From positions 63,151 to 127,150 of the forward strand of contig JBHAEQ010000035.1 of assembly GCA_041855685.1 (NCBI GenBank): a DNA stretch of 64,000 nucleotides, given 5' to 3'. Of this stretch, positions 1 through 64,000 are shown in pieces (position 1 is the stretch's first letter; the number at the start of each line of letters is the position of its first letter). The notes beneath the pieces were generated by a model. That model made no database searches. It was given only the letters and a program-made list of their open reading frames with translations, and had not been told where the DNA came from. A program made the translations under genes and the position numbers. This DNA comes from Prevotella sp. (GTDB taxonomy: Bacteria; Bacteroidota; Bacteroidia; Bacteroidales; Bacteroidaceae).

Positions 1-846
1 GTTGCCGGTGTAGCTGTTATAGCCTATTCCACCGTTTACTGCATCGCGCATGTTGTACTTGAACTGGAAGTCGAAAGCCGCACTTCGTTTTTCAGTGTAG
101 TTTATCCAAGTTTTTATGGCATCGTTGCTGTCCCAGTATTCACCAATAGAATATTGAACGCCTGCATAGTCGTTGTAATCACGAATGCGTGAAGCATAGA
201 ATCCTTTCACCATGTCATAGCGGAAACCTGTGTAGCCAATATCTTCAAGCAGATACTTCAAGTAAGCCTTAACAATCTTCTGTACATTTTCTGATTTATG
301 GTCCAAATCACGCATTCCTGACCAGTCTTCACCTTCGTCATTGTTCTGCGAAAGTTGATAACCGTTTTGGTCTGCCCATGCCTTTGCCTTACCGCCATCA
401 TCGTTGGCACAGATGTCAGTGCTCTGCATCTGATAAGTCACGCCCTTGTAGGTTTCGGCAGGAAAATCAACCCAGTTTGATGCGTTCTTGCGATGGTTTA
501 TCACAACATCGCCGATAACGCCCGTACCTTTGCTCTTAAGAGTTTTAATCATAGAACGTAGTTCAGCCTCGGTTCCGAATGCGGAATTTTGGTTGAAATA
601 ATAGAGGGGATCATATCCCATAGAAGAGTAACCGCCTGTAAAACCTGACTGTGGAACCCAAATAAGAGAGAAATATCTGCTTAGTTCGTCAGCCTGTTTT
701 TCAAAAGTTGCCCATTGAGTATCATCAAATGAATCCCAATGAAATGCCTGAAGCATGACTCCTCCATAATTGGTAGGCCATCCGTTGGCAAAAGTAGATA
801 AAGGCATAAGTAGTGCAAATGCCAAGGATAAAAGTAGTTTTTTCAT
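1..846 (-). CDS. GH13 alpha-amylase, secreted; partial, runs off the window start
   Basis: Manual translation from ATG at 846: MKKLLLSLAFALLMPLSTFANGWPTNYGGVMLQAFHWDSF, with GH13 regions ADVVINH, GFRYDMVKGF and GEYWD in frame. Absent from the ORF track because the stop lies outside the window. Confidence 0.9.
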   Translation of the reverse strand, partial: MKKLLLSLAFALLMPLSTFANGWPTNYGGVMLQAFHWDSFDDTQWATFEKQADELSRYFSLIWVPQSGFTGGYSSMGYDPLYYFNQNSAFGTEAELRSMIKTLKSKGTGVIGDVVINHRKNASNWVDFPAETYKGVTYQMQSTDICANDDGGKAKAWADQNGYQLSQNNDEGEDWSGMRDLDHKSENVQKIVKAYLKYLLEDIGYTGFRYDMVKGFYASRIRDYNDYAGVQYSIGEYWDSNDAIKTWINYTEKRSAAFDFQFKYNMRDAVNGGIGYNSYTGN

Positions 847-894
847 AATTTTCTTTTTGTTATTTCGTTTTATGTCGGTTGTGATTTTATTTGA

Positions 895-902
895 CAAAGG
901 TA
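895..902 (-). promoter_or_regulatory. Bacteroidetes -7 promoter box (TACCTTTG) for the amylase gene
   Basis: Matches the TAnnTTTG consensus about 50 nt upstream of the ATG. Confidence 0.6.
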
Positions 903-986
903 ATATAAAAAAACAAATAACTATAATTTAATCAGTTGATTTAATAAAAAGTATATGCAAACGTTGCCATTTTCACTCTTTTTAGC

Positions 987-994
987 TAACTTTG
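987..994 (+). promoter_or_regulatory. -7 promoter box (TAACTTTG) for purL
   Basis: Consensus TAnnTTTG followed by CA, 28 nt upstream of the purL ATG. Confidence 0.7.
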
Positions 995-1022
995 CAATCA
1001 AACATATTCACATTATCACACA

Positions 1023-4000
1023 ATGATAACATTCTTCAAAACCCCAAGCAACAGTATTATTGCTACTCAAGTTGACCACAAACTTGAGAATGAGGAGACT
1101 AACAAACTTTGTTGGCTCTATGGAGGTGCCTCCCTTATTGAGAAAGAGTATTTGGATGGTTGCTATGTAGGCCCACGCCGTGAAATGATTACTCCTTGGA
1201 GTACAAATGCCGTTGAGATTACGCAGAATATGCATCTTAGCGGCATTTTGCGTATAGAGGAATATTTCCCTGTAAGTTCAAAAGATGCAGATTATGACTC
1301 TATGCTCCAACGAATGTATGAGGGTCTTGACCAAGGGATTTTCACTGTTGATATTAAACCGGAGCCTATCAAGCACATTGAGAATCTGGAAGAATACAAC
1401 GAACAGGAGGGATTGGCTCTGTCTGCAGATGAAATAGAATACCTGCATACGGTGGAGAAAGACTTGTGCAGGCCGCTTACTGATTCGGAAGTGTTTGGTT
1501 TTGCACAGATAAACTCTGAGCATTGTCGTCACAAAATATTTGGTGGCACATTCATCATTGATGGTGAGGAGAAAGAAAGTTCGCTCTTCCAGATGATAAA
1601 GAAAACCACTGCCGAAAACAAGAATAAGATTCTCTCCGCTTATAAAGATAATGTGGCATTTGCTGAAGGTCCTGTTATTGAACAGTTTGCACCGGCAGAC
1701 CATTCAAAGCCTGATTATTTTAAGACTAAGGAGGTAAAGAGTGTTATCTCACTTAAGGCTGAGACACATAACTTCCCTACAACTGTTGAACCGTTCAATG
1801 GTGCTTCAACAGGTACTGGCGGTGAAATTCGCGACCGTATGGGAGGTGGAGTCGGCTCATGGCCATTGGCAGGAACTGCTGTGTATATGACTTCATATCC
1901 CCGCAAGGAAGGCGATGTTCAGCCATGGGAGAATATGCTGCCGGTAAGAGAATGGTTGTATCAGACTCCAGAGCAGATACTAATAAAAGCCTCTAATGGT
2001 GCTTCTGACTTCGGTAATAAGTTCGGTCAGCCTCTTATCTGCGGTTCTGTATTGACTTTCGAACATCAAGAGAAAGATGAGAAATATGCCTACGATAAGG
2101 TTATAATGCTTGCAGGAGGTGTAGGTTATGGTACGGAACGCGACTGTCTGAAAGGTAAACCGCAACAAGGAAACAAGATTGTTGTAATGGGTGGTGAGAA
2201 CTACCGCATAGGTCTTGGTGGTGGTTCGGTATCGTCTGTAGAAACAGGAAGATACTCTTCCGGCATAGAACTTAATGCTGTGCAGAGAGCTAATCCTGAA
2301 ATGCAGAAACGTGCATACAATGTTATTAGAGCATTGTGTGAAGAAGACGAAAATCCTATTGTCAGCATACACGACCATGGAAGTGCCGGACATGTTAACT
2401 GCTTGTCGGAGCTTGTAGAGGAATGCGGCGGTCTTATAAAGATGGATAGGCTGCCCATTGGTGATAAAACGCTTTCTGCAAAGGAAATTATTGCAAATGA
2501 GAGTCAGGAACGTATGGGACTGCTCATTGATGAAAAAGCCATTGAGCGTGTGCAGCAGATTGCCGACCGCGAGCGTGCACCTATGTACACCGTTGGTGAA
2601 ACCACTGGTGATGCTCGTTTTGCTTTTGAACAGGCTGATGGTGTTCGTCCGTTTGACCTTGCCGTGGAACAGATGTTCGGTTCTTCGCCAAAGACTGTGA
2701 TGGTTGACAAGACCGTGGAAAGGAAATATGAAGTTGCAATATACAAAGAGAGCGAGATTGATACGTATCTGAAGAATGTACTTCGACTGGAGGCTGTGGC
2801 TTGTAAGGACTGGTTGACTAATAAGGTTGACCGCTCGGTATCAGGTCGTGTAGCTCGTCAGCAATGTCAGGGTGAACTACAACTGCCATTAAGTGACTGT
2901 GGTGCTGTGGCTCTGGATTATAGAGGACGCAAAGGTATAGCAACTGCTATCGGACATGCTCCTCAAGCAGCCCTTGCCGACCCTGCAGCCGGCAGTGTGC
3001 TGGCAGTAGCCGAATCATTGACTAACCTTGTTTGGGCGCCTATGGCAGACGGTATGGACAGCATATCACTATCAGCAAACTGGATGTGGCCATGCCGTGC
3101 TCAAGAAGGTGAAGATGCTCGTCTGTATGAAGCGGTAAAAGCATTGTCAGACTTCTGCTGCGCCTTACAGATAAATGTTCCTACAGGTAAGGACTCTCTG
3201 TCAATGACACAGAAATATCCTAATGGCGAGAAGATTATTTCTCCGGGAACAGTAATCGTTTCATCGGGTGGTGAGGTAAATGATGTTCGTAAGATTGTAT
3301 CTCCGGTAATGAAGAACGTTACTAACAGCCGTTTCTATCATATTGACTTCTCGTTTGATGAATTGCAATTAGGAGGCTCTGCATTTGCTCAGACGCAGGG
3401 CAAGGTGGGAAGCGATGTTCCTACAGTTAAGAATCCTGAATATTTCCGCGATGCCTTCATGGCAGTTCAGGAATTGATAAAAGAAGGACTTGTTCTTGCC
3501 GGACATGATATATCGGCTGGTGGACTTGTTACAACCTTGCTTGAAATGGCATTTGCCAATACAAAGGGAGGCATAAAGGTAAGCCTTGATAAAATTCAGG
3601 GTACTGATATTGTTAAGGCTTTGTTTGCAGAAAATCCCGGAGTTGTAATACAGGTCAGTGACGAGAACAGTGCCCGAGTTAAGAAAATACTCGAAGATGC
3701 CGGTGTGGCATATATTAAAATAGGTGTACCACAGGGACAGAGAGTATTGACAGTAGAAAAGGAACATCGTACTTTCGACTTCAATATTGACGACATGCGC
3801 AAAGTGTGGTATGAGTCTTCATACCGTATGGACCGCCGTCAGAGTTTCAATGGCAAGGCTAAAGAACGACGTGATAATTTTGGTAAACAGCCGGTGGAAC
3901 TTGTTTTCAGTGAACAGTTTACTGGTCGTCTTAGTCAGTATGGTCTTGACCCTGACCGCAAAACAGCAAGTGGTATTCGTGCTGCTGTTATTCGTGAGAA

Positions 4001-4751
4001 GGGCACAAACTCAGAGAGAGAAATGGCATACGCATTCTGGCTTGCAGGATTTGATGTGAAAGACGTTACGATGACCGACCTTATTACTGGTCGTGAGACT
4101 CTGGAAGATGTCAATGTGATTGCTTTCTGCGGCGGTTTCTCAAATTCCGATGTACTTGGTTCTGCTAAGGGTTGGGCGGGAGCATTCCTGTTTAATCCAA
4201 AGGCAAAGGTTGCTATCGATAATTTCTATGCCCGCAAGGATACATTGTCATTGGGTGTTTGCAACGGTTGTCAGTTGATGGTTGAACTTGGACTGCTTAA
4301 TCATACTGGTGCAGTGAGCGACTCCCGCGACTATGCACAGATGCTTCATAATGACTCGCATAAGTTTGAATCAACATTCATAAGCCTTGCTATTCCTCAT
4401 AACAACAGTGTTATGCTCGGAACACTCGGCGGTTTCAAGATAGGCTGCTGGGTTGCTCATGGTGAGGGTAAGTTCCGCCTGCCGCTGGACGAGCAGGAAT
4501 ACAATATTGTTGCAAAATACAATCAGAAAGAATATCCCGGCAATCCAAACGGTTCTGACTATAATGTTGCAGCAGTATGCAGTAAGGACGGTCGTCATTT
4601 GGCAATCATGCCTCATCCCGAACGTACATTCTTCCCTTGGCAGAGTGCTTTCTATCCACAAAGCAGAGTTGCCCATGACGAGGTTACACCTTGGATAGAG
4701 ATGTTCGTAAATGCTCGTATCTGGGTAGAGAAACAAATGAAAAACCAATGA
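1023..4751 (+). CDS. purL: Phosphoribosylformylglycinamidine synthase (large fused type)
   Basis: 1242 aa; motifs QINSEHCRHKIF, KAETHNFPT, IHDHGSAG, glutaminase GGFSNSD, GVCNGCQ and MPHPER. Confidence 0.98.
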   Translation: MITFFKTPSNSIIATQVDHKLENEETNKLCWLYGGASLIEKEYLDGCYVGPRREMITPWSTNAVEITQNMHLSGILRIEEYFPVSSKDADYDSMLQRMYEGLDQGIFTVDIKPEPIKHIENLEEYNEQEGLALSADEIEYLHTVEKDLCRPLTDSEVFGFAQINSEHCRHKIFGGTFIIDGEEKESSLFQMIKKTTAENKNKILSAYKDNVAFAEGPVIEQFAPADHSKPDYFKTKEVKSVISLKAETHNFPTTVEPFNGASTGTGGEIRDRMGGGVGSWPLAGTAVYMTSYPRKEGDVQPWENMLPVREWLYQTPEQILIKASNGASDFGNKFGQPLICGSVLTFEHQEKDEKYAYDKVIMLAGGVGYGTERDCLKGKPQQGNKIVVMGGENYRIGLGGGSVSSVETGRYSSGIELNAVQRANPEMQKRAYNVIRALCEEDENPIVSIHDHGSAGHVNCLSELVEECGGLIKMDRLPIGDKTLSAKEIIANESQERMGLLIDEKAIERVQQIADRERAPMYTVGETTGDARFAFEQADGVRPFDLAVEQMFGSSPKTVMVDKTVERKYEVAIYKESEIDTYLKNVLRLEAVACKDWLTNKVDRSVSGRVARQQCQGELQLPLSDCGAVALDYRGRKGIATAIGHAPQAALADPAAGSVLAVAESLTNLVWAPMADGMDSISLSANWMWPCRAQEGEDARLYEAVKALSDFCCALQINVPTGKDSLSMTQKYPNGEKIISPGTVIVSSGGEVNDVRKIVSPVMKNVTNSRFYHIDFSFDELQLGGSAFAQTQGKVGSDVPTVKNPEYFRDAFMAVQELIKEGLVLAGHDISAGGLVTTLLEMAFANTKGGIKVSLDKIQGTDIVKALFAENPGVVIQVSDENSARVKKILEDAGVAYIKIGVPQGQRVLTVEKEHRTFDFNIDDMRKVWYESSYRMDRRQSFNGKAKERRDNFGKQPVELVFSEQFTGRLSQYGLDPDRKTASGIRAAVIREKGTNSEREMAYAFWLAGFDVKDVTMTDLITGRETLEDVNVIAFCGGFSNSDVLGSAKGWAGAFLFNPKAKVAIDNFYARKDTLSLGVCNGCQLMVELGLLNHTGAVSDSRDYAQMLHNDSHKFESTFISLAIPHNNSVMLGTLGGFKIGCWVAHGEGKFRLPLDEQEYNIVAKYNQKEYPGNPNGSDYNVAAVCSKDGRHLAIMPHPERTFFPWQSAFYPQSRVAHDEVTPWIEMFVNARIWVEKQMKNQ

Positions 4752-5278
4752 TTTGGATTTTATTTAAGACATTCTTCAAAATAGGCATAGTCACTTTTGG
4801 TGGTGGCTATGCCATGATTCCTTTGATAGAAGCCGAAGTGGTAGATAAACATAAATGGATAGAGAAAGAACAATTTCTTGATTTGATAGCCATTGCACAG
4901 ACTTGTCCTGGTGTTTTTGCAATAAACATAAGTACATTCGTGGGTTTCAAGCTAAGGAAAACAACAGGTGCTGTTATTTCTTCAATAGGAACAGCTCTTC
5001 CTTCTTTTCTGATTATTCTACTCATAGCAATGGTGTTCAGGCAGTTTCAGGATATTCCTTGGGTGGAAGCGTGTTTCAAAGGCATACGTCCGGCTGTGGT
5101 TGCACTTATAGCCGTACCAACGTTTAATCTGGCTAAGAGTGCAGGTATAAACATTTATACGTGCTGGATTCCTATTGTTAGTGCATTGCTGATATGGCTT
5201 GTAGGAGTAAATCCTATATTAATAATTATAGTGGCTGCTCTTGGAGGTTATCTATATGGCTCTTTCATGAAATCATAA
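4748..5278 (+). CDS. chrA: Chromate transporter family, short-chain ChrA subunit 1
   Basis: TFGGGYAMIP and AQTCPG motifs; the probable start ATG at 4748 overlaps the purL stop. Confidence 0.88.
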   Translation: MIWILFKTFFKIGIVTFGGGYAMIPLIEAEVVDKHKWIEKEQFLDLIAIAQTCPGVFAINISTFVGFKLRKTTGAVISSIGTALPSFLIILLIAMVFRQFQDIPWVEACFKGIRPAVVALIAVPTFNLAKSAGINIYTCWIPIVSALLIWLVGVNPILIIIVAALGGYLYGSFMKS

Positions 5279-5314
5279 ACAAGGGAAAGGTGATTCTCCT
5301 TTCAATACTACGAT

Positions 5315-5890
5315 ATGATATTTCTAAGTCTTTTTATAACATTTTTCCAGATAGGTCTTTTCGGATTCGGCGGAGGATATGGCATGTTGTCGCTTATTCA
5401 AACAGAGGTGGTGGTGAGGCACAGCTGGCTTACAACGGCTGAATTTACGAATATAGTGGCAATAAGTCAAATGACCCCTGGACCTGTAGGAATAAACTCG
5501 GCAACCTATTGCGGATATGTAGCTGTGCATAATGCCGGATATAGTAACGCTATTGCTATGCTTGGCTCTCTTACAGCTACATTTGCCTTAATGCTGCCAT
5601 CTTTGATTCTGATGATTCTTATATCAAAGATGTTTCTTAAATACATGAATGCACCTGTTGTTACTAATGCTTTCATGGGGTTGCGTCCTGCGGTAGTTGG
5701 TTTATTGGCTGCGGCAACACTATTGTTGATGAATCGTGAGAATTTCTCACTACCGTCAATTAACATGTGGCAATTCTGCATAAGCGTAGGACTATTTGCT
5801 GCAACATTCGTAGGAACAAAGTATGTAAAGGTGAACCCTATAGCTATGATAGGTCTTTCTGCATTTGCAGGATTGATGCTTCTTTATTAA
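5315..5890 (+). CDS. chrA: Chromate transporter family, short-chain ChrA subunit 2
   Basis: FGFGGGYGM and SQMTPGPVGINSATY motifs; paired with the upstream paralog. Confidence 0.88.
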   Translation: MIFLSLFITFFQIGLFGFGGGYGMLSLIQTEVVVRHSWLTTAEFTNIVAISQMTPGPVGINSATYCGYVAVHNAGYSNAIAMLGSLTATFALMLPSLILMILISKMFLKYMNAPVVTNAFMGLRPAVVGLLAAATLLLMNRENFSLPSINMWQFCISVGLFAATFVGTKYVKVNPIAMIGLSAFAGLMLLY

Positions 5891-5898
5891 AATTATTC

Positions 5899-6420
5899 AT
5901 GCTTATGAGAAAGAAAAGTAGAGAGATGGATGCCGCTTTCGCTTTTGAGGTGCTTGACCGTGCTCCTTTCGTAACGGTAAGTTTTACAATGCCCGACGGA
6001 TCTGCTTATGGATTGCCGCTTTCGCTTGCACGTACTGACGAGCAGACTTTTTATTTCCATTGTGCTTTAGAGGGTGACAAACTTGATGCCATTGCCCGTA
6101 ATCCGCATGTATGCCTGTCGGCTGTAACAAAATGCAAACCCACAGTCGGACCTAAAGACAACTCTTTCACAATGGAATACAAATCAGCTGTGGCATTCGG
6201 TGAAGCCGAGTTGGTAACCACCGAGGAGGAAAAGATTAAGGGACTTCGCGCTATATGCCAGCGTTTCCTGCCCCATCACATGCCGGCATTTGATGAGGCT
6301 GTGGCACGTAGTCTTGACAGAACGGCAGTTGTTAGAATAACATTAATACAATCGCCGACAGGTAAACGTAAACAGTACGACCGTGGAGGTAATGAGATGA
6401 AATATGGAAGAATGGAGTAG
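5899..6420 (+). CDS. Pyridoxamine 5'-phosphate oxidase-like / Nim-family flavin-binding protein
   Basis: FYFHCALEGDKLD, YKSAVAFG and C-terminal TGK motifs; real start probably ATG 5899 or 5905. Confidence 0.75.
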   Translation: MLMRKKSREMDAAFAFEVLDRAPFVTVSFTMPDGSAYGLPLSLARTDEQTFYFHCALEGDKLDAIARNPHVCLSAVTKCKPTVGPKDNSFTMEYKSAVAFGEAELVTTEEEKIKGLRAICQRFLPHHMPAFDEAVARSLDRTAVVRITLIQSPTGKRKQYDRGGNEMKYGRME

Positions 6421-6510
6421 TGACTTTACTGCCACGCCTATGACAGCAGTACTGTTACAACTATGGTGGTCACCTTATGGTTAGTTGTCAGGTTTCTTAT
6501 AAAACTTAGG

Positions 6511-7179
6511 TTATGGTATTGTTATTGACTTGGTTTTTAATCCGTCGTAGGTATAGATATTGATGTTTATGACATCGCCCGTTAGGAATAAGTTCCTGTC
6601 AATAGGAATGCTGAGATAAGCCGTAGAGGAATAATGTTCCGGCACACCGTTTTGGCTGTGGTATAATGTAAGGCTGTATTTGCTGTTGTTTGTTGTGTCG
6701 CCACTATTCTTTTTTAGCATGATTCCTAATTTGTGCATGCTGTTTTGACTATCATCGGCTGCACCAACTTTCAACTTCAACCCAAGGTTGATATATTTGC
6801 CGTTTTCGCTTATCCATATGCTATTCCATATTACAGGATCTTGCTTCTGCATAGTAAGTAGTGGTGTCTGTTGCGGAATGCACACATAAACAGGATTTAC
6901 ATTTCTGAGGAGTGTAGTGTTTGTTCCTTTGTCGTCATAATAGACAAGCGCTCTGTATATAGTATCTGCCTTTAATCCATTTATTGCTACAGGTCTTTCC
7001 AATGTAAGTTCCCTGTCATCATCAGTGATGAAAGCCACAGCTTTTGATTCGTTATTTGTGCGGAGCATTGCAAAATCAGAGGTGAGATAAGAATATTCAC
7101 CATCCCCCTGATTGTATGTGTCGTTTGTACATGTTGCAAAAAGAATTGCGGATAGTATCAGGCTTAAATACTTTCTCAT
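6511..7179 (-). CDS. NigD-like lipoprotein
   Basis: Lipobox FATC; RALVYY, DPVIWNSIW and YINLGL segments resemble the NigD-like protein at 9411. Confidence 0.65.
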   Translation of the reverse strand: MRKYLSLILSAILFATCTNDTYNQGDGEYSYLTSDFAMLRTNNESKAVAFITDDDRELTLERPVAINGLKADTIYRALVYYDDKGTNTTLLRNVNPVYVCIPQQTPLLTMQKQDPVIWNSIWISENGKYINLGLKLKVGAADDSQNSMHKLGIMLKKNSGDTTNNSKYSLTLYHSQNGVPEHYSSTAYLSIPIDRNLFLTGDVININIYTYDGLKTKSITIP

Positions 7180-7193
7180 AAGTATGACATTAT

Positions 7194-8357
7194 TTATTTG
7201 GTTGCCTCGAGATAGTTTCTAAGCGGGTTGGCATACATGTTCAGCATCTTCTCCATTAAGAAAGCATTGTCCTTATTAGGAATGTCAATCTTTTCGAGTT
7301 GTCCTTTCAGATATTTTTCAAATTTAGCTTTGTCTTCAATTGTGTAGTGGCTTACAAAATCAAGAGTTCCGTTAAGAGTATCCAAAGCTATGTAGTTATT
7401 AGGATAGAGTTTGTAATTGCTGTGTATGGCTTTGTCTATACGTCGTGCTACTTCAGGATAAAGTTCCTGAGCTTGCATACCGTCTAATCCTTCTAACCAC
7501 AAATTTATGCATGGCGCTGTTTCATAATGTATGTGTCCTTTGAATCCCATTATTCCTACCTTCATGTTTTCAAGGTCGTCCTGCCTGCTCTTTTTGTATG
7601 CAGGATTATCGCGTTTAAGTTGGAACTCCTTTGCTTTGAGATAGTCGCATGGGTCGTATTCGTAGCTTATAGTAAGTGGAACAATGTTTATTTCCTTCAG
7701 CGACTCAACGTGACTTCCGTCGCCGCCGTATGCCAGCATCTTCAGCACGCTTTCCTGAGTTCGGTCGTTAGAATCTTTAGCTCTTCCCTCACGTTGTGCA
7801 ATCCATACGTGCTCCTTCTTTTCGTTCACAGCAAAGTGTATGTACTCGCTCATTGTTATCGAACTTTTCATCATCTCCTTTGGAGTTAATGAGCGCCGCA
7901 CAACAAATGCCTTGTTCATCTTTACAAGCGTTTTAATCCAAGGATATATCAGCAGATTGTCGCCTATGGCAATCTCACATGTCGTAGGTGAACCTGCTTC
8001 AATGAGTTTAACGTCCAGAATAGCAGAGTCTAAAACGATGTCTCTATGATTGCTTAAAAATATGTATCGCTTATCCCATGTATTGTGTGGGTCGTTGTGG
8101 AAAGTACAGCCTGTGGAGCATTTCTTCAACATTATCTTCACTATAGGCATCATAAAGCGTATTTGGAAACTCAGAGGAGTTTTAATGCCTATAAAAGCAA
8201 GTTTAAGAAAACCTCTTCTCATGAAAGCAGGAAGCCATGGAGTAAAGGTTTTGAGTACATGCTTGAATTGTCGGTCGTCCATCAGTTTGTTGAACGCTTC
8301 CTGCATCTCGCCCTTTGTATAAGGACGTATATCATCAAAATCAGATAATTTAGCCAT
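7194..8357 (-). CDS. Glycerol-3-phosphate / 1-acylglycerol-3-phosphate acyltransferase (PlsB/PlsC superfamily)
   Basis: NHRDIVLD (HX4D) motif, then IAQREGRAKD and IVPLTISYEYDP. Confidence 0.88.
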   Translation of the reverse strand: MAKLSDFDDIRPYTKGEMQEAFNKLMDDRQFKHVLKTFTPWLPAFMRRGFLKLAFIGIKTPLSFQIRFMMPIVKIMLKKCSTGCTFHNDPHNTWDKRYIFLSNHRDIVLDSAILDVKLIEAGSPTTCEIAIGDNLLIYPWIKTLVKMNKAFVVRRSLTPKEMMKSSITMSEYIHFAVNEKKEHVWIAQREGRAKDSNDRTQESVLKMLAYGGDGSHVESLKEINIVPLTISYEYDPCDYLKAKEFQLKRDNPAYKKSRQDDLENMKVGIMGFKGHIHYETAPCINLWLEGLDGMQAQELYPEVARRIDKAIHSNYKLYPNNYIALDTLNGTLDFVSHYTIEDKAKFEKYLKGQLEKIDIPNKDNAFLMEKMLNMYANPLRNYLEATK

Positions 8358-8400
8358 AACGAAATAGTTTTGTATTATTACTGTTAACCACTGCTGTGGC

Positions 8401-9174
8401 TTATTCCTCTACTGTGGCAATGATTGTTTCAATGCCAAGTTCCTCAAGTTTGCGTATTATAGATGGTGACACATTACTGTCGGTTATAATCATGTCAATA
8501 TCGTCGATGTTGCCTATTTTGGCAAAACTTCTTCTTCCAAACTTTGACGAGTCAGCCAATACAATAGTTTTCTGTGCCGCTTGCATCATTTTTTGGTTAA
8601 GTTCAGCCTCGCGCATGTCGGTTGTTGATAGTCCATATTCAAAATCAATACCATCGACGCCCAGATAGAATTTAGTAAATGAGAATCCTGAAATTACTCT
8701 TTCTGCATATTGTCCTACAACCGACAGGCTGCTGTGTCTTAGCAACCCTCCCAACTGAATGATTTCTACGAAATTCTCGTGTGCTAATATGCCTGAAGCT
8801 TCGAGCGATGCAGACACAACGGTCAGCCTGTAGCTTGTATGAATGTTGCGGGCTAAAGCATGCACGGTGGTTCCTGATGCCAAGGCTATTGAATCCTCTT
8901 CGGTTATAAGACTGGCTGCAGCCTTGCCTATTGCCATCTTTTCGTTTGGAGCAAGCTTCTCTTTCTCGTTTACAGAGCGGTTGCTTGCAAAAGGATTTAT
9001 GCGCTTTGCACCGCCATGACTGCGATACAACTTACCCTCACGCTCAAGTTCTGTCAGGTCCTTGCGAATGGTTACCAGCGACACATCAAGCATTTGTGCT
9101 AAATCAGTGACTTGTATGAAATCAAACTTCACCAGCTGGTCAAGAATAAACTCATGCCTTCCTTCCTTTGTCAT
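8401..9174 (-). CDS. DeoR/GlpR family transcriptional regulator
   Basis: N-terminal HTH VSLVTIRKDLTELE, then RSHGGA, ASGTT and LADSSKFG; 257 aa. Confidence 0.93.
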   Translation of the reverse strand: MTKEGRHEFILDQLVKFDFIQVTDLAQMLDVSLVTIRKDLTELEREGKLYRSHGGAKRINPFASNRSVNEKEKLAPNEKMAIGKAAASLITEEDSIALASGTTVHALARNIHTSYRLTVVSASLEASGILAHENFVEIIQLGGLLRHSSLSVVGQYAERVISGFSFTKFYLGVDGIDFEYGLSTTDMREAELNQKMMQAAQKTIVLADSSKFGRRSFAKIGNIDDIDMIITDSNVSPSIIRKLEELGIETIIATVEE

Positions 9175-9410
9175 AGTGCTGTCCGCTTATATATTTCCCG
9201 CAAAAATAGTTCTTTTTATTTATATAATATAATATAAGGTGAAAATATAGGGAAAGTTAACACTCTTTCCACAGGCGTGGAAAGAGTCTGGTAATACCTG
9301 TGACAAAAGATGATTAGCGAAATTTAACACAACTTTTTGTTCTTTTTATGCAAGTTATTTAGATATTTGTACTTTATATAGGCAGTTAATCGAATATAAA
9401 TTGTAATGAC

Positions 9411-10151
9411 ATGAAAAGGTTAGATTTGTTTTTAGCGACATTCGGGCTTATAGCAACAGCTTTCTGCCTCCAGTCGTGTTTAGGTGATGATGACGAGAAG
9501 ATGATTGCCTATCCTAATGCTCTGGTTACGGTAAAACCAAATGCCGACAATACACATTTTTACATGCAGCTTGACGAGAACACTACTCTGATGCCTACTA
9601 ACATGAAAGCATCGCCATTCGGTACAAAGGAAGTCAGGGCACTTGTAAACTATTCAAAGTCAGCAAAAGATGCAGGGCATTACAGTCAGGCTGTTACAGT
9701 GAACTGGATTGACTCGATACTTACCAAGCGCATGGCACCAAATGCCAATGACGAGGAAAATGTAAAGCTCTACGGCAACGACCCTGTTGAGATTGTCAAC
9801 GACTGGGTCACTATAGCCGAAGACGGGTATCTTACTCTTCGTTTCCGTACCCGTTGGGGAGTAGGAGTTAAGCATGTGCTGAATCTTGTGCATAGGACCG
9901 ATGCCAATACACCGTATCTCGTGACGTTCTATCATAACGCTAAAGGCGATGTTGGAGGGAGGGTAGGTGATGCACTTGTTGCATTCAAACTCGATGACCT
10001 GCCCGACACACAGGGAAAAACGGTTGACCTTACGCTGCAATGGCAGTCGTTCTCCGGAGTGAAAACGACAACATTCAAATACTGTACGCGCAAGGCAACG
10101 CTGTCAAAGGCAATGCTCGTAAGCAAGGATGTAGAGAATAATATCGAATAG
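9411..10151 (+). CDS. NigD-like lipoprotein
   Basis: Lipobox LQSC followed by LGDDDE; RALVNY, GNDPV and YLTLRF; first gene before the ECF sigma. Confidence 0.8.
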   Translation: MKRLDLFLATFGLIATAFCLQSCLGDDDEKMIAYPNALVTVKPNADNTHFYMQLDENTTLMPTNMKASPFGTKEVRALVNYSKSAKDAGHYSQAVTVNWIDSILTKRMAPNANDEENVKLYGNDPVEIVNDWVTIAEDGYLTLRFRTRWGVGVKHVLNLVHRTDANTPYLVTFYHNAKGDVGGRVGDALVAFKLDDLPDTQGKTVDLTLQWQSFSGVKTTTFKYCTRKATLSKAMLVSKDVENNIE

Positions 10152-10157
10152 TAGAAA

Positions 10158-10727
10158 GTGATTTTTATAGGGAGTAAAGAAGAACGCTTGGTAAAACAGC
10201 TTCGCAACGAAAACAACGGTGCGATGCAGGAGTTCTATTCCCTATATGCCGATTACCTGACAGGAGTATGCTCAAGATATATTGTGAATGACGAAGACAT
10301 TAAAGATGTCTTGCAGGATTCGTTGGTAAGCATATTTTCCAATATACGCAGTTTTGATTATCGTGGAGCAGGCTCGCTTCAGGCATGGGCGGCAAAGATA
10401 GTTGTAAACCAATCGCTGAAATTCCTGAAAGAAAAGAAGCGTAATGAGTTCGCAAGTCTTGACTGGGATATTGTTGATGAGACGGAACAGGACGACCCGC
10501 CAATAAGCGATGTGCCGCCAGACGTTATACACCGTATGGTTTGCGAACTCCCGACAGGCTATCGCACAGTATTCAACTTATATGTATTCGAGAATAAAAG
10601 CCACAAGGAAATTGCCGACTTGCTCGGAATAAAGAAGGACACATCATGCTCGCAGTTCAGCAGGGCAAAGAACCTGCTCATAAAAAAATTAACCGACTAT
10701 TATAAATTAAAACAGAACTCACGATGA
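10158..10727 (+). CDS. ECF sigma-70 factor (EcfO/Das-like)
   Basis: DVLQDSLV (region 2), LPTGYRTVFNLYVFENKSHKEIADLLGI and SRAK (region 4). Confidence 0.93.
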   Translation: MIFIGSKEERLVKQLRNENNGAMQEFYSLYADYLTGVCSRYIVNDEDIKDVLQDSLVSIFSNIRSFDYRGAGSLQAWAAKIVVNQSLKFLKEKKRNEFASLDWDIVDETEQDDPPISDVPPDVIHRMVCELPTGYRTVFNLYVFENKSHKEIADLLGIKKDTSCSQFSRAKNLLIKKLTDYYKLKQNSR

Positions 10728-11959
10728 AGGAAGAGACAAGAAAAGAATGGCAAAGCAAAATGGCAGGTTTCAAGAAATCTGCCCCTCCTGTGTCGTGGGA
10801 TTATATTGAGAAATCATTAGCGAGTAAGAGTCCTTCGAGCAAGGCAATTCCACTTTGGCTGAAAGTGTCGGGAGTTGCAGCAATACTATTATTGGTGTTA
10901 GGTGTAGGTTTACGTTTTTTCAATCCAGAATCGGAATCAACAAACCGGCAATTGGCAAATAACGAAAAACATATGCATGCCATAGAGTCTGAAACACAAG
11001 AAGAGAATAACCCTATAGAAGAAAGGATAGGCTCTTCAGTCATAAAGAAAATACTTAATGTATATGATTCAGAACTTATTGCTGAAAATACATCAGCCCC
11101 GGTAACTAAAATAGAACTTGATGATGTGAAGGAAGACAATGCGGGTGTTGTAGATAATTCTCAATCGGAACAACAGGCAGAGGCACAAGACAAAGAAAAA
11201 CATGTTGCAACAAAAAAGGGCAATGACTATACGGAAGAACCAATGAAACACAATTTCAATCGTTCATCTGTTAGTAGCGGCAGGCTTACGGCTAAAGCCT
11301 ATATGTCGAACATGGGGGGAGGTGCAAGTACTACTACGAGCATGAATACCATGATGACATCAGCTAATCCGTATGGTATATACAATGACGAGATGAATGT
11401 TAAAGACAGAATGTATTTAAATGAGGGCAAACCCGAGATTGAAGAAGAAATAAACCATCGTCAGCCCATACGCTTTGGCGTGTCGATTCGTTATAACATT
11501 AATAGTCGCTGGAGTGTAGAAAGTGGTTTGACATATACTCTGCTTGTTTCTGATTTGACACGTAAAATCAGTGGTTATACCTATACTACAGAGCAGAGAC
11601 TCTCTTATGTGGGACTGCCTGTAGGAGTAAGTTACAGCATATGGCAGAACCGGCATTTCAATATCTATGCTTCCGTAGGTGGAATTATAGAGAAGATGGT
11701 GAATGGAAAACAAACAACACAAATTACCAATCAGCCTTCTGCCGGACTAAGCGAGACAACCGGTGTGAGTATCCACCCGTTGCAACTATCGCTGAACGGT
11801 GGAATGGGAGCTGAATACAACATCAACAAGAGTATAAGTGTTTATGCAGAGCCGGGCATGGCATACCATTTTGACAACGGAAGTGATATTTCAACATTAT
11901 ATAAGGATAAGCCTCTTGGCTTCAATCTCAACTTAGGACTAAGATTCAATTTCAAATAA
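10724..11959 (+). CDS. Dual-membrane-spanning anti-sigma factor (Reo/Dma-like) with C-terminal beta-barrel
   Basis: Short N-terminal domain, one TM (WLKVSGVAAILLLVLGVGL), long E/K/N-rich linker, alternating beta-strands ending GLRFNFK; overlaps the sigma stop. Confidence 0.8.
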   Translation: MKEETRKEWQSKMAGFKKSAPPVSWDYIEKSLASKSPSSKAIPLWLKVSGVAAILLLVLGVGLRFFNPESESTNRQLANNEKHMHAIESETQEENNPIEERIGSSVIKKILNVYDSELIAENTSAPVTKIELDDVKEDNAGVVDNSQSEQQAEAQDKEKHVATKKGNDYTEEPMKHNFNRSSVSSGRLTAKAYMSNMGGGASTTTSMNTMMTSANPYGIYNDEMNVKDRMYLNEGKPEIEEEINHRQPIRFGVSIRYNINSRWSVESGLTYTLLVSDLTRKISGYTYTTEQRLSYVGLPVGVSYSIWQNRHFNIYASVGGIIEKMVNGKQTTQITNQPSAGLSETTGVSIHPLQLSLNGGMGAEYNINKSISVYAEPGMAYHFDNGSDISTLYKDKPLGFNLNLGLRFNFK

Positions 11960-11972
11960 ACGTAACAACATT

Positions 11973-12461
11973 ATACACAAGAAAATCATTCTTCTCGGCA
12001 CAGTTGTATTCTGTGCCATTATCCTCTGCACGGCATGTTGCGGCAGTAAAACATTAAATAAAAATACGGCTTCATCAGTAGATGGCACATCTGCAACCAA
12101 CATCGACTATACCATTGCCATGAACTACTTCTTTCGCAATGATGCGAAGATACCGGAGAATCCTAAAATAACAACCCGCAAACAATTCGACAGCCTATTT
12201 GGCATGGCGACAACAATGGGTGAGAAAGGCAAGCCGACAGCCATAGATTTCGACAAACAGTTCGTAATAGCAGTAATAACGAATGAGACAAGCGTTGACA
12301 CAGAACTCTTGCCACTGGCACTGACAAAAAGCGGTGGCAAATTGACTTTCCATTACAAACACACAGAAGGTGAACAGCTTACCTACGTAATGCAGCCTAT
12401 TCTGCTGGTGATAGTCGATAAAAAGCACGACGCATCGGTAATGCTTGCGCCTCGCAATTAG
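11973..12461 (+). CDS. Hypothetical lipoprotein; ATA where the start codon is expected
   Basis: The frame of the 12120 ORF is open upstream and reads (I/M)HKKIILLGTVVFCAIILCTACCGSK, a lipoprotein-type signal, from ATA at 11973. Confidence 0.6.
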   Translation: MHKKIILLGTVVFCAIILCTACCGSKTLNKNTASSVDGTSATNIDYTIAMNYFFRNDAKIPENPKITTRKQFDSLFGMATTMGEKGKPTAIDFDKQFVIAVITNETSVDTELLPLALTKSGGKLTFHYKHTEGEQLTYVMQPILLVIVDKKHDASVMLAPRN

Positions 12462-12658
12462 CAACAAAAACATCTTGATTTTCAAATACCATGTAAAAAC
12501 CGCTTCTCGGTAAACTATATTCAAAACTATTTTATACTGAGAATTTTGCAAAGAAGATGTATCAAAACAAAATGGTACATCTTTTTTTTATTGCAGAACT
12601 CCCGACTTTTCACTGCTCTTTGCATCATACGTAAAAGCGCTCCGCCGATAGTAGCCCC

Positions 12659-12727
12659 CAAGGGTGTTTAACACTAACGGTCAAGGGTGTTTAACACTAA
12701 CGGTCAAGAGTGTTTAACACCAATGGC
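12659..12727. repeat. Three tandem 23-bp repeats (caagggtgtttaacactaacggt)
   Basis: Two identical units and one variant, directly adjacent with no spacers. Confidence 0.92.
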
Positions 12728-12894
12728 GAAGAAGGTGTGTCAAGTTTGATATATCCTATTTTGATATTAACACTTGCAATTAACAGCAATCCATAGAACA
12801 ACGAGGTGATTTTGCCGCACGGCAAGTGAAGCATCTCCCCGCATTTCTTGCCACATTTTCATGCAAATTCTTTTACTTTATAAACAATTTATGT

Positions 12895-12902
12895 TATCTT
12901 TG
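12895..12902 (+). promoter_or_regulatory. -7 promoter box (TATCTTTG) for the fructan regulator
   Basis: TAnnTTTG-CA, 24 nt upstream of the ATG. Confidence 0.7.
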
Positions 12903-12926
12903 CAACGTAAACTATAATAAATACCA

Positions 12927-14507
12927 ATGATGTCTTCAGTCTTCAAACAATGGATTTTCATCATCATAGCTCTACCTTTCCTACTGACATCATGTCATGA
13001 CAAGGGCAAGAAGTATGTGATAGGCGTGTCGCAGTGCTCGTCTGATGTCTGGCGTGACAAGCTCCGTGAAGAACTCGTCATGGCTACTTACCTCAACGAC
13101 GATGTAGAGATAAAATATGCCTGCGCATACGACGACCCTATAGTTCAGGCACGTCAGATAGACTCATTGGTAAACGAAGGCATAAACCTGCTTGTTGTAT
13201 CGCCGGAACAGATGCAGAGCATAACACCCGCCATCAACAATGTTTATGACAAAAACATTCCCGTCATACTCTTCGACCGTAAGACCGACTCCGAGAAATA
13301 TACCGCATTTATGGGTGCCGACAACTATCTCATAGGTGAACTCATAGGAAAATATGTGGCAGAACGATTGGGAGGAAAAGGAAATATAGTGGAAATAGGT
13401 GGACGGAAGACATCGTCGCCTGCCATAGAACGTACGCGTGGATTCAGAGACGTAATCGATAGATACCCCGACCTGCATATCGTAGGCTATGACGATACCG
13501 ACTGGACACCGGCATCAGGAGAAAAAGCCATGCGCAGTATTCTCAAACACTACACAGGAAGAATAGACTGTGTCTTCGGAGGCAACGACCGCATGGCAGT
13601 GGCTGCCAGAAAGGTGATGAAGCACATGGGAAGAGACAGCGACGACATCATATACGTCGGAGTTGACGCATTGCCCGGTAAAGACGGGGGTATGCAGCAG
13701 ATAGAAGACGGTATCCTTAGCGCCTCGGCAATATACCCTACTCATGGCGACGAGATAGTAAATTTGGCAGTTGATATAATCGAGGGATGCTCTTTTGAGA
13801 AAGAAAATCTGCTGCAGACGGTGCTTGTAACAAAAGACAACGCAAGACTACTACTCATGCAGAACGAGGAACTGATACGAAAATTCCATTATCTCGAGAT
13901 AATGCATCAGCGTATAGACAAGACATTGCAGCAACTCGGAACACAGAATATTCTGCTTTATACATTCATACTCATAACAATTGTCGTGTCCATGCTCCTG
14001 ATAATCATCATCAGAGCATACAGGCAGAAGCACGTGCTCAATATCAGTCTGGAGCAGGAAAAAGAAAAAGCCGAACGCCAGCGTGACGAACTTGAAGAAC
14101 AATGCGACAAACTAATAGAGGCAAGCCTCGCCAATGAAAGAGCAGACGACGCATCATTCTGGCAGGAGCCAAATGTTCAGGAAGAAAGTTCGTTCATGAG
14201 AAAGTTCGACAAAGTAGTGAAGGAAAACATCTCTGACTCCGACCTCAGTGTTGAGGCTATAGGTTCAAAGATGGGCTTTTCCCGTGTGCAACTCTACCGC
14301 AAGGTAAAAGCCCTTACAGGCATGTCGCCCGTGGAATATGTCCGCAAACGCCGTCTTGACAAAGCCCGCACCCTTCTGTCCGACACCTCAATGAGTATTT
14401 CCGAAACCGCCTATAAGGTTGGTTTCTCTTCACCCAGCTATTTCACCAAGTGCTACAAGGACGAGTTTGGAGAGAATCCTAAAAGTTCCAAAGAGAAAAG
14501 TTCATAA
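12927..14507 (+). CDS. Periplasmic sugar-binding domain + TM + AraC HTH regulator (BT1754-like, lacking kinase and receiver)
   Basis: Type I PBP motifs IGVSQCS, LLVVSP and FGGNDRMA; TM at about aa 342-365; AraC end GFSRVQLYRKVK and GFSSPSYFTKCYK; no H-box, ATPase or receiver sequence. Confidence 0.85.
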   Translation: MMSSVFKQWIFIIIALPFLLTSCHDKGKKYVIGVSQCSSDVWRDKLREELVMATYLNDDVEIKYACAYDDPIVQARQIDSLVNEGINLLVVSPEQMQSITPAINNVYDKNIPVILFDRKTDSEKYTAFMGADNYLIGELIGKYVAERLGGKGNIVEIGGRKTSSPAIERTRGFRDVIDRYPDLHIVGYDDTDWTPASGEKAMRSILKHYTGRIDCVFGGNDRMAVAARKVMKHMGRDSDDIIYVGVDALPGKDGGMQQIEDGILSASAIYPTHGDEIVNLAVDIIEGCSFEKENLLQTVLVTKDNARLLLMQNEELIRKFHYLEIMHQRIDKTLQQLGTQNILLYTFILITIVVSMLLIIIIRAYRQKHVLNISLEQEKEKAERQRDELEEQCDKLIEASLANERADDASFWQEPNVQEESSFMRKFDKVVKENISDSDLSVEAIGSKMGFSRVQLYRKVKALTGMSPVEYVRKRRLDKARTLLSDTSMSISETAYKVGFSSPSYFTKCYKDEFGENPKSSKEKSS

Positions 14508-14530
14508 TTGTTCAACGCAGAATATAAATT

Positions 14531-14626
14531 ATGTTGCATATAGTAGTATTAATGTTTCAAAGTAACATATTTGTGTATATTTGAAACATTATTGTTTGCT
14601 AACCTTCTTGATTTAGATTAATTTTG
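14531..14626 (+). promoter_or_regulatory. susC promoter (-33 TTTG 14595-14598; -7 TAATTTTG 14619-14626) with upstream operator-like repeats
   Basis: 20-nt spacer between boxes; perfect 11-bp inverted repeat at 14551-14561 and 14580-14590. Confidence 0.7.
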
Positions 14627-14678
14627 TCAGCGAACTAATAATTCGCATAATAACAAATTAAATTAATAATTAAGAACA

Positions 14679-17600
14679 ATGCAACAAAAGTTTTTCATCA
14701 GTATGTTTATGCTGCTAATCTCTGTTGTTCCGTCAATTGCACAGACAATACAGGTTAGCGGAACTGTTGTGTCTCTTTCTGATGGCGAACCACTCATCGG
14801 AGCCTCGGTTTTCGAGACAGGTACAAACAAGGGTACAGTGACCGATATTGACGGCAATTTTGTACTTGAAGTTAATTCCTCTTCAACTATCACTGTTTCG
14901 TATGTGGGTTTTCAGACCCAAACTCTCAAACCTCAACCTGTCATGACCATAAGCATGGTTGATGAAGCTGAACTTCAGGAAGTAGTTGTAACCGGATACA
15001 TGACAGAAAAGAAGTCAGACCTCACGGGTGCAGTGTCTGTAGTAAAAATTAAAGATGTGGCAGACGTACCCACAGGCAATGTAATGCAAGCCTTGCAGGG
15101 ACGCGTGGCTGGTATGAATATTACGACTGACGGCACACCTGGTGGTGGCAATACATCTACTTTAGTGCGTGGAACTACCACCATCAACAACTCATCTCCT
15201 CTATATGTAATAGACGGCATGCCTACACGTGATAACGTCGGATCAATAATATCAAGCGGTGATGTGGAATCTATTCAGGTATTGAAAGATGCTTCATCTG
15301 CTGCAATCTATGGTGCGCAGGCAGCAAATGGTGTCATCATTATTACCACTAAGCGTGCCAAGAAAGGTGAGATAAAGGTGGATTTTAGTGCCTCACTCAC
15401 AGCACAAACATTCTCTACAGGCGTTGATATGCTCAACACACAACAATGGGCTAACGCTTATTGGCAAGCTTATCAGAATGCTAATGGTGGCAATAATCCG
15501 TCATCACAATTATTTGGCAACGGTAACACTCCGGTCATAGCAAGTACTTATAAGAGCGGAGATAAGACCATGACTCTCTCTGATACTGACTGGGCTGAAG
15601 AAATTTATTCCACAGCCCTCTTACAAAACTATAACCTCACATTATCACGGGGAGGAGAGAACGGAGGCTCATCTGTGAGTTTCAACTATATGAATCATGA
15701 TGGAATGGTGCGCAATACAGACTACGAAAGTTTCAATACACGCATATCTGGAGATTATCATTTCTTGAATAACAAGTTGCGCATCGGTGAGAATGTAGCC
15801 GTGAGCCACTGGACACAACATCATGCTCCAAGTGGAATAGAAGAACTCATTTATAAACTCCAACCTATGGTTCCTGTGTATGCAACAGATGGTAGCTATG
15901 GTGGTGGATACGTAGATATTCTCAATGATAGTGCAAATCCTATACGACTCACAGACAATGAAAAGGACAACAAGCACACCTATTGGCGCATATTCGGTAG
16001 TGCATATGCGGAAGTTGAACCTATTACTAACCTTATACTCCGCTCCACTTTCGGTGTAAACTACTATCATGACAACAATTCCACCTTTATACCTAAATGG
16101 CAAGAAGGAGCACGCACTGTTGATACTAATGAACTTGCATCAAATAATTCAAGCCAATTTAACTGGGTGTGGACTAATCAGGCTCAGTATAGTTTTACTC
16201 TTGGACAGCATTCTTTCACAACTCTCTTAGGCATGGAAGCTAAGAAAGAGAAATATAACTATTTATATGGCTATGGCACAGGATTAAGATATGAAGATCT
16301 TGACTATCGTTATTTGAGCGCAGTGACATCTGGCAAGAATGTGGATGGTACAAGCAACACTTACTCAATGGTGTCATACTTTGGCAAGATAAACTACACA
16401 TTTGCTGATCGTTATTTAGCAAGTTTCACACTACGTCGCGATGCCTCAAGTCGCTTTGGCAGAAACAAGAACTCTGGTTATTTCCCATCAGTAAGTGCAG
16501 GCTGGCGTATAAGCAGTGAGAAATTTATGGCATCTACAAAGTCTTGGCTTGATGATTTGAAGCTTCGCGCCTCATGGGGTATCAATGGTAATGACCAGAT
16601 TGACAATTCTGCTACTTACAGCCTTTTCTCCAACTCACTAAATAATGGCGGTTATAATCTCAATGGCGATAACTCCACTCTCACAGCAGGAACAATCCGC
16701 ACACACAGCGGTAATAATAACCTCCGTTGGGAGCAGACACGTCAAATAAATGTTGGTTTCGATGCAACACTGCTAAACAACCGTCTTATTGTGGGCTTTG
16801 ATTTCTTTGATAAGCAAACAAAAGACATGCTCTATGAACCAGCTTATGCAGGTGTAGTGGGTGAAGGTGGCTACTCTTATCAGAATGTGGCAGCCATGAA
16901 CAATAAGGGTTATGAAGTCACACTGACATGGCGTGACAATATAAAAGACTTTAATTATGAGATAACTCTTAATGGTGCATTCTATAAAAACAAGATAACA
17001 GAACTCCCAGAAGCAGTGTATTACACTTGGGGGTGCGGTAATGGAGTAGATATAAGTAATGTAGGTTATGCTTATGGTTCATGGTTAGGCTATACGACTG
17101 ATGGTGTGTTCCACACTGACAACGAAGTAACAGAATACAATTCTAAGTATAATGTGCAGTATGGTCAGCCAGGAGTAGGCAGGTTAAAGTATGTTGATAC
17201 CAACGGCGACAACATCATCAATGCTTCAGACCGTGTAGTATTAGGTTCAGACCAACCAAAGTTTATAGGTGGTCTCACTCTCTCTGCCAACTATAAAGGC
17301 TTTGACCTCAGTCTCTTCTTTAATGGAATGGTGCGCAAGGCATGGAATAATTCAAAGTATTACACTGATCTTTGGGCTTACTGGATAGGCAATCACTCCA
17401 CAAGACTAATGGAGGCTTATGATGCATGGAATAATTACACCGCCACTGGAGTTTATAATTCTGATGTGCCGGCACTCACCACATCTACCGCAAATAATGA
17501 GAATGGAAGTTCTGACTTTTATGTGGAGAATGGTAATTACATTAAACTAAAGACATTCACGCTTGGTTACACTCTGCCAAAAAGCTTACTCAAAAAGTGT

Positions 17601-17741
17601 TTCATTCGCAATCTTAGAGTGTATTTCCAAACACAAAATCTCTTCACAATAACATCTTACACAGGTGCAGACCCTGAAGGATTGGGCTATAGATACCCTA
17701 TGCCACGCACATTTACATTTGGACTTAATATTGGTCTTTAA
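14679..17741 (+). CDS. susC: SusC-like TonB-dependent transporter (fructan PUL)
   Basis: GTVTDIDGNF, VLKDASSAAIYGAQAANGVIIITTK, C-terminal YPMPRTFTFGLNIGL. Confidence 0.96.
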   Translation: MQQKFFISMFMLLISVVPSIAQTIQVSGTVVSLSDGEPLIGASVFETGTNKGTVTDIDGNFVLEVNSSSTITVSYVGFQTQTLKPQPVMTISMVDEAELQEVVVTGYMTEKKSDLTGAVSVVKIKDVADVPTGNVMQALQGRVAGMNITTDGTPGGGNTSTLVRGTTTINNSSPLYVIDGMPTRDNVGSIISSGDVESIQVLKDASSAAIYGAQAANGVIIITTKRAKKGEIKVDFSASLTAQTFSTGVDMLNTQQWANAYWQAYQNANGGNNPSSQLFGNGNTPVIASTYKSGDKTMTLSDTDWAEEIYSTALLQNYNLTLSRGGENGGSSVSFNYMNHDGMVRNTDYESFNTRISGDYHFLNNKLRIGENVAVSHWTQHHAPSGIEELIYKLQPMVPVYATDGSYGGGYVDILNDSANPIRLTDNEKDNKHTYWRIFGSAYAEVEPITNLILRSTFGVNYYHDNNSTFIPKWQEGARTVDTNELASNNSSQFNWVWTNQAQYSFTLGQHSFTTLLGMEAKKEKYNYLYGYGTGLRYEDLDYRYLSAVTSGKNVDGTSNTYSMVSYFGKINYTFADRYLASFTLRRDASSRFGRNKNSGYFPSVSAGWRISSEKFMASTKSWLDDLKLRASWGINGNDQIDNSATYSLFSNSLNNGGYNLNGDNSTLTAGTIRTHSGNNNLRWEQTRQINVGFDATLLNNRLIVGFDFFDKQTKDMLYEPAYAGVVGEGGYSYQNVAAMNNKGYEVTLTWRDNIKDFNYEITLNGAFYKNKITELPEAVYYTWGCGNGVDISNVGYAYGSWLGYTTDGVFHTDNEVTEYNSKYNVQYGQPGVGRLKYVDTNGDNIINASDRVVLGSDQPKFIGGLTLSANYKGFDLSLFFNGMVRKAWNNSKYYTDLWAYWIGNHSTRLMEAYDAWNNYTATGVYNSDVPALTTSTANNENGSSDFYVENGNYIKLKTFTLGYTLPKSLLKKCFIRNLRVYFQTQNLFTITSYTGADPEGLGYRYPMPRTFTFGLNIGL

Positions 17742-17778
17742 TCATCTGAACATCTACAAATATAAAAAGACGAAAACT

Positions 17779-19581
17779 ATGAAAGTAAGAAATATATTCC
17801 TAAGCATAATCGTAACAGCGTCAACACTTACTGGCTGTAACGAATCAAGTTTTCTTGATAATCCTCCACAAGGTGTAGTGAGTGAATCTGTACTAAAGAC
17901 CGCTGATGGAGTGGAAGAACTCTGCACCGCTGCATACGCAGCATTGATGGGACCAAATCCACAAGACTGGTCTGTATGGTGGTATCCTGTAACTCACTGG
18001 ACTACGGGTGCTGTACGTTCTGACGATGCCCTCAAAGGCGGAGGAGGTACAGGTGATGGTAATGAAACACATAGATTAGAGATCTTTACTCTCGATGCTA
18101 CTGACGGTGTTACAGACTCTAAGTGGTATCACTTGTATGTGAGCGTGCAACGTTGCAACTCTGCATTAAAGGTGCTCAATGAGACTTCTACAGATGCAGT
18201 TCCACTCAAAGATCAGCGCATAGCAGAGATGAAAGTACTTCGTGCCCATTATTTCTTTGAACTCCAACGAATGTTCAATAAGATAGTATGGTTTGACGAG
18301 AATGTTACCGAACAAGAGGTATCGTCTATTCCTAACACAGAATACTCTCGTGAACAATTATTAGATCTCATAGCCGCTGATATAGAAAACAGTCTTGTTA
18401 ATCTTCCAGAGAGCCAAGGCGAAGAAGTGGGACGTGTGAATCGCTGGATGGCAAAGGCTTATCTTGCAAAAGTATATCTTTATAGAGCTTATGAACAAGA
18501 TCCAAACACTCACGCTGTGACAAACATCAATGCAGAGTATCTTAATAAGGTAGTAACACTTTGTCAAGATATACGCAACAGTGGAAAGTACGGTCTCTTT
18601 GAGGATTTCCAAGATCTTGACCTTGTGAACAATGACAATGGCAAGGAATGTATATGGGATATACAATTCTCTATGAATGATGGTTCTAACAGTGCAGGAC
18701 GTGTCAACTGGAGCATGTTGCTTAATGCACCGCAAGGACCTTACTCTGGAGATGGTTTCTTTCTACCATCGCAAGACTTAGTCAACTCTTTCCAGACTGA
18801 CAATGACGGACTTCCACAGTTTAACTATCAATCTCTCCCTGACTTTGACCAAGTAACTGTAACTAATGATGTTGTGACAACAAGCAATAACAGTCACACT
18901 GTTGACCCACGTTTAGACTTTATCATAGGTCGTCCAGGTGTAACATGGAAGACTTACACCGAATCGCCTTGCCTCGCTACATGGGTAAGAGATCGTGGCA
19001 CATATGGTTATCACACTTCAAAACGTTTCTTTGTATCACCAGAATCATCTGAAATGTACAAGGGATGGCCTTGGGGTGCAAGTGCTCTCAACTGGCACAT
19101 GATACGTTATGCACACATTTTATTGTGGGAAGCTGAAGCACTTGTAGAACTTGGTCGTCATAACGACGCTCGTCCTTTGATAAATCAAATACGCCAGCGT
19201 GCTAAGCAGTCTTCATATGTAAAGGCATGGACAAATGGCAATTATAATGGCAATTGTCCTAACTACGATGGATTTGCAGCTAATTATGTAATCAACGAAT
19301 ACCCTGAAAATGGATGGACACAAGACTATGCTCGTCAGGCAGTGCGCTTTGAGTCAAGAGTGGAAACTGCCTTGGAAGGCGAACGATTCTTTGATCTTGT
19401 GCGCTGGGGTGTGGCAAGTAGTGTGATGAACAACTTCTTTGCTCGTGAGAAAACCTCACGTGTTTACTATGAGGGAGTTACATTCAAATCAGGAAAAGAC
19501 GAATATTTGCCAATCACTAATAATCAATACAAGTTCTCTGGACAGAACTATGAGCAAAACCCTGGTTACGCTCCATTCTAA
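17779..19581 (+). CDS. susD: SusD-like glycan-binding lipoprotein
   Basis: Start MKVRNIF (ATG 17779), lipobox LTGC, LRAHYFFEL, EGERFFDLVRWG and QNPGY end. Confidence 0.95.
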   Translation: MKVRNIFLSIIVTASTLTGCNESSFLDNPPQGVVSESVLKTADGVEELCTAAYAALMGPNPQDWSVWWYPVTHWTTGAVRSDDALKGGGGTGDGNETHRLEIFTLDATDGVTDSKWYHLYVSVQRCNSALKVLNETSTDAVPLKDQRIAEMKVLRAHYFFELQRMFNKIVWFDENVTEQEVSSIPNTEYSREQLLDLIAADIENSLVNLPESQGEEVGRVNRWMAKAYLAKVYLYRAYEQDPNTHAVTNINAEYLNKVVTLCQDIRNSGKYGLFEDFQDLDLVNNDNGKECIWDIQFSMNDGSNSAGRVNWSMLLNAPQGPYSGDGFFLPSQDLVNSFQTDNDGLPQFNYQSLPDFDQVTVTNDVVTTSNNSHTVDPRLDFIIGRPGVTWKTYTESPCLATWVRDRGTYGYHTSKRFFVSPESSEMYKGWPWGASALNWHMIRYAHILLWEAEALVELGRHNDARPLINQIRQRAKQSSYVKAWTNGNYNGNCPNYDGFAANYVINEYPENGWTQDYARQAVRFESRVETALEGERFFDLVRWGVASSVMNNFFAREKTSRVYYEGVTFKSGKDEYLPITNNQYKFSGQNYEQNPGYAPF

Positions 19582-19600
19582 GTAATTCAAAGCAAACTGA

Positions 19601-19634
19601 AACTGTGGGAGTCTAAACATGTACTCCCACAGTT
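19601..19634 (+). terminator. Intergenic stem-loop between susD and GH32
   Basis: Perfect 12-bp inverted repeat AACTGTGGGAGT / ACTCCCACAGTT with a 10-nt loop and no U-tract. Confidence 0.7.
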
Positions 19635-19665
19635 AAGTACACTAAGATTAACAACTTCAACAACA

Positions 19666-21378
19666 ATGACAATGAAACAATTTTCTATTCTTTGTTCCCT
19701 CTTTCTCTCCTTATATATAAATAATGTGATAGCAGGAGACATTAAGGGCAATGACATACATTTCCTACGGCAAGAACAAAGCATGATAAACATCACTGCT
19801 CAGAGTGAGTATCTACTCATACCAGTAGAAGAAGCGCAAGAGAACAGCCACATAAGAGTGATACAAAACAATAACTGCATCAAGGAGTTCAATGTAAAAT
19901 TAGCAGTCAATCGCATTGATTATTATGTACCTCTGCTGCTCAACATCCTTGGTAGTAAAGATGCTATCTTAGATATTCACCTTAACAATAACAATGCAAA
20001 AGGTGTAGATACAAAGGATTTTATATGCTGGAAAGAACTCAAGTATTCAAGTACTTTTGACACAACAAATATAGAAAAGTACCGTCCTGCTTATCATCAC
20101 ACCCCGTTGTGGGGGTGGATGAACGATCCTAACGGTATGTTTTATAAAGACGGTGTGTGGCATCTGTATTATCAGTACAATCCTTATGGTTCGCAATGGG
20201 AGAATATGACATGGGGGCACTCTACTTCTACAGACCTTGTGAACTGGACCTTTGAAGGCGAAGCCATAGAGCCTGATGCTCTTGGCACTATTTTCAGCGG
20301 TTCGTGTGTAGTAGATAAAAACAATACTGCTGGATTCGGAAAAAATGCCGTTGTGGCAATGTACACATCAGCTGGTAAGAGTCAGACACAGAGCCTTGCA
20401 TATTCAGTAGATGGCGGAAAGACTTTCACGAAGTATGCTACCAATCCTGTGATAACGTCTGATGTTCCTGATTTCCGTGATCCCCACATGTTCTGGCATG
20501 AGCAAACTGGCAAGTGGATACTCATTCTTGCAGCAGGTCAACACATGGAAATATTCTCATCTGACAATCTAAAACAATGGACTTATGAGAGTAGTTTTGG
20601 CGAAGGCTATGGCAATCATGGTGGAGTGTGGGAATGTCCTGACCTCTTCCAGATAGGCAATAAGTGGTTCTTACTATGCAATATCAATCCCGGTGGTCCT
20701 TTTGGTGGTAGTGCAACGCAGTATTTTGTTGGTAGGTTTGACGGAAAGGAATTCGTATGTGAGGACTCACCGTTGGAGACGAAGTGGATGGACTATGGCA
20801 AGGACCATTATGCAACAGTTAGTTTTGACAATGCTCCGGAAGGACGTCGTGTTGTAATTCCATGGATGAGCAACTGGCAGTATGCCAACCAAGTGCCTAC
20901 GAAGCAATTTCGCTCTGCCAATGGCTTGCCTCGTGATATAAGCAGCTTTGATTACAAAGGTGAGACTTACCTCAAGATACTACCTTCAAAAGAGCTGGAT
21001 GCCATAAGAGGAACAAAGACGAATGTTCTTCATGCAACTGCAGAGATAGTAGTAACAATCAAAGGTAATACCACCATCACCCTGAGTAATGACAAAGGCG
21101 AGCAAGTAGTTATGACTTACAATGATAAGGATGAGACTTTCTCTATGGATCGCACACAGAGCGGTGATGTTAGCTTCAGCAATGACTTTCCTGTTGTTAC
21201 AACAGCTCCAACTCATGGAAAGATAAGTGCACTGCGTATATTTATAGATAATAGCAGTATAGAAGTGTTTGACACTGGGGGTAAGATGGTAATGACCAAT
21301 CTTGTATTTCCCACCTCGCCTTATAATAAGCTAAGCACCACGGGCAAGGCTAAGGCTATGATATATGACATTAAATAA
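19666..21378 (+). CDS. GH32 beta-fructofuranosidase / exo-fructanase with N-terminal DUF4980-like domain
   Basis: Catalytic motifs WMNDPNG, FRDP and WECP; signal peptide. Confidence 0.95.
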   Translation: MTMKQFSILCSLFLSLYINNVIAGDIKGNDIHFLRQEQSMINITAQSEYLLIPVEEAQENSHIRVIQNNNCIKEFNVKLAVNRIDYYVPLLLNILGSKDAILDIHLNNNNAKGVDTKDFICWKELKYSSTFDTTNIEKYRPAYHHTPLWGWMNDPNGMFYKDGVWHLYYQYNPYGSQWENMTWGHSTSTDLVNWTFEGEAIEPDALGTIFSGSCVVDKNNTAGFGKNAVVAMYTSAGKSQTQSLAYSVDGGKTFTKYATNPVITSDVPDFRDPHMFWHEQTGKWILILAAGQHMEIFSSDNLKQWTYESSFGEGYGNHGGVWECPDLFQIGNKWFLLCNINPGGPFGGSATQYFVGRFDGKEFVCEDSPLETKWMDYGKDHYATVSFDNAPEGRRVVIPWMSNWQYANQVPTKQFRSANGLPRDISSFDYKGETYLKILPSKELDAIRGTKTNVLHATAEIVVTIKGNTTITLSNDKGEQVVMTYNDKDETFSMDRTQSGDVSFSNDFPVVTTAPTHGKISALRIFIDNSSIEVFDTGGKMVMTNLVFPTSPYNKLSTTGKAKAMIYDIK

Positions 21379-21406
21379 TAACTAAACCTATAAATATCCT
21401 TTAACA

Positions 21407-22564
21407 ATGAGTAAGAATAATAAATTCGCTATCATCGTTGTAATGTTCTGCTTCTTCACAATGGGCTTTGTTGACCTTGTGGGAATTGCTAGCAATTATG
21501 TGAAGGAAGATCTTCAATTGAGCGACTCTGTGGCTAACATCTTTCCTTCGTTGGTCTTCTTCTGGTTTCTAATCTTCAGTGTGCCCACAGGCATTTTGAT
21601 GAACCGTATTGGCAGGAAGAAGACAGTACTTTTGTCTCTTGTAGTGACTGTACTGTCGCTCATGTTACCACTATTCGGCAAGTCGTTCATAGTTATGCTT
21701 CTTGCATTCTCGCTGCTTGGCATAGGTAATGCTTTGATGCAGACATCGCTCAATCCTCTTGTGACAACGGTATTTGGAGGTGGAAGGAATCTTGCTTCCA
21801 CTCTCACCTTCGGACAATTCATAAAGGCGATTGCATCATTTCTTGCACCTTATCTTGCCATGTGGGGTGCAATAGGGATTATTCCCACATTAGGACTTGA
21901 CTGGCGAGCACTCTTTGCCGTTTATTTTGTAGTGGGAACTATTGCCACAGCTCTTCTTGCTGTCACTCCCATCACAGAAACACCCATCGAGGGCAAAGCA
22001 TCGAGCATTATGGACTGTCTGCGGCTGCTGGGCAAACCTATAGTACTGTTGACATTCCTTGGTATAATGTGTCATGTGGGCATTGATGTAGGTACGAATA
22101 CCACTGCTCCTAAGATTCTGATAGAACGTCTTGGAATGACTCTTAACGAAGCTGCATTCGCAACATCGCTTTATTTTATATTCCGCACGGTGGGCTGTCT
22201 CACAGGAAGTTTCTTCCTCAGAATCCTGCATACTCGTACTTTCTTCATTGTGTCGGTATTGATGATGGCTTTGTCAATGGCAGGACTGTTCTTTGGTACA
22301 AGTAAACTTGTGCTTTATACTGCCATTGCACTTGTGGGATACGGCAACTCTAATATATTCTCGATGTGCTTTGCCAATGCCCTGCAATCTGTGCCTGACA
22401 AGCAGAACGAAGTTAGCGGACTGATGATTATGGGACTGTTTGGTGGTACGATATTCCCACTTGTAATGGGATTTGCAAGCGATGCCATCGGACAGGCTGG
22501 AGCAGTGTTGGTAATGCTCATGGGAGTGGTATATTTGTTTACTTATATTAATAAATTGAAATAG
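21407..22564 (+). CDS. MFS sugar (fructose) permease
   Basis: About 12 hydrophobic segments, GILMNRIGRKKT MFS loop motif; lies between GH32 and fructokinase. Confidence 0.9.
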   Translation: MSKNNKFAIIVVMFCFFTMGFVDLVGIASNYVKEDLQLSDSVANIFPSLVFFWFLIFSVPTGILMNRIGRKKTVLLSLVVTVLSLMLPLFGKSFIVMLLAFSLLGIGNALMQTSLNPLVTTVFGGGRNLASTLTFGQFIKAIASFLAPYLAMWGAIGIIPTLGLDWRALFAVYFVVGTIATALLAVTPITETPIEGKASSIMDCLRLLGKPIVLLTFLGIMCHVGIDVGTNTTAPKILIERLGMTLNEAAFATSLYFIFRTVGCLTGSFFLRILHTRTFFIVSVLMMALSMAGLFFGTSKLVLYTAIALVGYGNSNIFSMCFANALQSVPDKQNEVSGLMIMGLFGGTIFPLVMGFASDAIGQAGAVLVMLMGVVYLFTYINKLK

Positions 22565-22567
22565 TGT

Positions 22568-23443
22568 ATGAAATATGTAATAGGAATAGGTGAAGCTCTT
22601 TTCGACTGTCTTCCTGAAGGAAAGAAACTCGGTGGAGCGCCGGCAAACTTCGCTTATATGGCAGGTCAGTTCGGACTTGACACCATGGCTGTAAGTGCAA
22701 TTGGAGATGATGAGTTAGGGCATGAAATACAAAGGCAACTTGGAGAGAAGCACCTTAACTCAGAGCTTGCAATTGTGCCTTTTGAAACAGGTTCTGTGCA
22801 GGTAACACTTGATGCAGCGGGTATTCCTCAATATGTCATTAAAGAAAACGTGGCATGGGATAATGTGCCTTATACTGACAAATTGAAGAGGATAGCACAA
22901 AATACACATGCTGTGTGTTTTGGCTCGCTGGCGCAGCGCAGTCTGACGACACGCCAGACAATAAAGTCATTTCTTGATGATATGCCTGATGATGAATCTG
23001 TACTGAAGATTTTCGATATCAACCTGCGTCAGAACTTTTATTCAAAGGAGGTTATAGAGGAAAGCCTACAGAAGTGTAACATTCTAAAGATAAACGACGA
23101 GGAACTAACCATTCTTGCTGATATGTACTCGTGGAATTGTATTAGTTTCAAGGACCAATGCTGGATTCTGCTTGCCAAGTATGCATTGAAAATGCTTATT
23201 CTTACCTGCGGTACAGATGGTAGTTATGTCTTTACACCTGGTGGAGTATCATTCCAACCAACTCCTAAGGTTGATGTGGCTGACACTGTTGGAGCTGGTG
23301 ATTCGTTTACAGGCTCGTTTGTAGCTTCGATTTTGAAAGGTAAGACTGTAGCCGAAGCACATCAAAGGGCTGTAGAAGTAAGTGCTTTTGTGTGCACACA
23401 AGACGGAGCTATGCCTGTGTTGCCGCAGAACTTACTTTTTTAA
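22568..23443 (+). CDS. PfkB-family carbohydrate kinase (fructokinase)
   Basis: GGAPANF and DTVGAGDSF PfkB signatures; fructan PUL context. Confidence 0.92.
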   Translation: MKYVIGIGEALFDCLPEGKKLGGAPANFAYMAGQFGLDTMAVSAIGDDELGHEIQRQLGEKHLNSELAIVPFETGSVQVTLDAAGIPQYVIKENVAWDNVPYTDKLKRIAQNTHAVCFGSLAQRSLTTRQTIKSFLDDMPDDESVLKIFDINLRQNFYSKEVIEESLQKCNILKINDEELTILADMYSWNCISFKDQCWILLAKYALKMLILTCGTDGSYVFTPGGVSFQPTPKVDVADTVGAGDSFTGSFVASILKGKTVAEAHQRAVEVSAFVCTQDGAMPVLPQNLLF

Positions 23444-23448
23444 CTGTA

Positions 23449-23526
23449 TAAAAAAGGAGGCTGCCTTCACAGGCAGCCTTCCTATATTTTTTAGTTAATT
23501 AAGGTACGATTGTAAATCAGGATAAC
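23449..23526 (-). ncRNA. Candidate ~78-nt small RNA
   Basis: Minus-strand -7 box TACCTTTG (23538-23531) and CTTG 20 nt upstream; predicted +1 at G23526; ends in the hairpin plus U6; no ORF inside. Confidence 0.55.
23451..23490. terminator. Bidirectional intrinsic terminator
   Basis: GGAGGCTGCCT-tcac-AGGCAGCCTTCC hairpin with an A-run on the left and a T-run on the right. Confidence 0.88.
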
Positions 23527-23804
23527 GATGCAAAGGTATGCATTTAATTTGGTTTTTGCAAGAAAAAAATAGAACTTTTTTGATGGCGTTTGGTTGTGTG
23601 CGTACACAACTTGATATTTTAACAATTAGGAAAGAACAACACCTGAAAATATCTCTATTATTGATATAAAACAAAAAGTTTTGTTGTAAGCTTATCCACC
23701 TTTCCATTCGTTCTTTTTCCGGCAGTTCGTCCATTTTTATCGGCTCAGTCGAAATTTAGTGTGGGAGCTTTCAACTTGAGTTTAAGGAGTTAAGAGGTTA
23801 GAGA

Positions 23805-23830
23805 GTAGGGACATACCCTGTGTCTGTCCG
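23805..23830. repeat. REP-like element (GTAG + GGACA...TGTCC hairpin)
   Basis: GTAGGGACATACCCTGTGTCTGTCCG; the GTAG tetranucleotide before a short palindrome is the REP signature. Confidence 0.5.
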
Positions 23831-24112
23831 CACAGAAACAATAAAATCGGGAATAATATTGACATAAAGGAAGATTAGGAGAATTGGTGGTTCATGATTT
23901 GGTTGTTTGGTCGTTTAGTTGTTCGTGTTTTAGCGGACAACAATAAAACTATTTATTCTCCATTAAATTTCGAATGAGCCTTTTATCCCAAATCTCATTA
24001 TATTCCGAACTGATATGCGGATGCAAGCAGTCGGGCAAGCCTGTAGATAAAAGCATAAGAATTAAGTCTGTAGTCTAATGACTGGTTTGGGGGTAATTTG
24101 ATTGCTATGTAC

Positions 24113-24148
24113 AAAAAACCGCAACACCAATTTTTACAGGTATTGCGG
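24113..24148 (-). terminator. Intrinsic terminator of the rluD-ddl operon
   Basis: Minus-strand hairpin CCGCAAUACC...GGUGUUGCGG followed by U6, 64 nt after the ddl stop. Confidence 0.8.
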
Positions 24149-24211
24149 AATGTTTTTATGTTCTCAGTTTTAACCTCTGGTAATAAAACTTTAGATTTCG
24201 CTTTTCTTTGC

Positions 24212-25204
24212 CTATTCCTCAAATTGATTTTCTACAATCTCGGTCAATACATCTTTTATATCCAATCCTGCCGCTTTCACCTGCTGAGGTATGAATGAGG
24301 TTATTGTCATGCCCGGGGTGGTGTTTATTTCAAGCATGTTGATTTTGTCTTGTCCATCGGCATCTTTTGATATTATATAGTCCACACGTATTATTCCATT
24401 GGCATGTAAGATGTCGTAGATGCGACTTGTCTCCTTTGCCACGCGTTCTGCGGTATCAGACGATAGTCTTGCAGGAGTTATTTCTTCCACCTGTCCGTTG
24501 TATTTTGCATCATAGTCGAAAAACTCATTGTCGGTTACAACTTCAGTTGCAGGCAGTACAACAGTTTTATTGCGAGTTTTATAAGCTCCTTGTGATATTT
24601 CTACTCCTTCGATAAAACTCTCAATCATAACCTCGTCACTTTCGGAGAAAGCCAGGCGCAGTGCTTCGTCAATGTCGTCAATACTTTTAACCTTGCTCAC
24701 TCCAAAGCTGGAACCGTCAGCGGCCGGCTTTACGAAACATGGCAATCCCAGTCTGTCTATAATCTCCTCATTGGAAGGACGGGTATCACCGTTGCGAACC
24801 AGAATCGACTCTGCGACGTTTACATTAAAAGCTTTGAGATAATTATTTAGGGCGAACTTGTCGAAGGTGAGAGCTTCAACCAACACTCCACTGGTGGAGT
24901 AGGGTTTACCCAGAAGTTCAAAATAGCCTTGTAGTACACCATTTTCGCCTGGTGCTCCATGCACGGTTATATAAACATAATCAAACTCATGCTTCACACC
25001 TTCAATCTCATAGCTGAAATCATTAAGATTTATCGGTGCACGTCTGTTGTCATCAAGGTGTACCTGCCAGTCGAGTCCTCGTATTTCTACAATTTTTACA
25101 TCATAGCGCTGTTTGTCGAAAAAAGAATAAAGGCCTGCGCCTGAGCGCATTGATACACCATACTCTGATGAATCGCCTCCACAAATAATTGCTATATTCC
25201 TCAT
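24212..25204 (-). CDS. ddl: D-alanine--D-alanine ligase
   Basis: MRNIAIICGGDSSE, VHGAPGENG, FVKPAADGSSFGV and LEINTTPGMT; start at ATG 25204. Confidence 0.96.
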   Translation of the reverse strand: MRNIAIICGGDSSEYGVSMRSGAGLYSFFDKQRYDVKIVEIRGLDWQVHLDDNRRAPINLNDFSYEIEGVKHEFDYVYITVHGAPGENGVLQGYFELLGKPYSTSGVLVEALTFDKFALNNYLKAFNVNVAESILVRNGDTRPSNEEIIDRLGLPCFVKPAADGSSFGVSKVKSIDDIDEALRLAFSESDEVMIESFIEGVEISQGAYKTRNKTVVLPATEVVTDNEFFDYDAKYNGQVEEITPARLSSDTAERVAKETSRIYDILHANGIIRVDYIISKDADGQDKINMLEINTTPGMTITSFIPQQVKAAGLDIKDVLTEIVENQFEE

Positions 25205-25223
25205 ATTTATATAATAAACCTTA

Positions 25224-26267
25224 TTAAAATGCCACTCCAAGTACTACGCCACATTCTTTGTTGGAGAAGTTGGCCGCAATCTGGAAGTGCTTGTATTCAT
25301 ACGCTGTTCTTATTCCTGCAATAAAGTATGTGTTGCTTTCAAGTACTTTGCTTCTGTAGCCTTTAATTTTTGATTCCCCTCCAAGTACACCGATGTATGG
25401 CGTGAAAACCATGCGGCTACAAATGTTACCGTATCTGAAAGCAGGACCTGCTTTGAAGACGAATATTTGCTGAAGATAGTCATCTTCCGTATGACTTCCA
25501 ACGCCACAACCCAAATATAGCCCTTTGAGAGTAGTGTCAAGCAGAACCATGTTTATAGGCATGCGTCGTGAGAAATCATTACCTCCAAAGCGTGAATACA
25601 TGTGCCCCATGCCAAAAGCCAAAGATGTTGTATTGTTCCAACCAAAGATGTTGTGCCGCAGTTTTGTATCGCCAAATATTGTTTTACTGGTTATTTTAGG
25701 CAAGGACTTGTCTTTTCTGTCGCTTTTAAGGCTTGCGCAGGTTTCACCTACTGCCAAGGCAAATCTATTGCTCTTTGTGTGTACGTTATATGTCTCGCCT
25801 TCCATAAAGAATGTCAGAGAGGTTACTTTTCCACCTACAATGTTGAGCAGAGCGTCTTGTGATATTTCATATTGAGGGCACACCTGTTCGTACTGAAAGG
25901 AATATCCAAATGGAATAAAACCGTACAAAAATAAGAATGATTGTTTTTCCTTGGTTAAATCATAGTTTTTATTGCAGTTAAGAACAATCTCTTTCCCGTC
26001 TTCAAATTTCACAGCCAATTGCTCTCCTATTGCAATATTTCCAACTCCTTTTCTGTCTTTGATGATGAAACAGAGTGTGTGTATGGTATCAATTTTGTTG
26101 ACCATGGTGTTGAGCTGCACAGTGCATAGTGAATTTTTCCTATCCCATACTGTCACATTCTCTGATGTCAATTTGGTGTGGGACGTGTTCGTATTAGGCA
26201 CCTCTTCTTGTGCTGATAGGAAAGTTGAACTTATCACAGCAAATAGAAAAAAAATAAACTTTTTCAT
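25224..26267 (-). CDS. Hypothetical exported protein, probably two domains with a C-terminal beta-strand-rich part
   Basis: 347-aa ORF with signal peptide, overlapping the rluD stop; no family recognised. Confidence 0.7.
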   Translation of the reverse strand: MKKFIFFLFAVISSTFLSAQEEVPNTNTSHTKLTSENVTVWDRKNSLCTVQLNTMVNKIDTIHTLCFIIKDRKGVGNIAIGEQLAVKFEDGKEIVLNCNKNYDLTKEKQSFLFLYGFIPFGYSFQYEQVCPQYEISQDALLNIVGGKVTSLTFFMEGETYNVHTKSNRFALAVGETCASLKSDRKDKSLPKITSKTIFGDTKLRHNIFGWNNTTSLAFGMGHMYSRFGGNDFSRRMPINMVLLDTTLKGLYLGCGVGSHTEDDYLQQIFVFKAGPAFRYGNICSRMVFTPYIGVLGGESKIKGYRSKVLESNTYFIAGIRTAYEYKHFQIAANFSNKECGVVLGVAF

Positions 26268-27334
26268 TTTTCAAATGTATCTCTTGTCGTTCCTTTTACG
26301 TAGTTCCGCCATTTTTCTATAAGCAGGCTTAAGTCGTCAGGTGGCTCAGAAGTGAAATCCATCTGCTGTTTAGTCTTTGGGTGCACAAATCCTAATGTGC
26401 GTGCATGTAATGCTTGACGGGGACAAAGTTCAAAGCAGTTCTTTATGAATGAGCGGTATGTACTACTTCTCTCGCCTCTTAACATCTCCATTCCGCCATA
26501 TCTCTCATCTCCGAAGAGAGGATGACCAATGTGCCGCATGTGAGCTCTTATCTGGTGGGTTCTGCCAGTTTCGAGTATGCATTCTACAAGTGTCACATAA
26601 CCGAAGCGTTCTATTACCTTGTAGTGTGTTACTGCCGGCTTTCCTATATCAGAATCTGGCTCTGCCACTGTCATGCGCAGGCGGTCCTTTGGGTCGCGTG
26701 TTATATTTCCCTCTATGGTTCCGCTGTCTTCAACAAAATGTCCCCATACAAGTGCGTTGTATGAGCGGTGTGTTGTTTTGTTGAAGAACTGTGCACCGAG
26801 CGACGTCTTAGCTTCAGGTGTCTTTGCGACAACCAGCAGCCCTGATGTGTCCTTGTCTATACGGTGTACAAGACCGACTTCCGGGTCGTTAGGGTCGTAT
26901 GAAGGAACATCTTTCATGTAATATGCCAATGCATTGACAAGTGTTCCTGTAAAGTTGCCTACTCCCGGGTGCACAACAAGTCCTGCGGGTTTGTTTATAA
27001 CCAACAGTTCACTGTCTTCGTAAACAATGTCAAGAGGAATGTTCTCCGGCAGAATAGAAGTGTCGTGGCGTGGACGGTCAAGCATGAGCGTTACTACATC
27101 TCCTGCTCTCACCTTGTAATTGCTCTTCACAACTTGGTCGTTGACATGAACGAACCCTGCATCGGCAGCTTTCTGTATGCGGTTGCGCGATGAATGTTGC
27201 AATTTCTCAACCATGAACTTATCAACTCTTACAGGAGTCTGCCCAGGGTCTGCAACAAGTCGGAAATGCTCATAGAGTTGCTGTTGCTCGTCTTCAACCA
27301 GCTCCTCTGTATCTAAAAATATATTGTTGTCCAT
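26264..27334 (-). CDS. rluD: RluA-family 23S rRNA pseudouridine synthase with S4 domain
   Basis: VINKPAG, VHRIDKDTSG, TGRTHQIRAH and RQALHA. Confidence 0.95.
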   Translation of the reverse strand: MDNNIFLDTEELVEDEQQQLYEHFRLVADPGQTPVRVDKFMVEKLQHSSRNRIQKAADAGFVHVNDQVVKSNYKVRAGDVVTLMLDRPRHDTSILPENIPLDIVYEDSELLVINKPAGLVVHPGVGNFTGTLVNALAYYMKDVPSYDPNDPEVGLVHRIDKDTSGLLVVAKTPEAKTSLGAQFFNKTTHRSYNALVWGHFVEDSGTIEGNITRDPKDRLRMTVAEPDSDIGKPAVTHYKVIERFGYVTLVECILETGRTHQIRAHMRHIGHPLFGDERYGGMEMLRGERSSTYRSFIKNCFELCPRQALHARTLGFVHPKTKQQMDFTSEPPDDLSLLIEKWRNYVKGTTRDTFEK

Positions 27335-28002
27335 TAAGGTATTTCCTCGAAATCATCAATATCGCCGTTCTGACTGTCGTAATCGTAATTATTACTATTG
27401 TCGCCGCTGACATTATGATCGATGTAATGAATTGAGTCGGTTTCAGAAAGAGAACCGTTACCTACTTGAATAATAAGAGTTTTGTTTATGGAAATCTTAT
27501 CGCCCGATACTACCTGATAGCCATCGACGGTAACTCCATAAACCCAGTCTTTTTCTCCTGTAACATATTGTGGATTGCCAACTTTGAAGCCCATAGCCTT
27601 TAGTTTAGCCGTAGCCTCACGCAAAGAACTGTTCTGCACAACATCAGGCAGAGTAAGTGTAGGTGTACTTGATGCATTTACTGTAATTGTGATTGTATGA
27701 CCTTCCTTCACTTTAGAACCTGCAATAGGTTTCTGCTCAAGTACACAGTCGGCAGGAAGTTCCTTGACATATCCAGTGTCAATTACTTCAATGTTAAGTT
27801 TGGCTTCTGTTATAATGCGTCTGGCTTCCGTCATCGACTTATGTGTGAGATTAGGAATCTCTACAGCCTGTCCATGCTTTGTATATATGTTAAGACCTAT
27901 CTTTACAGCAAAGACAAGCGCAGCAACTACAGCCGCCATGGCAAGCAAATTGCCCCAAAGGTAAAGACTGCAAAACTTTTTCATGAATTCTGATGTCGTC
28001 AT
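27334..28002 (-). CDS. PASTA domain membrane protein
   Basis: N-terminal TM, then PASTA repeats (IPNLTHKS, VLEQKPIAG, LPDVV). Confidence 0.88.
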   Translation of the reverse strand: MTTSEFMKKFCSLYLWGNLLAMAAVVAALVFAVKIGLNIYTKHGQAVEIPNLTHKSMTEARRIITEAKLNIEVIDTGYVKELPADCVLEQKPIAGSKVKEGHTITITVNASSTPTLTLPDVVQNSSLREATAKLKAMGFKVGNPQYVTGEKDWVYGVTVDGYQVVSGDKISINKTLIIQVGNGSLSETDSIHYIDHNVSGDNSNNYDYDSQNGDIDDFEEIP

Positions 28003-28029
28003 AAACTAAAGAAGATACCGCTTATTAAA

Positions 28030-28073
28030 CAAAAAGCAGCTCTCAGGCTGGTAAAGACTGATGCTGCTTTTTG
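28030..28073 (-). terminator. Terminator after rpmH
   Basis: CAAAAAGCAGC...GCTGCTTTTTG inverted repeat. Confidence 0.7.
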
Positions 28074-28105
28074 TCGTCGTGAGTGACGTAATGCTAAGGA
28101 AAATA

Positions 28106-28261
28106 TTATTTTCCGTGATTCTCGTCTGATACTGTAAGCTTCTTGCGGCCACGAGCACGACGGCTTGCCAGTACACGACGACCATTTTTAGTTGCCATTC
28201 TCTCACGGAAGCCGTGCTTGTTTACGCGGCGACGGTTGTGTGGCTGAAATGTTCTTTTCAT
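28106..28261 (-). CDS. rpmH: 50S ribosomal protein L34
   Basis: Manual translation [51 protein letters not shown] (51 aa); too short for the ORF track. Confidence 0.98.
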
Positions 28262-28332
28262 CTTCTTATATATTTATTGTTATTATGCATGGGTTAATGG
28301 AAATGATTTCGCAACCATTCCGATTTGGACTG

Positions 28333-28432
28333 CAAAATTAATCATTTCTTTTGAAACAACCAAGAATTCTTTGAAAATTAGTCACTTTTCTGTATTTTTT
28401 TTCATATATGACAAAGATTATTAGTAACTTTG
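28333..28432. promoter_or_regulatory. Divergent promoters for rpmH (-, TAATTTTG 28340-28333) and efp (+, TAACTTTG 28425-28432)
   Basis: Two consensus -7 boxes facing opposite ways. Confidence 0.7.
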
Positions 28433-28477
28433 CATGCGAAATGAATAAAATCTCAAATTAAATTAAGATAATAGACA

Positions 28478-29044
28478 ATGATTGGTTCACAAGACATTAA
28501 GAAAGGTACTTGTATCCGTATGGACGGCTACATTTGGGTATGTATTGATTTTCAGCATATAAAGCCTGGTAAGGGTAATACCGTTATGCGTTGTAAGTTC
28601 AAGAATGTTGTTGATGGCAGAGTGTTGGAGCGTACTTGGAATGTTGGTTTCAAACTTGAAGACGTTGTTATTGAACATCGCGACTATCAATTCCTTTACC
28701 AAGAGGGTGAAGACTATATATTCATGAGCCTTGAGACTTTTGAACAGGCACCTATTGCTAAGGACCTTATCTCAGGTGTGGAGTATATGAAAGAAAGTGA
28801 TATCGTTACAGTTGTAAGTGATACAACTGACGGAACTGTTCTTTATGCAGAAATGCCTATAAAAACAAACCTTCGTATTGCACACAGTGAACCTGGTATT
28901 AAAGGCGATACAGCAACTAATACTTTGAAACCTGCTACATTGGAGACTGGTGCAGAGATAAGAGTACCTCTTTTCATCAATGAGGGCGATCTTATCACTG
29001 TTGACACTCGTGATGGAAGCTACGTAGGTCGTGTAAAAGAATAA
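28478..29044 (+). CDS. efp: Elongation factor P
   Basis: FQHIKPGKG, PGIKGDTA and VPLFINEGD motifs. Confidence 0.98.
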   Translation: MIGSQDIKKGTCIRMDGYIWVCIDFQHIKPGKGNTVMRCKFKNVVDGRVLERTWNVGFKLEDVVIEHRDYQFLYQEGEDYIFMSLETFEQAPIAKDLISGVEYMKESDIVTVVSDTTDGTVLYAEMPIKTNLRIAHSEPGIKGDTATNTLKPATLETGAEIRVPLFINEGDLITVDTRDGSYVGRVKE

Positions 29045-30057
29045 TGCGCTTTTCAGTAGTCGTTCCTGTATTCAACCGTCCTGATGAAATTGACGAGTTG
29101 TTAGAGAGTTTGACAACGCAAACTTTCAAGGGCTTTGAGGTCATAATCGTAGAGGATGGGAGTCAAGTTCCTTGTAATGAGGTCTGTCTGAAATACAACG
29201 GCAAACTGGATATTAAATATTACGCAAAAGAAAACTCCGGACCTGGTCAGAGTCGCAACTATGGCGCTGAACGGGCTTCTGGAGATTTTTTGTTGATCCT
29301 TGACAGCGATGTTGTTCTGCCAGTAGGATATATGCAGGCTGTTGAAGATGAATTGCAGCGTAAGGACAGCGACGCCTTTGGTGGTCCTGACACTGCTCAC
29401 CCTATGTTCACACCTACTCAGAAAGCAATATCATATTCAATGACATCGTTCTTTACAACAGGTGGAATACGCGGAGGTAAGAAGAAACTGGATAAGTTCT
29501 ATCCCCGTTCCTTCAATATGGGAATACGTAGAGAAACCTATAAAGAACTTGGAGGATTCTCGGAAATGAGATTCGGTGAAGACATCGACTTCTCCATACG
29601 TATTTTCAAGGCAGGTTATAGATGCCGCTTGTTCCCGAAAGCATGGGTGTGGCACAAGCGCCGCACCGATTTCAGGAAGTTCTGGCGTCAGGTGTATAAC
29701 TCCGGCATAGCACGCATCAACCTGTATAAGAAATACCCTGAGAGTCTGAAGATTGTTCATCTTCTGCCTATGCTGTTCACTCTTGGAAGTGCAGCCTTGG
29801 TACTTGCGGCAATCATATTGCTTATTACCAACCCCGCTCTGGCAATAGTAGCAGTAAGTCCGCTCTTACTATATTCACTGATAATATTCATCGATTCTAC
29901 ACAGAAAAGTAAGAGTATGAAAGTAGGGATGTTGAGTATTCCAGCTTCCTTTGTTCAGCTTACAGGCTATGGCGCAGGATTCATAAATGCTTGGTGGAGG
30001 CGCTGTGTTATGAGTGACACTGAATTTTCTGCATTCGATAAAACTTTCTATAAATAA
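29044..30057 (+). CDS. GT2 family glycosyltransferase
   Basis: VVVPVFNRPDE, EDGS, LDSDV and GEDIDFS; C-terminal TM segments. Confidence 0.92.
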   Translation: MRFSVVVPVFNRPDEIDELLESLTTQTFKGFEVIIVEDGSQVPCNEVCLKYNGKLDIKYYAKENSGPGQSRNYGAERASGDFLLILDSDVVLPVGYMQAVEDELQRKDSDAFGGPDTAHPMFTPTQKAISYSMTSFFTTGGIRGGKKKLDKFYPRSFNMGIRRETYKELGGFSEMRFGEDIDFSIRIFKAGYRCRLFPKAWVWHKRRTDFRKFWRQVYNSGIARINLYKKYPESLKIVHLLPMLFTLGSAALVLAAIILLITNPALAIVAVSPLLLYSLIIFIDSTQKSKSMKVGMLSIPASFVQLTGYGAGFINAWWRRCVMSDTEFSAFDKTFYK

Positions 30058-30063
30058 CGTATT

Positions 30064-30750
30064 ATGGGTAAGCTCGCTATAACTCAATGGGCAGAAGAAG
30101 ACCGACCACGAGAGAAACTGCGTGACCTTGGTCCCGAAGCGCTTAGCAAAGCCGAGCTTTTGGCAATACTCATAGGGTCAGGTACTCCTAAGAAAAGTGC
30201 TGTGGCACTTATGCAGGAGATACTGCACGATTGTGGCGACAACCTCAATACACTCGGGAAGATGAGTCTGCACAATCTTATGCAGTATAACGGTATAGGC
30301 GAGGCAAAAGCCATAACCATTCTTGCCGCCTGTGAAGTGGGCAAGCGTCGGCAGCGAGAGAAAGTAGAGGAACGAGTCAACCTTAATTCAGCAGAGAATA
30401 TATATAATTACATGCACACATTCATGCAGGACCTTGATGTTGAGGAGGCATGGGTGTTGCTTATGAATCAAAATTTCAAACTCATAAAGAGTCAGAGATT
30501 GTCTCATGGAGGTATAAGTGAAACTGCTGTAGATGTTAGGCTGATACTTAAAGAGGCACTGCTCTGCAATGCCACAATATTAGCACTTTGCCACAACCAT
30601 CCCAGTGGTGGTACAACGCCAAGCAGGGAAGACGATAAGTTGACACAGCGGGTAAAGGCTGCCTGCGACACAATGAGAATTTATTTTCTCGACCATATAA
30701 TAGTGACCGATGGTAGTTTCTACAGTTATCGCGAAACAGGAAGATTATGA
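30064..30750 (+). CDS. radC: RadC / JAB-MPN domain protein
   Basis: DRPREKL, ELLAILIGSG, HNHPSG...PSRED and LDHIIV. Confidence 0.95.
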   Translation: MGKLAITQWAEEDRPREKLRDLGPEALSKAELLAILIGSGTPKKSAVALMQEILHDCGDNLNTLGKMSLHNLMQYNGIGEAKAITILAACEVGKRRQREKVEERVNLNSAENIYNYMHTFMQDLDVEEAWVLLMNQNFKLIKSQRLSHGGISETAVDVRLILKEALLCNATILALCHNHPSGGTTPSREDDKLTQRVKAACDTMRIYFLDHIIVTDGSFYSYRETGRL

Positions 30751-31067
30751 CAATAGAAGAAAAAATACATATAGAGACAAGGATTGTAGATGCCCTGAAG
30801 ACTGTCTATGACCCTGAAATCCCAGTTGATATATATAACCTCGGACTTATATATAAGGTAGATTTACAAGATGACGGCACACTGGATATTGACATGACGC
30901 TCACTGCCCCCGGCTGTCCTGCAGCCGACTTTATTATGGAAGACGTTAGGCAGCGGGTCAGCAATATTGAGGGTGTAGAAAGTGCAAACGTTAACCTTGT
31001 GTTCGAGCCTGAATGGGACAAATCAATGATGAGTGAAGAGGCACGAGTTGAATTGGGATTCGACTAA
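30747..31067 (+). CDS. DUF59/SufT-like Fe-S cluster assembly protein
   Basis: VYDPEIPVDIYNLGLIY, MTLTAPGCP and FEPEWDKSMM. Confidence 0.9.
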   Translation: MTIEEKIHIETRIVDALKTVYDPEIPVDIYNLGLIYKVDLQDDGTLDIDMTLTAPGCPAADFIMEDVRQRVSNIEGVESANVNLVFEPEWDKSMMSEEARVELGFD

Positions 31068-31134
31068 TTCTATAAGTAAAAGTGATTGAAATTACAAGAT
31101 AGATTAAATAGAAACCAGACAAATCAGAGAATAC

Positions 31135-31902
31135 ATGAAACCAGTATATTTTATATCTGATGCCCACTTAGGCTCATGGGCACTTGAGCATCGACGTACA
31201 CATGAGCGCCGATTAGTCCGATTCCTTGACGAAATAAAGAACAAGGCGGGTGCTGTATATATGCTTGGAGACATGTTTGATTTCTGGTACGAATGGAAAT
31301 ATGTTGTTCCAAAGGGTTACACACGCTTCCTCGGCAAGGTGTCGGAGCTTACCGACATGGGAGTAGAGGTGCATTTTTTTACCGGCAATCATGATATCTG
31401 GGCATTTCATTATCTGGAGAAGGAATGTGGAGTTATTATGCACTGCGAACCTCTGACAACAGAAATATACGGCAAGGAATTCAGGCTTGCGCATGGCGAT
31501 GGTCTTGGCGATCCTGACAAGAAGTTCAAACTTATAAGGAGCATCTTCCATAATAAAATATGCCAATGGTTGTTCTCTGTATTTATTCACCCTAACATGG
31601 CTCTTAAACTTGGCATGTCGTGGGCGAAACACAGCAGATTGAAGCGCTCTGGAGGTATGGAACCGCCTTATCAAGGTGAAGATAAAGAACACCTTGTTTT
31701 ATATACAAAGGAATATATGAAGTCGCACCCCGACGTAGATTTCTATATCTATGGTCACCGCCATATTGAACTCGACCTTATGCTCACCTCGTCTATACGT
31801 ATGATGATTATAGGCGACTGGATTTCACATTTCACATATGCAGTGTGGGACGGAGAACACATGTTCCTCGAAAACTATGTAGAAGGCGAGACCCAGCCTT
31901 AG
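31135..31902 (+). CDS. lpxH: UDP-2,3-diacylglucosamine diphosphatase
   Basis: Calcineurin-like motifs ISDAHLG, LGDMFD, TGNHD, HGDGL and YGHRH. Confidence 0.88.
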   Translation: MKPVYFISDAHLGSWALEHRRTHERRLVRFLDEIKNKAGAVYMLGDMFDFWYEWKYVVPKGYTRFLGKVSELTDMGVEVHFFTGNHDIWAFHYLEKECGVIMHCEPLTTEIYGKEFRLAHGDGLGDPDKKFKLIRSIFHNKICQWLFSVFIHPNMALKLGMSWAKHSRLKRSGGMEPPYQGEDKEHLVLYTKEYMKSHPDVDFYIYGHRHIELDLMLTSSIRMMIIGDWISHFTYAVWDGEHMFLENYVEGETQP

Positions 31903-31923
31903 AGAATGCCGTAGGCAAAGGTC

Positions 31924-33231
31924 CTACAGCAAATCAGTAAGGAGGTTGAGTTTTATACCGTTACTTCCCTTTATAAGAATATAGTGGTTGTGCGGCTTTG
32001 CTTCATGCAAGGCAGTCTTAACCTCTTCTACATCGTGAAACTTGCGGAATGCGCATTCTGTCTTCCCAAATTCCTCACCAACAAGCCACACTTCCTTAAA
32101 ACCTGCATAGGCAAGAATGTCGGCAATCTTCTGATGTTCTGCCTCCGATGAGATGCCAAGCTCACGCATATCGCCAAGAATTGCTAACTTAGGTTCATCT
32201 ACTGCCATGAGTCTGAAGTTCTCTATGGCAGCTGCCATACTTGTAGGATTTGCATTGTAAGCATCGACTATCAGTTTGTTCTGTGCTGTAACAGTAAGCT
32301 GTGAACGATTGTTGCTTGGCTGATACTCTTCCAATGCAGTCTGAATATCATCATCGCTTACACCGAAGTATCTGCCCACGGTAACCGCTGCCAGAATGTT
32401 AGCCAAGTTATAAGTGCCTATAAGATGTGTGCGTATATTACGTTTTCCCTCTAATTCCACAACGAGGAAAGGGTTGCAACCTGCCACTCTGCCGTTAACA
32501 TAAGGCAGGGTTCTTACTTTCCTCTCCTCTGCCATCTGGCAAAGGTCAGTGTCCTTTGTGTTTAGGAATACAAACGCATTGGTTGTTTCTTTCTCTTGGC
32601 TTTTTGCTGTTGCCATATAGTCGTATAGCTCGCCCTTAGTGGCTTTAACTCCTTTAAAACTCCCGAATCCCTGTAAATGCGCTCTGCCCACATTGGTAAT
32701 AAGTCCGCATGTAGGTTCTACTGTTTCAACAAGAGTCTTTATGTCGCCAGGATGGCTTGCACCCATTTCCACTACGGCAATGTCGTGTTCGGGTGTCATT
32801 CTGAACAAAGTCTTAGGCACACCCACATCATTATTGAAATTGCCCAAGGTGAAAAGCACATTATATTTCTTTCCTAACACAGCGGCAATAAGTTCCTTGC
32901 TTGTAGTCTTGCCGTTAGTGCCGGTTATGCCTATTACTGGTATATTGAACTGTCGGCGGTGTTCACGTGAAAGGTCCTTGAATGTTTGCAGAACGTCGTC
33001 AACAAACAGTAGTCTTCCGTCATCGGCACTGCCTCCTGTCAATGCAACAGCCTGCTTGTCGTCAACCACAGCGTATGCACACCCTTTCTCAAGTGCACTT
33101 ACAGCAAACTTATTACCGTCGAACGATTCCCCTTTAAGTGCAAAGAATATAGAACCCTCAGGGCAGTCGCGGCTGTCGGTTGTAATTACAGGATGCTGTT
33201 TATACAGCTCATACAGTTTCTTAATATCCAT
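31924..33231 (-). CDS. murF: UDP-MurNAc-tripeptide--D-Ala-D-Ala ligase
   Basis: TDSR, GITGTNGKTT, GNFNNDVG, EMGASH, DAYNANP and KGSNG; real start MDIKK at 33231 with a TAATTTTG box at 33257-33250. Confidence 0.96.
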   Translation of the reverse strand: MDIKKLYELYKQHPVITTDSRDCPEGSIFFALKGESFDGNKFAVSALEKGCAYAVVDDKQAVALTGGSADDGRLLFVDDVLQTFKDLSREHRRQFNIPVIGITGTNGKTTSKELIAAVLGKKYNVLFTLGNFNNDVGVPKTLFRMTPEHDIAVVEMGASHPGDIKTLVETVEPTCGLITNVGRAHLQGFGSFKGVKATKGELYDYMATAKSQEKETTNAFVFLNTKDTDLCQMAEERKVRTLPYVNGRVAGCNPFLVVELEGKRNIRTHLIGTYNLANILAAVTVGRYFGVSDDDIQTALEEYQPSNNRSQLTVTAQNKLIVDAYNANPTSMAAAIENFRLMAVDEPKLAILGDMRELGISSEAEHQKIADILAYAGFKEVWLVGEEFGKTECAFRKFHDVEEVKTALHEAKPHNHYILIKGSNGIKLNLLTDLL

Positions 33232-33318
33232 ACAATCAGTTTTATGGCACAAAATTACTGCAAATGCACGAGAAAGCCAAACTATTAAATGCAAAACTTT
33301 CGTAAGCTCAATATTAAT

Positions 33319-33355
33319 GAGGGTGTGCCAAAGGTTTAACTTTTGACACACCCTC
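33319..33355. repeat. Palindromic REP-like/terminator element GAGGGTGTGCCAAA...TTTTGACACACCCTC
   Basis: Near-perfect inverted repeat; a degenerate copy lies at 12732-12757. Confidence 0.75.
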
Positions 33356-33405
33356 TCTTAAACTCTTAATTTAGTTTCCCAATTAGTTGCCTGTTAGCAA
33401 TCATG

Positions 33406-34122
33406 CTATTGATAAATCAAAGTTGGACTGAAGACAAAGGAACCGTCCTTGACAAATATATTACTAAGTTCCATCGACTTGGAGTGGTATTTCAGTACGA
33501 GAATTCCATCTTCGTTTGGCGCCCAATAGGTGTCATTGCCACTGGCATATACCACACCGTTGAAATTGAAACCACCTATACCGTCGAGATGGATGGCATA
33601 GCGCTGCATTAATTCGGAATATTGAATGCTTAGTGTGCCTTCCACCGTGAAGTCTGCATCGAAATGTTTTAAATCAGTCCAAGCAACCTGTGGGATTTGA
33701 CCCAAAGGCTTGCCGGCATAAACCCAGAGATTGTATGCATACCATCCATCGAAAGCCTCTGCTTCTGTGACGAAGTCATCGCCGGAGGAGGTTGCCTTCA
33801 GTTTGAATTTACCAGTGCCCATTCCTGTTCGGGTGTTGACATTGCCCGTCATTTCGAGTCCCTTGTGATTCATTGAGAAATTACCTTCGGCATCGAGGCT
33901 CAGTGTGCGGTTTTCAAAGGCGTCGATGGTGGCATAGCAGCGCTTGTTTGTAGGGAAGCGTATTTCCACCACACCTTTCAGATCGTGAATACCCTCGAGA
34001 TCGAAGTCATAAGTCTCCATGTTGCTCACGCTGTCTTCAAGGTCTTACGGAGGCGTGGCGTTGTCTATGCGGTTCACGGTGAGCGTTTTTTGTCCATCAA
34101 TGGCACTGAGACCGAACTTGCC
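33406..34122 (-). pseudogene. 5'-truncated gene fragment with an internal stop
   Basis: The frame of the 207-aa ORF continues upstream past TAA (34045-34047) as GKFGLSAIDGQKTLTVNRIDNATPP to another stop at 34123-34125; no start or signal peptide. Confidence 0.45.
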
Positions 34123-34194
34123 TTATTCCTATTTGTACTTGTTGTTATAATCAGTGAATCCTCTATATTAATATGCCGAAATAGGCTTTCGGGT

Positions 34195-34306
34195 CATGTT
34201 TCTCAATTAAGGTGCACATGTTTCCCAATTGCGGTGCATGTGTTTCCCAATTGAGGCGCATGTGTTTCTCAATTGCGACGCATGTGTTTCCCAATTGGGA
34301 AACATG
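34195..34306. repeat. About five tandem 22-bp repeats ending in a perfect 20-bp palindrome
   Basis: Unit about catgtgtttcccaattgcggtg; last unit extends to TGTTTCCCAATTGGGAAACA. Confidence 0.92.
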
Positions 34307-34412
34307 ATAGGACTAATTGTTTATGGAAATTAAAGTCGTGCTTTGACAGATGTTTATGATAAGGTTCCGCAGATGATATAGATGATATTCGTTGATGCAA
34401 GTGCCTGAAAAT

Positions 34413-34450
34413 GAATTAGGGAGCAACTCTGCTTGAGCGCTCCCTAATTC
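34413..34450. terminator. Hairpin closing the small-ORF transcript
   Basis: GAATTAGGGAGC...GCTCCCTAATTC perfect 12-bp stem. Confidence 0.8.
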
Positions 34451-34644
34451 TTGTGTTATCCTTTTAATAATACCTCAATTATCTGTTTGAATGTATTTTA
34501 TAATATGTGCAACGTGTTGAAACGTTGTTTTAAATTTAATTTAAGACCTTCTTGAGACTGTTTATTTTGTGCTTGTTCTCAATGTAAGGTCGTTGCTACT
34601 AACTTTATGAACACTCATTCCTGCCATGGGAATAGAGTAGTTAC

Positions 34645-34731
34645 TTATGCCTTGCAGTTAAGCATCAGCTGGATTATATCTGAATCCAGACGGCGGTTAG
34701 CTTTCTTGATAATGTTTACAATCTTCTTCAT
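34645..34731 (-). CDS. Small ORF 2 (28 aa) MKKIVNIIKKANRRLDSDIIQLMLNCKA
   Basis: ATG after an A/T-rich Bacteroidetes-type leader (aagttaattATG); MKKI start shared with small ORF 1. Confidence 0.55.
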   Translation of the reverse strand: MKKIVNIIKKANRRLDSDIIQLMLNCKA

Positions 34732-34822
34732 AATTAACTTTCTTTCTAATTTAAACAATAGGCTCTTTTGTTGTGTGTTATCCTGTTTTTTTTAGAGCCG
34801 TTCTCTTTTTTTTAACTCCGCT

Positions 34823-34903
34823 TTATTTCAATGGAATCATGCCTGTAGGCAGAAACGCATTTGAGTTGAAAGCCTTTTTAAGAGTACTCTTAATCTTTTT
34901 CAT
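34823..34903 (-). CDS. Small ORF 1 (26 aa) MKKIKSTLKKAFNSNAFLPTGMIPLK
   Basis: First ATG downstream of a consensus promoter; A/T-rich leader (tactattATG); lysine-rich amphipathic N-terminus. Confidence 0.62.
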   Translation of the reverse strand: MKKIKSTLKKAFNSNAFLPTGMIPLK

Positions 34904-35008
34904 AATAGTACAAATATTTCAATTTAACATGTGCCCCATGTGTGTGTTGTTATCCTGTTCGTGTTTCATGGAGGGGCGTTAACCATGCTTGGAACTCATT
35001 TCCGAGTG

Positions 35009-35202
35009 CAAAATTACTATGATTTCAATGATTGGCATAATATTTCTACTACTTTTGGCTTTATCAGCTTGTTTCATTGATAAATATCCAAAAAAGCGTG
35101 TTATTAATTCTTTAATGACTAATATCAACAGGGTTAAAACCTTGTAATGTCAAAAACATGCTGTTGATTTCTTGTTGTTTACATAAACATTTTGTAATTT
35201 TG
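35009..35202. promoter_or_regulatory. Divergent promoters: minus TAATTTTG (35016-35009) for the small ORFs, plus TAATTTTG (35195-35202) for the 35240 operon
   Basis: Two exact -7 consensus boxes. Confidence 0.7.
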
Positions 35203-35239
35203 CCGTGATTAAAAACTTATTGTGATTAGAATATTTATT

Positions 35240-35434
35240 ATGAGTAATAACTTTCCTCCTGTAAGCAGTGGTTTCAAAATAGGTGCTGTCTTAGGTATTA
35301 TTATCGGTGCAGCGGCAGGCTTTCTTACCGACAGGTTCAATGTGTTCATGCCATTAGGTATATGTGTTGGACTATGCTTGGGACTTGTATTCGATGAAAT
35401 TAAGAATAGAAAAGAGAATAATGATGAAGAATAA
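35240..35434 (+). CDS. Small glycine-zipper membrane protein
   Basis: GAVLGIIIGAAAG and GICVGLCLG GxxxG repeats; probable start ATG 35240. Confidence 0.65.
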   Translation: MSNNFPPVSSGFKIGAVLGIIIGAAAGFLTDRFNVFMPLGICVGLCLGLVFDEIKNRKENNDEE

Positions 35435-36335
35435 CTTTCTTTTGGCGGCTTTGCTGCTTGTTGTTGGCATAGGCTCTGTCAATGCTCAATTGTTGTATAA
35501 GATTTCAGGCAATAAACTCGAAAAGCCTTCTTATATAATAGGTACTTATCATGTGGCAAATGCCAAATTCATAGATTCTATAGCAGGAGCTTCTGAAGTG
35601 CTTAAGAATGTAGAGCAGGTTTATGGTGAGGTTCTTGCTGGCGAAATGACTAATCCTGCCAATATGCAGCTCATTCAGGACGCAATGATGCTTCCTGATG
35701 GTAAGACTCTGAAGGATGTATTGACAGAAGAACAGTATGGCAGGCTTAACAAGTATCTGATGAAAACAATGAATGCCGACCTCAGCAATCCTATGGTGGC
35801 ACAGAGTTTTGGCAGAATGACTCCGGCAGCATTGTGTATGCAGTTGACTGTGATTGCGGCTATTAATAAAGAAGGTGCGGCATTCGACCCTGCTAATATC
35901 ATCGACATGTTTTTACAAAAGTATGCTGTTGATAATAATAAACCGGTAGGAGCTTTTGAAACCTTGGAGTTTCAGCTGAACACTGTATATAAAGGTGCGA
36001 CTCTGGAGCGTAGTATAGAAACTCTTATGTGCTTAGTTGATAATCCAGACTTCTACGACCTTACACTCACCGAAATTCGTGATGCTTATTACAAGCAGGA
36101 CTTGAAGGCTTTACAAGACCTTAGTGACATGAAGCTTAACACCAGTTGCGACCCTTCTGATGCGGAAAAGGATGCACTCATATATAATCGTAATGCCGAC
36201 TGGCTTACCAAAATGCCTGCTATAATGTCTAAGTTGTCAACACTCTTTGCCGTTGGTGCCGGTCATCTGACAGGTGAACGTGGAGTTATTGAAGGGTTGA
36301 AGAAGGCAGGCTATACAATAGAGGCAGTAAAATAA
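35421..36335 (+). CDS. TraB/GumN (Tiki-like) family protein
   Basis: Signal peptide, LLYKISG, SYIIGTYH, FETLEFQ, RNADW and FAVGAGHL. Confidence 0.9.
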   Translation: MMKNNFLLAALLLVVGIGSVNAQLLYKISGNKLEKPSYIIGTYHVANAKFIDSIAGASEVLKNVEQVYGEVLAGEMTNPANMQLIQDAMMLPDGKTLKDVLTEEQYGRLNKYLMKTMNADLSNPMVAQSFGRMTPAALCMQLTVIAAINKEGAAFDPANIIDMFLQKYAVDNNKPVGAFETLEFQLNTVYKGATLERSIETLMCLVDNPDFYDLTLTEIRDAYYKQDLKALQDLSDMKLNTSCDPSDAEKDALIYNRNADWLTKMPAIMSKLSTLFAVGAGHLTGERGVIEGLKKAGYTIEAVK

Positions 36336-36342
36336 GAAAGCT

Positions 36343-36714
36343 ATGGGGTGCCTTGGTAACATAATCTGGTTGATATTCGGAGGGTTGGAAACAGCTCTTA
36401 TGTATTTTGCCTATGGTGTGGTATTGTGTTGTACAATAATAGGTATTCCTTGGGGCATACAGCTCATAAAACTTGGTTTATTGTGCTTATGGCCCTTTGG
36501 AACTCGTGCAACAGAAGGTTCTGATGCCGGTGGGTGTTTAGATTTGTTCTTCAGTGTAATATTCTTGCTGTGTGGAGGAATATTCATTTTCCTTACTCAT
36601 TTATTATCAGGCATATTGCTTTATATAACAATCGTTGGGATACCTTGGGGACACATGCATTTTCGCCTTGCCCGTTTAGCATTATGTCCTTTTGGTAAAG
36701 AACTTACTAGATAG
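36343..36714 (+). CDS. yccF: YccF-domain inner membrane protein
   Basis: GNIIWLIFGG, CTIIGIPWG, LWPFG repeated twice. Confidence 0.9.
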   Translation: MGCLGNIIWLIFGGLETALMYFAYGVVLCCTIIGIPWGIQLIKLGLLCLWPFGTRATEGSDAGGCLDLFFSVIFLLCGGIFIFLTHLLSGILLYITIVGIPWGHMHFRLARLALCPFGKELTR

Positions 36715-36765
36715 GCAGTGCTTGGGTATTATCATGGATTAGTATAAACAGAAGAAAAGTGACTT

Positions 36766-37197
36766 ATGGAAGAAAAAGTATGTATTGCCATGCTTGAGGA
36801 GCATGGCATTCGCCCTACAGCAAACCGCATTCTTATGCTCAAGACCTTGGCGGCAGAGGGAAGTCCCATGTCGATGAAGGAGCTTGAGTATAAGATTCTC
36901 ACTATCGACAAGTCAAATGTGTTTCGTTCGTTGATGCTTTTCAAGGAACGGCATTTAGTGCATGTGATAGAAGACGGTAATGGAGGGGTGAAATATGAAC
37001 TATGCTTCAGTCATGATGATGAGGAGGATGACGATGAGCATTTACACTTTTTCTGTGAACAATGTCACCGCACAATATGTATGCACGACACACCTCTGCC
37101 TCAAGTACATGCACCTGAAGGTTACGAACTGCGCAGTGCGAGTTTTCTGCTTAAAGGCATTTGCCCTGAATGCCTGCGACATAATGGCAAACGTTGA
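36766..37197 (+). CDS. Fur-family metalloregulator
   Basis: GIRPTANR, DKSNVFRSL, HLHFFCEQC and GICPEC (two CxxC motifs). Confidence 0.9.
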   Translation: MEEKVCIAMLEEHGIRPTANRILMLKTLAAEGSPMSMKELEYKILTIDKSNVFRSLMLFKERHLVHVIEDGNGGVKYELCFSHDDEEDDDEHLHFFCEQCHRTICMHDTPLPQVHAPEGYELRSASFLLKGICPECLRHNGKR

Positions 37198-37209
37198 AAT
37201 GGAATGTGC

Positions 37210-37797
37210 CTATAGGTCAATGCCGTAGCCTATGGTAAACATTATGCTGTGTTGATTTGCTGCTGGCGCATTATCTTTATAAACAGGAGTCAAACCATAG
37301 TTATATCGTAAGTCAAGTTCAAAGTTTCTGAAGTTATAGGAAATACCGGCAGGTATAGACAGAATAAACCTGTTAAGTATTTTATCGAAAGATTTTGAAA
37401 TGCGGATTGCAGGCTGTAAGCCGAGTTTGAAGTTCAAGCCAATATTACTTGTAGCAATAAGCATAACAGGTATGTTTATGTTGTCTGTATTGATGTTAAA
37501 TACGCCGAGATCATCAATAGGTTCAAATTTTGTTCCCATGCGGCTGTATAGCAATCCTCCGCTGAGAGCTATGACGTTGGAAATCTGATGCTGTAGTTCC
37601 GCACCTACAGTAAAACCTGTTTTGAATTTAGCATTTACATAATCGGCAGGTTGAATATCTGTATAAATCTTGTCGCTGCTATATTTTGAAAGAGAAATAC
37701 CGATACGTGGGTAGATAGTTGTAGTGCCGGCTGGTTTCTGTGCATGAATTGTTGTACAAATGAGAATAAGGATGATTATTACCAAAAACTTCTTCAT
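37210..37797 (-). CDS. Outer-membrane beta-barrel (porin family) protein
   Basis: Signal peptide, alternating strands, LDLRYNYGL, terminal GYGIDL. Confidence 0.8.
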   Translation of the reverse strand: MKKFLVIIILILICTTIHAQKPAGTTTIYPRIGISLSKYSSDKIYTDIQPADYVNAKFKTGFTVGAELQHQISNVIALSGGLLYSRMGTKFEPIDDLGVFNINTDNINIPVMLIATSNIGLNFKLGLQPAIRISKSFDKILNRFILSIPAGISYNFRNFELDLRYNYGLTPVYKDNAPAANQHSIMFTIGYGIDL

Positions 37798-37935
37798 AAT
37801 TGTATTGTTGTTTGTAAACGTTATTACTTAATAAACGTTGCAGTACTTTATTTATTGTCTATTATGTTATTTCCCGCATGAAATACCTTATTATAGGTAT
37901 TGTATAATTTCTGAATAATACATATCTTTGCAACT

Positions 37936-38050
37936 GCTTTTTAAGAAACACAAAGCTTATAAGGGAACAAGGAATGGTGACGTAGTGTTACGGAAACATT
38001 TCGCACGCAAAGCGCATTGCTCCATAAACGGGGTAATGCGCTTACGCTTG
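37936..38050 (+). ncRNA. Candidate small RNA or attenuated leader
   Basis: TATCTTTG box at 37923-37930, then about 110 nt ending in the hairpin AAGCGCATTGCTCC/GGGGTAATGCGCTT (38010-38043); only a 3-codon ORF inside. Confidence 0.35.
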
Positions 38051-38291
38051 GTTATTTTGTAGTTGTGCAAACGGTATAGCTGAAATATTTAGAAATAATC
38101 TTGAATGTTTATTGGATTTATTGTTTTTTTGCGTACTTTGTGTCTGATTCGTAGTGTCAATATAGCATGCGGCTAATTTTAACATCTACTTATATAGTGT
38201 ATTGTGTTATGTATGTTTTATTCTTATGATACAACTTAATTATTATTTTAGTATATTTATTTTAATGTTTTGTAGAAAAAAACATAGTAAG

Positions 38292-38319
38292 ACTAAGGGG
38301 TTTATTTCTTTTTTGCGAC
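38292..38319 (+). promoter_or_regulatory. Putative ECF-sigma promoter copy 1 (ACTAAGGG-N16-CGAC)
   Basis: Same motif and spacing as at 38919-38946. Confidence 0.55.
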
Positions 38320-38353
38320 TCGTAGAGCAAAGAACTATACAAAGAGTTGTGCT

Positions 38354-38911
38354 ATGAACATGAGTTCTGAAAAGCTCAAGGAGATGATTCATAAAGTTTC
38401 TGTAGATGATTCACAGGACGCTTTCAAAGAGATTTATCTATCTTTCTACTCTAAACTTCTACATCTTGCAATCTATTATGTCAAGTCGGAAGAAGTTGCA
38501 GAAGAGATAGTTCTTGATGTGTTTGGTGAAGTTTGGGAGAAAAGAGCTCGTCTTGCTGAAATTTATAATTTCAATGCTTATATATGTCAAATGGTGAGAA
38601 ATGTTTCTGTGAACTATATACGTAAGCAGTTGGATAGTCCCAGAACATTAGACGGACTTGACGAGCATTCTGTTTTCAGCGTAGGTGAAACGCCGGAATC
38701 AGACCTTATCTCTATGGAACTTATGAATAAACTTAATGATACTATTGAAACCCTGCCTGATAGGTGTAAACTTGTTTTCAAGCTCATAAGAGAGGAGAAT
38801 CTTAAATATAAGGAGGTGGCGGCAATGCTTAATATCTCGTTGAAAACAACAGAAGCTCATATGACACTTGCAGTGAAGAGGCTTAGAAAGGTAATAGAGC
38901 AAAACTTATAA
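38354..38911 (+). CDS. ECF sigma-70 factor (PUL-associated)
   Basis: AEEIVLDVFGEVW, LPDRCKLVFKL, YKEVAAMLNISLKTTEAHM. Confidence 0.93.
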   Translation: MNMSSEKLKEMIHKVSVDDSQDAFKEIYLSFYSKLLHLAIYYVKSEEVAEEIVLDVFGEVWEKRARLAEIYNFNAYICQMVRNVSVNYIRKQLDSPRTLDGLDEHSVFSVGETPESDLISMELMNKLNDTIETLPDRCKLVFKLIREENLKYKEVAAMLNISLKTTEAHMTLAVKRLRKVIEQNL

Positions 38912-38918
38912 GTATAGA

Positions 38919-38946
38919 ACTAAGGGTATTTTAGTAAATTAACGAC
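38919..38946 (+). promoter_or_regulatory. Putative ECF-sigma promoter copy 2 (ACTAAGGG-N16-CGAC)
   Basis: Immediately upstream of the anti-sigma ATG; identical spacing to copy 1. Confidence 0.55.
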
Positions 38947-38971
38947 AATAATAACATAACGACATAAAATC

Positions 38972-39934
38972 ATGATGAAGGATATAGACAGCATCATAGC
39001 CAGAATATTAGCCAAAGAAGCAAGTATGGAGGAGATTATTACTTTCGGTGAGTGGGTGAACGAGTCGGAGGAGAACCGGAAGACTGCTGATATTCTTGCA
39101 GAGTTCTGGCAATGCAGAGCCGAGCAAGATGATATGTATGCACAGACTTCATTCTGTAGGAACAAAGATCGTATTTTTGACAATGAGGATTCACGCAAGG
39201 CATCAGGTTCAAAGCGCAGCATTGGCAGGCTGTTGTTGTCTATTGCTGCTTCGTTTCTGGTCTTGCTGGTTGGATATTGGTATGTAAATTATAATGCTCA
39301 TTCAGAAACGTATGTACTTGTAGCTCAGGACAACGTAGAAACTTTCATGCTGCCAGATAGTTCAAAGGTTGTTTTGAATAAGAATAGCAAACTTACTTAT
39401 ACAGATCAGTTCCTTACAAAGAACAGAGCAGTAATGCTTGAAGGGGAAGGCTATTTTGAGGTTGTTGAAAACGCTGGACGCAAGTTTACTGTTGATGTTG
39501 GTGGTTCTCAAATAGAGGTGCTTGGAACTAAATTTAATATTGACGCTCGTAATGTGGCGGAACGAATTGTAACAACACTTATAGAGGGTTCTGTTATGTT
39601 TAGGAATGGTAAGCATGAGGAATTGATGTCTCCTAATCATCAACTTACGTACTATACAAAGACAGGGGTTTTAGATTATGTTGCTGCCGATGCCTATGTC
39701 AGTATAGAATGGAAGGATAATGTGTTTCGTTGCAAGTCTATGCGCATAGATGATTTGATGCAGGAACTTGGAGAGTATTACGGTGTTGATATAGAAGTTG
39801 ACAGTAGATATGATACAATCGTTGTTTCTGGTGCTTTCTCCAGAGATATGCCGCTTGAACGTGTGTTGGGTATAATTCAAAACAGTACCTATTTCAGGTG
39901 GAAGATAGATAACGGTAAAGTTAATATCTATTGA
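38972..39934 (+). CDS. FecR-family anti-sigma factor
   Basis: TM, then LPDSSKVVLNKNS, LEGEGYFEV and VLGTKFNI. Confidence 0.93.
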   Translation: MMKDIDSIIARILAKEASMEEIITFGEWVNESEENRKTADILAEFWQCRAEQDDMYAQTSFCRNKDRIFDNEDSRKASGSKRSIGRLLLSIAASFLVLLVGYWYVNYNAHSETYVLVAQDNVETFMLPDSSKVVLNKNSKLTYTDQFLTKNRAVMLEGEGYFEVVENAGRKFTVDVGGSQIEVLGTKFNIDARNVAERIVTTLIEGSVMFRNGKHEELMSPNHQLTYYTKTGVLDYVAADAYVSIEWKDNVFRCKSMRIDDLMQELGEYYGVDIEVDSRYDTIVVSGAFSRDMPLERVLGIIQNSTYFRWKIDNGKVNIY

Positions 39935-39994
39935 TACTTGCCAATCTGAAACATATAATAATATGTAGAACCTAAATATAAACAATTTGATGAC

Positions 39995-42900
39995 ATGACT
40001 AAAGACTTCAAACCTAAAGTCCCAGTGTTGGAAAGCATAAGATTGGGCGTTGTATTACTATGTGTAGGATTGTTGTCAATGGGAGTTATGAATGCTAACG
40101 CCCAGACTGCAATTAAAACACAGAAAGTGAAAGTGGAGAACGTGCAGATGTCTTTGCGCAACTTGTTCAAGATTATAGAAAGCCAGAGCAAGTACTTGTT
40201 CTTCTATGTAGATGCAGATGTGGAAGGGATTATGGTAACTCCACCGGCAAATCAAACAATATCCAAAGTACTCGATGCGGTGCTTAAGGATCACTCTCTT
40301 ACATATACTGTTGACGGTCGTAATATCAACATTTCTCGCAAGAAAATTGATGAAAAACAGCAGAAACAGCGAAAAGCGAAAGAAACCATAACTACTCGAG
40401 GTGTAGTAAAGGATAATGAAGGGAATCCTCTTCTTGGTGCTACTGTTGTTTTGAAGAATACTACAACAGGTGTTGTGACTGATGTTGATGGTAAGTTTTC
40501 TATTGATGTTCCTGCTGATGGAGTGCTTGTATTCTCATATATAGGCTTTGAGTCTCGTGAAATAAAAGTAGGTGGGCAGAATAATGTTATGATTGTACTT
40601 AAAGAAGAGCATAACTCTCTTGACGATGTAATAGTCATTGGTTATGGCACTCAGCGTAAGGTTGACGTAACAGGTTCTGTCTCTACTGTAAACATGAACG
40701 ACCTTAAACTTACTGTTGCCAGTAATGCTGGTGAGGCTTTGCAGGGACAGGTTGCTGGTGTTAATATCAGAAACAGCGGTTTGCCCGGAACAGGAGCCAC
40801 TATGTCGATAAGAGGTGTTACTTCGTTTGCTAATGTAGCACCGCTTATAATCGTTGACGGTGTGGAAAGTAATCTTAATAACATCAGTGCACAGGACATA
40901 GAGTCTATACAGGTATTAAAAGATGCCCGCGTGGCAGCAATATACGGCGTGCGTGGTTCTAATGGTGTTATTCTTGTTACAACAAAGAAGGGTAAGGCAG
41001 GTGCATTGCGTATTACATATAACGGTACGGCTGGTGTAACATTTCCATTAAGTGGTAATGTATATAATTTGGCAAACTCAGAAGAGTATATGAAAATACT
41101 CAATGTGGGACAGCCTTTCAATGAATTGTTTGCTAACGGTATGCCTGATTATCTCTATAATTCACCTTATGGAAGTGGTGTGGGATTGGAAGGTGATTCT
41201 CAAGTGGCAGCAAGTAATTATTACAGAGAAGATCCTAATAAAGGAAATAACTATCTTATACAGGCTGTGAATAAAAAAGGAACAGACTGGTTTCATGAAT
41301 CGTTCAAAAGAGCATTCTTTCATGAGCATAATCTCTCTGTTTCTGGTGGAGGTGAGAAATCACGCTTTTTCTTCTCTCTTGGTTTGCTTGACCAGAAGGG
41401 AACTCTCGTAGAGACTTTCCAAAAGAGATACAACATGCGTGTGAATACAGAGTTTAGCATAGGAAAATATATAAAAGTGGGAGAAAACCTAAACTTCTTC
41501 TATAGAAGCTATTTGCCAATGACAACAGGTTCGCAATATGGTATAATACCTAATATATATACTCTGCTGCCAATTATTCCTGTAAAAGATATTATGGGTA
41601 ACTGGGGTGGAACATGGATTGGTCCTCAGCTTGGTTCTGTCGGTAATCCAATAGCAATGCAGAGCCGCACAGCATCTAATTCGGATTATGATTCATATAA
41701 TATAATAGGTAATGTGTTTGCTGAAGTAAAATTACTAAAGGACTTCACATTCCGCACAAGTCTTGGTCTAAATAATTACAATACAATGTACCAGACCTTC
41801 ACAGGTGCACAGGCAGAGAATGCAGAGCTTAATACAAAGGTGAACTCACTTGTTTCTTATGCAAGTCAGGGAAGTACACTTACTTTCAATAATACATTGA
41901 ATTATAAGAAAGACTTTGGACTTCATAAACTGGATTGTCTTGTAGGTATGGAAGTTATAAAGACATATTCAAAGGGATTGAATGGTCAGTCAGATGATTT
42001 TTTCTCAGACAATAAGCACTATCTTCTGCTACAGAACGGTGAAGAAAGATTCCCTGCTTCCAGTAGTATGGGACATACTGCACTATTGTCTTACTTTGGC
42101 AGACTTGACTATAGTTATGCTGATAAATATCTTGTAGGTGTGACTGTCAGAAGAGATGGTTCTTCATATTTTGGTCCAGAGAATAGATTCGGAACCTTCC
42201 CGTCATTCTCATTAGGTTGGCGCATCTCACAGGAAAAGTTTATGAGTGGAGCAGAATGGTTGAACGATTTGAAAATACGATTGAGTTATGGAGTTCTTGG
42301 TTCACAGAATAATGTAACTGCTCAAAACCAGTATTCCACATATGCAAGCAGTCTGTATTATTCTGCATACGATATCTATGGCACAAGCAACTCTGTAGAA
42401 GTTGGAATGTACCGGCAGCGTATAGGAAACTCAGCCACAGGCTGGGAGGAGGATATTGTACAAAATGCAGGAATAGACCTTGTTGCCTTCAATAGTGCTT
42501 TGGAGTTTCAATTTGATGTATATAAAAAGAAGATTAACGGACTTCTTCTTACAGAACCATTGCCTTCTGTCATTGGTGCTTTGGTAACAGCTCCAACTGT
42601 AAATATTGGTGATATACAGAATGTGGGCTTCGATATATCTGCAAAATATCGCTTTAAGACAGGAGATTTCACTAATTCCATATCAGGTAATTTCTCGCAC
42701 TATAAGAATAAGATTGTAGATTTGCCCGATCCGGGTTATTTCACGTCAGGAACAGCACGTAATGAAGAAGGCTATCCTACAGGCATGTTCTATGGATATA
42801 AAGTTATAAAGCTGTTTGATAGTCAGGAAGAAGTTGACAATGCACCTACACAAGACGGTGCGGCTCCAGGTAGATTCCGATATGAGAATATTGATGACGA

Positions 42901-43459
42901 TAATGAGATTACTGCTTCCGACCGCCAGTATTTAGGTAGTCCTCATCCAGACTTTACATACGGTTTTATACTTAGCACACATTATAAAGGTTTCGATCTT
43001 TCTGCCCAGTTCTATGGAGTATATGGTAATACCATCTATAATAGAGTTAGAATGACTACGGAATTCTTCCAAAGTAATGTTACTGCCAATAAGAGTAGAG
43101 AACTTCTGAATTCCTGGACACCAGAAAACATAAACACTACAGTACCTAAGATTGAAAATGTACAGTCGTTCAGTACAACAAGTGCATTTAATTCGTATGC
43201 ATTGGAAAGTGGTTCTTATTTCCGTCTGAAGACTCTGACTATTGGATATACATTTGACCCAAATATTTCTTTTATGAAAAGATTACAGATTTCAAGTCTC
43301 AGATTGTATGTTCAGGCTGCTAATTTGTTTACTATCACTCCATATTCCGGGGCAGACCCTGATATCAGCGGTGGTTCTCCAGCAAACTTTGGAGTTGATG
43401 TGGCTACTTATCCTACTAATGAACGCAAGGTGAGTTTCGGTCTCACTGTTACGTATTGA
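39995..43459 (+). CDS. susC: SusC-like TonB-dependent transducer with N-terminal STN-type extension
   Basis: 1154 aa; LRNLFKIIESQSKYLFFY signalling extension, VLKDARVAAIYGVRGSNGVILVTTKKG, YPTNERKVSFGLTVTY. Confidence 0.96.
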   Translation: MTKDFKPKVPVLESIRLGVVLLCVGLLSMGVMNANAQTAIKTQKVKVENVQMSLRNLFKIIESQSKYLFFYVDADVEGIMVTPPANQTISKVLDAVLKDHSLTYTVDGRNINISRKKIDEKQQKQRKAKETITTRGVVKDNEGNPLLGATVVLKNTTTGVVTDVDGKFSIDVPADGVLVFSYIGFESREIKVGGQNNVMIVLKEEHNSLDDVIVIGYGTQRKVDVTGSVSTVNMNDLKLTVASNAGEALQGQVAGVNIRNSGLPGTGATMSIRGVTSFANVAPLIIVDGVESNLNNISAQDIESIQVLKDARVAAIYGVRGSNGVILVTTKKGKAGALRITYNGTAGVTFPLSGNVYNLANSEEYMKILNVGQPFNELFANGMPDYLYNSPYGSGVGLEGDSQVAASNYYREDPNKGNNYLIQAVNKKGTDWFHESFKRAFFHEHNLSVSGGGEKSRFFFSLGLLDQKGTLVETFQKRYNMRVNTEFSIGKYIKVGENLNFFYRSYLPMTTGSQYGIIPNIYTLLPIIPVKDIMGNWGGTWIGPQLGSVGNPIAMQSRTASNSDYDSYNIIGNVFAEVKLLKDFTFRTSLGLNNYNTMYQTFTGAQAENAELNTKVNSLVSYASQGSTLTFNNTLNYKKDFGLHKLDCLVGMEVIKTYSKGLNGQSDDFFSDNKHYLLLQNGEERFPASSSMGHTALLSYFGRLDYSYADKYLVGVTVRRDGSSYFGPENRFGTFPSFSLGWRISQEKFMSGAEWLNDLKIRLSYGVLGSQNNVTAQNQYSTYASSLYYSAYDIYGTSNSVEVGMYRQRIGNSATGWEEDIVQNAGIDLVAFNSALEFQFDVYKKKINGLLLTEPLPSVIGALVTAPTVNIGDIQNVGFDISAKYRFKTGDFTNSISGNFSHYKNKIVDLPDPGYFTSGTARNEEGYPTGMFYGYKVIKLFDSQEEVDNAPTQDGAAPGRFRYENIDDDNEITASDRQYLGSPHPDFTYGFILSTHYKGFDLSAQFYGVYGNTIYNRVRMTTEFFQSNVTANKSRELLNSWTPENINTTVPKIENVQSFSTTSAFNSYALESGSYFRLKTLTIGYTFDPNISFMKRLQISSLRLYVQAANLFTITPYSGADPDISGGSPANFGVDVATYPTNERKVSFGLTVTY

Positions 43460-43490
43460 AACAATTTTCATATTTAACAATTGAGAAAAA

Positions 43491-45239
43491 ATGAAATATA
43501 CAATAAATATTTTCGTACTTTTTGCAGTATTGTCTTTCTTTGCATGTAGTACAGACATGCTTAATGTAGCTCCGTATGGAGTGCTTGACGAGGAAGTATT
43601 GGCAAATAGAAAAGGTGTAGAGAAACTTCTGATAGGTTGTTATGCAACATTAGACGGGCAAGCTTCAGATGATTATTATGTATGGAACAACTACTGGGCA
43701 ACTGATGATGCACGAATGGGGTCTAATGCGGGTGTGAATGCTTTTGATGCCTTTTTGGTAAATCCTACATATAGTGAAATTGCTACTCGTTGGAAAACTC
43801 TATATGGCTTTGTCGGCAGATGTAATTCTGTTATCGGACTTTTGCCAGATGTTACAGATATGAGTGACATTGAGAAAGCTCAAGTTGATGCTCAGGCAAA
43901 GTTTATACGTGCTTATACCTATTTCTTCTTGGCTGTTATATGGAAGAATGTGCCATGGATAGACGAAACGATAGACTATGGAAAAAGAAATTTTTTCGTA
44001 TCAAATGTTGATGTAGATATATACTCTAAGATTGAAGAAGACTTGATTTTTGCTTCTGAGAATCTGCCAGAGACTTGGAATGAAATAGGTAAGGTCAATA
44101 AGTGGGCGGCAAAATGTATGCTTGCAAAAACTTATATGTTTCAGAAGAAATTTGCTCAAGCCAAGGAAATTCTGGATGATGTTATTGCTAATGGCAAAAC
44201 AACAAGCGGGCAAAAGTATGCTCTGAATGCAAAGTATAGAGATAATTTCCGTACAGCGACAAAGAATGGCCCTGAAGCTGTATTTGAAGTTCAGATGGCT
44301 GTTAATGACGGTACCACAAATGGAATTAATGGTAATCCAATGAGTTTTATGAATGGAACTTACGATGGTACTGCAAACAACGGATATGGCTGGTATCAAC
44401 CTACATTTGATTTGGTAGATGCATTCCAGACTGATGCTGTAACGGGACTTCCTCTCCTTGATAACTATTATGAGACTCCTATAGTAACCGACTATGGAAT
44501 GTCTTCAACAGAAAGGTTCAGAACCTACACAGGTACACTCGACCCTCGCCTTGACTGGTGTGTGGGTCGTAGAGGAATACCATATCTTGACTGGGGAAAT
44601 CATCCGGGAAAATCGTGGATTAGAAATCAAAACAATGGAGGACCGTATAGTAGTGTTAAGCATACCGCTGAAAAAGCAACCGCAGCTTCTGAACGACAAG
44701 GAACAAATAAAACAAGTGTTCCGTATGATGCTATTAGATTTGCAGATGTTCTTCTGTGGGCAGCTGAGTGTGAGGTAGAAGTAGGCAGTTTGGAAAAAGC
44801 AGAGGAGTATGTAAACATGATACGTCAGAGGGCTTCAAATCCCGACGGTTTTGTGAAGAAGTATTCTAATGGCTCTTTCTTGAGCAGCGATGCCGCAAAC
44901 TACAAAATAGGTCTTTATACTGGACAATTCAGTACTAATGGAAAGTCTTATGCGCGTAAGGCAGTAAGATTTGAGCGCAGGCTTGAGTTGGCTATGGAGC
45001 ATCATCGTTACTTCGACCTTTTGAGATATGATGGTAATGATTTCGATTTGGAAGAATATATGGATACATTCCTAAAGCGTGAAGGAGAAAGACTGACAAA
45101 TAGCCCTAATAACCTTTATCTACAAGGTGACTTTGTTAGAGGAAAACATGAACTATATCCTATTCCGCAAGTAGAAATCGACCGAAGTGTTAGACCTGAC
45201 GGCACTCCTGCTTTGATACAGAATCCAGGTTATAAATAA
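43491..45239 (+). CDS. susD: SusD-like lipoprotein
   Basis: Lipobox FFAC, FIRAYTYF, RFADVLLWAAE, ERRLELAME and QNPGY end. Confidence 0.95.
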   Translation: MKYTINIFVLFAVLSFFACSTDMLNVAPYGVLDEEVLANRKGVEKLLIGCYATLDGQASDDYYVWNNYWATDDARMGSNAGVNAFDAFLVNPTYSEIATRWKTLYGFVGRCNSVIGLLPDVTDMSDIEKAQVDAQAKFIRAYTYFFLAVIWKNVPWIDETIDYGKRNFFVSNVDVDIYSKIEEDLIFASENLPETWNEIGKVNKWAAKCMLAKTYMFQKKFAQAKEILDDVIANGKTTSGQKYALNAKYRDNFRTATKNGPEAVFEVQMAVNDGTTNGINGNPMSFMNGTYDGTANNGYGWYQPTFDLVDAFQTDAVTGLPLLDNYYETPIVTDYGMSSTERFRTYTGTLDPRLDWCVGRRGIPYLDWGNHPGKSWIRNQNNGGPYSSVKHTAEKATAASERQGTNKTSVPYDAIRFADVLLWAAECEVEVGSLEKAEEYVNMIRQRASNPDGFVKKYSNGSFLSSDAANYKIGLYTGQFSTNGKSYARKAVRFERRLELAMEHHRYFDLLRYDGNDFDLEEYMDTFLKREGERLTNSPNNLYLQGDFVRGKHELYPIPQVEIDRSVRPDGTPALIQNPGYK

Positions 45240-45257
45240 AAATAAGTTATAAGGGTT

Positions 45258-46124
45258 ATGAAAAGAAATATAATTTTATTGATAGGTGCTTTTGTTTTTA
45301 CTGCCATTATAGTTTCATGCGGTAGTAATGAAGATGATCCAATTCCACCTACGCCTAATCCTCCAAAACCAAATGTTACAGAAATTGACATAGACTTTAC
45401 TTTTGATTATGTCAATCAACGTGACGAACGCCCACTTATGCATTGTGAATCATATACGGACAAACAGAAGGACAGCTTGCAGACAGCATTTTTCTCTGCC
45501 CTTGCAAAAGTTGGTGATAAGCGTGGAAAGGTCGTGACTGCAGCTACATTTCTTGTAAGTTTAGACTATAGGATTCCTTATGGGCATGAGTGGAAGGTAT
45601 CAGATACTCGTGACTATGACTATGTGGGCCGCTATACAAAGAAAGGACTTTTCTTGAATGCTTTTACAGAGAATGGAGCAACACATAAACCTTGGGGGTG
45701 TCTTATTCCTACTCATGCAAGATATCCGCGTGCCACAATTGCCAACCTTGGTGATTACTATGAGAATGGGCTTCACTGCTCTTCGTTCATAGGCTGGGCT
45801 TTATATAATGGTGATGCCGTAACGGATATGAGTTTGTTGGAAAAAACTTATGCCAACGATTATAGGAAATTTCCTCGTACACAAGAAAAGAGTATTAAAG
45901 GTAATGTTGAACTTATCAGAGCTGGTGATTTGATAGGTTTCCCTGGTCATATTGCTATGGTGATAGGTGTTAAAGGCGATATTATCGTCTATGCCAGTGA
46001 GGAAGGAGGTTCTGCTTATCCCGGAAAAGGCTTGTCGTGGCTTACCTTTAATAAAAAAACAACCAATTTCGATACTTTCTCATATAAATACTTTATACAG
46101 ATGAATAATGTGTACGGAGATTGA
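45258..46124 (+). CDS. Surface lipoprotein with NlpC/P60-like (papain-fold) catalytic domain
   Basis: Lipobox IVSC-GSNEDD, Pro-rich linker, NGLHCSSFIGWALYNG and AGDLIGFPGHIAMVIG (Cys/His dyad pattern). Confidence 0.7.
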   Translation: MKRNIILLIGAFVFTAIIVSCGSNEDDPIPPTPNPPKPNVTEIDIDFTFDYVNQRDERPLMHCESYTDKQKDSLQTAFFSALAKVGDKRGKVVTAATFLVSLDYRIPYGHEWKVSDTRDYDYVGRYTKKGLFLNAFTENGATHKPWGCLIPTHARYPRATIANLGDYYENGLHCSSFIGWALYNGDAVTDMSLLEKTYANDYRKFPRTQEKSIKGNVELIRAGDLIGFPGHIAMVIGVKGDIIVYASEEGGSAYPGKGLSWLTFNKKTTNFDTFSYKYFIQMNNVYGD

Positions 46125-46193
46125 TATTAACTGTTTATCTCTTACTATAATTTTAAATTATCTATAATCATTACAAACTTAAAACCTACAATT

Positions 46194-47423
46194 ATGAAAA
46201 AGTGTGTTTTACTAATGTCTTTTGCTTTGTATGCAACATTGACAATTAATTCGCAACAGTATGTAAACCCATTGGAGCGTTGGGCTAACTACAATCTCGG
46301 TGATCTTAATTCATTTACAACAGGAGATGAGGATATTACAATCGGTAAATACTATCAGTATGGACGTAATGTCCCATTAGCCAGTGAGGGAGATGTTCTT
46401 TATTGGGCTAATCAAGGAGGACCATACGAAAATGGTTCACCTGCAAACTATCGAGTTTGGCATATACATCTTATTAATAGTTTTGGTACTACAGCCAATT
46501 GGTTTGCAACAGGTTCTGCTTCTGATACATGGGAAAGCATTGTAGCACAAACAGTTGCCAATGGTGCTCCTCCTGCAGGAACGTTTGAAGGCTATGACTA
46601 TACTGTGGCGGGTTATCAAGGAACTAACGGTGGTTCACCTGCCCCTGTGGGCTGGCATATACCAACTTATGCAGAGATGAAATCTCTAATAGCTGTAGTA
46701 GGATCTAATGATTTTGCTTATGCAACATTTAATGTTAATGATTACCAAGAAACCAGTGTGGATATTCTTGGCGATGGTGTTCCACAGAACTATACTTCTG
46801 ATTACAAGAGCAAGGATCAGTTTACAGTAGTGGCACGAAGATTTAAGGGCACTCCTTATGAGACAGCTTTTAGATATGAATATCAGGAAGTAGATGGATT
46901 CAATACCTTAGAGATTCGAGCTAAGCAGTCTGGCGGCGCAAGTATAGATGATATTGCTGGTTGGTCTGCCGCAAATTGGAGTGATGCAGTGGTAAGATAT
47001 TTCCCTGTTACAGGGTATCGTCGTTCAGGTAGTCCATATATAACCGCCACTTCAGAGGGATTCTATTGGGCAGGAGGTTCTTCAAAAGAAGACCAAGCCT
47101 ATGTAATAACTTTCAATAGTAATCGCCTGCGCGGTAGTTCACATGCAAGAAGTAATGCTTATGCTATACGGTGCGTGAAAAATTATGAAGGAACTACTGC
47201 CATAGAATCAGCCAAAACTGCAAATATTAATGTAAAAGCTGGAGATTCAAGAATTTCTGTCTATGGAAGTTCTTTGGCAGGTCAGGATGTTTATATATAT
47301 AACACGGTTGGTGCTGTTGTAAAGATGCAGAAAGCTAAAGCAAATACTTTGTCATTTGATTTGCAAAACGGATTATATGTTGTTAAAGTTGGTGATACAA
47401 GAGTGAAGGTTCTTGTAAAATAG
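46194..47423 (+). CDS. FISUMP (Fibrobacter succinogenes major paralogous)-like protein with T9SS-type C-terminal domain
   Basis: GKYYQYGRN, PAPVGWHIPTYAE, YFPVTGYR, GFYW and AYAIRCVK; C-terminus LQNGLYVVKVGDTRVKVLVK. Confidence 0.7.
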   Translation: MKKCVLLMSFALYATLTINSQQYVNPLERWANYNLGDLNSFTTGDEDITIGKYYQYGRNVPLASEGDVLYWANQGGPYENGSPANYRVWHIHLINSFGTTANWFATGSASDTWESIVAQTVANGAPPAGTFEGYDYTVAGYQGTNGGSPAPVGWHIPTYAEMKSLIAVVGSNDFAYATFNVNDYQETSVDILGDGVPQNYTSDYKSKDQFTVVARRFKGTPYETAFRYEYQEVDGFNTLEIRAKQSGGASIDDIAGWSAANWSDAVVRYFPVTGYRRSGSPYITATSEGFYWAGGSSKEDQAYVITFNSNRLRGSSHARSNAYAIRCVKNYEGTTAIESAKTANINVKAGDSRISVYGSSLAGQDVYIYNTVGAVVKMQKAKANTLSFDLQNGLYVVKVGDTRVKVLVK

Positions 47424-47456
47424 AAAACCACAAAGGATATTTATAAAAATAATACT

Positions 47457-48794
47457 ATGGGTAAAGTAATCAATAGAAGAGAATTTCTTAAAACTGCAGC
47501 TCTTGCAGGAACTGCACTTGCTGTGACTCCACAGGCTATTTTCAGTAAAAATATCTCTACGACTACACGTAAAGAGAAAATTGCTATAGGTGTAATAGGT
47601 GTGGGCAGTCGTGGAAGGCATCTGATGAAACTTGCGGCAAGGGAATCAAATGTTGTCGTGACGGCTATTTGTGATATAAATAAGGCTGCTATAGATTTAG
47701 CACAGGACATGCTTATAAAAGAAGGATGTAAAAAGGCTGAAGTTTATACAGGTAACGATTATGCATACCGTGAATTACTTGAACGTAAGGATATAGATGG
47801 TGTTATTATTGCAACAAATTGGGATTGGCATGTAGAAATGACTATTGACTCCATGCGTGCAAAGAAATATGTAGGACTGGAGGTGCCTGCCGCCATGACC
47901 ATTGAAGATTGCTGGAAACTTGTAGAGGTATATGAAGAAACAGGAACACATGTGATGTTCCTCGAAAACTGCTGCTACGATCGTGAATGTATGGCGGTGT
48001 TGCAAATGCTGCGTGAAAATCTGTTTGGTATTCCGATGCATGCAACTTGTGGTTATCGTCATTCGGCATGGGGAAGTGCAAAGTGGCTTAAGCCTATTGA
48101 TACTAATACAAAGTCTGAACACTTCGTAAAATATTCAATGTTACGTAATGCAGACCAGTATCCTACACATGGTATAGGTCCTGTAGCTAATTGGTTTGAT
48201 ATTAATAGAGGTAACAGATTCTTGTACCTAACATCTGTCGCAACGAAACCACAGGCAATAAATGAATATGCCAGACAACACAATAACGCTAATGCCAATG
48301 TCAAGTTTAAGCAAGGTGATATTGTTACAACGATTATCAAGACTGTTAAAGAAGAAACTGTTGTCATCAACTATGACAATTATCTGCCACGCCCATATTC
48401 TCGTGATTATTCTCTTCAGGGAACTAATGGTATCTGGAGTGGACTATATTTAGGCCGCGGTATATATATTGAAGGCAAGTCGCCCAAAGACAAGTGGGAA
48501 AAAGATAAAGCCTATGATGCCTATATGCAGAAATATGATCATCCAATGTGGAGAGATTTTTACGCTAAGGCACAAAATGCCGGGCATGGTGGTATAGACT
48601 TCTTTACAATAAAGGAATTCGTCAAGAGTGTCAGGGAGAATGCTTATCCTCCTATAGATATTTATGATGCAGTAACATGGAGTGCTATTATTCCACTTTC
48701 TGAAGCCTCACTGGCAAAGGGAGGTACCCCCGAGTTCTTCCCCGACTTTACAAAGGAAGCATGGAAGAAGCGTAAGCCTGCTTTTGGGTTGTAA
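47457..48794 (+). CDS. GH109-like NAD+-dependent glycosidase (Gfo/Idh/MocA) with Tat signal
   Basis: NRREFLKTAALAG twin-arginine motif; IGVGSRG Rossmann, LENCCY, YPTHG, GHGGIDF and DIYDAVTWS. Confidence 0.85.
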   Translation: MGKVINRREFLKTAALAGTALAVTPQAIFSKNISTTTRKEKIAIGVIGVGSRGRHLMKLAARESNVVVTAICDINKAAIDLAQDMLIKEGCKKAEVYTGNDYAYRELLERKDIDGVIIATNWDWHVEMTIDSMRAKKYVGLEVPAAMTIEDCWKLVEVYEETGTHVMFLENCCYDRECMAVLQMLRENLFGIPMHATCGYRHSAWGSAKWLKPIDTNTKSEHFVKYSMLRNADQYPTHGIGPVANWFDINRGNRFLYLTSVATKPQAINEYARQHNNANANVKFKQGDIVTTIIKTVKEETVVINYDNYLPRPYSRDYSLQGTNGIWSGLYLGRGIYIEGKSPKDKWEKDKAYDAYMQKYDHPMWRDFYAKAQNAGHGGIDFFTIKEFVKSVRENAYPPIDIYDAVTWSAIIPLSEASLAKGGTPEFFPDFTKEAWKKRKPAFGL

Positions 48795-48903
48795 TTTATT
48801 TTTAGCTTTGAACTTCACTACGCATGTGCGTAACTATGTATGTGCGTATGTGAAGTTTACCTGAATATTATCAGTTTTAACGATAAAAACTAATACTTCT
48901 ATA

Positions 48904-51177
48904 ATGTATAAAATACACCGTCTATCACTATTAACGCTCTTTGTAGGCTTGAGTATTCTCGCTTCATCTGCGCAGAAGAAATGGACTATTGATGATATTC
49001 TGCGTACAGAACGTATTGTATCTTTGGCAATGTCTCCTGATGGTGGGAGAGTGTTTTATCAGACCGGATTTACGGCAGACGGTTATTACCCGGTAAAACC
49101 TTCCAAGTTTTACACTGTAGATGTAGAGGGAAAGGAGGTTATAGAACTTGATATATCCAATGCACAGACTTCTCCAGTTCCTAATTCCCGGGTGCTTCGT
49201 TGGTCTTCAGATTCAAAGTTTATATCATATTATACTATGTCGGCAGGTGGGCAACGACAATTGTGGAAAATATCTGCAATTGGCGGAGAACCACAACAAG
49301 TGATATGTAATAGTCAGTCTATTTCAGAATATGAATGGTCACCTGACGGTCGCTATATAATTTATACGGTAGATGTACCAGTTTCGCAAGAAGAAATAGA
49401 CTATCGCCGTAAATGGGGAATTGTAATTTCTCCAGAAGAGAAGAAATGGCAGAGAAGAAAAGAAATTTGGATAAAGAAATTATTATCAGGAAATGTGTAT
49501 CAACTTACTGAGCCTGTAGTATTGACAAGAGGTCCAAAATGGTCTTTTGATAGTAATGCTGTTGCCTTCATAAGTGTTGATTCTACAGGAATTTCACAGT
49601 TGTATAAACTTCCTGTTGATAGTATTTGTAAGCCAGAACAGATTAGTCATGCAGTGGATAATGTACGTTTCTTTGCTTGGAATCCGTGTGATAATTCTAT
49701 TGCTTATGTTACATCGGAAACAGAAAAGATGCCTTATGTAAACTATCATGAAAATGCGCCATTTCTTCCTGGCTCTATTTGGCTCTATGGAAGTAATGGG
49801 AAGACAAAGCAAATAACAGAATCTTCTTTCCCCCAACTGAATAGCGTTGAATGGAACCATTCTGGTAATCAACTCGCTTTTATAGCTCAATCACCCGCAA
49901 CAGCAGCGCAAAAAGGTTACAATAGATATTTTCAACTGTATATGTATGTCCTTTCTGTTTCCGATGGAGAATTTAAGAAGATTGCTGATGGAATGGATTT
50001 CTTCAGGGGAGGTGAGAATATGACTTGGTCGGGAGACGATAAAGAAATATGGTTCGTTAATGGTGAAGGTGTTGGCTATAATTTGTTTGCGGCAGAAGTC
50101 GCTACAGGTAAGGTGCGACATGTTACTGTGGGTAAGGAATGTATAAATCTGCCAAGTTTCGATCATGCTTTCACAAGGGTTTCGTATTTACGGCAGAGTG
50201 TCAATCTTAAGCCTGATATTTATGTGTCAAATGTTACTTCTTGGAAACCACGATGCATTACTGATATAAATCCGTGGGTAAAAGATTATGCCAATGAAGA
50301 AGGCGAAATCATAAACTATCGTAATGAGGGTTGGGATATAGAGGCTTTGCTCATTAAACCGCCGGGTTTTGATAAACGTAAGAAATATCCTCTTATTGTT
50401 GTTGTCCATGGTGGTCCTAACTGGCATAAGCTAAATGAGTGGCAACCTGACTGGGAGCAATACCCTCTTAAGGCATATGCAGCTGAAGGATACGTTATGC
50501 TTTTTCCTAATTTTCGTGGTAGTGCAAATTATGGTGTTGACTTTATTAAAACAACGCATTATGATTTAGGCGGTCAAGACTATAGAGATGTTATGTGTGG
50601 GGTAGATTATCTTTTGAAACAAGGATATATTGACGAAAAGAGAATGGGAATTTGTGGTTGGAGTTATGGTGGATTTCTTACACCTGCTATAATCACTCGC
50701 ACCAACCGTTTCAAGGCGGCGCAGTTTGGAGCAGGACTCCCAAGTATAGAAGCTATGTACGGAAGTCTATGGACAGTAGAGCGAATATTGCATAAGGCAT
50801 TTGATGACTATCCTTGGAACAATGGCACAATGCATGTACAATATTCTCCACTCTATCATGCTCATAAAGTCAAGACATCTACCCTTATACAACATGGTGA
50901 TAAAGACCCGCGATGTCCTTTAGGAGGCGCAGTATTATTCTACAAAGCTCTTAAATCCTATGGAGTGCCAACTGTCTTGGAGATATATCCCGGCATGGGG
51001 CATAGTATTACTGAACCGTTATTGTATAAAAGAATTTTGACAAAAAATCTCGAATGGTTTAATAAATGGCTTAAGGATGACCGCTCTACATCTTTCGAAA
51101 CATCTTATCCTTATATACAATATCAGTCATGTAAAGATGAGAAAGCAAGTGATAGTATAACGAAATGCAAACATTAA
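48904..51177 (+). CDS. S9 family peptidase (prolyl oligopeptidase/acylpeptide hydrolase-like)
   Basis: Beta-propeller WSxD repeats, VHGGP, GWSYGG nucleophile, HGDKD and GMGH triad. Confidence 0.92.
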   Translation: MYKIHRLSLLTLFVGLSILASSAQKKWTIDDILRTERIVSLAMSPDGGRVFYQTGFTADGYYPVKPSKFYTVDVEGKEVIELDISNAQTSPVPNSRVLRWSSDSKFISYYTMSAGGQRQLWKISAIGGEPQQVICNSQSISEYEWSPDGRYIIYTVDVPVSQEEIDYRRKWGIVISPEEKKWQRRKEIWIKKLLSGNVYQLTEPVVLTRGPKWSFDSNAVAFISVDSTGISQLYKLPVDSICKPEQISHAVDNVRFFAWNPCDNSIAYVTSETEKMPYVNYHENAPFLPGSIWLYGSNGKTKQITESSFPQLNSVEWNHSGNQLAFIAQSPATAAQKGYNRYFQLYMYVLSVSDGEFKKIADGMDFFRGGENMTWSGDDKEIWFVNGEGVGYNLFAAEVATGKVRHVTVGKECINLPSFDHAFTRVSYLRQSVNLKPDIYVSNVTSWKPRCITDINPWVKDYANEEGEIINYRNEGWDIEALLIKPPGFDKRKKYPLIVVVHGGPNWHKLNEWQPDWEQYPLKAYAAEGYVMLFPNFRGSANYGVDFIKTTHYDLGGQDYRDVMCGVDYLLKQGYIDEKRMGICGWSYGGFLTPAIITRTNRFKAAQFGAGLPSIEAMYGSLWTVERILHKAFDDYPWNNGTMHVQYSPLYHAHKVKTSTLIQHGDKDPRCPLGGAVLFYKALKSYGVPTVLEIYPGMGHSITEPLLYKRILTKNLEWFNKWLKDDRSTSFETSYPYIQYQSCKDEKASDSITKCKH

Positions 51178-51183
51178 AATAAT

Positions 51184-53454
51184 ATGAAATATAGAAACTA
51201 TCTTTTAATACTTGTGTTAAATATATGTATGTCGTCTCATGCAGTAAATGCTGATGAACGATTAATAACTCTGAATACCAATAGTCTTTCAATGGTGTTG
51301 GAAGTAGATAAAGGTGGTACACTTCTGCATCGTTATTTCGGACAGCGTCTCACCGATTCTTCTCCTTTTATATCAAAGGTATTGTATCGTACATCTGAGT
51401 ATGGAACAAAGAATGAAGCTTACTCCACAATGGGAGGAAAGAACTTTAGAGAACCAGCTTTACGAGTTACACATTATGACGGAGACTTGAACACGGAGTT
51501 GGTGTTTATAAAAACAGAGAGAAACTTTGATTATGCTAAAGGTGTAGAACATCTTGTTGTCTGTCTCAAGGATAAAAAGTATCCTTTTGAAGTGAATCTT
51601 CATTATAATGCTTACAAAGAGGAAAATGTTTTCACCATGCACACTGAATTTATCAATAATGAACGTGGTGATGTGGTGTTGCATAATTATTATTCTTTCT
51701 ATCTTCCAATTGATGCACATAAATACTACCTTACGCATTTCTACGGTACAGCCACTACAGAGATGTCTATGGAAGAAACCTTGCTTTCCCATGGAGTTAA
51801 GAGTATTGAAACAAGGAAGGGCATTAGGTCAACTCATAGTGAAAATCCTTCATTCCTATTATCGCTCAATGCTCCATTGCAAGAAAATGAAGGTGAGGTC
51901 ATAGCAGGTGCTTTGGCATGGAGTAACAACTTCAAGTTAAACTTTGAATTGGATGAATTTAATACATTGAATATATGTTCAGGCATCAATCCTTATGCTT
52001 CAGAATACAGCGTGGCTAAAGGAAAGAGATTTGTCACTCCTACTATGGTTTATACTTATAGTAATAATGGTGCGGGAGATATAAGCCGACGTATGCATGA
52101 CTGGGCAAGAAAAGACGGGCTTTATGCTTCTAAAGAAGTGCGTCCTGTAGTGCTTAACAGCTGGGAGGGAGTTTATTTCGACTTTACAGAGAGCCGGTTA
52201 AAGGAAATGATAGACGGTGCTGCTTCACTTGGTATAGAGTTGTTTGTATTAGATGATGGTTGGTTTGGTAATAACTATCCTCGTAACAGTGCCAAAATGG
52301 GATTAGGCGACTGGCAGGTTAATAAGAAGAAACTGCCGAACGGTATTGATGCCTTGGCAAAATATGCTGTTAGTAAAGGAGTCAAATTTGGTATATGGAT
52401 AGAACCTGAAATGGTGAGTCCTCAAAGCGACTTGGCAAAAAAGCATCCCGAGTGGATAGTTAAAACTTCCGGACGCGATATTCCCAAGCGTCGTGAGCAA
52501 TGGGTACTTGACTTGGGTAATCCTAAGGTGCAGGATTTTGTATTTCAGGTGTTTGATTCTGTATTGAGTCTTTCTAAGGATATATCATACATAAAGTGGG
52601 ATGCCAACCGCCATATAGAATCTGTTGGTTCTTCATGGCTGCCTTCTGACAAGCAGACACATTTTTGGGTTGATTATACACATGGTCTTTATAGTGTATA
52701 TGAACGTATAAGAAAGAAATACCCCGAGGTTATTATTCAGGTGTGTTCTTCGGGCGGAGGAAGAGTAGAATTTGGTTCTTTGAAGTATCATCAGGACTTC
52801 TGGACAAGCGATAATACTGATGCTTTTAGCCGTGCATTCATACAATACGGCACCAATTTTATTTATCCTGCTATAGCCACAGGTGCTCATTTCTCACATG
52901 TCCCTAATCGTCACACAAAGAGAATTATACCAACTAAGTTTCGTATGGACATGGCAATGGCTGGACGTTTGGGCTTTGAAATGAAGCTTACCGACCTGAC
53001 AGGTGAAGAGGCGGAGACGTTGAAAGATGCTATAAAGGAATATAAAGACATACGAGATATTATCCAATTTGGAGATTTATATAGAATTTCCTCGCCTTAC
53101 GATGATTCCGGACTATATTCATTGATGTATGTAAGTAAGGATAAAAAGAGGGCTGTTTTTTACGCTTACTCTTTGAAATATCGTGGTTACTTGGCTACAA
53201 CAAATTTCAAATTAAATGGTCTGCTTGCCGACAGAAACTATTCTATAAAGGAACTTAATAATGCAAAGCCTTCGTTCTGGGCTGACGGTAAGAGTGTTAA
53301 TGGTGATTTCCTTATGAAAGCGGGATTGAATCCTAATCTCCAGAATATATATCAAAGTATGGTTTTATACATGGAGGCAACTGATGAAAATGTGGTTCCT
53401 GTTGTTGATGACAAGAACGACTCGAATGCCTTAGAGTCTGCCGAAAGTTTCTAA
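51184..53454 (+). CDS. GH36 alpha-galactosidase
   Basis: LNSWEG, FVLDDGWFG, YIKWDANR, CSSGGGR and WTSDNTDA. Confidence 0.93.
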   Translation: MKYRNYLLILVLNICMSSHAVNADERLITLNTNSLSMVLEVDKGGTLLHRYFGQRLTDSSPFISKVLYRTSEYGTKNEAYSTMGGKNFREPALRVTHYDGDLNTELVFIKTERNFDYAKGVEHLVVCLKDKKYPFEVNLHYNAYKEENVFTMHTEFINNERGDVVLHNYYSFYLPIDAHKYYLTHFYGTATTEMSMEETLLSHGVKSIETRKGIRSTHSENPSFLLSLNAPLQENEGEVIAGALAWSNNFKLNFELDEFNTLNICSGINPYASEYSVAKGKRFVTPTMVYTYSNNGAGDISRRMHDWARKDGLYASKEVRPVVLNSWEGVYFDFTESRLKEMIDGAASLGIELFVLDDGWFGNNYPRNSAKMGLGDWQVNKKKLPNGIDALAKYAVSKGVKFGIWIEPEMVSPQSDLAKKHPEWIVKTSGRDIPKRREQWVLDLGNPKVQDFVFQVFDSVLSLSKDISYIKWDANRHIESVGSSWLPSDKQTHFWVDYTHGLYSVYERIRKKYPEVIIQVCSSGGGRVEFGSLKYHQDFWTSDNTDAFSRAFIQYGTNFIYPAIATGAHFSHVPNRHTKRIIPTKFRMDMAMAGRLGFEMKLTDLTGEEAETLKDAIKEYKDIRDIIQFGDLYRISSPYDDSGLYSLMYVSKDKKRAVFYAYSLKYRGYLATTNFKLNGLLADRNYSIKELNNAKPSFWADGKSVNGDFLMKAGLNPNLQNIYQSMVLYMEATDENVVPVVDDKNDSNALESAESF

Positions 53455-53468
53455 TATATAATTTGAAA

Positions 53469-54734
53469 ATGATGGTAAAACAAGCAGATATAAAAAACAA
53501 TATACCCGAACATTTAATTCCTTGCAAGCAGAATGATGTGTTATTATTGCGATGTGCCCCGATTTCGGTTGTACGCATAGCCTTCATCGGACTTGGTCGT
53601 CGTGGAAAGCAGTCATTAAACAACTATGTGCATTTAGAAGGCGTGGAAATAAAAGCAGTATGCGACCTTAAGGAAGAAAATCTTTCTGAAGCACGCCGTA
53701 TATTGGAGAAGTACAATAAGAACCGTGCAGACGAATATACAGCTGCTGATGCATGGAAAAAGCTATGCGAACGGTCAGATATAGACTTGGTTTATGTATG
53801 TACAAGCATCAATCTTCATGCCGAGATTGCTGTTTATGCAATGGAAAACGGTAAGCATGTGGCAACAGAAGTGCCCATAGCAAATACAATTGCTGACTGT
53901 TGGAAAATAGTGAATGCCGCAGAAAAACATCGTCGTCATTGCATAATGCTGGAGAACTGCTGTTACGGGCGTTTTGAACTCGCAGCCCTTAACATGTGTT
54001 CTAAAGGACTCTTTGGTGATATAATTCATGCAGAAGGCGGTTATATTCATGATTTGAGAAACATGGATTTTGACAACCGCCCTGATTATACCGCTCGTTG
54101 GCAGACCTTTGGTAATCCTTATCCTACACACGGGCTTGGACCTGTCTGTCAGGCGTTGAATATTCACAGGGGCGACAGGCTGTCGTGGTTAGTCTCTGTT
54201 TCAAACAGGCAGTTTTGTTTTCCGCAGGTTTCAGACGGAAAGATTGATGACGAGTGTACGCTCGGTAATATAAACACCACCATTATAAAGACTGCAAAAG
54301 AGAAAACTATAGTTCTTCAACATGACATCTCCAGTCCCCGCCCTTATTCCCGCAACTATATGTTGAGTGGAACAAAAGGTTTTATTCAAAAAGAGGCACA
54401 ACCTGTAATGAAGTTTGAAAACGCAGGTTCTGATGAAGAGAATACAGTAGTAAGTCTGCTGGAGAAATATGAGCACCCTTTCTATAAAGCCAAAGGTGAA
54501 CAGGCAGTGGCTATTGACACTCATGAGGGCATGGACTTTATAATGGATTACCGCTTGATTTACTGTCTTCAGAATGGGCTGCCGCTTGATATGGATGTAT
54601 ATGATGCTGTCGAATGGTCGAGTATTGTAGAATTGACAGCTCAATCCATAAGGTCAGGCAATATTCCTGTTGCCATTCCCGATTTCACCCGAGGTGCATG
54701 GAATAAACTCTCAGGGTTGAGCTTTGCCGAGTGA
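53469..54734 (+). CDS. Second GH109-like Gfo/Idh/MocA enzyme, no export signal
   Basis: FIGLGRRG, MLENCCY, YPTHGLGP, HEGMDFIMDYR and DVYDAVEWS; hydrophilic N-terminus (starts TTG 53463 or ATG 53469). Confidence 0.85.
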   Translation: MMVKQADIKNNIPEHLIPCKQNDVLLLRCAPISVVRIAFIGLGRRGKQSLNNYVHLEGVEIKAVCDLKEENLSEARRILEKYNKNRADEYTAADAWKKLCERSDIDLVYVCTSINLHAEIAVYAMENGKHVATEVPIANTIADCWKIVNAAEKHRRHCIMLENCCYGRFELAALNMCSKGLFGDIIHAEGGYIHDLRNMDFDNRPDYTARWQTFGNPYPTHGLGPVCQALNIHRGDRLSWLVSVSNRQFCFPQVSDGKIDDECTLGNINTTIIKTAKEKTIVLQHDISSPRPYSRNYMLSGTKGFIQKEAQPVMKFENAGSDEENTVVSLLEKYEHPFYKAKGEQAVAIDTHEGMDFIMDYRLIYCLQNGLPLDMDVYDAVEWSSIVELTAQSIRSGNIPVAIPDFTRGAWNKLSGLSFAE

Positions 54735-54799
54735 TTGGTTCAGCATTTTATATGGTTATATAAAGCAATTTAATTATTAACTTTCAAAATACAAACATC

Positions 54800-54997
54800 A
54801 TGACAACTTTATTATTTATTGGCGGTATAGGTATGCAGGAAGTATTACTTATAACACTTGTCATTTTACTGCTTTTTGGCGGCAAGAAAATTCCTGAACT
54901 CATGAAAGGCATAGGCAAAGGCGTGCGCTCTTTCAAGGATGGACTGAAAGAAGTTGAGAAAGACATGGATATGACTGACAACGAAAAGGAAGCTTAA
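54800..54997 (+). CDS. tatA: Twin-arginine translocase TatA
   Basis: ILLLFGGKKIPELMKGIGKGVRSFK. Confidence 0.96.
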   Translation: MTTLLFIGGIGMQEVLLITLVILLLFGGKKIPELMKGIGKGVRSFKDGLKEVEKDMDMTDNEKEA

Positions 54998-55000
54998 GTT

Positions 55001-55798
55001 ATGAATGGCGAGGGACAAACCTTTTGGGAGCATCTTGATGTTCTACGTTCAATGCTGATAAGAATAGCTGTATTGACCGTGTTGCTTGCAGTAGCGGCAT
55101 TTTTCTTCAAGGAAGAGATGTTTTCCATAATCCTTACTCCCAAGGAATCAGAGTTTGTTACTTACAGACTACTGGCGAAGATTGGCATATTCAGCTCTCC
55201 TGATAATATGCCCGCCGGCTTTAGTGTCAGCCTTATAAACACTGGACTGGCACAACAGTTTATCATGCACATGCAGGCGGCAGTAAGTTTCGGATTCCTT
55301 TGTGCCTCGCCTTACATTCTCTATCAGCTGTTTCGTTTTGTCTCTCCAGCCCTTTATGCAGAAGAGCGCCGCTATGCCTTTCTTCTGGTAGGCAGCAGCT
55401 ATATAATGTTTATTCTCGGAGTAATGATAAGTTATTTCCTGATATTCCCTTTCACATTCCGCTTCTTAGGAACTTATCAGGTGAGTAGTGATATTGAGAA
55501 TATGATTTCCATAACATCCTATATGAACACATTCCTCTTTATGTGTCTTGCAATGGGAGTCATATTCGAAATGCCTGTTCTGACATGGTTGTTTGCAAAG
55601 TTCGGTTTTATAACATCAGACTTTATGAAAAACTACCGTAAACATGCTTATGTTGTGATTCTTATTCTTGCGGCAGTTATAACTCCTACATCAGACGTTG
55701 TAACGCTTATGCTTGTTTCACTACCGATGATTTTACTTTATGAATTGAGTATCGTTATTGCAGGAGCCGTTCAAAATAATTCATTAACTCCACCTTAG
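55001..55798 (+). CDS. tatC: Twin-arginine translocase TatC
   Basis: FWEHLDVLR, FVSPALY, FEMPV, AAVITP and LYELSI. Confidence 0.96.
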   Translation: MNGEGQTFWEHLDVLRSMLIRIAVLTVLLAVAAFFFKEEMFSIILTPKESEFVTYRLLAKIGIFSSPDNMPAGFSVSLINTGLAQQFIMHMQAAVSFGFLCASPYILYQLFRFVSPALYAEERRYAFLLVGSSYIMFILGVMISYFLIFPFTFRFLGTYQVSSDIENMISITSYMNTFLFMCLAMGVIFEMPVLTWLFAKFGFITSDFMKNYRKHAYVVILILAAVITPTSDVVTLMLVSLPMILLYELSIVIAGAVQNNSLTPP

Positions 55799-55813
55799 GT
55801 TATCACAGCCTTT

Positions 55814-56068
55814 GTGCTAAGTGCATTTCGTTACCACCAGTGCCACAACTATGGCACCACCAGTACCGTAACTATTTCCATTACCGGTTACGACACAACT
55901 CTTAACTGTGAGTACTCAGTTTATACCGCAGGAGGTGCGCATGCGGCATCAGGACGGCTTTCAAATCAAAATACAAAGATAGATTTGACAGATTATCCCA
56001 ATGGGGTGTATGTCCTTAAGATAAGACTTGGTGAAAAATCAACGTCGTGGAAACTCATCAAACGCTAA
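55814..56068 (+). pseudogene. 5'-truncated T9SS type-A sorting-domain gene fragment
   Basis: C-terminus IDLTDYPNGVYVLKIRLGEKSTSWKLIKR; no signal peptide or intact YPNP motif. Confidence 0.65.
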
Positions 56069-56086
56069 CCTGATTTTATAAAGCTT

Positions 56087-58329
56087 ATGATACCTATTTT
56101 AAATAAACGAGTAAATGCCGTATGCTTAACTCTTTATTTGTTTGTGCTGATAACGTATATCCGGATACACCCCTCATAACCACAACCAAGACAGTTGATG
56201 CATCAGTCGCTCTTGTTAAAACAGAAGACGCAGGAGGCCAGACAACCTATGAACTCCGTCCCAACGGTCAGCCTTCAAGTGTAATGGCACAGGGAGGCGT
56301 ATTGACAACATTCGGGTATGACGAGTTCGGACGCAGGACATCCATAGACGACCCGAGTGCAGGAATAAGGACATATACCGACAATTACAATCCTGACGGG
56401 ACAAGAATCCAGATGGAGACCGATGCGGCAGGAAATACAATTACTACGACAGGCGACATCTACGGCAGGGTGATACGTGTAGAACGTCCTGAGTTTAATA
56501 CAGATTACAGCTATGACCCTGACGGACGTCTGATCTCTGAAATCTCAACGAATGGTGTCAGGCAAATGTATTTCTATGATGAGTTTGACAGATTGCAAGG
56601 CGAGGAGAAGAATGTGGACGATCTGTCGTTTGCGAAGAGTTATACTTATGCCGACAGACTGCTGAAGCGCAAGGACATAGTCACCTATTCATATATGTTC
56701 TCTCCAAGCATGTTCAGTGAGGAATACATATATCAGAACGGTAATATAACACAAATGCCCAATGGTGGCACATTGTCATACGATGATGAAGACAGACCTT
56801 ATCAGGTAACCAGTCTCACACCTCTTGCTGCGTCACCTCCTGCTTCCGACCAGACGGTCAGCTATACGTCCTTCCTGCGTCCTTCTACAATAGCACAGGA
56901 CGGATTGGAATGCAGTTTTGATTATGATGCCGGAGGTGCCAGGGTTAAAATGTCGTTTAGCCTTACAGATTCTGATAGAGGTGACAACATTACATATTAT
57001 TTAGACGAATACGAGTATCACGGTTCTTCTGGCAGGCGCATACTCTATTTGGGAGGCGACGCCTATTCAGCGCCTGCTGTATTGGTAAGAACCTCGATGT
57101 CAACGGGCTGGAGTCTCTATTATATCTGCCGTGATTATCTTGGCAGTATCACCCACGTTGCATACAGCAGTGGTGAATTGAAACAGGAGCTGAGCTATGA
57201 TGCCTGAGGACGCCTGCGTAATCCTGACACCCATGAGATATATGCGCAGGGCGAAGAGCCGGAGTTGTTCCTTAACCGTGGCTATACCGGTCATGAGCAT
57301 TTGCAGCAGTTCGGGCTGATAAACATGAACGCCCGCCTTTACGACCCTGGCCTCGGCAGATTCCTATCTCCCGACCCATACGTACAGATGCCCGACTTCT
57401 CGCAGAGCTTTAACCGCTACTCATACTGCATGAACAACCCACTGAAGTATGTGGATAAGAATGGGGAGTTTCCGTTTCTCATTGCTGGTGGTATTATTAT
57501 TGGTGCTTATTTAGGTGGTACTATGGCTAATAAAGGAGAATTAAATCCTTTAAGCTGGAACTGGAAAGATGCTACTACCTATCTGGGAATCGGTTTTGGC
57601 GCAATTATGGGATATACTGCTTCTTACGGTTTTTAAAATCCAGGAACTATAGGTTATACTTTTGGAATAAACAACTCATGGGGTGCCGCTACATTAACTG
57701 TAGGAGGTACAGGTTTTGGAAGTGAATGGCGCTTTAGTTGGACAACAGTTGCAGATGGTGGCGGTCAAATTACAAATAAAGATTTTTCCAGTAGTACAAT
57801 TAATAGAAAAATAGACCGTTCTATCTCTGATGTAAGAGAGGAATGGGATAATAGTGCATTTGTGTATTCTAATATAGCGGCATCAACTCTTGCATTAAAC
57901 GATGCTACAGTTATAGGTATAGCAGATAATTTTCTTATTCCTATAATTTATGCGACTGCATCAACATATTGGCTTTATTCCAACCAAGAATTAATAGGAA
58001 AAAGAACAAGAGAAATAGCTCATTTAGTACAAAGTAATCTTACGTTGAAGCAAGGATTTACTTATGAACTGCGTCCAAAAACTTCTGGATATTATAGAAA
58101 TGTACACGGTGGAAGTGTTTACTTAACTCCAGATGACATTTGGAAGGATGGAGAAACAACACGAGGTTTGAATAGATATAATAATAACTCTTATGAAAAT
58201 ACATACATGATTATGTACCCTATATATTATGGAAATCAAATGGAAATTAAAATCAAGGAAAAAATTATGATTTATGGATATTATTTTAAGCATAATCATC
58301 TACCACCAGGAAATAAAATATTTAGATAA
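56087..58329 (+). pseudogene. Decayed Rhs polymorphic toxin with URI (GIY-YIG-like) nuclease-type C-terminus
   Basis: YD repeats, RGYTGHEHL, NARLYDPGLGRFLSPDP, NNPLKYVDKNG; ORFs 56122, 57265 and 57862 share one frame broken by TGA 57205 (SYDA*GR) and TAA 57634; signal-like start at 56087 is out of frame. Confidence 0.88.
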
Positions 58330-58354
58330 TAATTACAAATTTAACAAATAAATT

Positions 58355-58807
58355 ATGAAATTCGTTTTAAATTTTGTCCTATCGGGAGAATTTCATGCGA
58401 CATCTAAAAATTATGAGATTACAGACTTGGACAATAAATTAGAAGTTTATTTTAGAAGAAGGAATTATGGTGATGTAATTAAAAAGTACGTCATCACAAT
58501 TATGTGTGTACATCCCAAATATGACGATTTCTTCAAGGAAATGAGACCCAAATATACAGAAGACAAATGGATTAAATGTGTAGCTCCTTATGAGCCTGCT
58601 CGCATATATAGGCTATTAGACTTTTCACTAAAACTGGATTTTGAAACGTTTATAAATAGCAATACAGAAGAGGGATTGAAGATAATCGCTGCAGCGATTA
58701 TAGATAAGGTAAGCACTATGAAATATCCTGCAAAGACGAAAGGTTTTGACAAAGAACTATTCTTTGAAGACTTGAAACGATTTTTCAAACGACAGAAGTT
58801 GATTTAG
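58355..58807 (+). CDS. Probable cognate immunity protein (Imm44/Imm12-like)
   Basis: Intact 150-aa ORF 25 nt after the toxin stop; NYG...MCV.P..DDFFKE.RPKY...LDFETF...FDKELFFEDL pattern resembles immunity proteins of URI toxins. Confidence 0.7.
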   Translation: MKFVLNFVLSGEFHATSKNYEITDLDNKLEVYFRRRNYGDVIKKYVITIMCVHPKYDDFFKEMRPKYTEDKWIKCVAPYEPARIYRLLDFSLKLDFETFINSNTEEGLKIIAAAIIDKVSTMKYPAKTKGFDKELFFEDLKRFFKRQKLI

Positions 58808-58842
58808 TCTTAGTATTATTTTACAATTAAAATAATAGAGTT

Positions 58843-59314
58843 ATAAAACATTATCAGTTTATATTTGTCCTATTGGCGCTATGCGTCATTATAAGCTGCA
58901 GGCATATTGAAGATGAAAACCATCATTATACAATAACTTTCTATAACAAATCCGACAAAGAAGTGTACATATCTGAATCTGCAGAATATCCTGATACTAT
59001 TAATGTGGTAAACTATCATGTTTTAGGTCTGCCTGAGATATACAAAGTACTTCCTCAAGGTATTAATAAGACAGCTTGCAAAAAGCAGAGGAACTTATGA
59101 GACATTCTTTAAATATAGGAATGATACACTTATGATTTATGTATTTGATGCAGAGGTGTTAGAGAGAAATCAGAGGTATAATTATGATGCAGTTTTACAA
59201 AGATTAGATGTAAGTTTGAGGGATTTACAACATTGTAATTGGACAATAAGTTATCCGCCAACAGAAGCAATGAGGGACATAAAGATGTATCCACCATATG
59301 ATAGTTATAGATAA
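58843..59314 (+). pseudogene. Frameshifted lipoprotein gene
   Basis: (ATA)KHYQFIFVLLALCVIISCR lipoprotein signal; frame change near 59075-59085 joins it to SRGTYETFFKYRNDTLMIYVFDAEVLE...YPPTEAMRDIKMYPPY. Confidence 0.7.
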
Positions 59315-59376
59315 TAATTCTTAATCTTAACCCCAAATCTCATTAACCTAATTTAGATTAAAACGATTGCCAATTC

Positions 59377-59414
59377 CCGCTGAACATTCAACATATTGCT
59401 TGATTGTTCAGCGG
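59377..59414 (+). terminator. Hairpin after the Rhs/immunity cluster
   Basis: CCGCTGAACA...TGTTCAGCGG stem followed by TTT. Confidence 0.7.
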
Positions 59415-59682
59415 TTTGATTACATTACAATTACTTCCAAACTACCACCACAAGCGTGACAGTACCACTGTCCGCCTATAGGAGGGGACAGAGAAAAGAT
59501 ATTGCTATACCAAACTGTAGGCGTACTGATAGATAACAATCGTGTAACTACTCAGCAATAAAGATTATAGGGTGTTATTGAGAGTCAGTGAGTTACAAGA
59601 GTGGGTATATGAAAATTTTGGCAAATAGTATCATTTCTGAGCATTCTACTATAATAGTAAGTCTGCAAGTTTCTGATATTCA

Positions 59683-60209
59683 ATGCCTATGATTGCTAAG
59701 TAGTTACCTTCGTGTCAACAAAATGAAAATGTTGAAACTTTGTTATCGTCCGAAGATATTGTATGCGAAATTGGTTTTATTCACCCAAACCTAAACTCTG
59801 TTAACACACGTTCTATTGTTGATACTGATATTTTAGGCGCAGGAACCACTTTTGATCTTGTTGCCAGAATTGTGCGCCCAAAAACAGGTTGCAAAAAGGA
59901 CTCGGTTTGTGCGATGTCAGAATAATAGAGGGACCGATTCCAAGTCCTACTCCAGATTCAGAGGTTATAACCAGAGCATCTTCTGTGAAAAATGATAAAT
60001 ATGATTGTATTACGACTTGTAAATTTGATAATACAGGAAAGGGTGTAGCCTATTTCATATTAAGAGGGTCTCCAAGCAATCTGGGATTAGCAGTGGAAAC
60101 TATGCCTCCGGTCTGTGTTGACGAAGAAAGGCAGTTCAATCCTTATCATTCTTTTCGCAAGGGTAAATATATATGCAGTTATACTTCGCTTGTCGATATA
60201 AGAAAGTGA
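59683..60209 (+). pseudogene. Decayed gene remnant, possibly a lipoprotein
   Basis: MPMIAK*LPSCQQNENVETL... open to 59925, overlapping a second frame 59889-60209; no family recognised. Confidence 0.35.
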
Positions 60210-60223
60210 TATTATAAAATGTG

Positions 60224-60256
60224 GAGGAGGCACTTCAAAATGTGAAGTACCTCCTC
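60224..60256. terminator. Hairpin between the island remnant and the TonB receptor 3' end
   Basis: GAGGAGGCACTTCA-aaatg-TGAAGTACCTCCTC. Confidence 0.75.
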
Positions 60257-60344
60257 TGTATTAATATTGCTGCTTAGTATATCAGTTTCCCGATTATTAT
60301 TATCCCCAAATCATTAAACAGCAGATTTAATCCTTATGCTTTTC

Positions 60345-62693
60345 TTAGAATGTAACTCTTGTGCCGAGTGTCATGGTTCTTGGTGCTCCCCAGTATCCTC
60401 TGAATGAGTCAAGGTCGTGAGTGGAACCGTCGGTTCCACGCTCTATATATGAAGCATCAAGCAGGTTGTTGCATGTTGCGAATATGTTTATGCGTACATT
60501 GTCTGATACAGAGCCTTCCCAGCCGAATGTAGCATTAATAAGGTCATAAGCTGGTAATCGGTAGGCATCTTGAGCATCGGCTTTGGTGCGCGTTGATGGT
60601 TCAAAGTCGGCATACATGCGGGCATTGTGTTGCCAATCCAAATGAATGTATATTCCTTTGTACAAGCGGGCATCAGCTTGTGCGCCGAATTGTGTCTGTG
60701 GTGCATCTCCTACATGGAGTCCGTTGCTGTGAATAGAATATTCCTTGAGAGTTTCGCCGCTATATGAGTCGTAAATGATTGCATCGCCATTGCTTTTCCA
60801 TTTCCACGATGCTATCATGGCGTATGCTTTCAGCTTTAGCCAGCTTGCAGCTTGCTGGTAGGCAGAAATTTCTATTCCCTTGTGAAGGGCGTTGAGTCCT
60901 GTTATCTGGTATTTTTCCGTCGCTTCGTTGGCACGCTTTGCAAGGCTTACGGTAAGAGTCTTGTCTTTCCAAGAGGCAATATAGACTGAGGCTTCAAGTC
61001 CGCCGTCGTTCCATGATGTTCGTAGTCCTATTTCGCCGAGTATGTTCTTTTCGTTGGTGACATCTTTGGTTATTGACAGGTTGCTTGATGAGAGATATAC
61101 ACTGGCATAAGGCAGTCGGCTGCTGTAACCTGCATTGGCAAACACATCAACAGAAGGTGTTGAGGGCGTTGTTTGCATCAGGTGATAGAGAATGCCAGCT
61201 TTTATGCTTCCTCCCCAGCCGTGTGCCCATGCACTCTTTTTGCCTGTTATGTCGTTATGTCGTCGATAGTTTCCGTTGAACACTGCTGCTCCCAATGTGG
61301 TGCTTAAACTGCGGTTATTGTATTTTGCTTGTATGAATGCCGATGTGTGGTGGGTAGTTCTTCCATATCGGGCACCGGTGTAGTCACCTATTCCCACATT
61401 CTTCTTCGTAGTGCTGTCATACCAGTAGTCGCCACCGAGAAGGTCGAGAACTTTCATCTTTGACCATGTGTCGTAGTATTGATATTGCATTCCTACGGAG
61501 AGAGTTGCCTCGTTGGTGAGTTTGTAATCTCCCGAAACAATAGCTCCTGCCTGTGTATGTCCTGATAGATAGTCTATCAGTATGTTGTTTGACGCATTGC
61601 CTTCAGCAGTGGCGTTATTGCTGTTCTCCTCTATTACAGAGTTGAAGTCAATATGCCCATCGGCTGTTTGGTGGGCTATTATGCTCTTTTTGCCATATTG
61701 TCCGTATGTAGATCTGCCTCCTCCGTTGGCAATAGCCATGTAGATGGAGTTTTTCATTGAGAAGCGGCTGCCGTCGAGCAGATGCTGCAATGTGAAATAA
61801 GGTTTGTGATAATGATTGCGTGCTATGGAGTATTTGCTGCCGTAAAGATAGCCCCAGTTCTTGGAATATCCGCGTCCGAATCTGCTTATCTCGTCGGCAC
61901 TAAGCTCTGTATTGCGTTGGTCGTGCTCTTCGGGTGAGCCCAAAGCTGTGAATACTAAAGTGTTGGCGGCATTGAGCTGTTTGCTTGCAGAGAGCATGTA
62001 GGAAAATGTTTCTACGTCTGACACCTCTACGAACCCTTTGCCTTGTGTATATGAGAGCATGAGGTCAACATTCCAGTTGTCAGGTAGTTTGCCAGAAGAA
62101 AAGTTTAGCACTCCTTTGGTAAGTCCGTATTCTGTAGTTGTCAATCCGAATGAGCCGTTGGGATTTTCTCTGCCGGTCTTGGTTATTATGTTTACAAGTC
62201 CGCCCATTGATGTGTCGGCAAGCATTGAACCTCCTATGCCTTTCTGAATCTGTACGGCATAAGTTGCATCTGCCAATCCCATCCAGTTGCTCCAATACAT
62301 TGAGCCTGATGTGAGTCCTTGAATAGGAATGCCGTTAAGCATTATGGCAATGTTGTCCTGTTTGAAACCTCTCATGTTGAGCGAGGCATCGCCATAGCTT
62401 CCTGTTGTCGAGGTGGCATAGACTCCGGGTACGCCTTGCATCATCTCCACATAGTTGGGAGCAGCGGCATGCAGCCTGATATCACGTGGAGTGATAGTGG
62501 TCAGGGTGAGCGGTGTCACCTCTTCTTTACTAAAGTTTACACGAACCGATACCTCCTGAAGAGTAATAGGTGTATCGTTTGATAGAGAAACATGTACGGC
62601 ATCGTTTGTGCCGTCTTTCTTGCCTGTGCCCTCGGCACCTGCAAGTTGTGTGGACATAATCATGCCCAGCAAAACAACAAACTTTTTCATCAT
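60345..62693 (-). CDS. TonB-dependent receptor, non-SusC; candidate riboflavin/flavin transporter
   Basis: Signal peptide, plug GSYGDASLNMRGFKQDNIAIMLNGIP...YWSNW, terminal GTRVTF; directly under an FMN riboswitch. Confidence 0.9.
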   Translation of the reverse strand: MMKKFVVLLGMIMSTQLAGAEGTGKKDGTNDAVHVSLSNDTPITLQEVSVRVNFSKEEVTPLTLTTITPRDIRLHAAAPNYVEMMQGVPGVYATSTTGSYGDASLNMRGFKQDNIAIMLNGIPIQGLTSGSMYWSNWMGLADATYAVQIQKGIGGSMLADTSMGGLVNIITKTGRENPNGSFGLTTTEYGLTKGVLNFSSGKLPDNWNVDLMLSYTQGKGFVEVSDVETFSYMLSASKQLNAANTLVFTALGSPEEHDQRNTELSADEISRFGRGYSKNWGYLYGSKYSIARNHYHKPYFTLQHLLDGSRFSMKNSIYMAIANGGGRSTYGQYGKKSIIAHQTADGHIDFNSVIEENSNNATAEGNASNNILIDYLSGHTQAGAIVSGDYKLTNEATLSVGMQYQYYDTWSKMKVLDLLGGDYWYDSTTKKNVGIGDYTGARYGRTTHHTSAFIQAKYNNRSLSTTLGAAVFNGNYRRHNDITGKKSAWAHGWGGSIKAGILYHLMQTTPSTPSVDVFANAGYSSRLPYASVYLSSSNLSITKDVTNEKNILGEIGLRTSWNDGGLEASVYIASWKDKTLTVSLAKRANEATEKYQITGLNALHKGIEISAYQQAASWLKLKAYAMIASWKWKSNGDAIIYDSYSGETLKEYSIHSNGLHVGDAPQTQFGAQADARLYKGIYIHLDWQHNARMYADFEPSTRTKADAQDAYRLPAYDLINATFGWEGSVSDNVRINIFATCNNLLDASYIERGTDGSTHDLDSFRGYWGAPRTMTLGTRVTF

Positions 62694-62694
62694 T

Positions 62695-62803
62695 TTCTTC
62701 TTTCATCCAGACTTTAACTGTCGGTACCGTAGTTGCAACGGTTCGGCCTTATGGCTTGCGGACTATACCGCCGATCGGGAATTGCACCCTGCCCTGAAGA
62801 GTT
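62695..62803 (-). ncRNA. FMN riboswitch (RFN element)
   Basis: Minus strand UCUUCAGGGCAGGGUGCAAUUCCCGAUCGGCGGUAUAGUCCGC...CCGACAGUUAAAGUCUGGAUGAAAGAAGA matches the RFN consensus; P1 UCUUC/GAAGA. Confidence 0.96.
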
Positions 62804-62822
62804 AATATATAAAATTCGACTG

Positions 62823-62990
62823 CAAAGTTACGCTTTATTTGTAAGAAACACAAGTTATATGTAGATAAAAGTACTGTAATTATGTTGAAATCCTGCGTTG
62901 TATCATTAATTCGTATGTGGAAAAGGTTAATCAAAACAAAGGAAAAGCAGGTAATCGCTTTGCTGTTGTCAGAAAGTTTTGTTATCTTTG
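62823..62990. promoter_or_regulatory. Divergent promoters: minus TAACTTTG (62830-62823) for riboswitch-TBDT, plus TATCTTTG (62983-62990) for the M6 protease
   Basis: Exact -7 consensus boxes at the expected distances. Confidence 0.72.
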
Positions 62991-63012
62991 CATCAAATTA
63001 TATACATTTTTT

Positions 63013-64000
63013 ATGAGGAAGCAATTTACGGTAATACTTTTTATGTTTTGCACCATGTTGATGGCAAGTCCTGCTTTGAAGCAGTGGATTACAGTTACCA
63101 TGAATGACGGAACACAAATGAAGGTAATGCTTATTGGCGATGAATGGGGGCATTATTTCATTGCAGAGAATGGAAAGTATGTTGACGAACTTGATAACGG
63201 CACCTTCCATTATATCGATAATGCCATTGTTGAACGCAGAAAAGCTGTGCAGCGTAAAGCTCATATGCGGGCAGAGGCAAGAAGAAAATCAAGAAGTAAT
63301 GTACGAAAAGTTTCAGTACAGAACGATAGAGCACCACATTATATGAATTACCGTGGTGAAAAGCATGGCATTGTTATTCTTGCAGAGTTTTCTGATAAGG
63401 CGTTTTATAGTACAGAAACAGAATCAGCCAAAGCATATTACAATGCAATGTTGAATGAAGAAGGTTATAATGTGAATGGTGCTCCGGGTAGTGTTCATGA
63501 TTATTTCTGCGATATGAGCACAAATCTTTTTAGTCTCAAGTTTGATATTTTTGGTCCTGTTACTCTGAGTAAGAGTGCAACCTATTATGGAGGTACATCT
63601 TCTGGTGATTTGGAAGGTTTGGAATTTGTAGGAGAATTTATAACAGAGTCGGTTACCATTGCTGACAGTTTATTTGATATAGACTGGACAAAATATGACT
63701 GGGACGATGATGGCGAGGTAGATCAAGTGTTTGTCCTTTATGCAGGTTATGGCAGGGCAACAAATGGTCCGAAAGGTTCTATCTGGCCTCACGAATATAC
63801 TCTTACTGGTGTGAAGACAGACTTCAATACAGGTGGTGGTGCAATCATTCTTGATGAAGTAAAGATTGATACCTATGGGTGCAGTAATGAACTTGTTGGA
63901 AGAAGCGGCACAAAGAAAATGGGATTAGGCACCTTCTGTCATGAGTTCTCTCACTGCATGGGGCTTCCCGATACCTACAGCATGTCGGGTGATATGGATA
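63013..64000 (+). CDS. M6 family metalloprotease (immune inhibitor A-like); partial, runs off the window end
   Basis: MRKQFTVILFMFCTMLMASPA signal, DGTQ..V.LIGDE, VILAEFSD, IWPH and GTFCHEFSHCMGLPD (HExxH) in frame from 63013. Confidence 0.93.
   Translation, partial: MRKQFTVILFMFCTMLMASPALKQWITVTMNDGTQMKVMLIGDEWGHYFIAENGKYVDELDNGTFHYIDNAIVERRKAVQRKAHMRAEARRKSRSNVRKVSVQNDRAPHYMNYRGEKHGIVILAEFSDKAFYSTETESAKAYYNAMLNEEGYNVNGAPGSVHDYFCDMSTNLFSLKFDIFGPVTLSKSATYYGGTSSGDLEGLEFVGEFITESVTIADSLFDIDWTKYDWDDDGEVDQVFVLYAGYGRATNGPKGSIWPHEYTLTGVKTDFNTGGGAIILDEVKIDTYGCSNELVGRSGTKKMGLGTFCHEFSHCMGLPDTYSMSGDMD

Follow-up and report, generated by a model that had tools for sequence, protein, structure and literature searches.

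A host-glycan-type PUL of Prevotella sp. that ends in a client-linked minimal TatAC

The host O-glycan PULs of Bacteroides that are controlled by ECF-sigma/anti-sigma pairs run from the sigma factor and anti-sigma factor through SusC and SusD to exo-glycosidases and peptidases. To our knowledge, no PUL with a translocase attached to it has been described, and a literature search for one found none. Genes of the Tat translocase have been found close to those of its clients, as in the association of tatC loci with phoD and ywbN (PMC3827258). Among cofactor-binding enzymes, Gfo is exported by Tat with NADP bound, and BT2158 bears a Tat signal (PMC8121099).

Here, a locus joining a PUL to tatAC is described from Prevotella sp. 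(contig JBHAEQ010000035.1); the window is the whole stretch of DNA that was analysed, 64,000 nucleotides long. Our preferred reading, with a probability of about 0.68, is that this PUL encodes a Tat-exported GH109 enzyme (GH109-1) and a second, cytoplasmic one (GH109-2), that its TatAC is of an ordinary type and linked to its client, and that the linkage arose once and was followed by deletion of an M20 peptidase gene.

Gene content of the PUL

Twelve genes lie in series on the + strand (38354..55798), in the order ECF sigma factor, anti-sigma factor, SusC, SusD, two surface proteins, GH109-1, S9 peptidase, GH36, GH109-2, tatA and tatC. All genes named in an earlier reading made from the sequence only (the sequence-only reading) were found, in these positions and on this strand:

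38354..38911, +, ECF-type sigma factor, PUL regulator (Pfam Sigma70_r2, Sigma70_r4_2)
38972..39934, +, FecR-type anti-sigma factor (Pfam FecR, FecR_C)
39995..43459, +, SusC-like TonB-dependent transporter (Pfam CarbopepD_reg_2, Plug)
43491..45239, +, SusD-like glycan-binding lipoprotein (Pfam SusD_RagB, SusD-like_3)
45258..46124, +, 288-aa lipoprotein in the SusE position (family unassigned by Pfam/NCBIfam)
46194..47423, +, FISUMP-like protein with T9SS-type C-terminal domain (weak matches only)
47457..48794, +, GH109-1, NAD-dependent alpha-N-acetylgalactosaminidase-like, Tat signal (PF01408, PF21252, TIGR01409)
48904..51177, +, S9 (Dpp5-like) serine peptidase, Sec signal (Peptidase_S9, E 2.6e-44)
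51184..53454, +, GH36 alpha-galactosidase/alpha-GalNAc-ase family enzyme, Sec signal (Melibiase, E 3e-122; GH36N, GH36C)
53469..54734, +, GH109-2, signal-less GH109 paralog, 421 aa from ATG (PF01408, PF21252)
54735..54799, +, 65-bp spacer between GH109-2 and tatA
54800..54997, +, tatA (PF02416, TIGR01411)
55001..55798, +, tatC (PF00902, TIGR00945)

With adjoining SusC and SusD genes, a regulator and co-directional CAZymes (two GH109 and one GH36), the region represents a PUL of the host-glycan type, from a Prevotella species and under an ECF sigma/anti-sigma pair. The enzyme set of GH109, GH36 and S9 (with M20 in relatives) fits alpha-GalNAc-capped glycopeptides, and the target of the PUL is probably alpha-GalNAc/alpha-Gal glycopeptides. 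The SusC-like transporter is 76.5% identical to its ortholog in Prevotella KH2P17. The lipoprotein in the SusE position had no matches in Pfam or NCBIfam; it is kept in KH2P17 (72%) and in Porphyromonadaceae bacterium H1 (38%). The FISUMP-like protein matched DUF6383 at 25 bits, barely above the cut-off of 23.7, and below cut-off it matched Fib_succ_major/TIGR02145 (E 1e-8) and Por_Secre_tail (22 bits against 23). The S9 peptidase matched the NCBIfam Dpp5 model with an E-value of 1e-68, yet far under its 900-bit cut-off. Three features place both GH109 proteins in their family: a Gfo/Idh/MocA Rossmann domain, a GH109-specific C-terminal domain, and alignment along their whole length with characterised members.

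TatAC and the Tat signal of GH109-1

The tatA product matched TIGR01411 at 61 bits (cut-off 53.9) as well as PF02416, and that of tatC matched PF00902 at 212 bits over positions 1-208 of 208 and TIGR00945 at 158.5 bits (cut-off 132.7). A check for further Tat systems found a single tatC match in the whole, 93%-complete genome, and tatA is the only TatA/B-family gene in it (a single tblastn match). The translocase thus has a full six-TM TatC core and one TatA-family protein, and TatB is absent. In the TatC tree, the window copy falls within the Prevotella clade (100/99) as sister to L032 (99/96). The window tatAC is an ordinary Prevotella-type minimal TatAC.

GH109-1 contains GFO_IDH_MocA (PF01408, E 9e-14) and Glyco_hydro_109_C (PF21252, E 4e-52) domains, with the Rossmann motif GVGSRG, AGHGG in the catalytic-loop region, and YPTHG; its match to NagA (PDB 2IXA) has an E-value of 4.5e-93. 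Its N-terminus reads MGKVINRREFLKTAALAGTALAVTPQAIFS. Residues 1-30 form the Tat signal, with RR at 7-8, where N-R-R-E-F-L-K is followed by the h-region TAALAGTALAV; this fits an S/T-R-R-x-F-L-K motif with a mildly hydrophobic segment. The twin-arginine signal that the sequence-only reading had called textbook was recovered by TIGR01409 (21.8 bits, cut-off 16.7), whereas Pfam TAT_signal gave 20.1 bits, slightly below its cut-off of 22.7. The RR motif is retained across six GH109-1 orthologs.

Tat clients were sought in the genome by regular-expression scans and by applying an HMM, derived from 15 Bacteroidales Tat signals, to all 5148 ORFs; both pointed to GH109-1 alone. The HMM scored GH109-1 at 48.4 bits and the runner-up at 7.6. 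GH109-1 therefore stands alone among the ORFs of the 93%-complete assembly in having a recognisable Tat signal, although atypical or membrane-anchored clients could escape motif scans. Since the sole Tat system coexists with this sole recognisable client, TatAC is client-linked and a de facto dedicated translocase. The client gene and tatA are co-directional, the former ending 6 kb upstream of the latter; the range of clients is narrow, and other lineages share the linkage. Also, tatC is present in all five other genomes with a GH109-1 ortholog, compared with its absence from 9 of 24 congeners. GH109-1 would fold and bind NAD+ in the cytoplasm before being exported by Tat to the periplasm.

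The use of Tat had been explained by a tightly bound NAD+ that obliges GH109 enzymes to fold in the cytoplasm. This explanation is not supported: a third GH109 paralog in the same genome bears a Sec signal, as do its orthologs in tatC-negative congeners. Judged from these signals, Tat would not be a requirement for GH109.

The signal-less paralog GH109-2

GH109-2 matched PF01408 (E 1e-17) and PF21252 (E 9e-38), the GH109 structure 6T2B (E 1.2e-79) and also GFOR chains in the PDB. It starts at an ATG at 53469 or a TTG at 53463, and the beta1-GxGxxG of its Rossmann fold (motif GLGRRG) begins at about residue 37. YPTHG is kept, and DTHEG replaces the GGHGG loop, so that the histidine is retained and the flanking glycines are replaced; HEG, HDG and HGG variants of this loop occur in its clade. 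A missed upstream signal was looked for, and the in-frame stretch was found to comprise just 18 codons, which overlap the GH36 stop region and are non-hydrophobic. The protein is thus without any signal, as had been claimed.

The sequence-only reading offered two fates for this enzyme, hitchhiking or action in the cytoplasm, and the second is favoured here. In the hitchhiking model, GH109-2 and the Tat-signal-bearing GH109-1 form a hetero-oligomer in the cytoplasm and are co-exported to the periplasm, for which other Tat substrates such as PaoABC provide a precedent. The ortholog pair does recur around GH36, as a hetero-oligomer predicts, in the window, L032/L176, KH2C16/KH2P17, H1 and L137. 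However, the two proteins share just 34% identity, and the large clade of GH109-2 (397-442 aa) is signal-less throughout, its closest signal-bearing relatives carrying Sec or lipoprotein signals. Such signals are unable to carry a folded partner. Obligate co-occurrence with a Tat partner breaks down in three contexts: the 99%-complete genome G023 has a stand-alone ortholog (65%) and no Tat-type GH109 anywhere; in L035 a clade member adjoins a Sec-type GH109; and in L135 a signal-less GH109 is followed by MFS, NagA and NagB, next to a GH109 without clear signal. Conversely, L058 has GH109-1 orthologs with no GH109-2 nearby. Hitchhiking is for these reasons very unlikely, and GH109-2 would rather act in the cytoplasm on small imported GalNAc-containing products. 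Counting against this role, an inner-membrane transporter to feed it is absent from the window PUL.

Linkage of PUL and tatAC and comparison with known systems

The tatA-tatC pair had been described as following directly on the last PUL gene, and the gap behind GH109-2 is indeed only 65 bp, in which no terminator-like hairpin was found. L173, an independent metagenome contig with a 97% identical TatC, shows this direct junction too, which is therefore not an assembly artefact. In L174/L175, L176, L032 and L054 an M20 peptidase gene occupies this position. This gene was lost recently in the window species, and the spacer is its remainder; the deletion would have put tatA 65 bp behind GH109-2. 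Transcription of tatAC is probably by read-through from the PUL promoters. The tatA-proximal ~35 bp of the spacer are conserved with L174, where M20 precedes tatA, and a TAnnTTTG motif occurs in the spacer of L032; from these sequence features, tatAC may have its own promoter.

The linkage itself extends beyond the window. Four or more further Prevotella lineages have it, with M20 between GH109-2 and tatA. The same PUL is followed by M20 and tatAC in L032/L176 and KH2C16/KH2P17, and M20-tatAC is seen in L174/L175. The linkage would have arisen once in this Prevotella lineage as PUL-M20-tatAC and then been kept. Among the sampled congeners, tatAC adjoins a Tat client in 9 of the 15 that are tat-positive. 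In eight tat-positive congeners the neighbours are a polyferredoxin and an AKR-FeS Tat lipoprotein, in G022 a Gfo-like client, and in L177 Tat-signal AKR and flavodoxin-like genes; none of the six tatC-negative genomes of 90% completeness or more has AKR-FeS.

It is unlikely that tatAC is a constitutive housekeeping operon with its own promoter, adjoining the PUL without functional or selective meaning. Several observations are compatible with such neutral synteny: tatAC has many other contexts in congeners, the PUL core stands without tatAC in H1 and L137, the leader of tatA is conserved both behind M20 and behind GH109-2, the L032 spacer has its TAnnTTTG motif, and TatC has diverged within the block (57% identity to KH2P17) to a degree usual for the genus. 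Against it, with a single detectable client in each genome, the probability that the two lie within ~7 kb of each other by chance in 2.6 Mb is well below 1%, and the linkage persists down to that 57% identity. Moreover, four different client types lie beside tatAC in the sampled Prevotella, which argues for recurrent selection for linkage.

Horizontal movement of the whole PUL-(M20)-tatAC block among Prevotella with its own exporter, so that the window owes its Tat system to the block, is quite improbable, although the self-contained, portable module of the sequence-only reading holds in part. KH2C16 and KH2P17 have a second tatC besides the PUL-linked copy; the latter groups with the window, L032 and G019, and the second lies elsewhere in the tree (98/95). 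In addition, no gene is common to the flanking regions in the window and KH2P17, the KH2P17 tatC directly adjoins, at its 3' end, genes typical of mobile elements (integrase, AAA_25, DUF6371), the window block stops at a variable Rhs/T9SS-fragment region, and the PUL is missing from all 40 sampled relatives. However, the PUL-linked TatC grouping is weak (86/64), with G019, of AKR/polyferredoxin context, nested inside, and the uneven block identities (SusD 81%, TatC 57%, anti-sigma factor 45%) are not above that of GyrB (86%), which gives no sign of a recent exchange between these lineages. Transfer between families is clear in a single case, to H1, and it carried the enzymes (62-79% identical, with GyrB at 70% and MurC at 50%) without tatAC. 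Moreover, tatAC is present without this PUL in 15 of 15 sampled tatC-positive congeners, and neither repeats nor att sites were defined.

More speculatively, and with considerable doubt, Tat in Prevotella could be accessory and tied to its clients, kept only where a few cofactor-bearing ones remain, located beside them time and again, and lost with them, and PUL-(M20)-tatAC could be a self-sufficient, transferable unit of catabolism and export, as the two tatC copies of KH2C16/KH2P17 would suggest. If so, a Tat-less Prevotella could gain a Tat-dependent glycosidase in one step.

Compared with described systems, both window GH109s align end to end with Elizabethkingia meningoseptica NagA (PDB 2IXA/2IXB) and Akkermansia muciniphila GH109 (PDB 6T2B), and by inspection share their GxGxxG, LENCCY, YPTHG and loop histidine. 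GH109-2 differs from these structures in having DTHEG for the GGHGG loop and no signal, and the activity and specificity of the window enzymes are putative. Like Zymomonas mobilis Gfo and Bacteroides thetaiotaomicron BT2158, GH109-1 is a Rossmann enzyme with a twin-arginine signal, predicted to be exported folded with tightly bound NAD(P) (PMC8121099). Unlike in those enzymes, the GH109 cofactor serves an oxidation-elimination glycosidase mechanism, and no tat genes have been reported beside the Gfo and BT2158 genes. Unlike the ECF-sigma O-glycan PULs of Bacteroides, the window PUL terminates in tatAC. The closest parallels are phoD-tatAd-tatCd of Bacillus subtilis and ywbN/efeB near tatCy, likewise two-component TatAC systems without TatB, encoded next to and downstream of the gene of a specific or only client (PMC3827258). 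The phoD-tatAdCd arrangement implies an exporter that is kept and expressed with its cargo, and similar co-regulation may apply in the window. The window differs in its Gram-negative Bacteroidota host, in having one Tat system per genome rather than two, and in its client, a predicted periplasmic NAD-dependent glycosidase in a SusC/D PUL under ECF-sigma control. By analogy with PhoD-TatAdCd, it can be regarded as a client-linked minimal TatAC, a known kind of arrangement.

Gene content of the locus and its junctions

The source assembly spans 2.63 Mb in 56 contigs, is 93% complete, and contains the window on contig C35. Pfam and NCBIfam assignments place twelve genes in the locus, in the order ECF sigma factor, FecR-type anti-sigma factor, SusC, SusD, a 288-aa lipoprotein without a family match, a FISUMP-like protein with a T9SS-type C-terminus, GH109-1, an S9 (Dpp5-like) peptidase, GH36, GH109-2, TatA and TatC. 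The features discussed are the following.

38354-55798 (+), twelve co-directional genes separated by gaps of 3-109 bp
47457-48794 (+), GH109-1, with a Tat signal
48795-48903, 109-bp spacer between GH109-1 and the S9 peptidase gene
53469-54734 (+), GH109-2, a paralog without a signal
54735-54799, 65-bp spacer between GH109-2 and tatA
54800-54997 (+), tatA
55001-55798 (+), tatC

The sequence-only reading had described a polysaccharide utilization locus (PUL) followed directly by tatAC. The gene calls bear this out, and an independent metagenome contig (L173) carries this same GH36-GH109-2-tatA-tatC junction, with a TatC that is 97% identical. The combination of GH36 and the S9 peptidase (to which relatives add an M20 peptidase) with the ECF-sigma/anti-sigma/SusC arrangement points to α-GalNAc/α-Gal-capped glycopeptides as the probable target. 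Co-transcription, export routes and enzyme specificities at the locus are described here as we infer them.

No terminator-like hairpin was found in the 65-bp spacer between GH109-2 and tatA, nor did a manual search reveal a TAnnTTTG motif there. A sigma-70 promoter and terminator scan of positions 47000-56500 returned the same counts as shuffled sequence, and such a scan is uninformative for Bacteroidota. Within the spacer between GH109-1 and the S9 peptidase gene, a Bacteroidetes -7-type motif, TAGCTTTG, is present at 48803, which suggests a possible internal promoter for S9-GH36-GH109-2-(tatAC). Directly 3' of tatC (55814-57207) are an 84-aa ORF consisting of a T9SS C-terminal sorting domain alone and then an Rhs-repeat ORF, and the GC content falls to 0.33 at 58-60 kb of the window. 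The PUL-tatAC block runs out at a variable region.

A single Tat system and its visible client

A tatC and a TatA-family gene each occur exactly once in the window genome, so that the cell has no Tat system besides this one and no extra copy. The question of whether this was the genome's only tatAC, raised by the sequence-only reading, is accordingly answered in the affirmative for the 93%-complete assembly. Every ORF was scanned for Tat signals, both with regular expressions of rising laxity and with an HMM derived from 15 Tat signals of Bacteroidales proteins. GH109-1 was the sole ORF found; it scored 48.4 bits with the HMM, and the next ORF 7.6 bits (E ~1). RR-bearing N-termini elsewhere in the genome have a strongly hydrophobic character, being Sec signals, lipoprotein signals or membrane helices. 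The usual Prevotella Tat clients, a polyferredoxin and an aldo-keto reductase/4Fe-4S (AKR-FeS) lipoprotein, were sought in the window genome and both were absent. Judged by motif in a 93%-complete MAG, there is one visible Tat client, GH109-1, whose gene lies 6 kb upstream in the same orientation. The locus is thus predicted to be a PUL of the glycopeptide type with a single Tat-dependent enzyme, and that enzyme is the only client visible for the one TatAC of the genome.

Among sampled genomes of the same genus, tatC is found in 15 of 24. The tatC-negative genomes include four that are 99% complete and two at 90%, and Tat is therefore dispensable in Prevotella. An ortholog of GH109-1 was found in none of 40 sampled relatives (best match 35%), so the other tat-positive congeners must serve other clients. 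The idea that tatC presence tracks GH109-1 was rejected, since none of the 40 relatives has a GH109-1 ortholog yet tatC occurs in 15 of the 24 congeners.

The neighbourhoods of tatC were compared over about 8 kb on each side, or to the contig end, in 20 genomes. Eight congeners encode, within 5 kb of tatAC, a polyferredoxin whose RR motif is internal, and the AKR-FeS lipoprotein, which is 460-480 aa long and has a canonical Tat signal (locus L141:8645-11627; also L138, L139, L144, L146, L148 and L150). The AKR-FeS lipoprotein looks like the main Tat client of the genus because none of the six tatC-negative genomes with a completeness of 90% or more has it. In one relative (G022), a Tat-signal Gfo/Idh/MocA protein is encoded after tatC. 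In another locus (L177:7092-10783), tatA-tatC are directly preceded by two Flavodoxin_4 genes and the gene of an aldo-keto reductase with a Tat signal (ISRRGFLKAAAAVGA), and the TatC is 67% identical to that of the window. By gene context, the sampled Prevotella appear to keep tatAC with few clients and repeatedly adjoining them, the window being a further version of this arrangement.

The linkage of tatAC to the PUL recurs in relatives. In Prevotella sp. KH2C16 and Prevotellaceae bacterium KH2P17 the full set from the sigma factor through GH109-2 is present, and an M20 peptidase gene and then tatA-tatC come after it (TatC 57% identical to that of the window). Loci L032 and L176 (TatC 66%) carry GH109-1 through tatC, again with M20, L176 from one gene earlier and L032 on a stretch bounded by the contig end. 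M20-tatA-tatC is also found in L174 and L175 (TatC 85%, TatA 97%). Given the M20 gene that separates GH109-2 from tatA in all relatives, its loss is confined to the species of the window. The deletion is clean, and comparison of window 54735-54799 with L174:930-1010 shows that about 35 bp ahead of tatA are conserved (AATTTAATTATTAACT...AAACATC); they may act as a leader or as a promoter element. In a TatC tree, the window copy falls inside the Prevotella clade (100/99) as sister to L032 (99/96); the copy of congener G019, which has the AKR/polyferredoxin context, nests beside these two, and the PUL-linked copy of KH2P17 joins weakly (86/64). Throughout one Prevotella lineage, tatAC has stayed linked to the PUL.

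Predicted export routes of the GH109 enzymes

The N-terminus of GH109-1 is MGKVINRREFLKTAALAGTALAVTPQAIFS. Its Tat signal scores above the cut-off of TIGR01409 and just below that of Pfam TAT_signal. The whole mature length of GH109-1 aligns with Elizabethkingia NagA (2IXA; E 4.5e-93), and GH109-2 matches the Akkermansia GH109 structure 6T2B (E 1.2e-79). Both enzymes retain the GxGxxG, LENCCY and YPTHG motifs. The loop that is usually GGHGG in the family reads DTHEG in GH109-2, with the loop histidine retained. Apart from proteins of five Bacteroidota genomes, those closest to GH109-1 (L059-L132) come from Clostridia/Lachnospiraceae and are 35-41% identical to it. These align with GH109-1 only from about residue 40, the signal region not being common to them, a hint of either a cytoplasmic ancestor that later gained the Tat signal or a passage of the gene between phyla.

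The sequence-only reading held that GH109 enzymes must fold in the cytoplasm and hence use Tat. That Gfo-type enzymes are exported by Tat with their NAD(P) bound is reported as established (Halbig et al., 1999, via PMC8121099), and the Tat signal of BT2158 is noted in the same source (PMC8121099). Tat explains GH109-1 well, but "must" is too strong. A third GH109 paralog in the window genome (L053, C49:10998-12284, minus strand) bears a Sec-type signal (MRKLFLTALTVTSLMVYG...). Orthologs of this paralog in many congeners, 54-66% identical, all have Sec signals, and Sec-type orthologs occur in four tatC-negative congeners (G009, G010, G014 and G018). Among proteins related to GH109-2, the closest ones that do bear a signal (50-56% identity) have one of the Sec or lipoprotein type. 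As a rule, GH109 would not need Tat. Since Tat, Sec and signal-less GH109 occur in one genome, the route of export does not follow from cofactor binding alone, and the comparative data thus correct a tempting generalization linking the two. Elsewhere, the three types (Tat, Sec/lipoprotein and signal-less) are encoded side by side in L033/L056:11288-12676 (17514-18818 in L056) and L133:1224-5542, so this division of labour among three export classes recurs.

GH109-2 starts about 36 residues ahead of the Rossmann strand. The in-frame stretch upstream consists of 18 non-hydrophobic codons running into the GH36 stop region; therefore, the overlooked upstream signal for which the sequence-only reading had allowed does not exist. 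All sampled members of the GH109-2 clade (at least 57% identity) are signal-less, 397-442 aa long, and start a few residues before the conserved DVLxLxC element at which the mature part of exported homologs begins. GH109-2 could be co-exported as a hitchhiker with a Tat-signal partner, and GH36 is indeed flanked by Tat-type GH109-1 and signal-less GH109-2 orthologs in the window, L032/L176, the KH2 strains, Porphyromonadaceae bacterium H1 and locus L137, the pattern predicted for a hetero-oligomer. However, a 65% GH109-2 ortholog stands alone among envelope-biosynthesis genes in G023, a 99% complete genome without any Tat-type GH109, and the neighbour in L035 is a Sec-type GH109, unable to carry a folded passenger. 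In L135 (6639-12666), two signal-less GH109 genes precede an MFS transporter, NagA (Amidohydro_1) and NagB (Glucosamine_iso), a cytoplasmic amino-sugar route that looks like one for GalNAc-glycosides; a more distant signal-less GH109 also occurs in tatC-negative G014. Hitchhiking is thus not borne out and seems very improbable. Because pairing with a Tat-type GH109 is not obligate, GH109-2 as a cytoplasmic last-step enzyme is favoured, a weakness being that no inner-membrane importer is encoded among the window PUL genes. For PUL annotation, a signal-less GH109 beside exported ones most likely marks the last, cytoplasmic step of GalNAc-glycoside breakdown.

Possible transfer of the block and client-linked Tat loci

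The PUL with its tatAC had also been proposed to be a portable module. KH2C16 and KH2P17 both have a second tatC, which falls in another subclade (98/95) and in KH2P17 lies 1.6 kb from an AKR-FeS gene. The flanks of the window and KH2P17 blocks have no genes in common. In KH2P17 (L169:162-7811), an integrase gene (Phage_int_SAM_5/Phage_integrase) and AAA_14/DUF4143, DUF6043, AAA_25 and DUF6371 genes lie immediately 3' of the PUL-linked tatC, beside which there is also a 477-aa ORF without a Pfam match. The second tatC, the unshared flanks and the integrase-type genes leave room for horizontal transfer of the whole block. Against this, identities between window and KH2 block proteins are heterogeneous, at 45-83%, and do not exceed that of GyrB (86%; MurC(-like) 64-65%). 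Moreover, the single clear inter-family transfer took the enzyme core without tatAC: GH109-1, S9, GH36 and GH109-2 of H1 are 62-79% identical to those of the window (GyrB 70%, MurC 50%), and the H1 tatC is on a separate contig. The core in L137 likewise lacks tatAC.

Here Bacteroidota offer a clean natural example in which a Tat system has shrunk to a single visible client and is physically joined to it. For Prevotella of gut and rumen, Tat function thereby becomes testable by a single-enzyme read-out, and cultured relatives with the same block exist, e.g. Prevotella sp. KH2C16. A literature search for GH109 with twin-arginine signals and for tatC in Prevotella returned nothing pertinent. The locus is a client-linked minimal TatAC and involves no new mechanism; substrate-linked tatC loci are likewise established in Bacilli, where phoD-tatAdCd and ywbN near tatCy are examples (PMC3827258).

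Follow-up and report, generated by a model that had tools for sequence, protein, structure and literature searches.

Analysis of a 64-kb stretch of DNA (the window) showed a single-gene unit that we read, at a probability of roughly 80%, as coding for a TonB-dependent outer-membrane flavin importer that is switched off by an FMN riboswitch when flavin is plentiful. The flavin delivered to the periplasm would be riboflavin, and FMN or FAD may be carried as well. We infer flavin as the transported substrate from the regulation of the gene, the operon partners and the anti-correlation with RibB across genomes, and on this genomic evidence the uncharacterised transporter family is very probably an outer-membrane gate for flavin uptake. 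Within the literature searchable here, no outer-membrane flavin transporter was described in any bacterium, in agreement with an earlier reading made from the sequence only, which knew of no biochemically characterised flavin TonB transporter.

The riboswitch-transporter unit

A complete six-helix FMN riboswitch aptamer (RFN element; 62691..62805, minus strand) was identified by cmscan as RF00050, with a score of 102.6 bits against a gathering threshold of 66.2 (E 1e-22; model positions 1-138, not truncated). This was the one Rfam match in the 64-kb window and the only RF00050 match in the whole 2.63-Mb genome. The cmscan alignment agreed with nearly all conserved positions; the junction nucleotides were those of the consensus, and one pair of P5 deviated on both sides (G-C to U-A). 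Helices P1 to P6 were all recovered in the minimum free energy (MFE) fold of the leader, and the stability of the whole-leader fold was no greater than that of shuffles (z 0.0). The clear RFN aptamer of the sequence-only reading was therefore upheld as a canonical, full-length RF00050 element, and such an aptamer probably places the transporter gene under FMN-responsive control.

The aptamer lies in the 5' leader of the transporter gene (60345..62693, minus strand; an ORF of 782 aa) and adjoins its start codon. A Bacteroidetes-type -7 promoter motif, TAACTTTG, was found by pattern match at 62823..62830 (minus strand), 17 nt 5' of the aptamer match, and may function as the promoter of the unit. 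A terminator-like hairpin with a 14-bp stem and a T-rich tail (60224..60256, minus strand) stands 88 nt past the stop codon of the transporter gene, between convergent genes. The transporter gene is alone between motif and terminator, as its downstream neighbour is convergent and lies beyond the hairpin, while the upstream neighbour of the unit is a divergent M6 peptidase gene. This layout bore out the earlier statement that the receptor comes with neither a rib biosynthesis gene nor an inner-membrane carrier. Of the "consensus promoter" claimed at the same time, the motif itself was recovered, and the evidence for a promoter amounts to that short motif, a type found near chance level on its own (83 matches in the 64-kb window against 64 expected). 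Among the 28 loci that were parsed, 16, including that of the window, have a TAnnTTTG motif ending 16-29 nt 5' of the AGGG core of the aptamer. A sigma-70 promoter scan was uninformative, with fewer matches than in shuffles.

The cmscan alignment placed the 5' strand of the P1 helix (UCUUC) at 62796..62800 and its 3' strand (GAAGA) at 62696..62700, both on the minus strand, where the leader reads GAAGA (62700..62696), then AA, then the AUG (62693..62691). Because the 3' strand of P1 ends 2 nt before the AUG, the region upstream of the start codon is inside the aptamer, and the aptamer itself may serve as the expression platform. When FMN is plentiful, the riboswitch would turn the transporter gene off: bound FMN would lock P1 and bury in the folded aptamer the ~20 nt upstream of the AUG, the stretch that a Bacteroidetes ribosome would need unstructured, and initiation would be blocked. 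When FMN is scarce, P1 would open, the purine-rich stretch GGAUGAAAGAAGAAAAUG would be freed, and the transporter would be made. We infer both this translational mode of control and the TonB dependence of the transporter.

Of 28 close loci, 19 have an ATG that begins 3-7 nt past the AGAAG motif in the 3' strand of P1 (in most of these 19, it is 2-6 nt past the full strand), and the remaining 9 have a spacer of 28-206 nt instead. A P1 helix adjacent to the start codon would be a compact form of riboswitch control in a phylum largely without Shine-Dalgarno-based initiation. The aptamer class is shared with the FMN riboswitches that act on translation, such as those of Fusobacterium nucleatum impX and E. 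coli ribB, which exert control by hiding the initiation region; in contrast to them, the window leader lacks both a Shine-Dalgarno sequence and a sequestering helix distinct from the aptamer. An extended P1 helix, suggested by base pairing of the 5' leader with AUGAUG and the initial codons in the MFE fold, was considered and dropped because the duplex energies across 18 start-adjacent loci were no better than those of shuffles (mean z -0.26, window z -0.87).

The gene product (P0001) has the fold of a TonB-dependent outer-membrane transporter. The Pfam Plug domain (PF07715) matched residues 60-165 (E 1.3e-10; 42.2 bits, cut-off 23.9), and a beta-barrel at residues ~170-782 ends in a C-terminal Phe (...GTRVTF). 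A predicted signal peptide, MMKKFVVLLGMIMSTQLAGA, at about residues 1-20 and a candidate TonB box, TLQEVSVRV, at residues 44-52 were read from the translation only; within the candidate box, Q46 was invariant and L45 and E47 were at least 90% conserved among 41 homologues, and the AF2 model has short strands there. The model had a pTM of 0.75 with a barrel pLDDT of 80-94, and its plug region was poorly predicted (pLDDT <50). Foldseek gave 358 PDB matches at E<=0.001, the best 50 of the 358 all being TonB-dependent transporters, with PqqU, FhuA, YncD and FecA as top matches (E 1e-34 to 1e-29). A phmmer search of the protein against PDB sequences gave no match to any solved structure. The only models that the protein matched were Plug and TonB-receptor models, and no homology to the known riboflavin transporter families was seen. 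PF00593 did not come within E 0.001 in the protein itself and was recorded for many homologues. No SusC/RagA NCBIfam match and no CarboxypepD_reg domain were found in the protein. Its locus also differs from the SusC/RagA type, with no adjacent SusD-like partner, a convergent downstream gene and no conserved partner in 33 loci. The Plug match, the AF2 model and the Foldseek results thus agree with the non-SusC TonB receptor of 782 aa described from the sequence.

Riboflavin genes and homologous loci

A check for auxotrophy had been proposed together with that description, and HMM and tblastn searches showed that ribBA, ribD and ribE are absent from the genome to which the window belongs. It therefore lacks three of the four riboflavin-synthesis genes and keeps ribF and an intact orphan ribH (lumazine synthase). 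With these three absent and RibF kept, this gut Bacteroidales bacterium would rely on the uptake of riboflavin or of a flavin downstream of it, and the transporter gene would be the only FMN-sensing gene of this predicted riboflavin auxotroph. A ribD pseudogene on contig C49, suggested by a weak TIGR00326 match with a stop codon, was rejected; this only ribD-like match in the genome is an intact 145-aa TadA-like deaminase beside unrelated genes.

The anti-correlation of the transporter with RibB was perfect in the genomes compared. RibB (PF00926), the one protein by which absence was judged there, was missing from all 33 genomes, of unreported completeness, that carry close homologues. It was present in 23 of 26 relatives, and 15 of 15 sampled genomes of the same genus had it while lacking the riboswitch-transporter pair. 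The negative association of RibB with the transporter gave a Fisher p of ~2e-12, from genome counts that are not phylogenetically independent. Bacteroidetes are usually treated as riboflavin producers. The genomes without RibB come from gut and rumen members of the Prevotellaceae, Muribaculaceae and Bacteroidaceae, and the cultured strains among them belong to Palleniella muris, P. intestinalis and Hoylesella loescheii (An865). The lack of RibB bears on vitamin cross-feeding models and on defined media for Prevotella-like organisms, as well as on the question of which bacteria in the gut could be a source of MAIT-cell ligands derived from riboflavin.

Whether homologues keep the riboswitch was a further point raised by the sequence-only reading, and most did. 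A same-strand upstream aptamer was found in 32 of 33 close homologue loci, which span Prevotella, Palleniella, Hoylesella, Muribaculaceae and Bacteroidaceae records, and 9 of the 10 close loci rechecked with the covariance model passed the Rfam gathering score. Dozens of species retain the aptamer, at protein identities of 48-86%. Across 301 sampled Bacteroidales genomes, ~25 of 64 FMN riboswitches precede a member of the transporter clade and nearly all of the others precede rib genes; none in this sample stood before a PnuC-family gene. No conserved neighbour or inner-membrane carrier partner follows the transporter gene in the 33 close loci. Two loci (L063 and L084) carry the transporter gene after ribD-ribE-ribBA-ribH, with one riboswitch for all, and the unique best match to the L063 transporter in the genome of the window was the window protein (3e-94; next 4e-15).

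The phylogenetic tree demonstrated a 56-row clade (SH-aLRT 98) of 52 riboswitch-linked and 4 unlinked transporters, with the window protein in a 29-row subclade that is all riboswitch-linked (SH-aLRT 100). A separate 15-member paralogue clade had no riboswitch and a different partner gene, and an Rfam riboswitch was found in 0 of the 20 loci scanned for the nearest paralogues. Prevotellaceae, Muribaculaceae and Bacteroidaceae are intermingled in the gene tree, so the gene may have been acquired by horizontal transfer.

The transported cargo

A flavin cargo leaves the form of the flavin to be weighed. It is possible, though we hold it with low confidence, that the cargo consists of the flavin nucleotides FAD and/or FMN and not of free riboflavin, and that periplasmic or surface phosphoesterases trim these to riboflavin for an inner-membrane carrier. 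In deeper relatives, the gene next after that of the transporter encodes a type I nucleotide pyrophosphatase with a signal sequence (PF01663, E 1.9e-91) at 7 loci linked to the riboswitch and at that of one riboswitch-less clade member, and a PhoD-like phosphatase follows another riboswitch-less member; since these secreted phosphoesterases are co-located with the transporter, the substrate may be FMN or FAD. Porin size limits point the same way. Riboflavin (376 Da) is small enough for the general porins of other Gram-negatives and would not strictly need a gate of its own, which counts against the main reading, while FAD and FMN (456-785 Da) are too large or too charged for porins, and a TonB-dependent gate would make more sense for them. 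However, no such enzyme stands beside the gene in the window genome or in the 33 close loci, and tblastn found no homologue of the PF01663 pyrophosphatase in the window genome. The CarboxypepD_reg N-terminal domain of the deeper clade is also lost in the close clade, so specificity may have shifted between them.

A broader proposal, likewise tentative, joins these observations: the proteins would form the first outer-membrane flavin transporter family, with FAD/FMN from neighbours or the host as cargo, trimmed by secreted pyrophosphatases or phosphatases, and with horizontal gain accompanying the loss of riboflavin synthesis in gut and rumen Bacteroidales. If this were true, the transporter gene would be a one-gene marker for riboflavin-auxotrophic Bacteroidales, and such auxotrophs would be unable to produce the MAIT-cell-activating intermediates of the riboflavin pathway.

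It is improbable that the transporter imports a non-flavin such as iron, a siderophore or some other metal chelate and follows flavin status only through the tie between flavin and iron metabolism. Proteobacteria do have a known regulatory axis between iron and riboflavin, and the solved structural neighbours of the protein are mostly siderophore or metal transporters; but structural likeness among TonB transporters does not report substrate, and the top match, PqqU, carries an organic redox cofactor. The vitamin itself is the cargo favoured by the RibB anti-correlation, by the rib-operon co-transcription and by the partner genes for nucleotide pyrophosphatases. The retained, intact orphan ribH might suit a flavin-related compound other than the vitamin (dimethylribityllumazine or another biosynthetic intermediate, lumichrome or another breakdown product, or an antimetabolite), which we consider quite improbable: RibE was absent by HMM and tblastn, so no intermediate could be converted to riboflavin, RibH has no substrate supply when RibB and RibD are missing, and an auxotroph that has RibF must obtain riboflavin or a form downstream of it. 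Rare FMN-riboswitch variants of changed specificity exist, but a relic or variant aptamer that leaves the transporter gene outside FMN regulation is highly improbable here, given a score far above the gathering threshold, consensus junction nucleotides, a two-sided P5 change and the conservation of the aptamer among species noted above.

Comparison with known transport systems

A role in flavin salvage would be common to the candidate importer and the known riboflavin importers RibU (ECF), PnuX/RibM, RibN, ImpX, RfnT, RibZ, RibV, RibXY and RfuABCD. These are cytoplasmic-membrane or periplasmic binding-protein systems, and none is an outer-membrane beta-barrel. According to three papers, several of them are under FMN riboswitches and some offset a lost rib pathway (PMC4418817, PMC3766115, PMC6593275). 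Two of the three papers contain neither "TonB" nor "outer membrane", and the third contains one "outer membrane", in a cited B12 title. Sun et al. report no FMN regulon in Bacteroidaceae, and this TonB transporter family is absent from the published surveys of riboflavin transporters and FMN regulons. A large family now annotated only as "TonB-dependent receptor" would gain a specific candidate substrate class from genomic evidence.

The best structural match was PqqU/YncD (PDB 9c4o, 6v81; E 9.7e-34, TM 0.63/0.74), whose cargo PQQ shows that a small aromatic redox cofactor can be taken up by a TonB-dependent route. PqqU/YncD differs in being proteobacterial and shares an identity of only 13-14%; the likeness is one of shared fold and nothing more specific. 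To our knowledge, no riboswitch controls PqqU/YncD.

B12 and thiamine each have established TonB transporters under riboswitch control. BtuB, found under an adenosylcobalamin riboswitch in E. coli and at multiple loci in gut Bacteroides, is likewise a TonB-dependent vitamin transporter behind a riboswitch, and its leader senses the coenzyme form of the cargo and represses when the cofactor is plentiful; the riboswitch class, cargo and transporter lineage, however, all differ from those of the window. In Bacteroides, BtuB reportedly cooperates with the surface lipoprotein BtuG, whereas no conserved partner follows the close homologues of the window gene.

The OMthi (BT2390)-PnuT thiamine system of Bacteroides thetaiotaomicron, which is said to be under a TPP riboswitch, includes a non-SusC TonB-dependent vitamin transporter with its cognate riboswitch, as is proposed here. 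A comparable unit was present on contig C53 of the window genome, where a TPP riboswitch is followed by a 766-aa transporter and then by a PnuC-family carrier. The thiamine operon has an inner-membrane carrier in its unit, whereas the candidate flavin transporter gene stands alone. Paralogy between the window protein and the thiamine transporter was considered and rejected, as the likeness was at plug level only (26% over 145 residues). The genome has two PnuC-family genes, both away from the window transporter gene: one is that of the TPP unit, and the other, a gene for 264 aa at C33:27707-28318 that has no riboswitch, is the only lead for an inner-membrane flavin carrier.

Riboswitch, transcription unit and transporter protein

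When the entire window was scanned with covariance models, the sole hit was RF00050, the FMN riboswitch aptamer, at 62805..62691 on the minus strand (102.6 bits, E 1e-22; gathering score 66.2), aligned over the full length of the model. This confirmed the sequence-only reading that an FMN aptamer lies upstream of the TonB-dependent transporter gene (60345..62693, minus strand). Conserved junction nucleotides agreed with the consensus in the covariance-model alignment, and the sole deviating pair, in P5, was changed on both sides (G-C to U-A). The P1 3' strand, GAAGA (62700..62696, minus strand), was followed by AA and then by the AUG start codon (62693..62691, minus strand) of the 782-aa frame, which ends at 60345. 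A Bacteroidetes-type -7 motif, TAACTTTG, was located at 62830..62823 (minus strand), 17 nt upstream of the aptamer; this motif alone barely exceeds chance (83 matches in the window vs 64 expected), and 16 of the 28 loci parsed, the window being one of these 16, had a TAnnTTTG motif ending 16-29 nt 5' of the aptamer AGGG core. A terminator-like hairpin (60256..60224, minus strand; 14-bp stem, T-rich tail) was found 3' of the stop codon, with a convergent ORF past it and a divergent M6 metalloprotease gene upstream of the unit, so that riboswitch and transporter are predicted to form the monocistronic, stand-alone unit that had been claimed. Just downstream of the unit, at 56122-57636, consecutive short frames contained RHS-repeat and Rhs-associated core pieces (Pfam, NCBIfam).

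The only Pfam match in the transporter was the Plug domain of TonB receptors (residues 60-165), while NCBIfam gave weak TonB-receptor matches and no match to SusC/RagA. A Sec-type signal peptide and a C-terminal Phe were read from the sequence, and in the candidate TonB box TLQEVSVRV, Q46 was invariant and L45 and E47 were at least 90% conserved (41 homologues). A phmmer search of solved structures with the transporter found none. The AlphaFold2 model (41 homologues) had a pTM of 0.75, with a barrel pLDDT of 80-94 and a poorly predicted plug. Foldseek placed it among TonB-dependent transporters: PqqU, which transports PQQ, came first (E 9.7e-34), ahead of FhuA, YncD, FecA and FoxA, with identities of 13-15% throughout. 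The Plug domain, the lack of a SusC/RagA match and these distant structural neighbours mark the modelled protein as a divergent TonB-dependent transporter of the non-SusC kind, as first assigned.

Of 28 close loci, 19 had their ATG starting 3-7 nt past AGAAG, a motif of the P1 3' strand, and 9 had a spacer of 28-206 nt before it, probably holding a separate expression platform. In the window, the ~20 nt 5' of the AUG consist of aptamer sequence, namely the 3' strands of P6 and P1, and FMN locking P1 would directly occlude translation initiation. Such occlusion would fit because initiation in Bacteroidetes relies on unstructured A-rich leaders and not on Shine-Dalgarno pairing. An extra helix pairing the leader with the start codon in the MFE fold was rejected, as it was not conserved.

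Conservation of the linkage and clade structure

Protein searches revealed hundreds of homologues (48-86% identity) in Bacteroidales, Muribaculaceae and Bacteroidaceae, named in their records "TonB-dependent receptor" at most. Thirty-three close loci were taken from species-representative genomes of Prevotella, Palleniella muris, P. intestinalis, Hoylesella loescheii, Sodaliphilus, and Bacteroidaceae and Muribaculaceae MAGs. The riboswitch proved to be shared, nhmmer detecting an aptamer in the same orientation immediately 5' of the gene in 32 of them; locus L024, in which no aptamer was found, was the sole exception. An Rfam recheck placed 9/10 loci above the gathering score (77.7-105 bits), the tenth being interrupted by a contig end. 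One aptamer and transporter pair (L002, JAMPFD010000001.1) came from a 'Bacillota bacterium' MAG and grouped with Palleniella at a path of ~0.14 changes per column; this bin is probably mislabelled or contaminated. The riboswitch-linked transporter gene was split into two frames in three genomes (L007, 5986-8370; L029, 5986-8243; L069, 1769-5610, reverse complement of the stored sequence), as either frameshifted pseudogenes or assembly errors.

RF00050 was present in 62 of 301 genomes sampled across Bacteroidales, with 64 matches in total. A homologue of the window transporter lay in the downstream unit of about 25 of these; the remaining 39 preceded ribD-ribE-ribBA-ribH-type operons (30), ribB/ribBA alone (6) or other genes (3).

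In the maximum-likelihood tree, the transporters linked to a riboswitch fell into a single clade (SH-aLRT 98) of 52 linked and 4 unlinked members. The nearest paralogues formed a separate 15-member clade, whose scanned loci showed no Rfam riboswitch and whose genes usually had a lipoprotein-like ORF (~380-460 aa) on their 3' side. Deeper riboswitch-linked members (~860 aa; L047-L070) had a CarboxypepD_reg-like N-terminal domain that was absent from the window's gut/rumen clade (~780 aa). The latter sits on a long branch where Prevotellaceae, Muribaculaceae and Bacteroidaceae are intermixed, a pattern suggestive of horizontal spread.

Predicted riboflavin auxotrophy, gene partners and candidate cargo

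The assembly containing the window (2.63 Mb, completeness 93%, no contamination) had one FMN riboswitch, that of the studied unit. HMM searches of this genome found RibH and RibF (309-aa frame), no RibB or RibE, and for RibD weak deaminase-domain matches only, the best of which was rejected as RibD because the gene is a 145-aa TadA-like one. In tblastn with the Rib proteins of L063, a deeper relative, RibBA and RibE had no match and RibH matched at 41% identity. Loss of three rib genes through the 7% assembly gap is improbable, because rib genes are scattered in such genomes. RibB was present in 23/26 relatives, including 15/15 sampled same-genus genomes, and in 0/33 genomes carrying close transporter homologues (Fisher's exact p ~2e-12; the counts are phylogenetically non-independent, with carriers spanning several genera and families). 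The auxotrophy that the sequence-only reading had raised was thus strongly supported by the absence of ribBA, ribD and ribE. An intact orphan ribH (lumazine synthase, 154 aa; C24:23936-24346, L045 3934-4398, minus strand) beside a TPR-like gene and recF was retained although ribBA, ribD and ribE were absent, and is either a relic or a protein with a second role.

Among the same-genus genomes, 14/15 had no FMN riboswitch. The fifteenth (G012, locus L111) had one before an Erm-like rRNA adenine methyltransferase gene (409-1209; PF00398, 2.6e-61), with a 224-aa RibB-like gene 2 kb past it; the methyltransferase looks like an insertion between riboswitch and ribB.

In two deeper relatives (L063 and L084), the transporter lay within one riboswitch-controlled unit with ribD-ribE-ribBA-ribH, each rib gene being confirmed by Pfam in L063 and assigned by blastp to the L063 proteins in L084. 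New evidence in support of a flavin importer under FMN riboswitch control comes from the complete RibB anti-correlation, from the rib operon and phosphoesterases as gene partners, and from the clade structure. With RibE missing and RibF retained, what is imported would have to be riboflavin or a form further along the pathway.

A rival reading takes flavin nucleotides as the cargo, because secreted phosphoesterases could process FAD and FMN. In 7 riboswitch-linked loci the transporter was followed, either immediately or past a second, Oar-like transporter or a tandem paralogue, by a type I nucleotide pyrophosphatase/phosphodiesterase with a signal sequence (PF01663, E 1.9e-91); among unlinked clade members, a PF01663 enzyme lay 3' of one and a PhoD-like phosphatase 3' of another. 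Stepwise conversion of FAD to FMN and on to riboflavin by such enzymes could take place outside the cytoplasm.

In L048, L050, L055 and L057, the Oar-like transporter (~1090 aa, CarboxypepD_reg and OMP_b-brl_4) separated the flavin-clade transporter from the pyrophosphatase, and in L092 (455-958) it came directly after an FMN riboswitch. A 31%-identical homologue without a riboswitch was found on contig C5 of the window's genome.

Relation to known uptake systems

The unit would function in the same way as btuB under the B12 riboswitch and as the OMthi-PnuT thiamine system under the TPP riboswitch. The same genome contained a thiamine unit on contig C53 (L043 509-3565) with a TPP riboswitch (64.5 bits), a 766-aa TonB-dependent transporter of only distant kinship to the window transporter and a 194-aa PnuC-family carrier; it is a counterpart of the flavin unit with the inner-membrane carrier attached. 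A second PnuC-family transporter (264 aa; C33:27707-28318, L044 3693-4487, minus strand), adjoining an L-fucose permease gene and without a riboswitch, is the sole and tentative lead for an inner-membrane flavin carrier.

Two riboflavin-transporter surveys (PMC4418817, PMC6593275) and a riboswitch-regulon survey (PMC3766115) do not mention an outer-membrane component for riboflavin, nor do two recent reviews list one; PMC3766115 reports no FMN regulons in Bacteroidaceae. FMN riboswitch units of two other Bacteroidales genomes contained DUF4328 membrane proteins (~225-240 aa), after ribB in L079 (1246-1932) and in tandem in L096 (1259-1930 and 2104-2829; both loci as reverse complement of the stored sequence), which may represent an undescribed flavin-related membrane protein.
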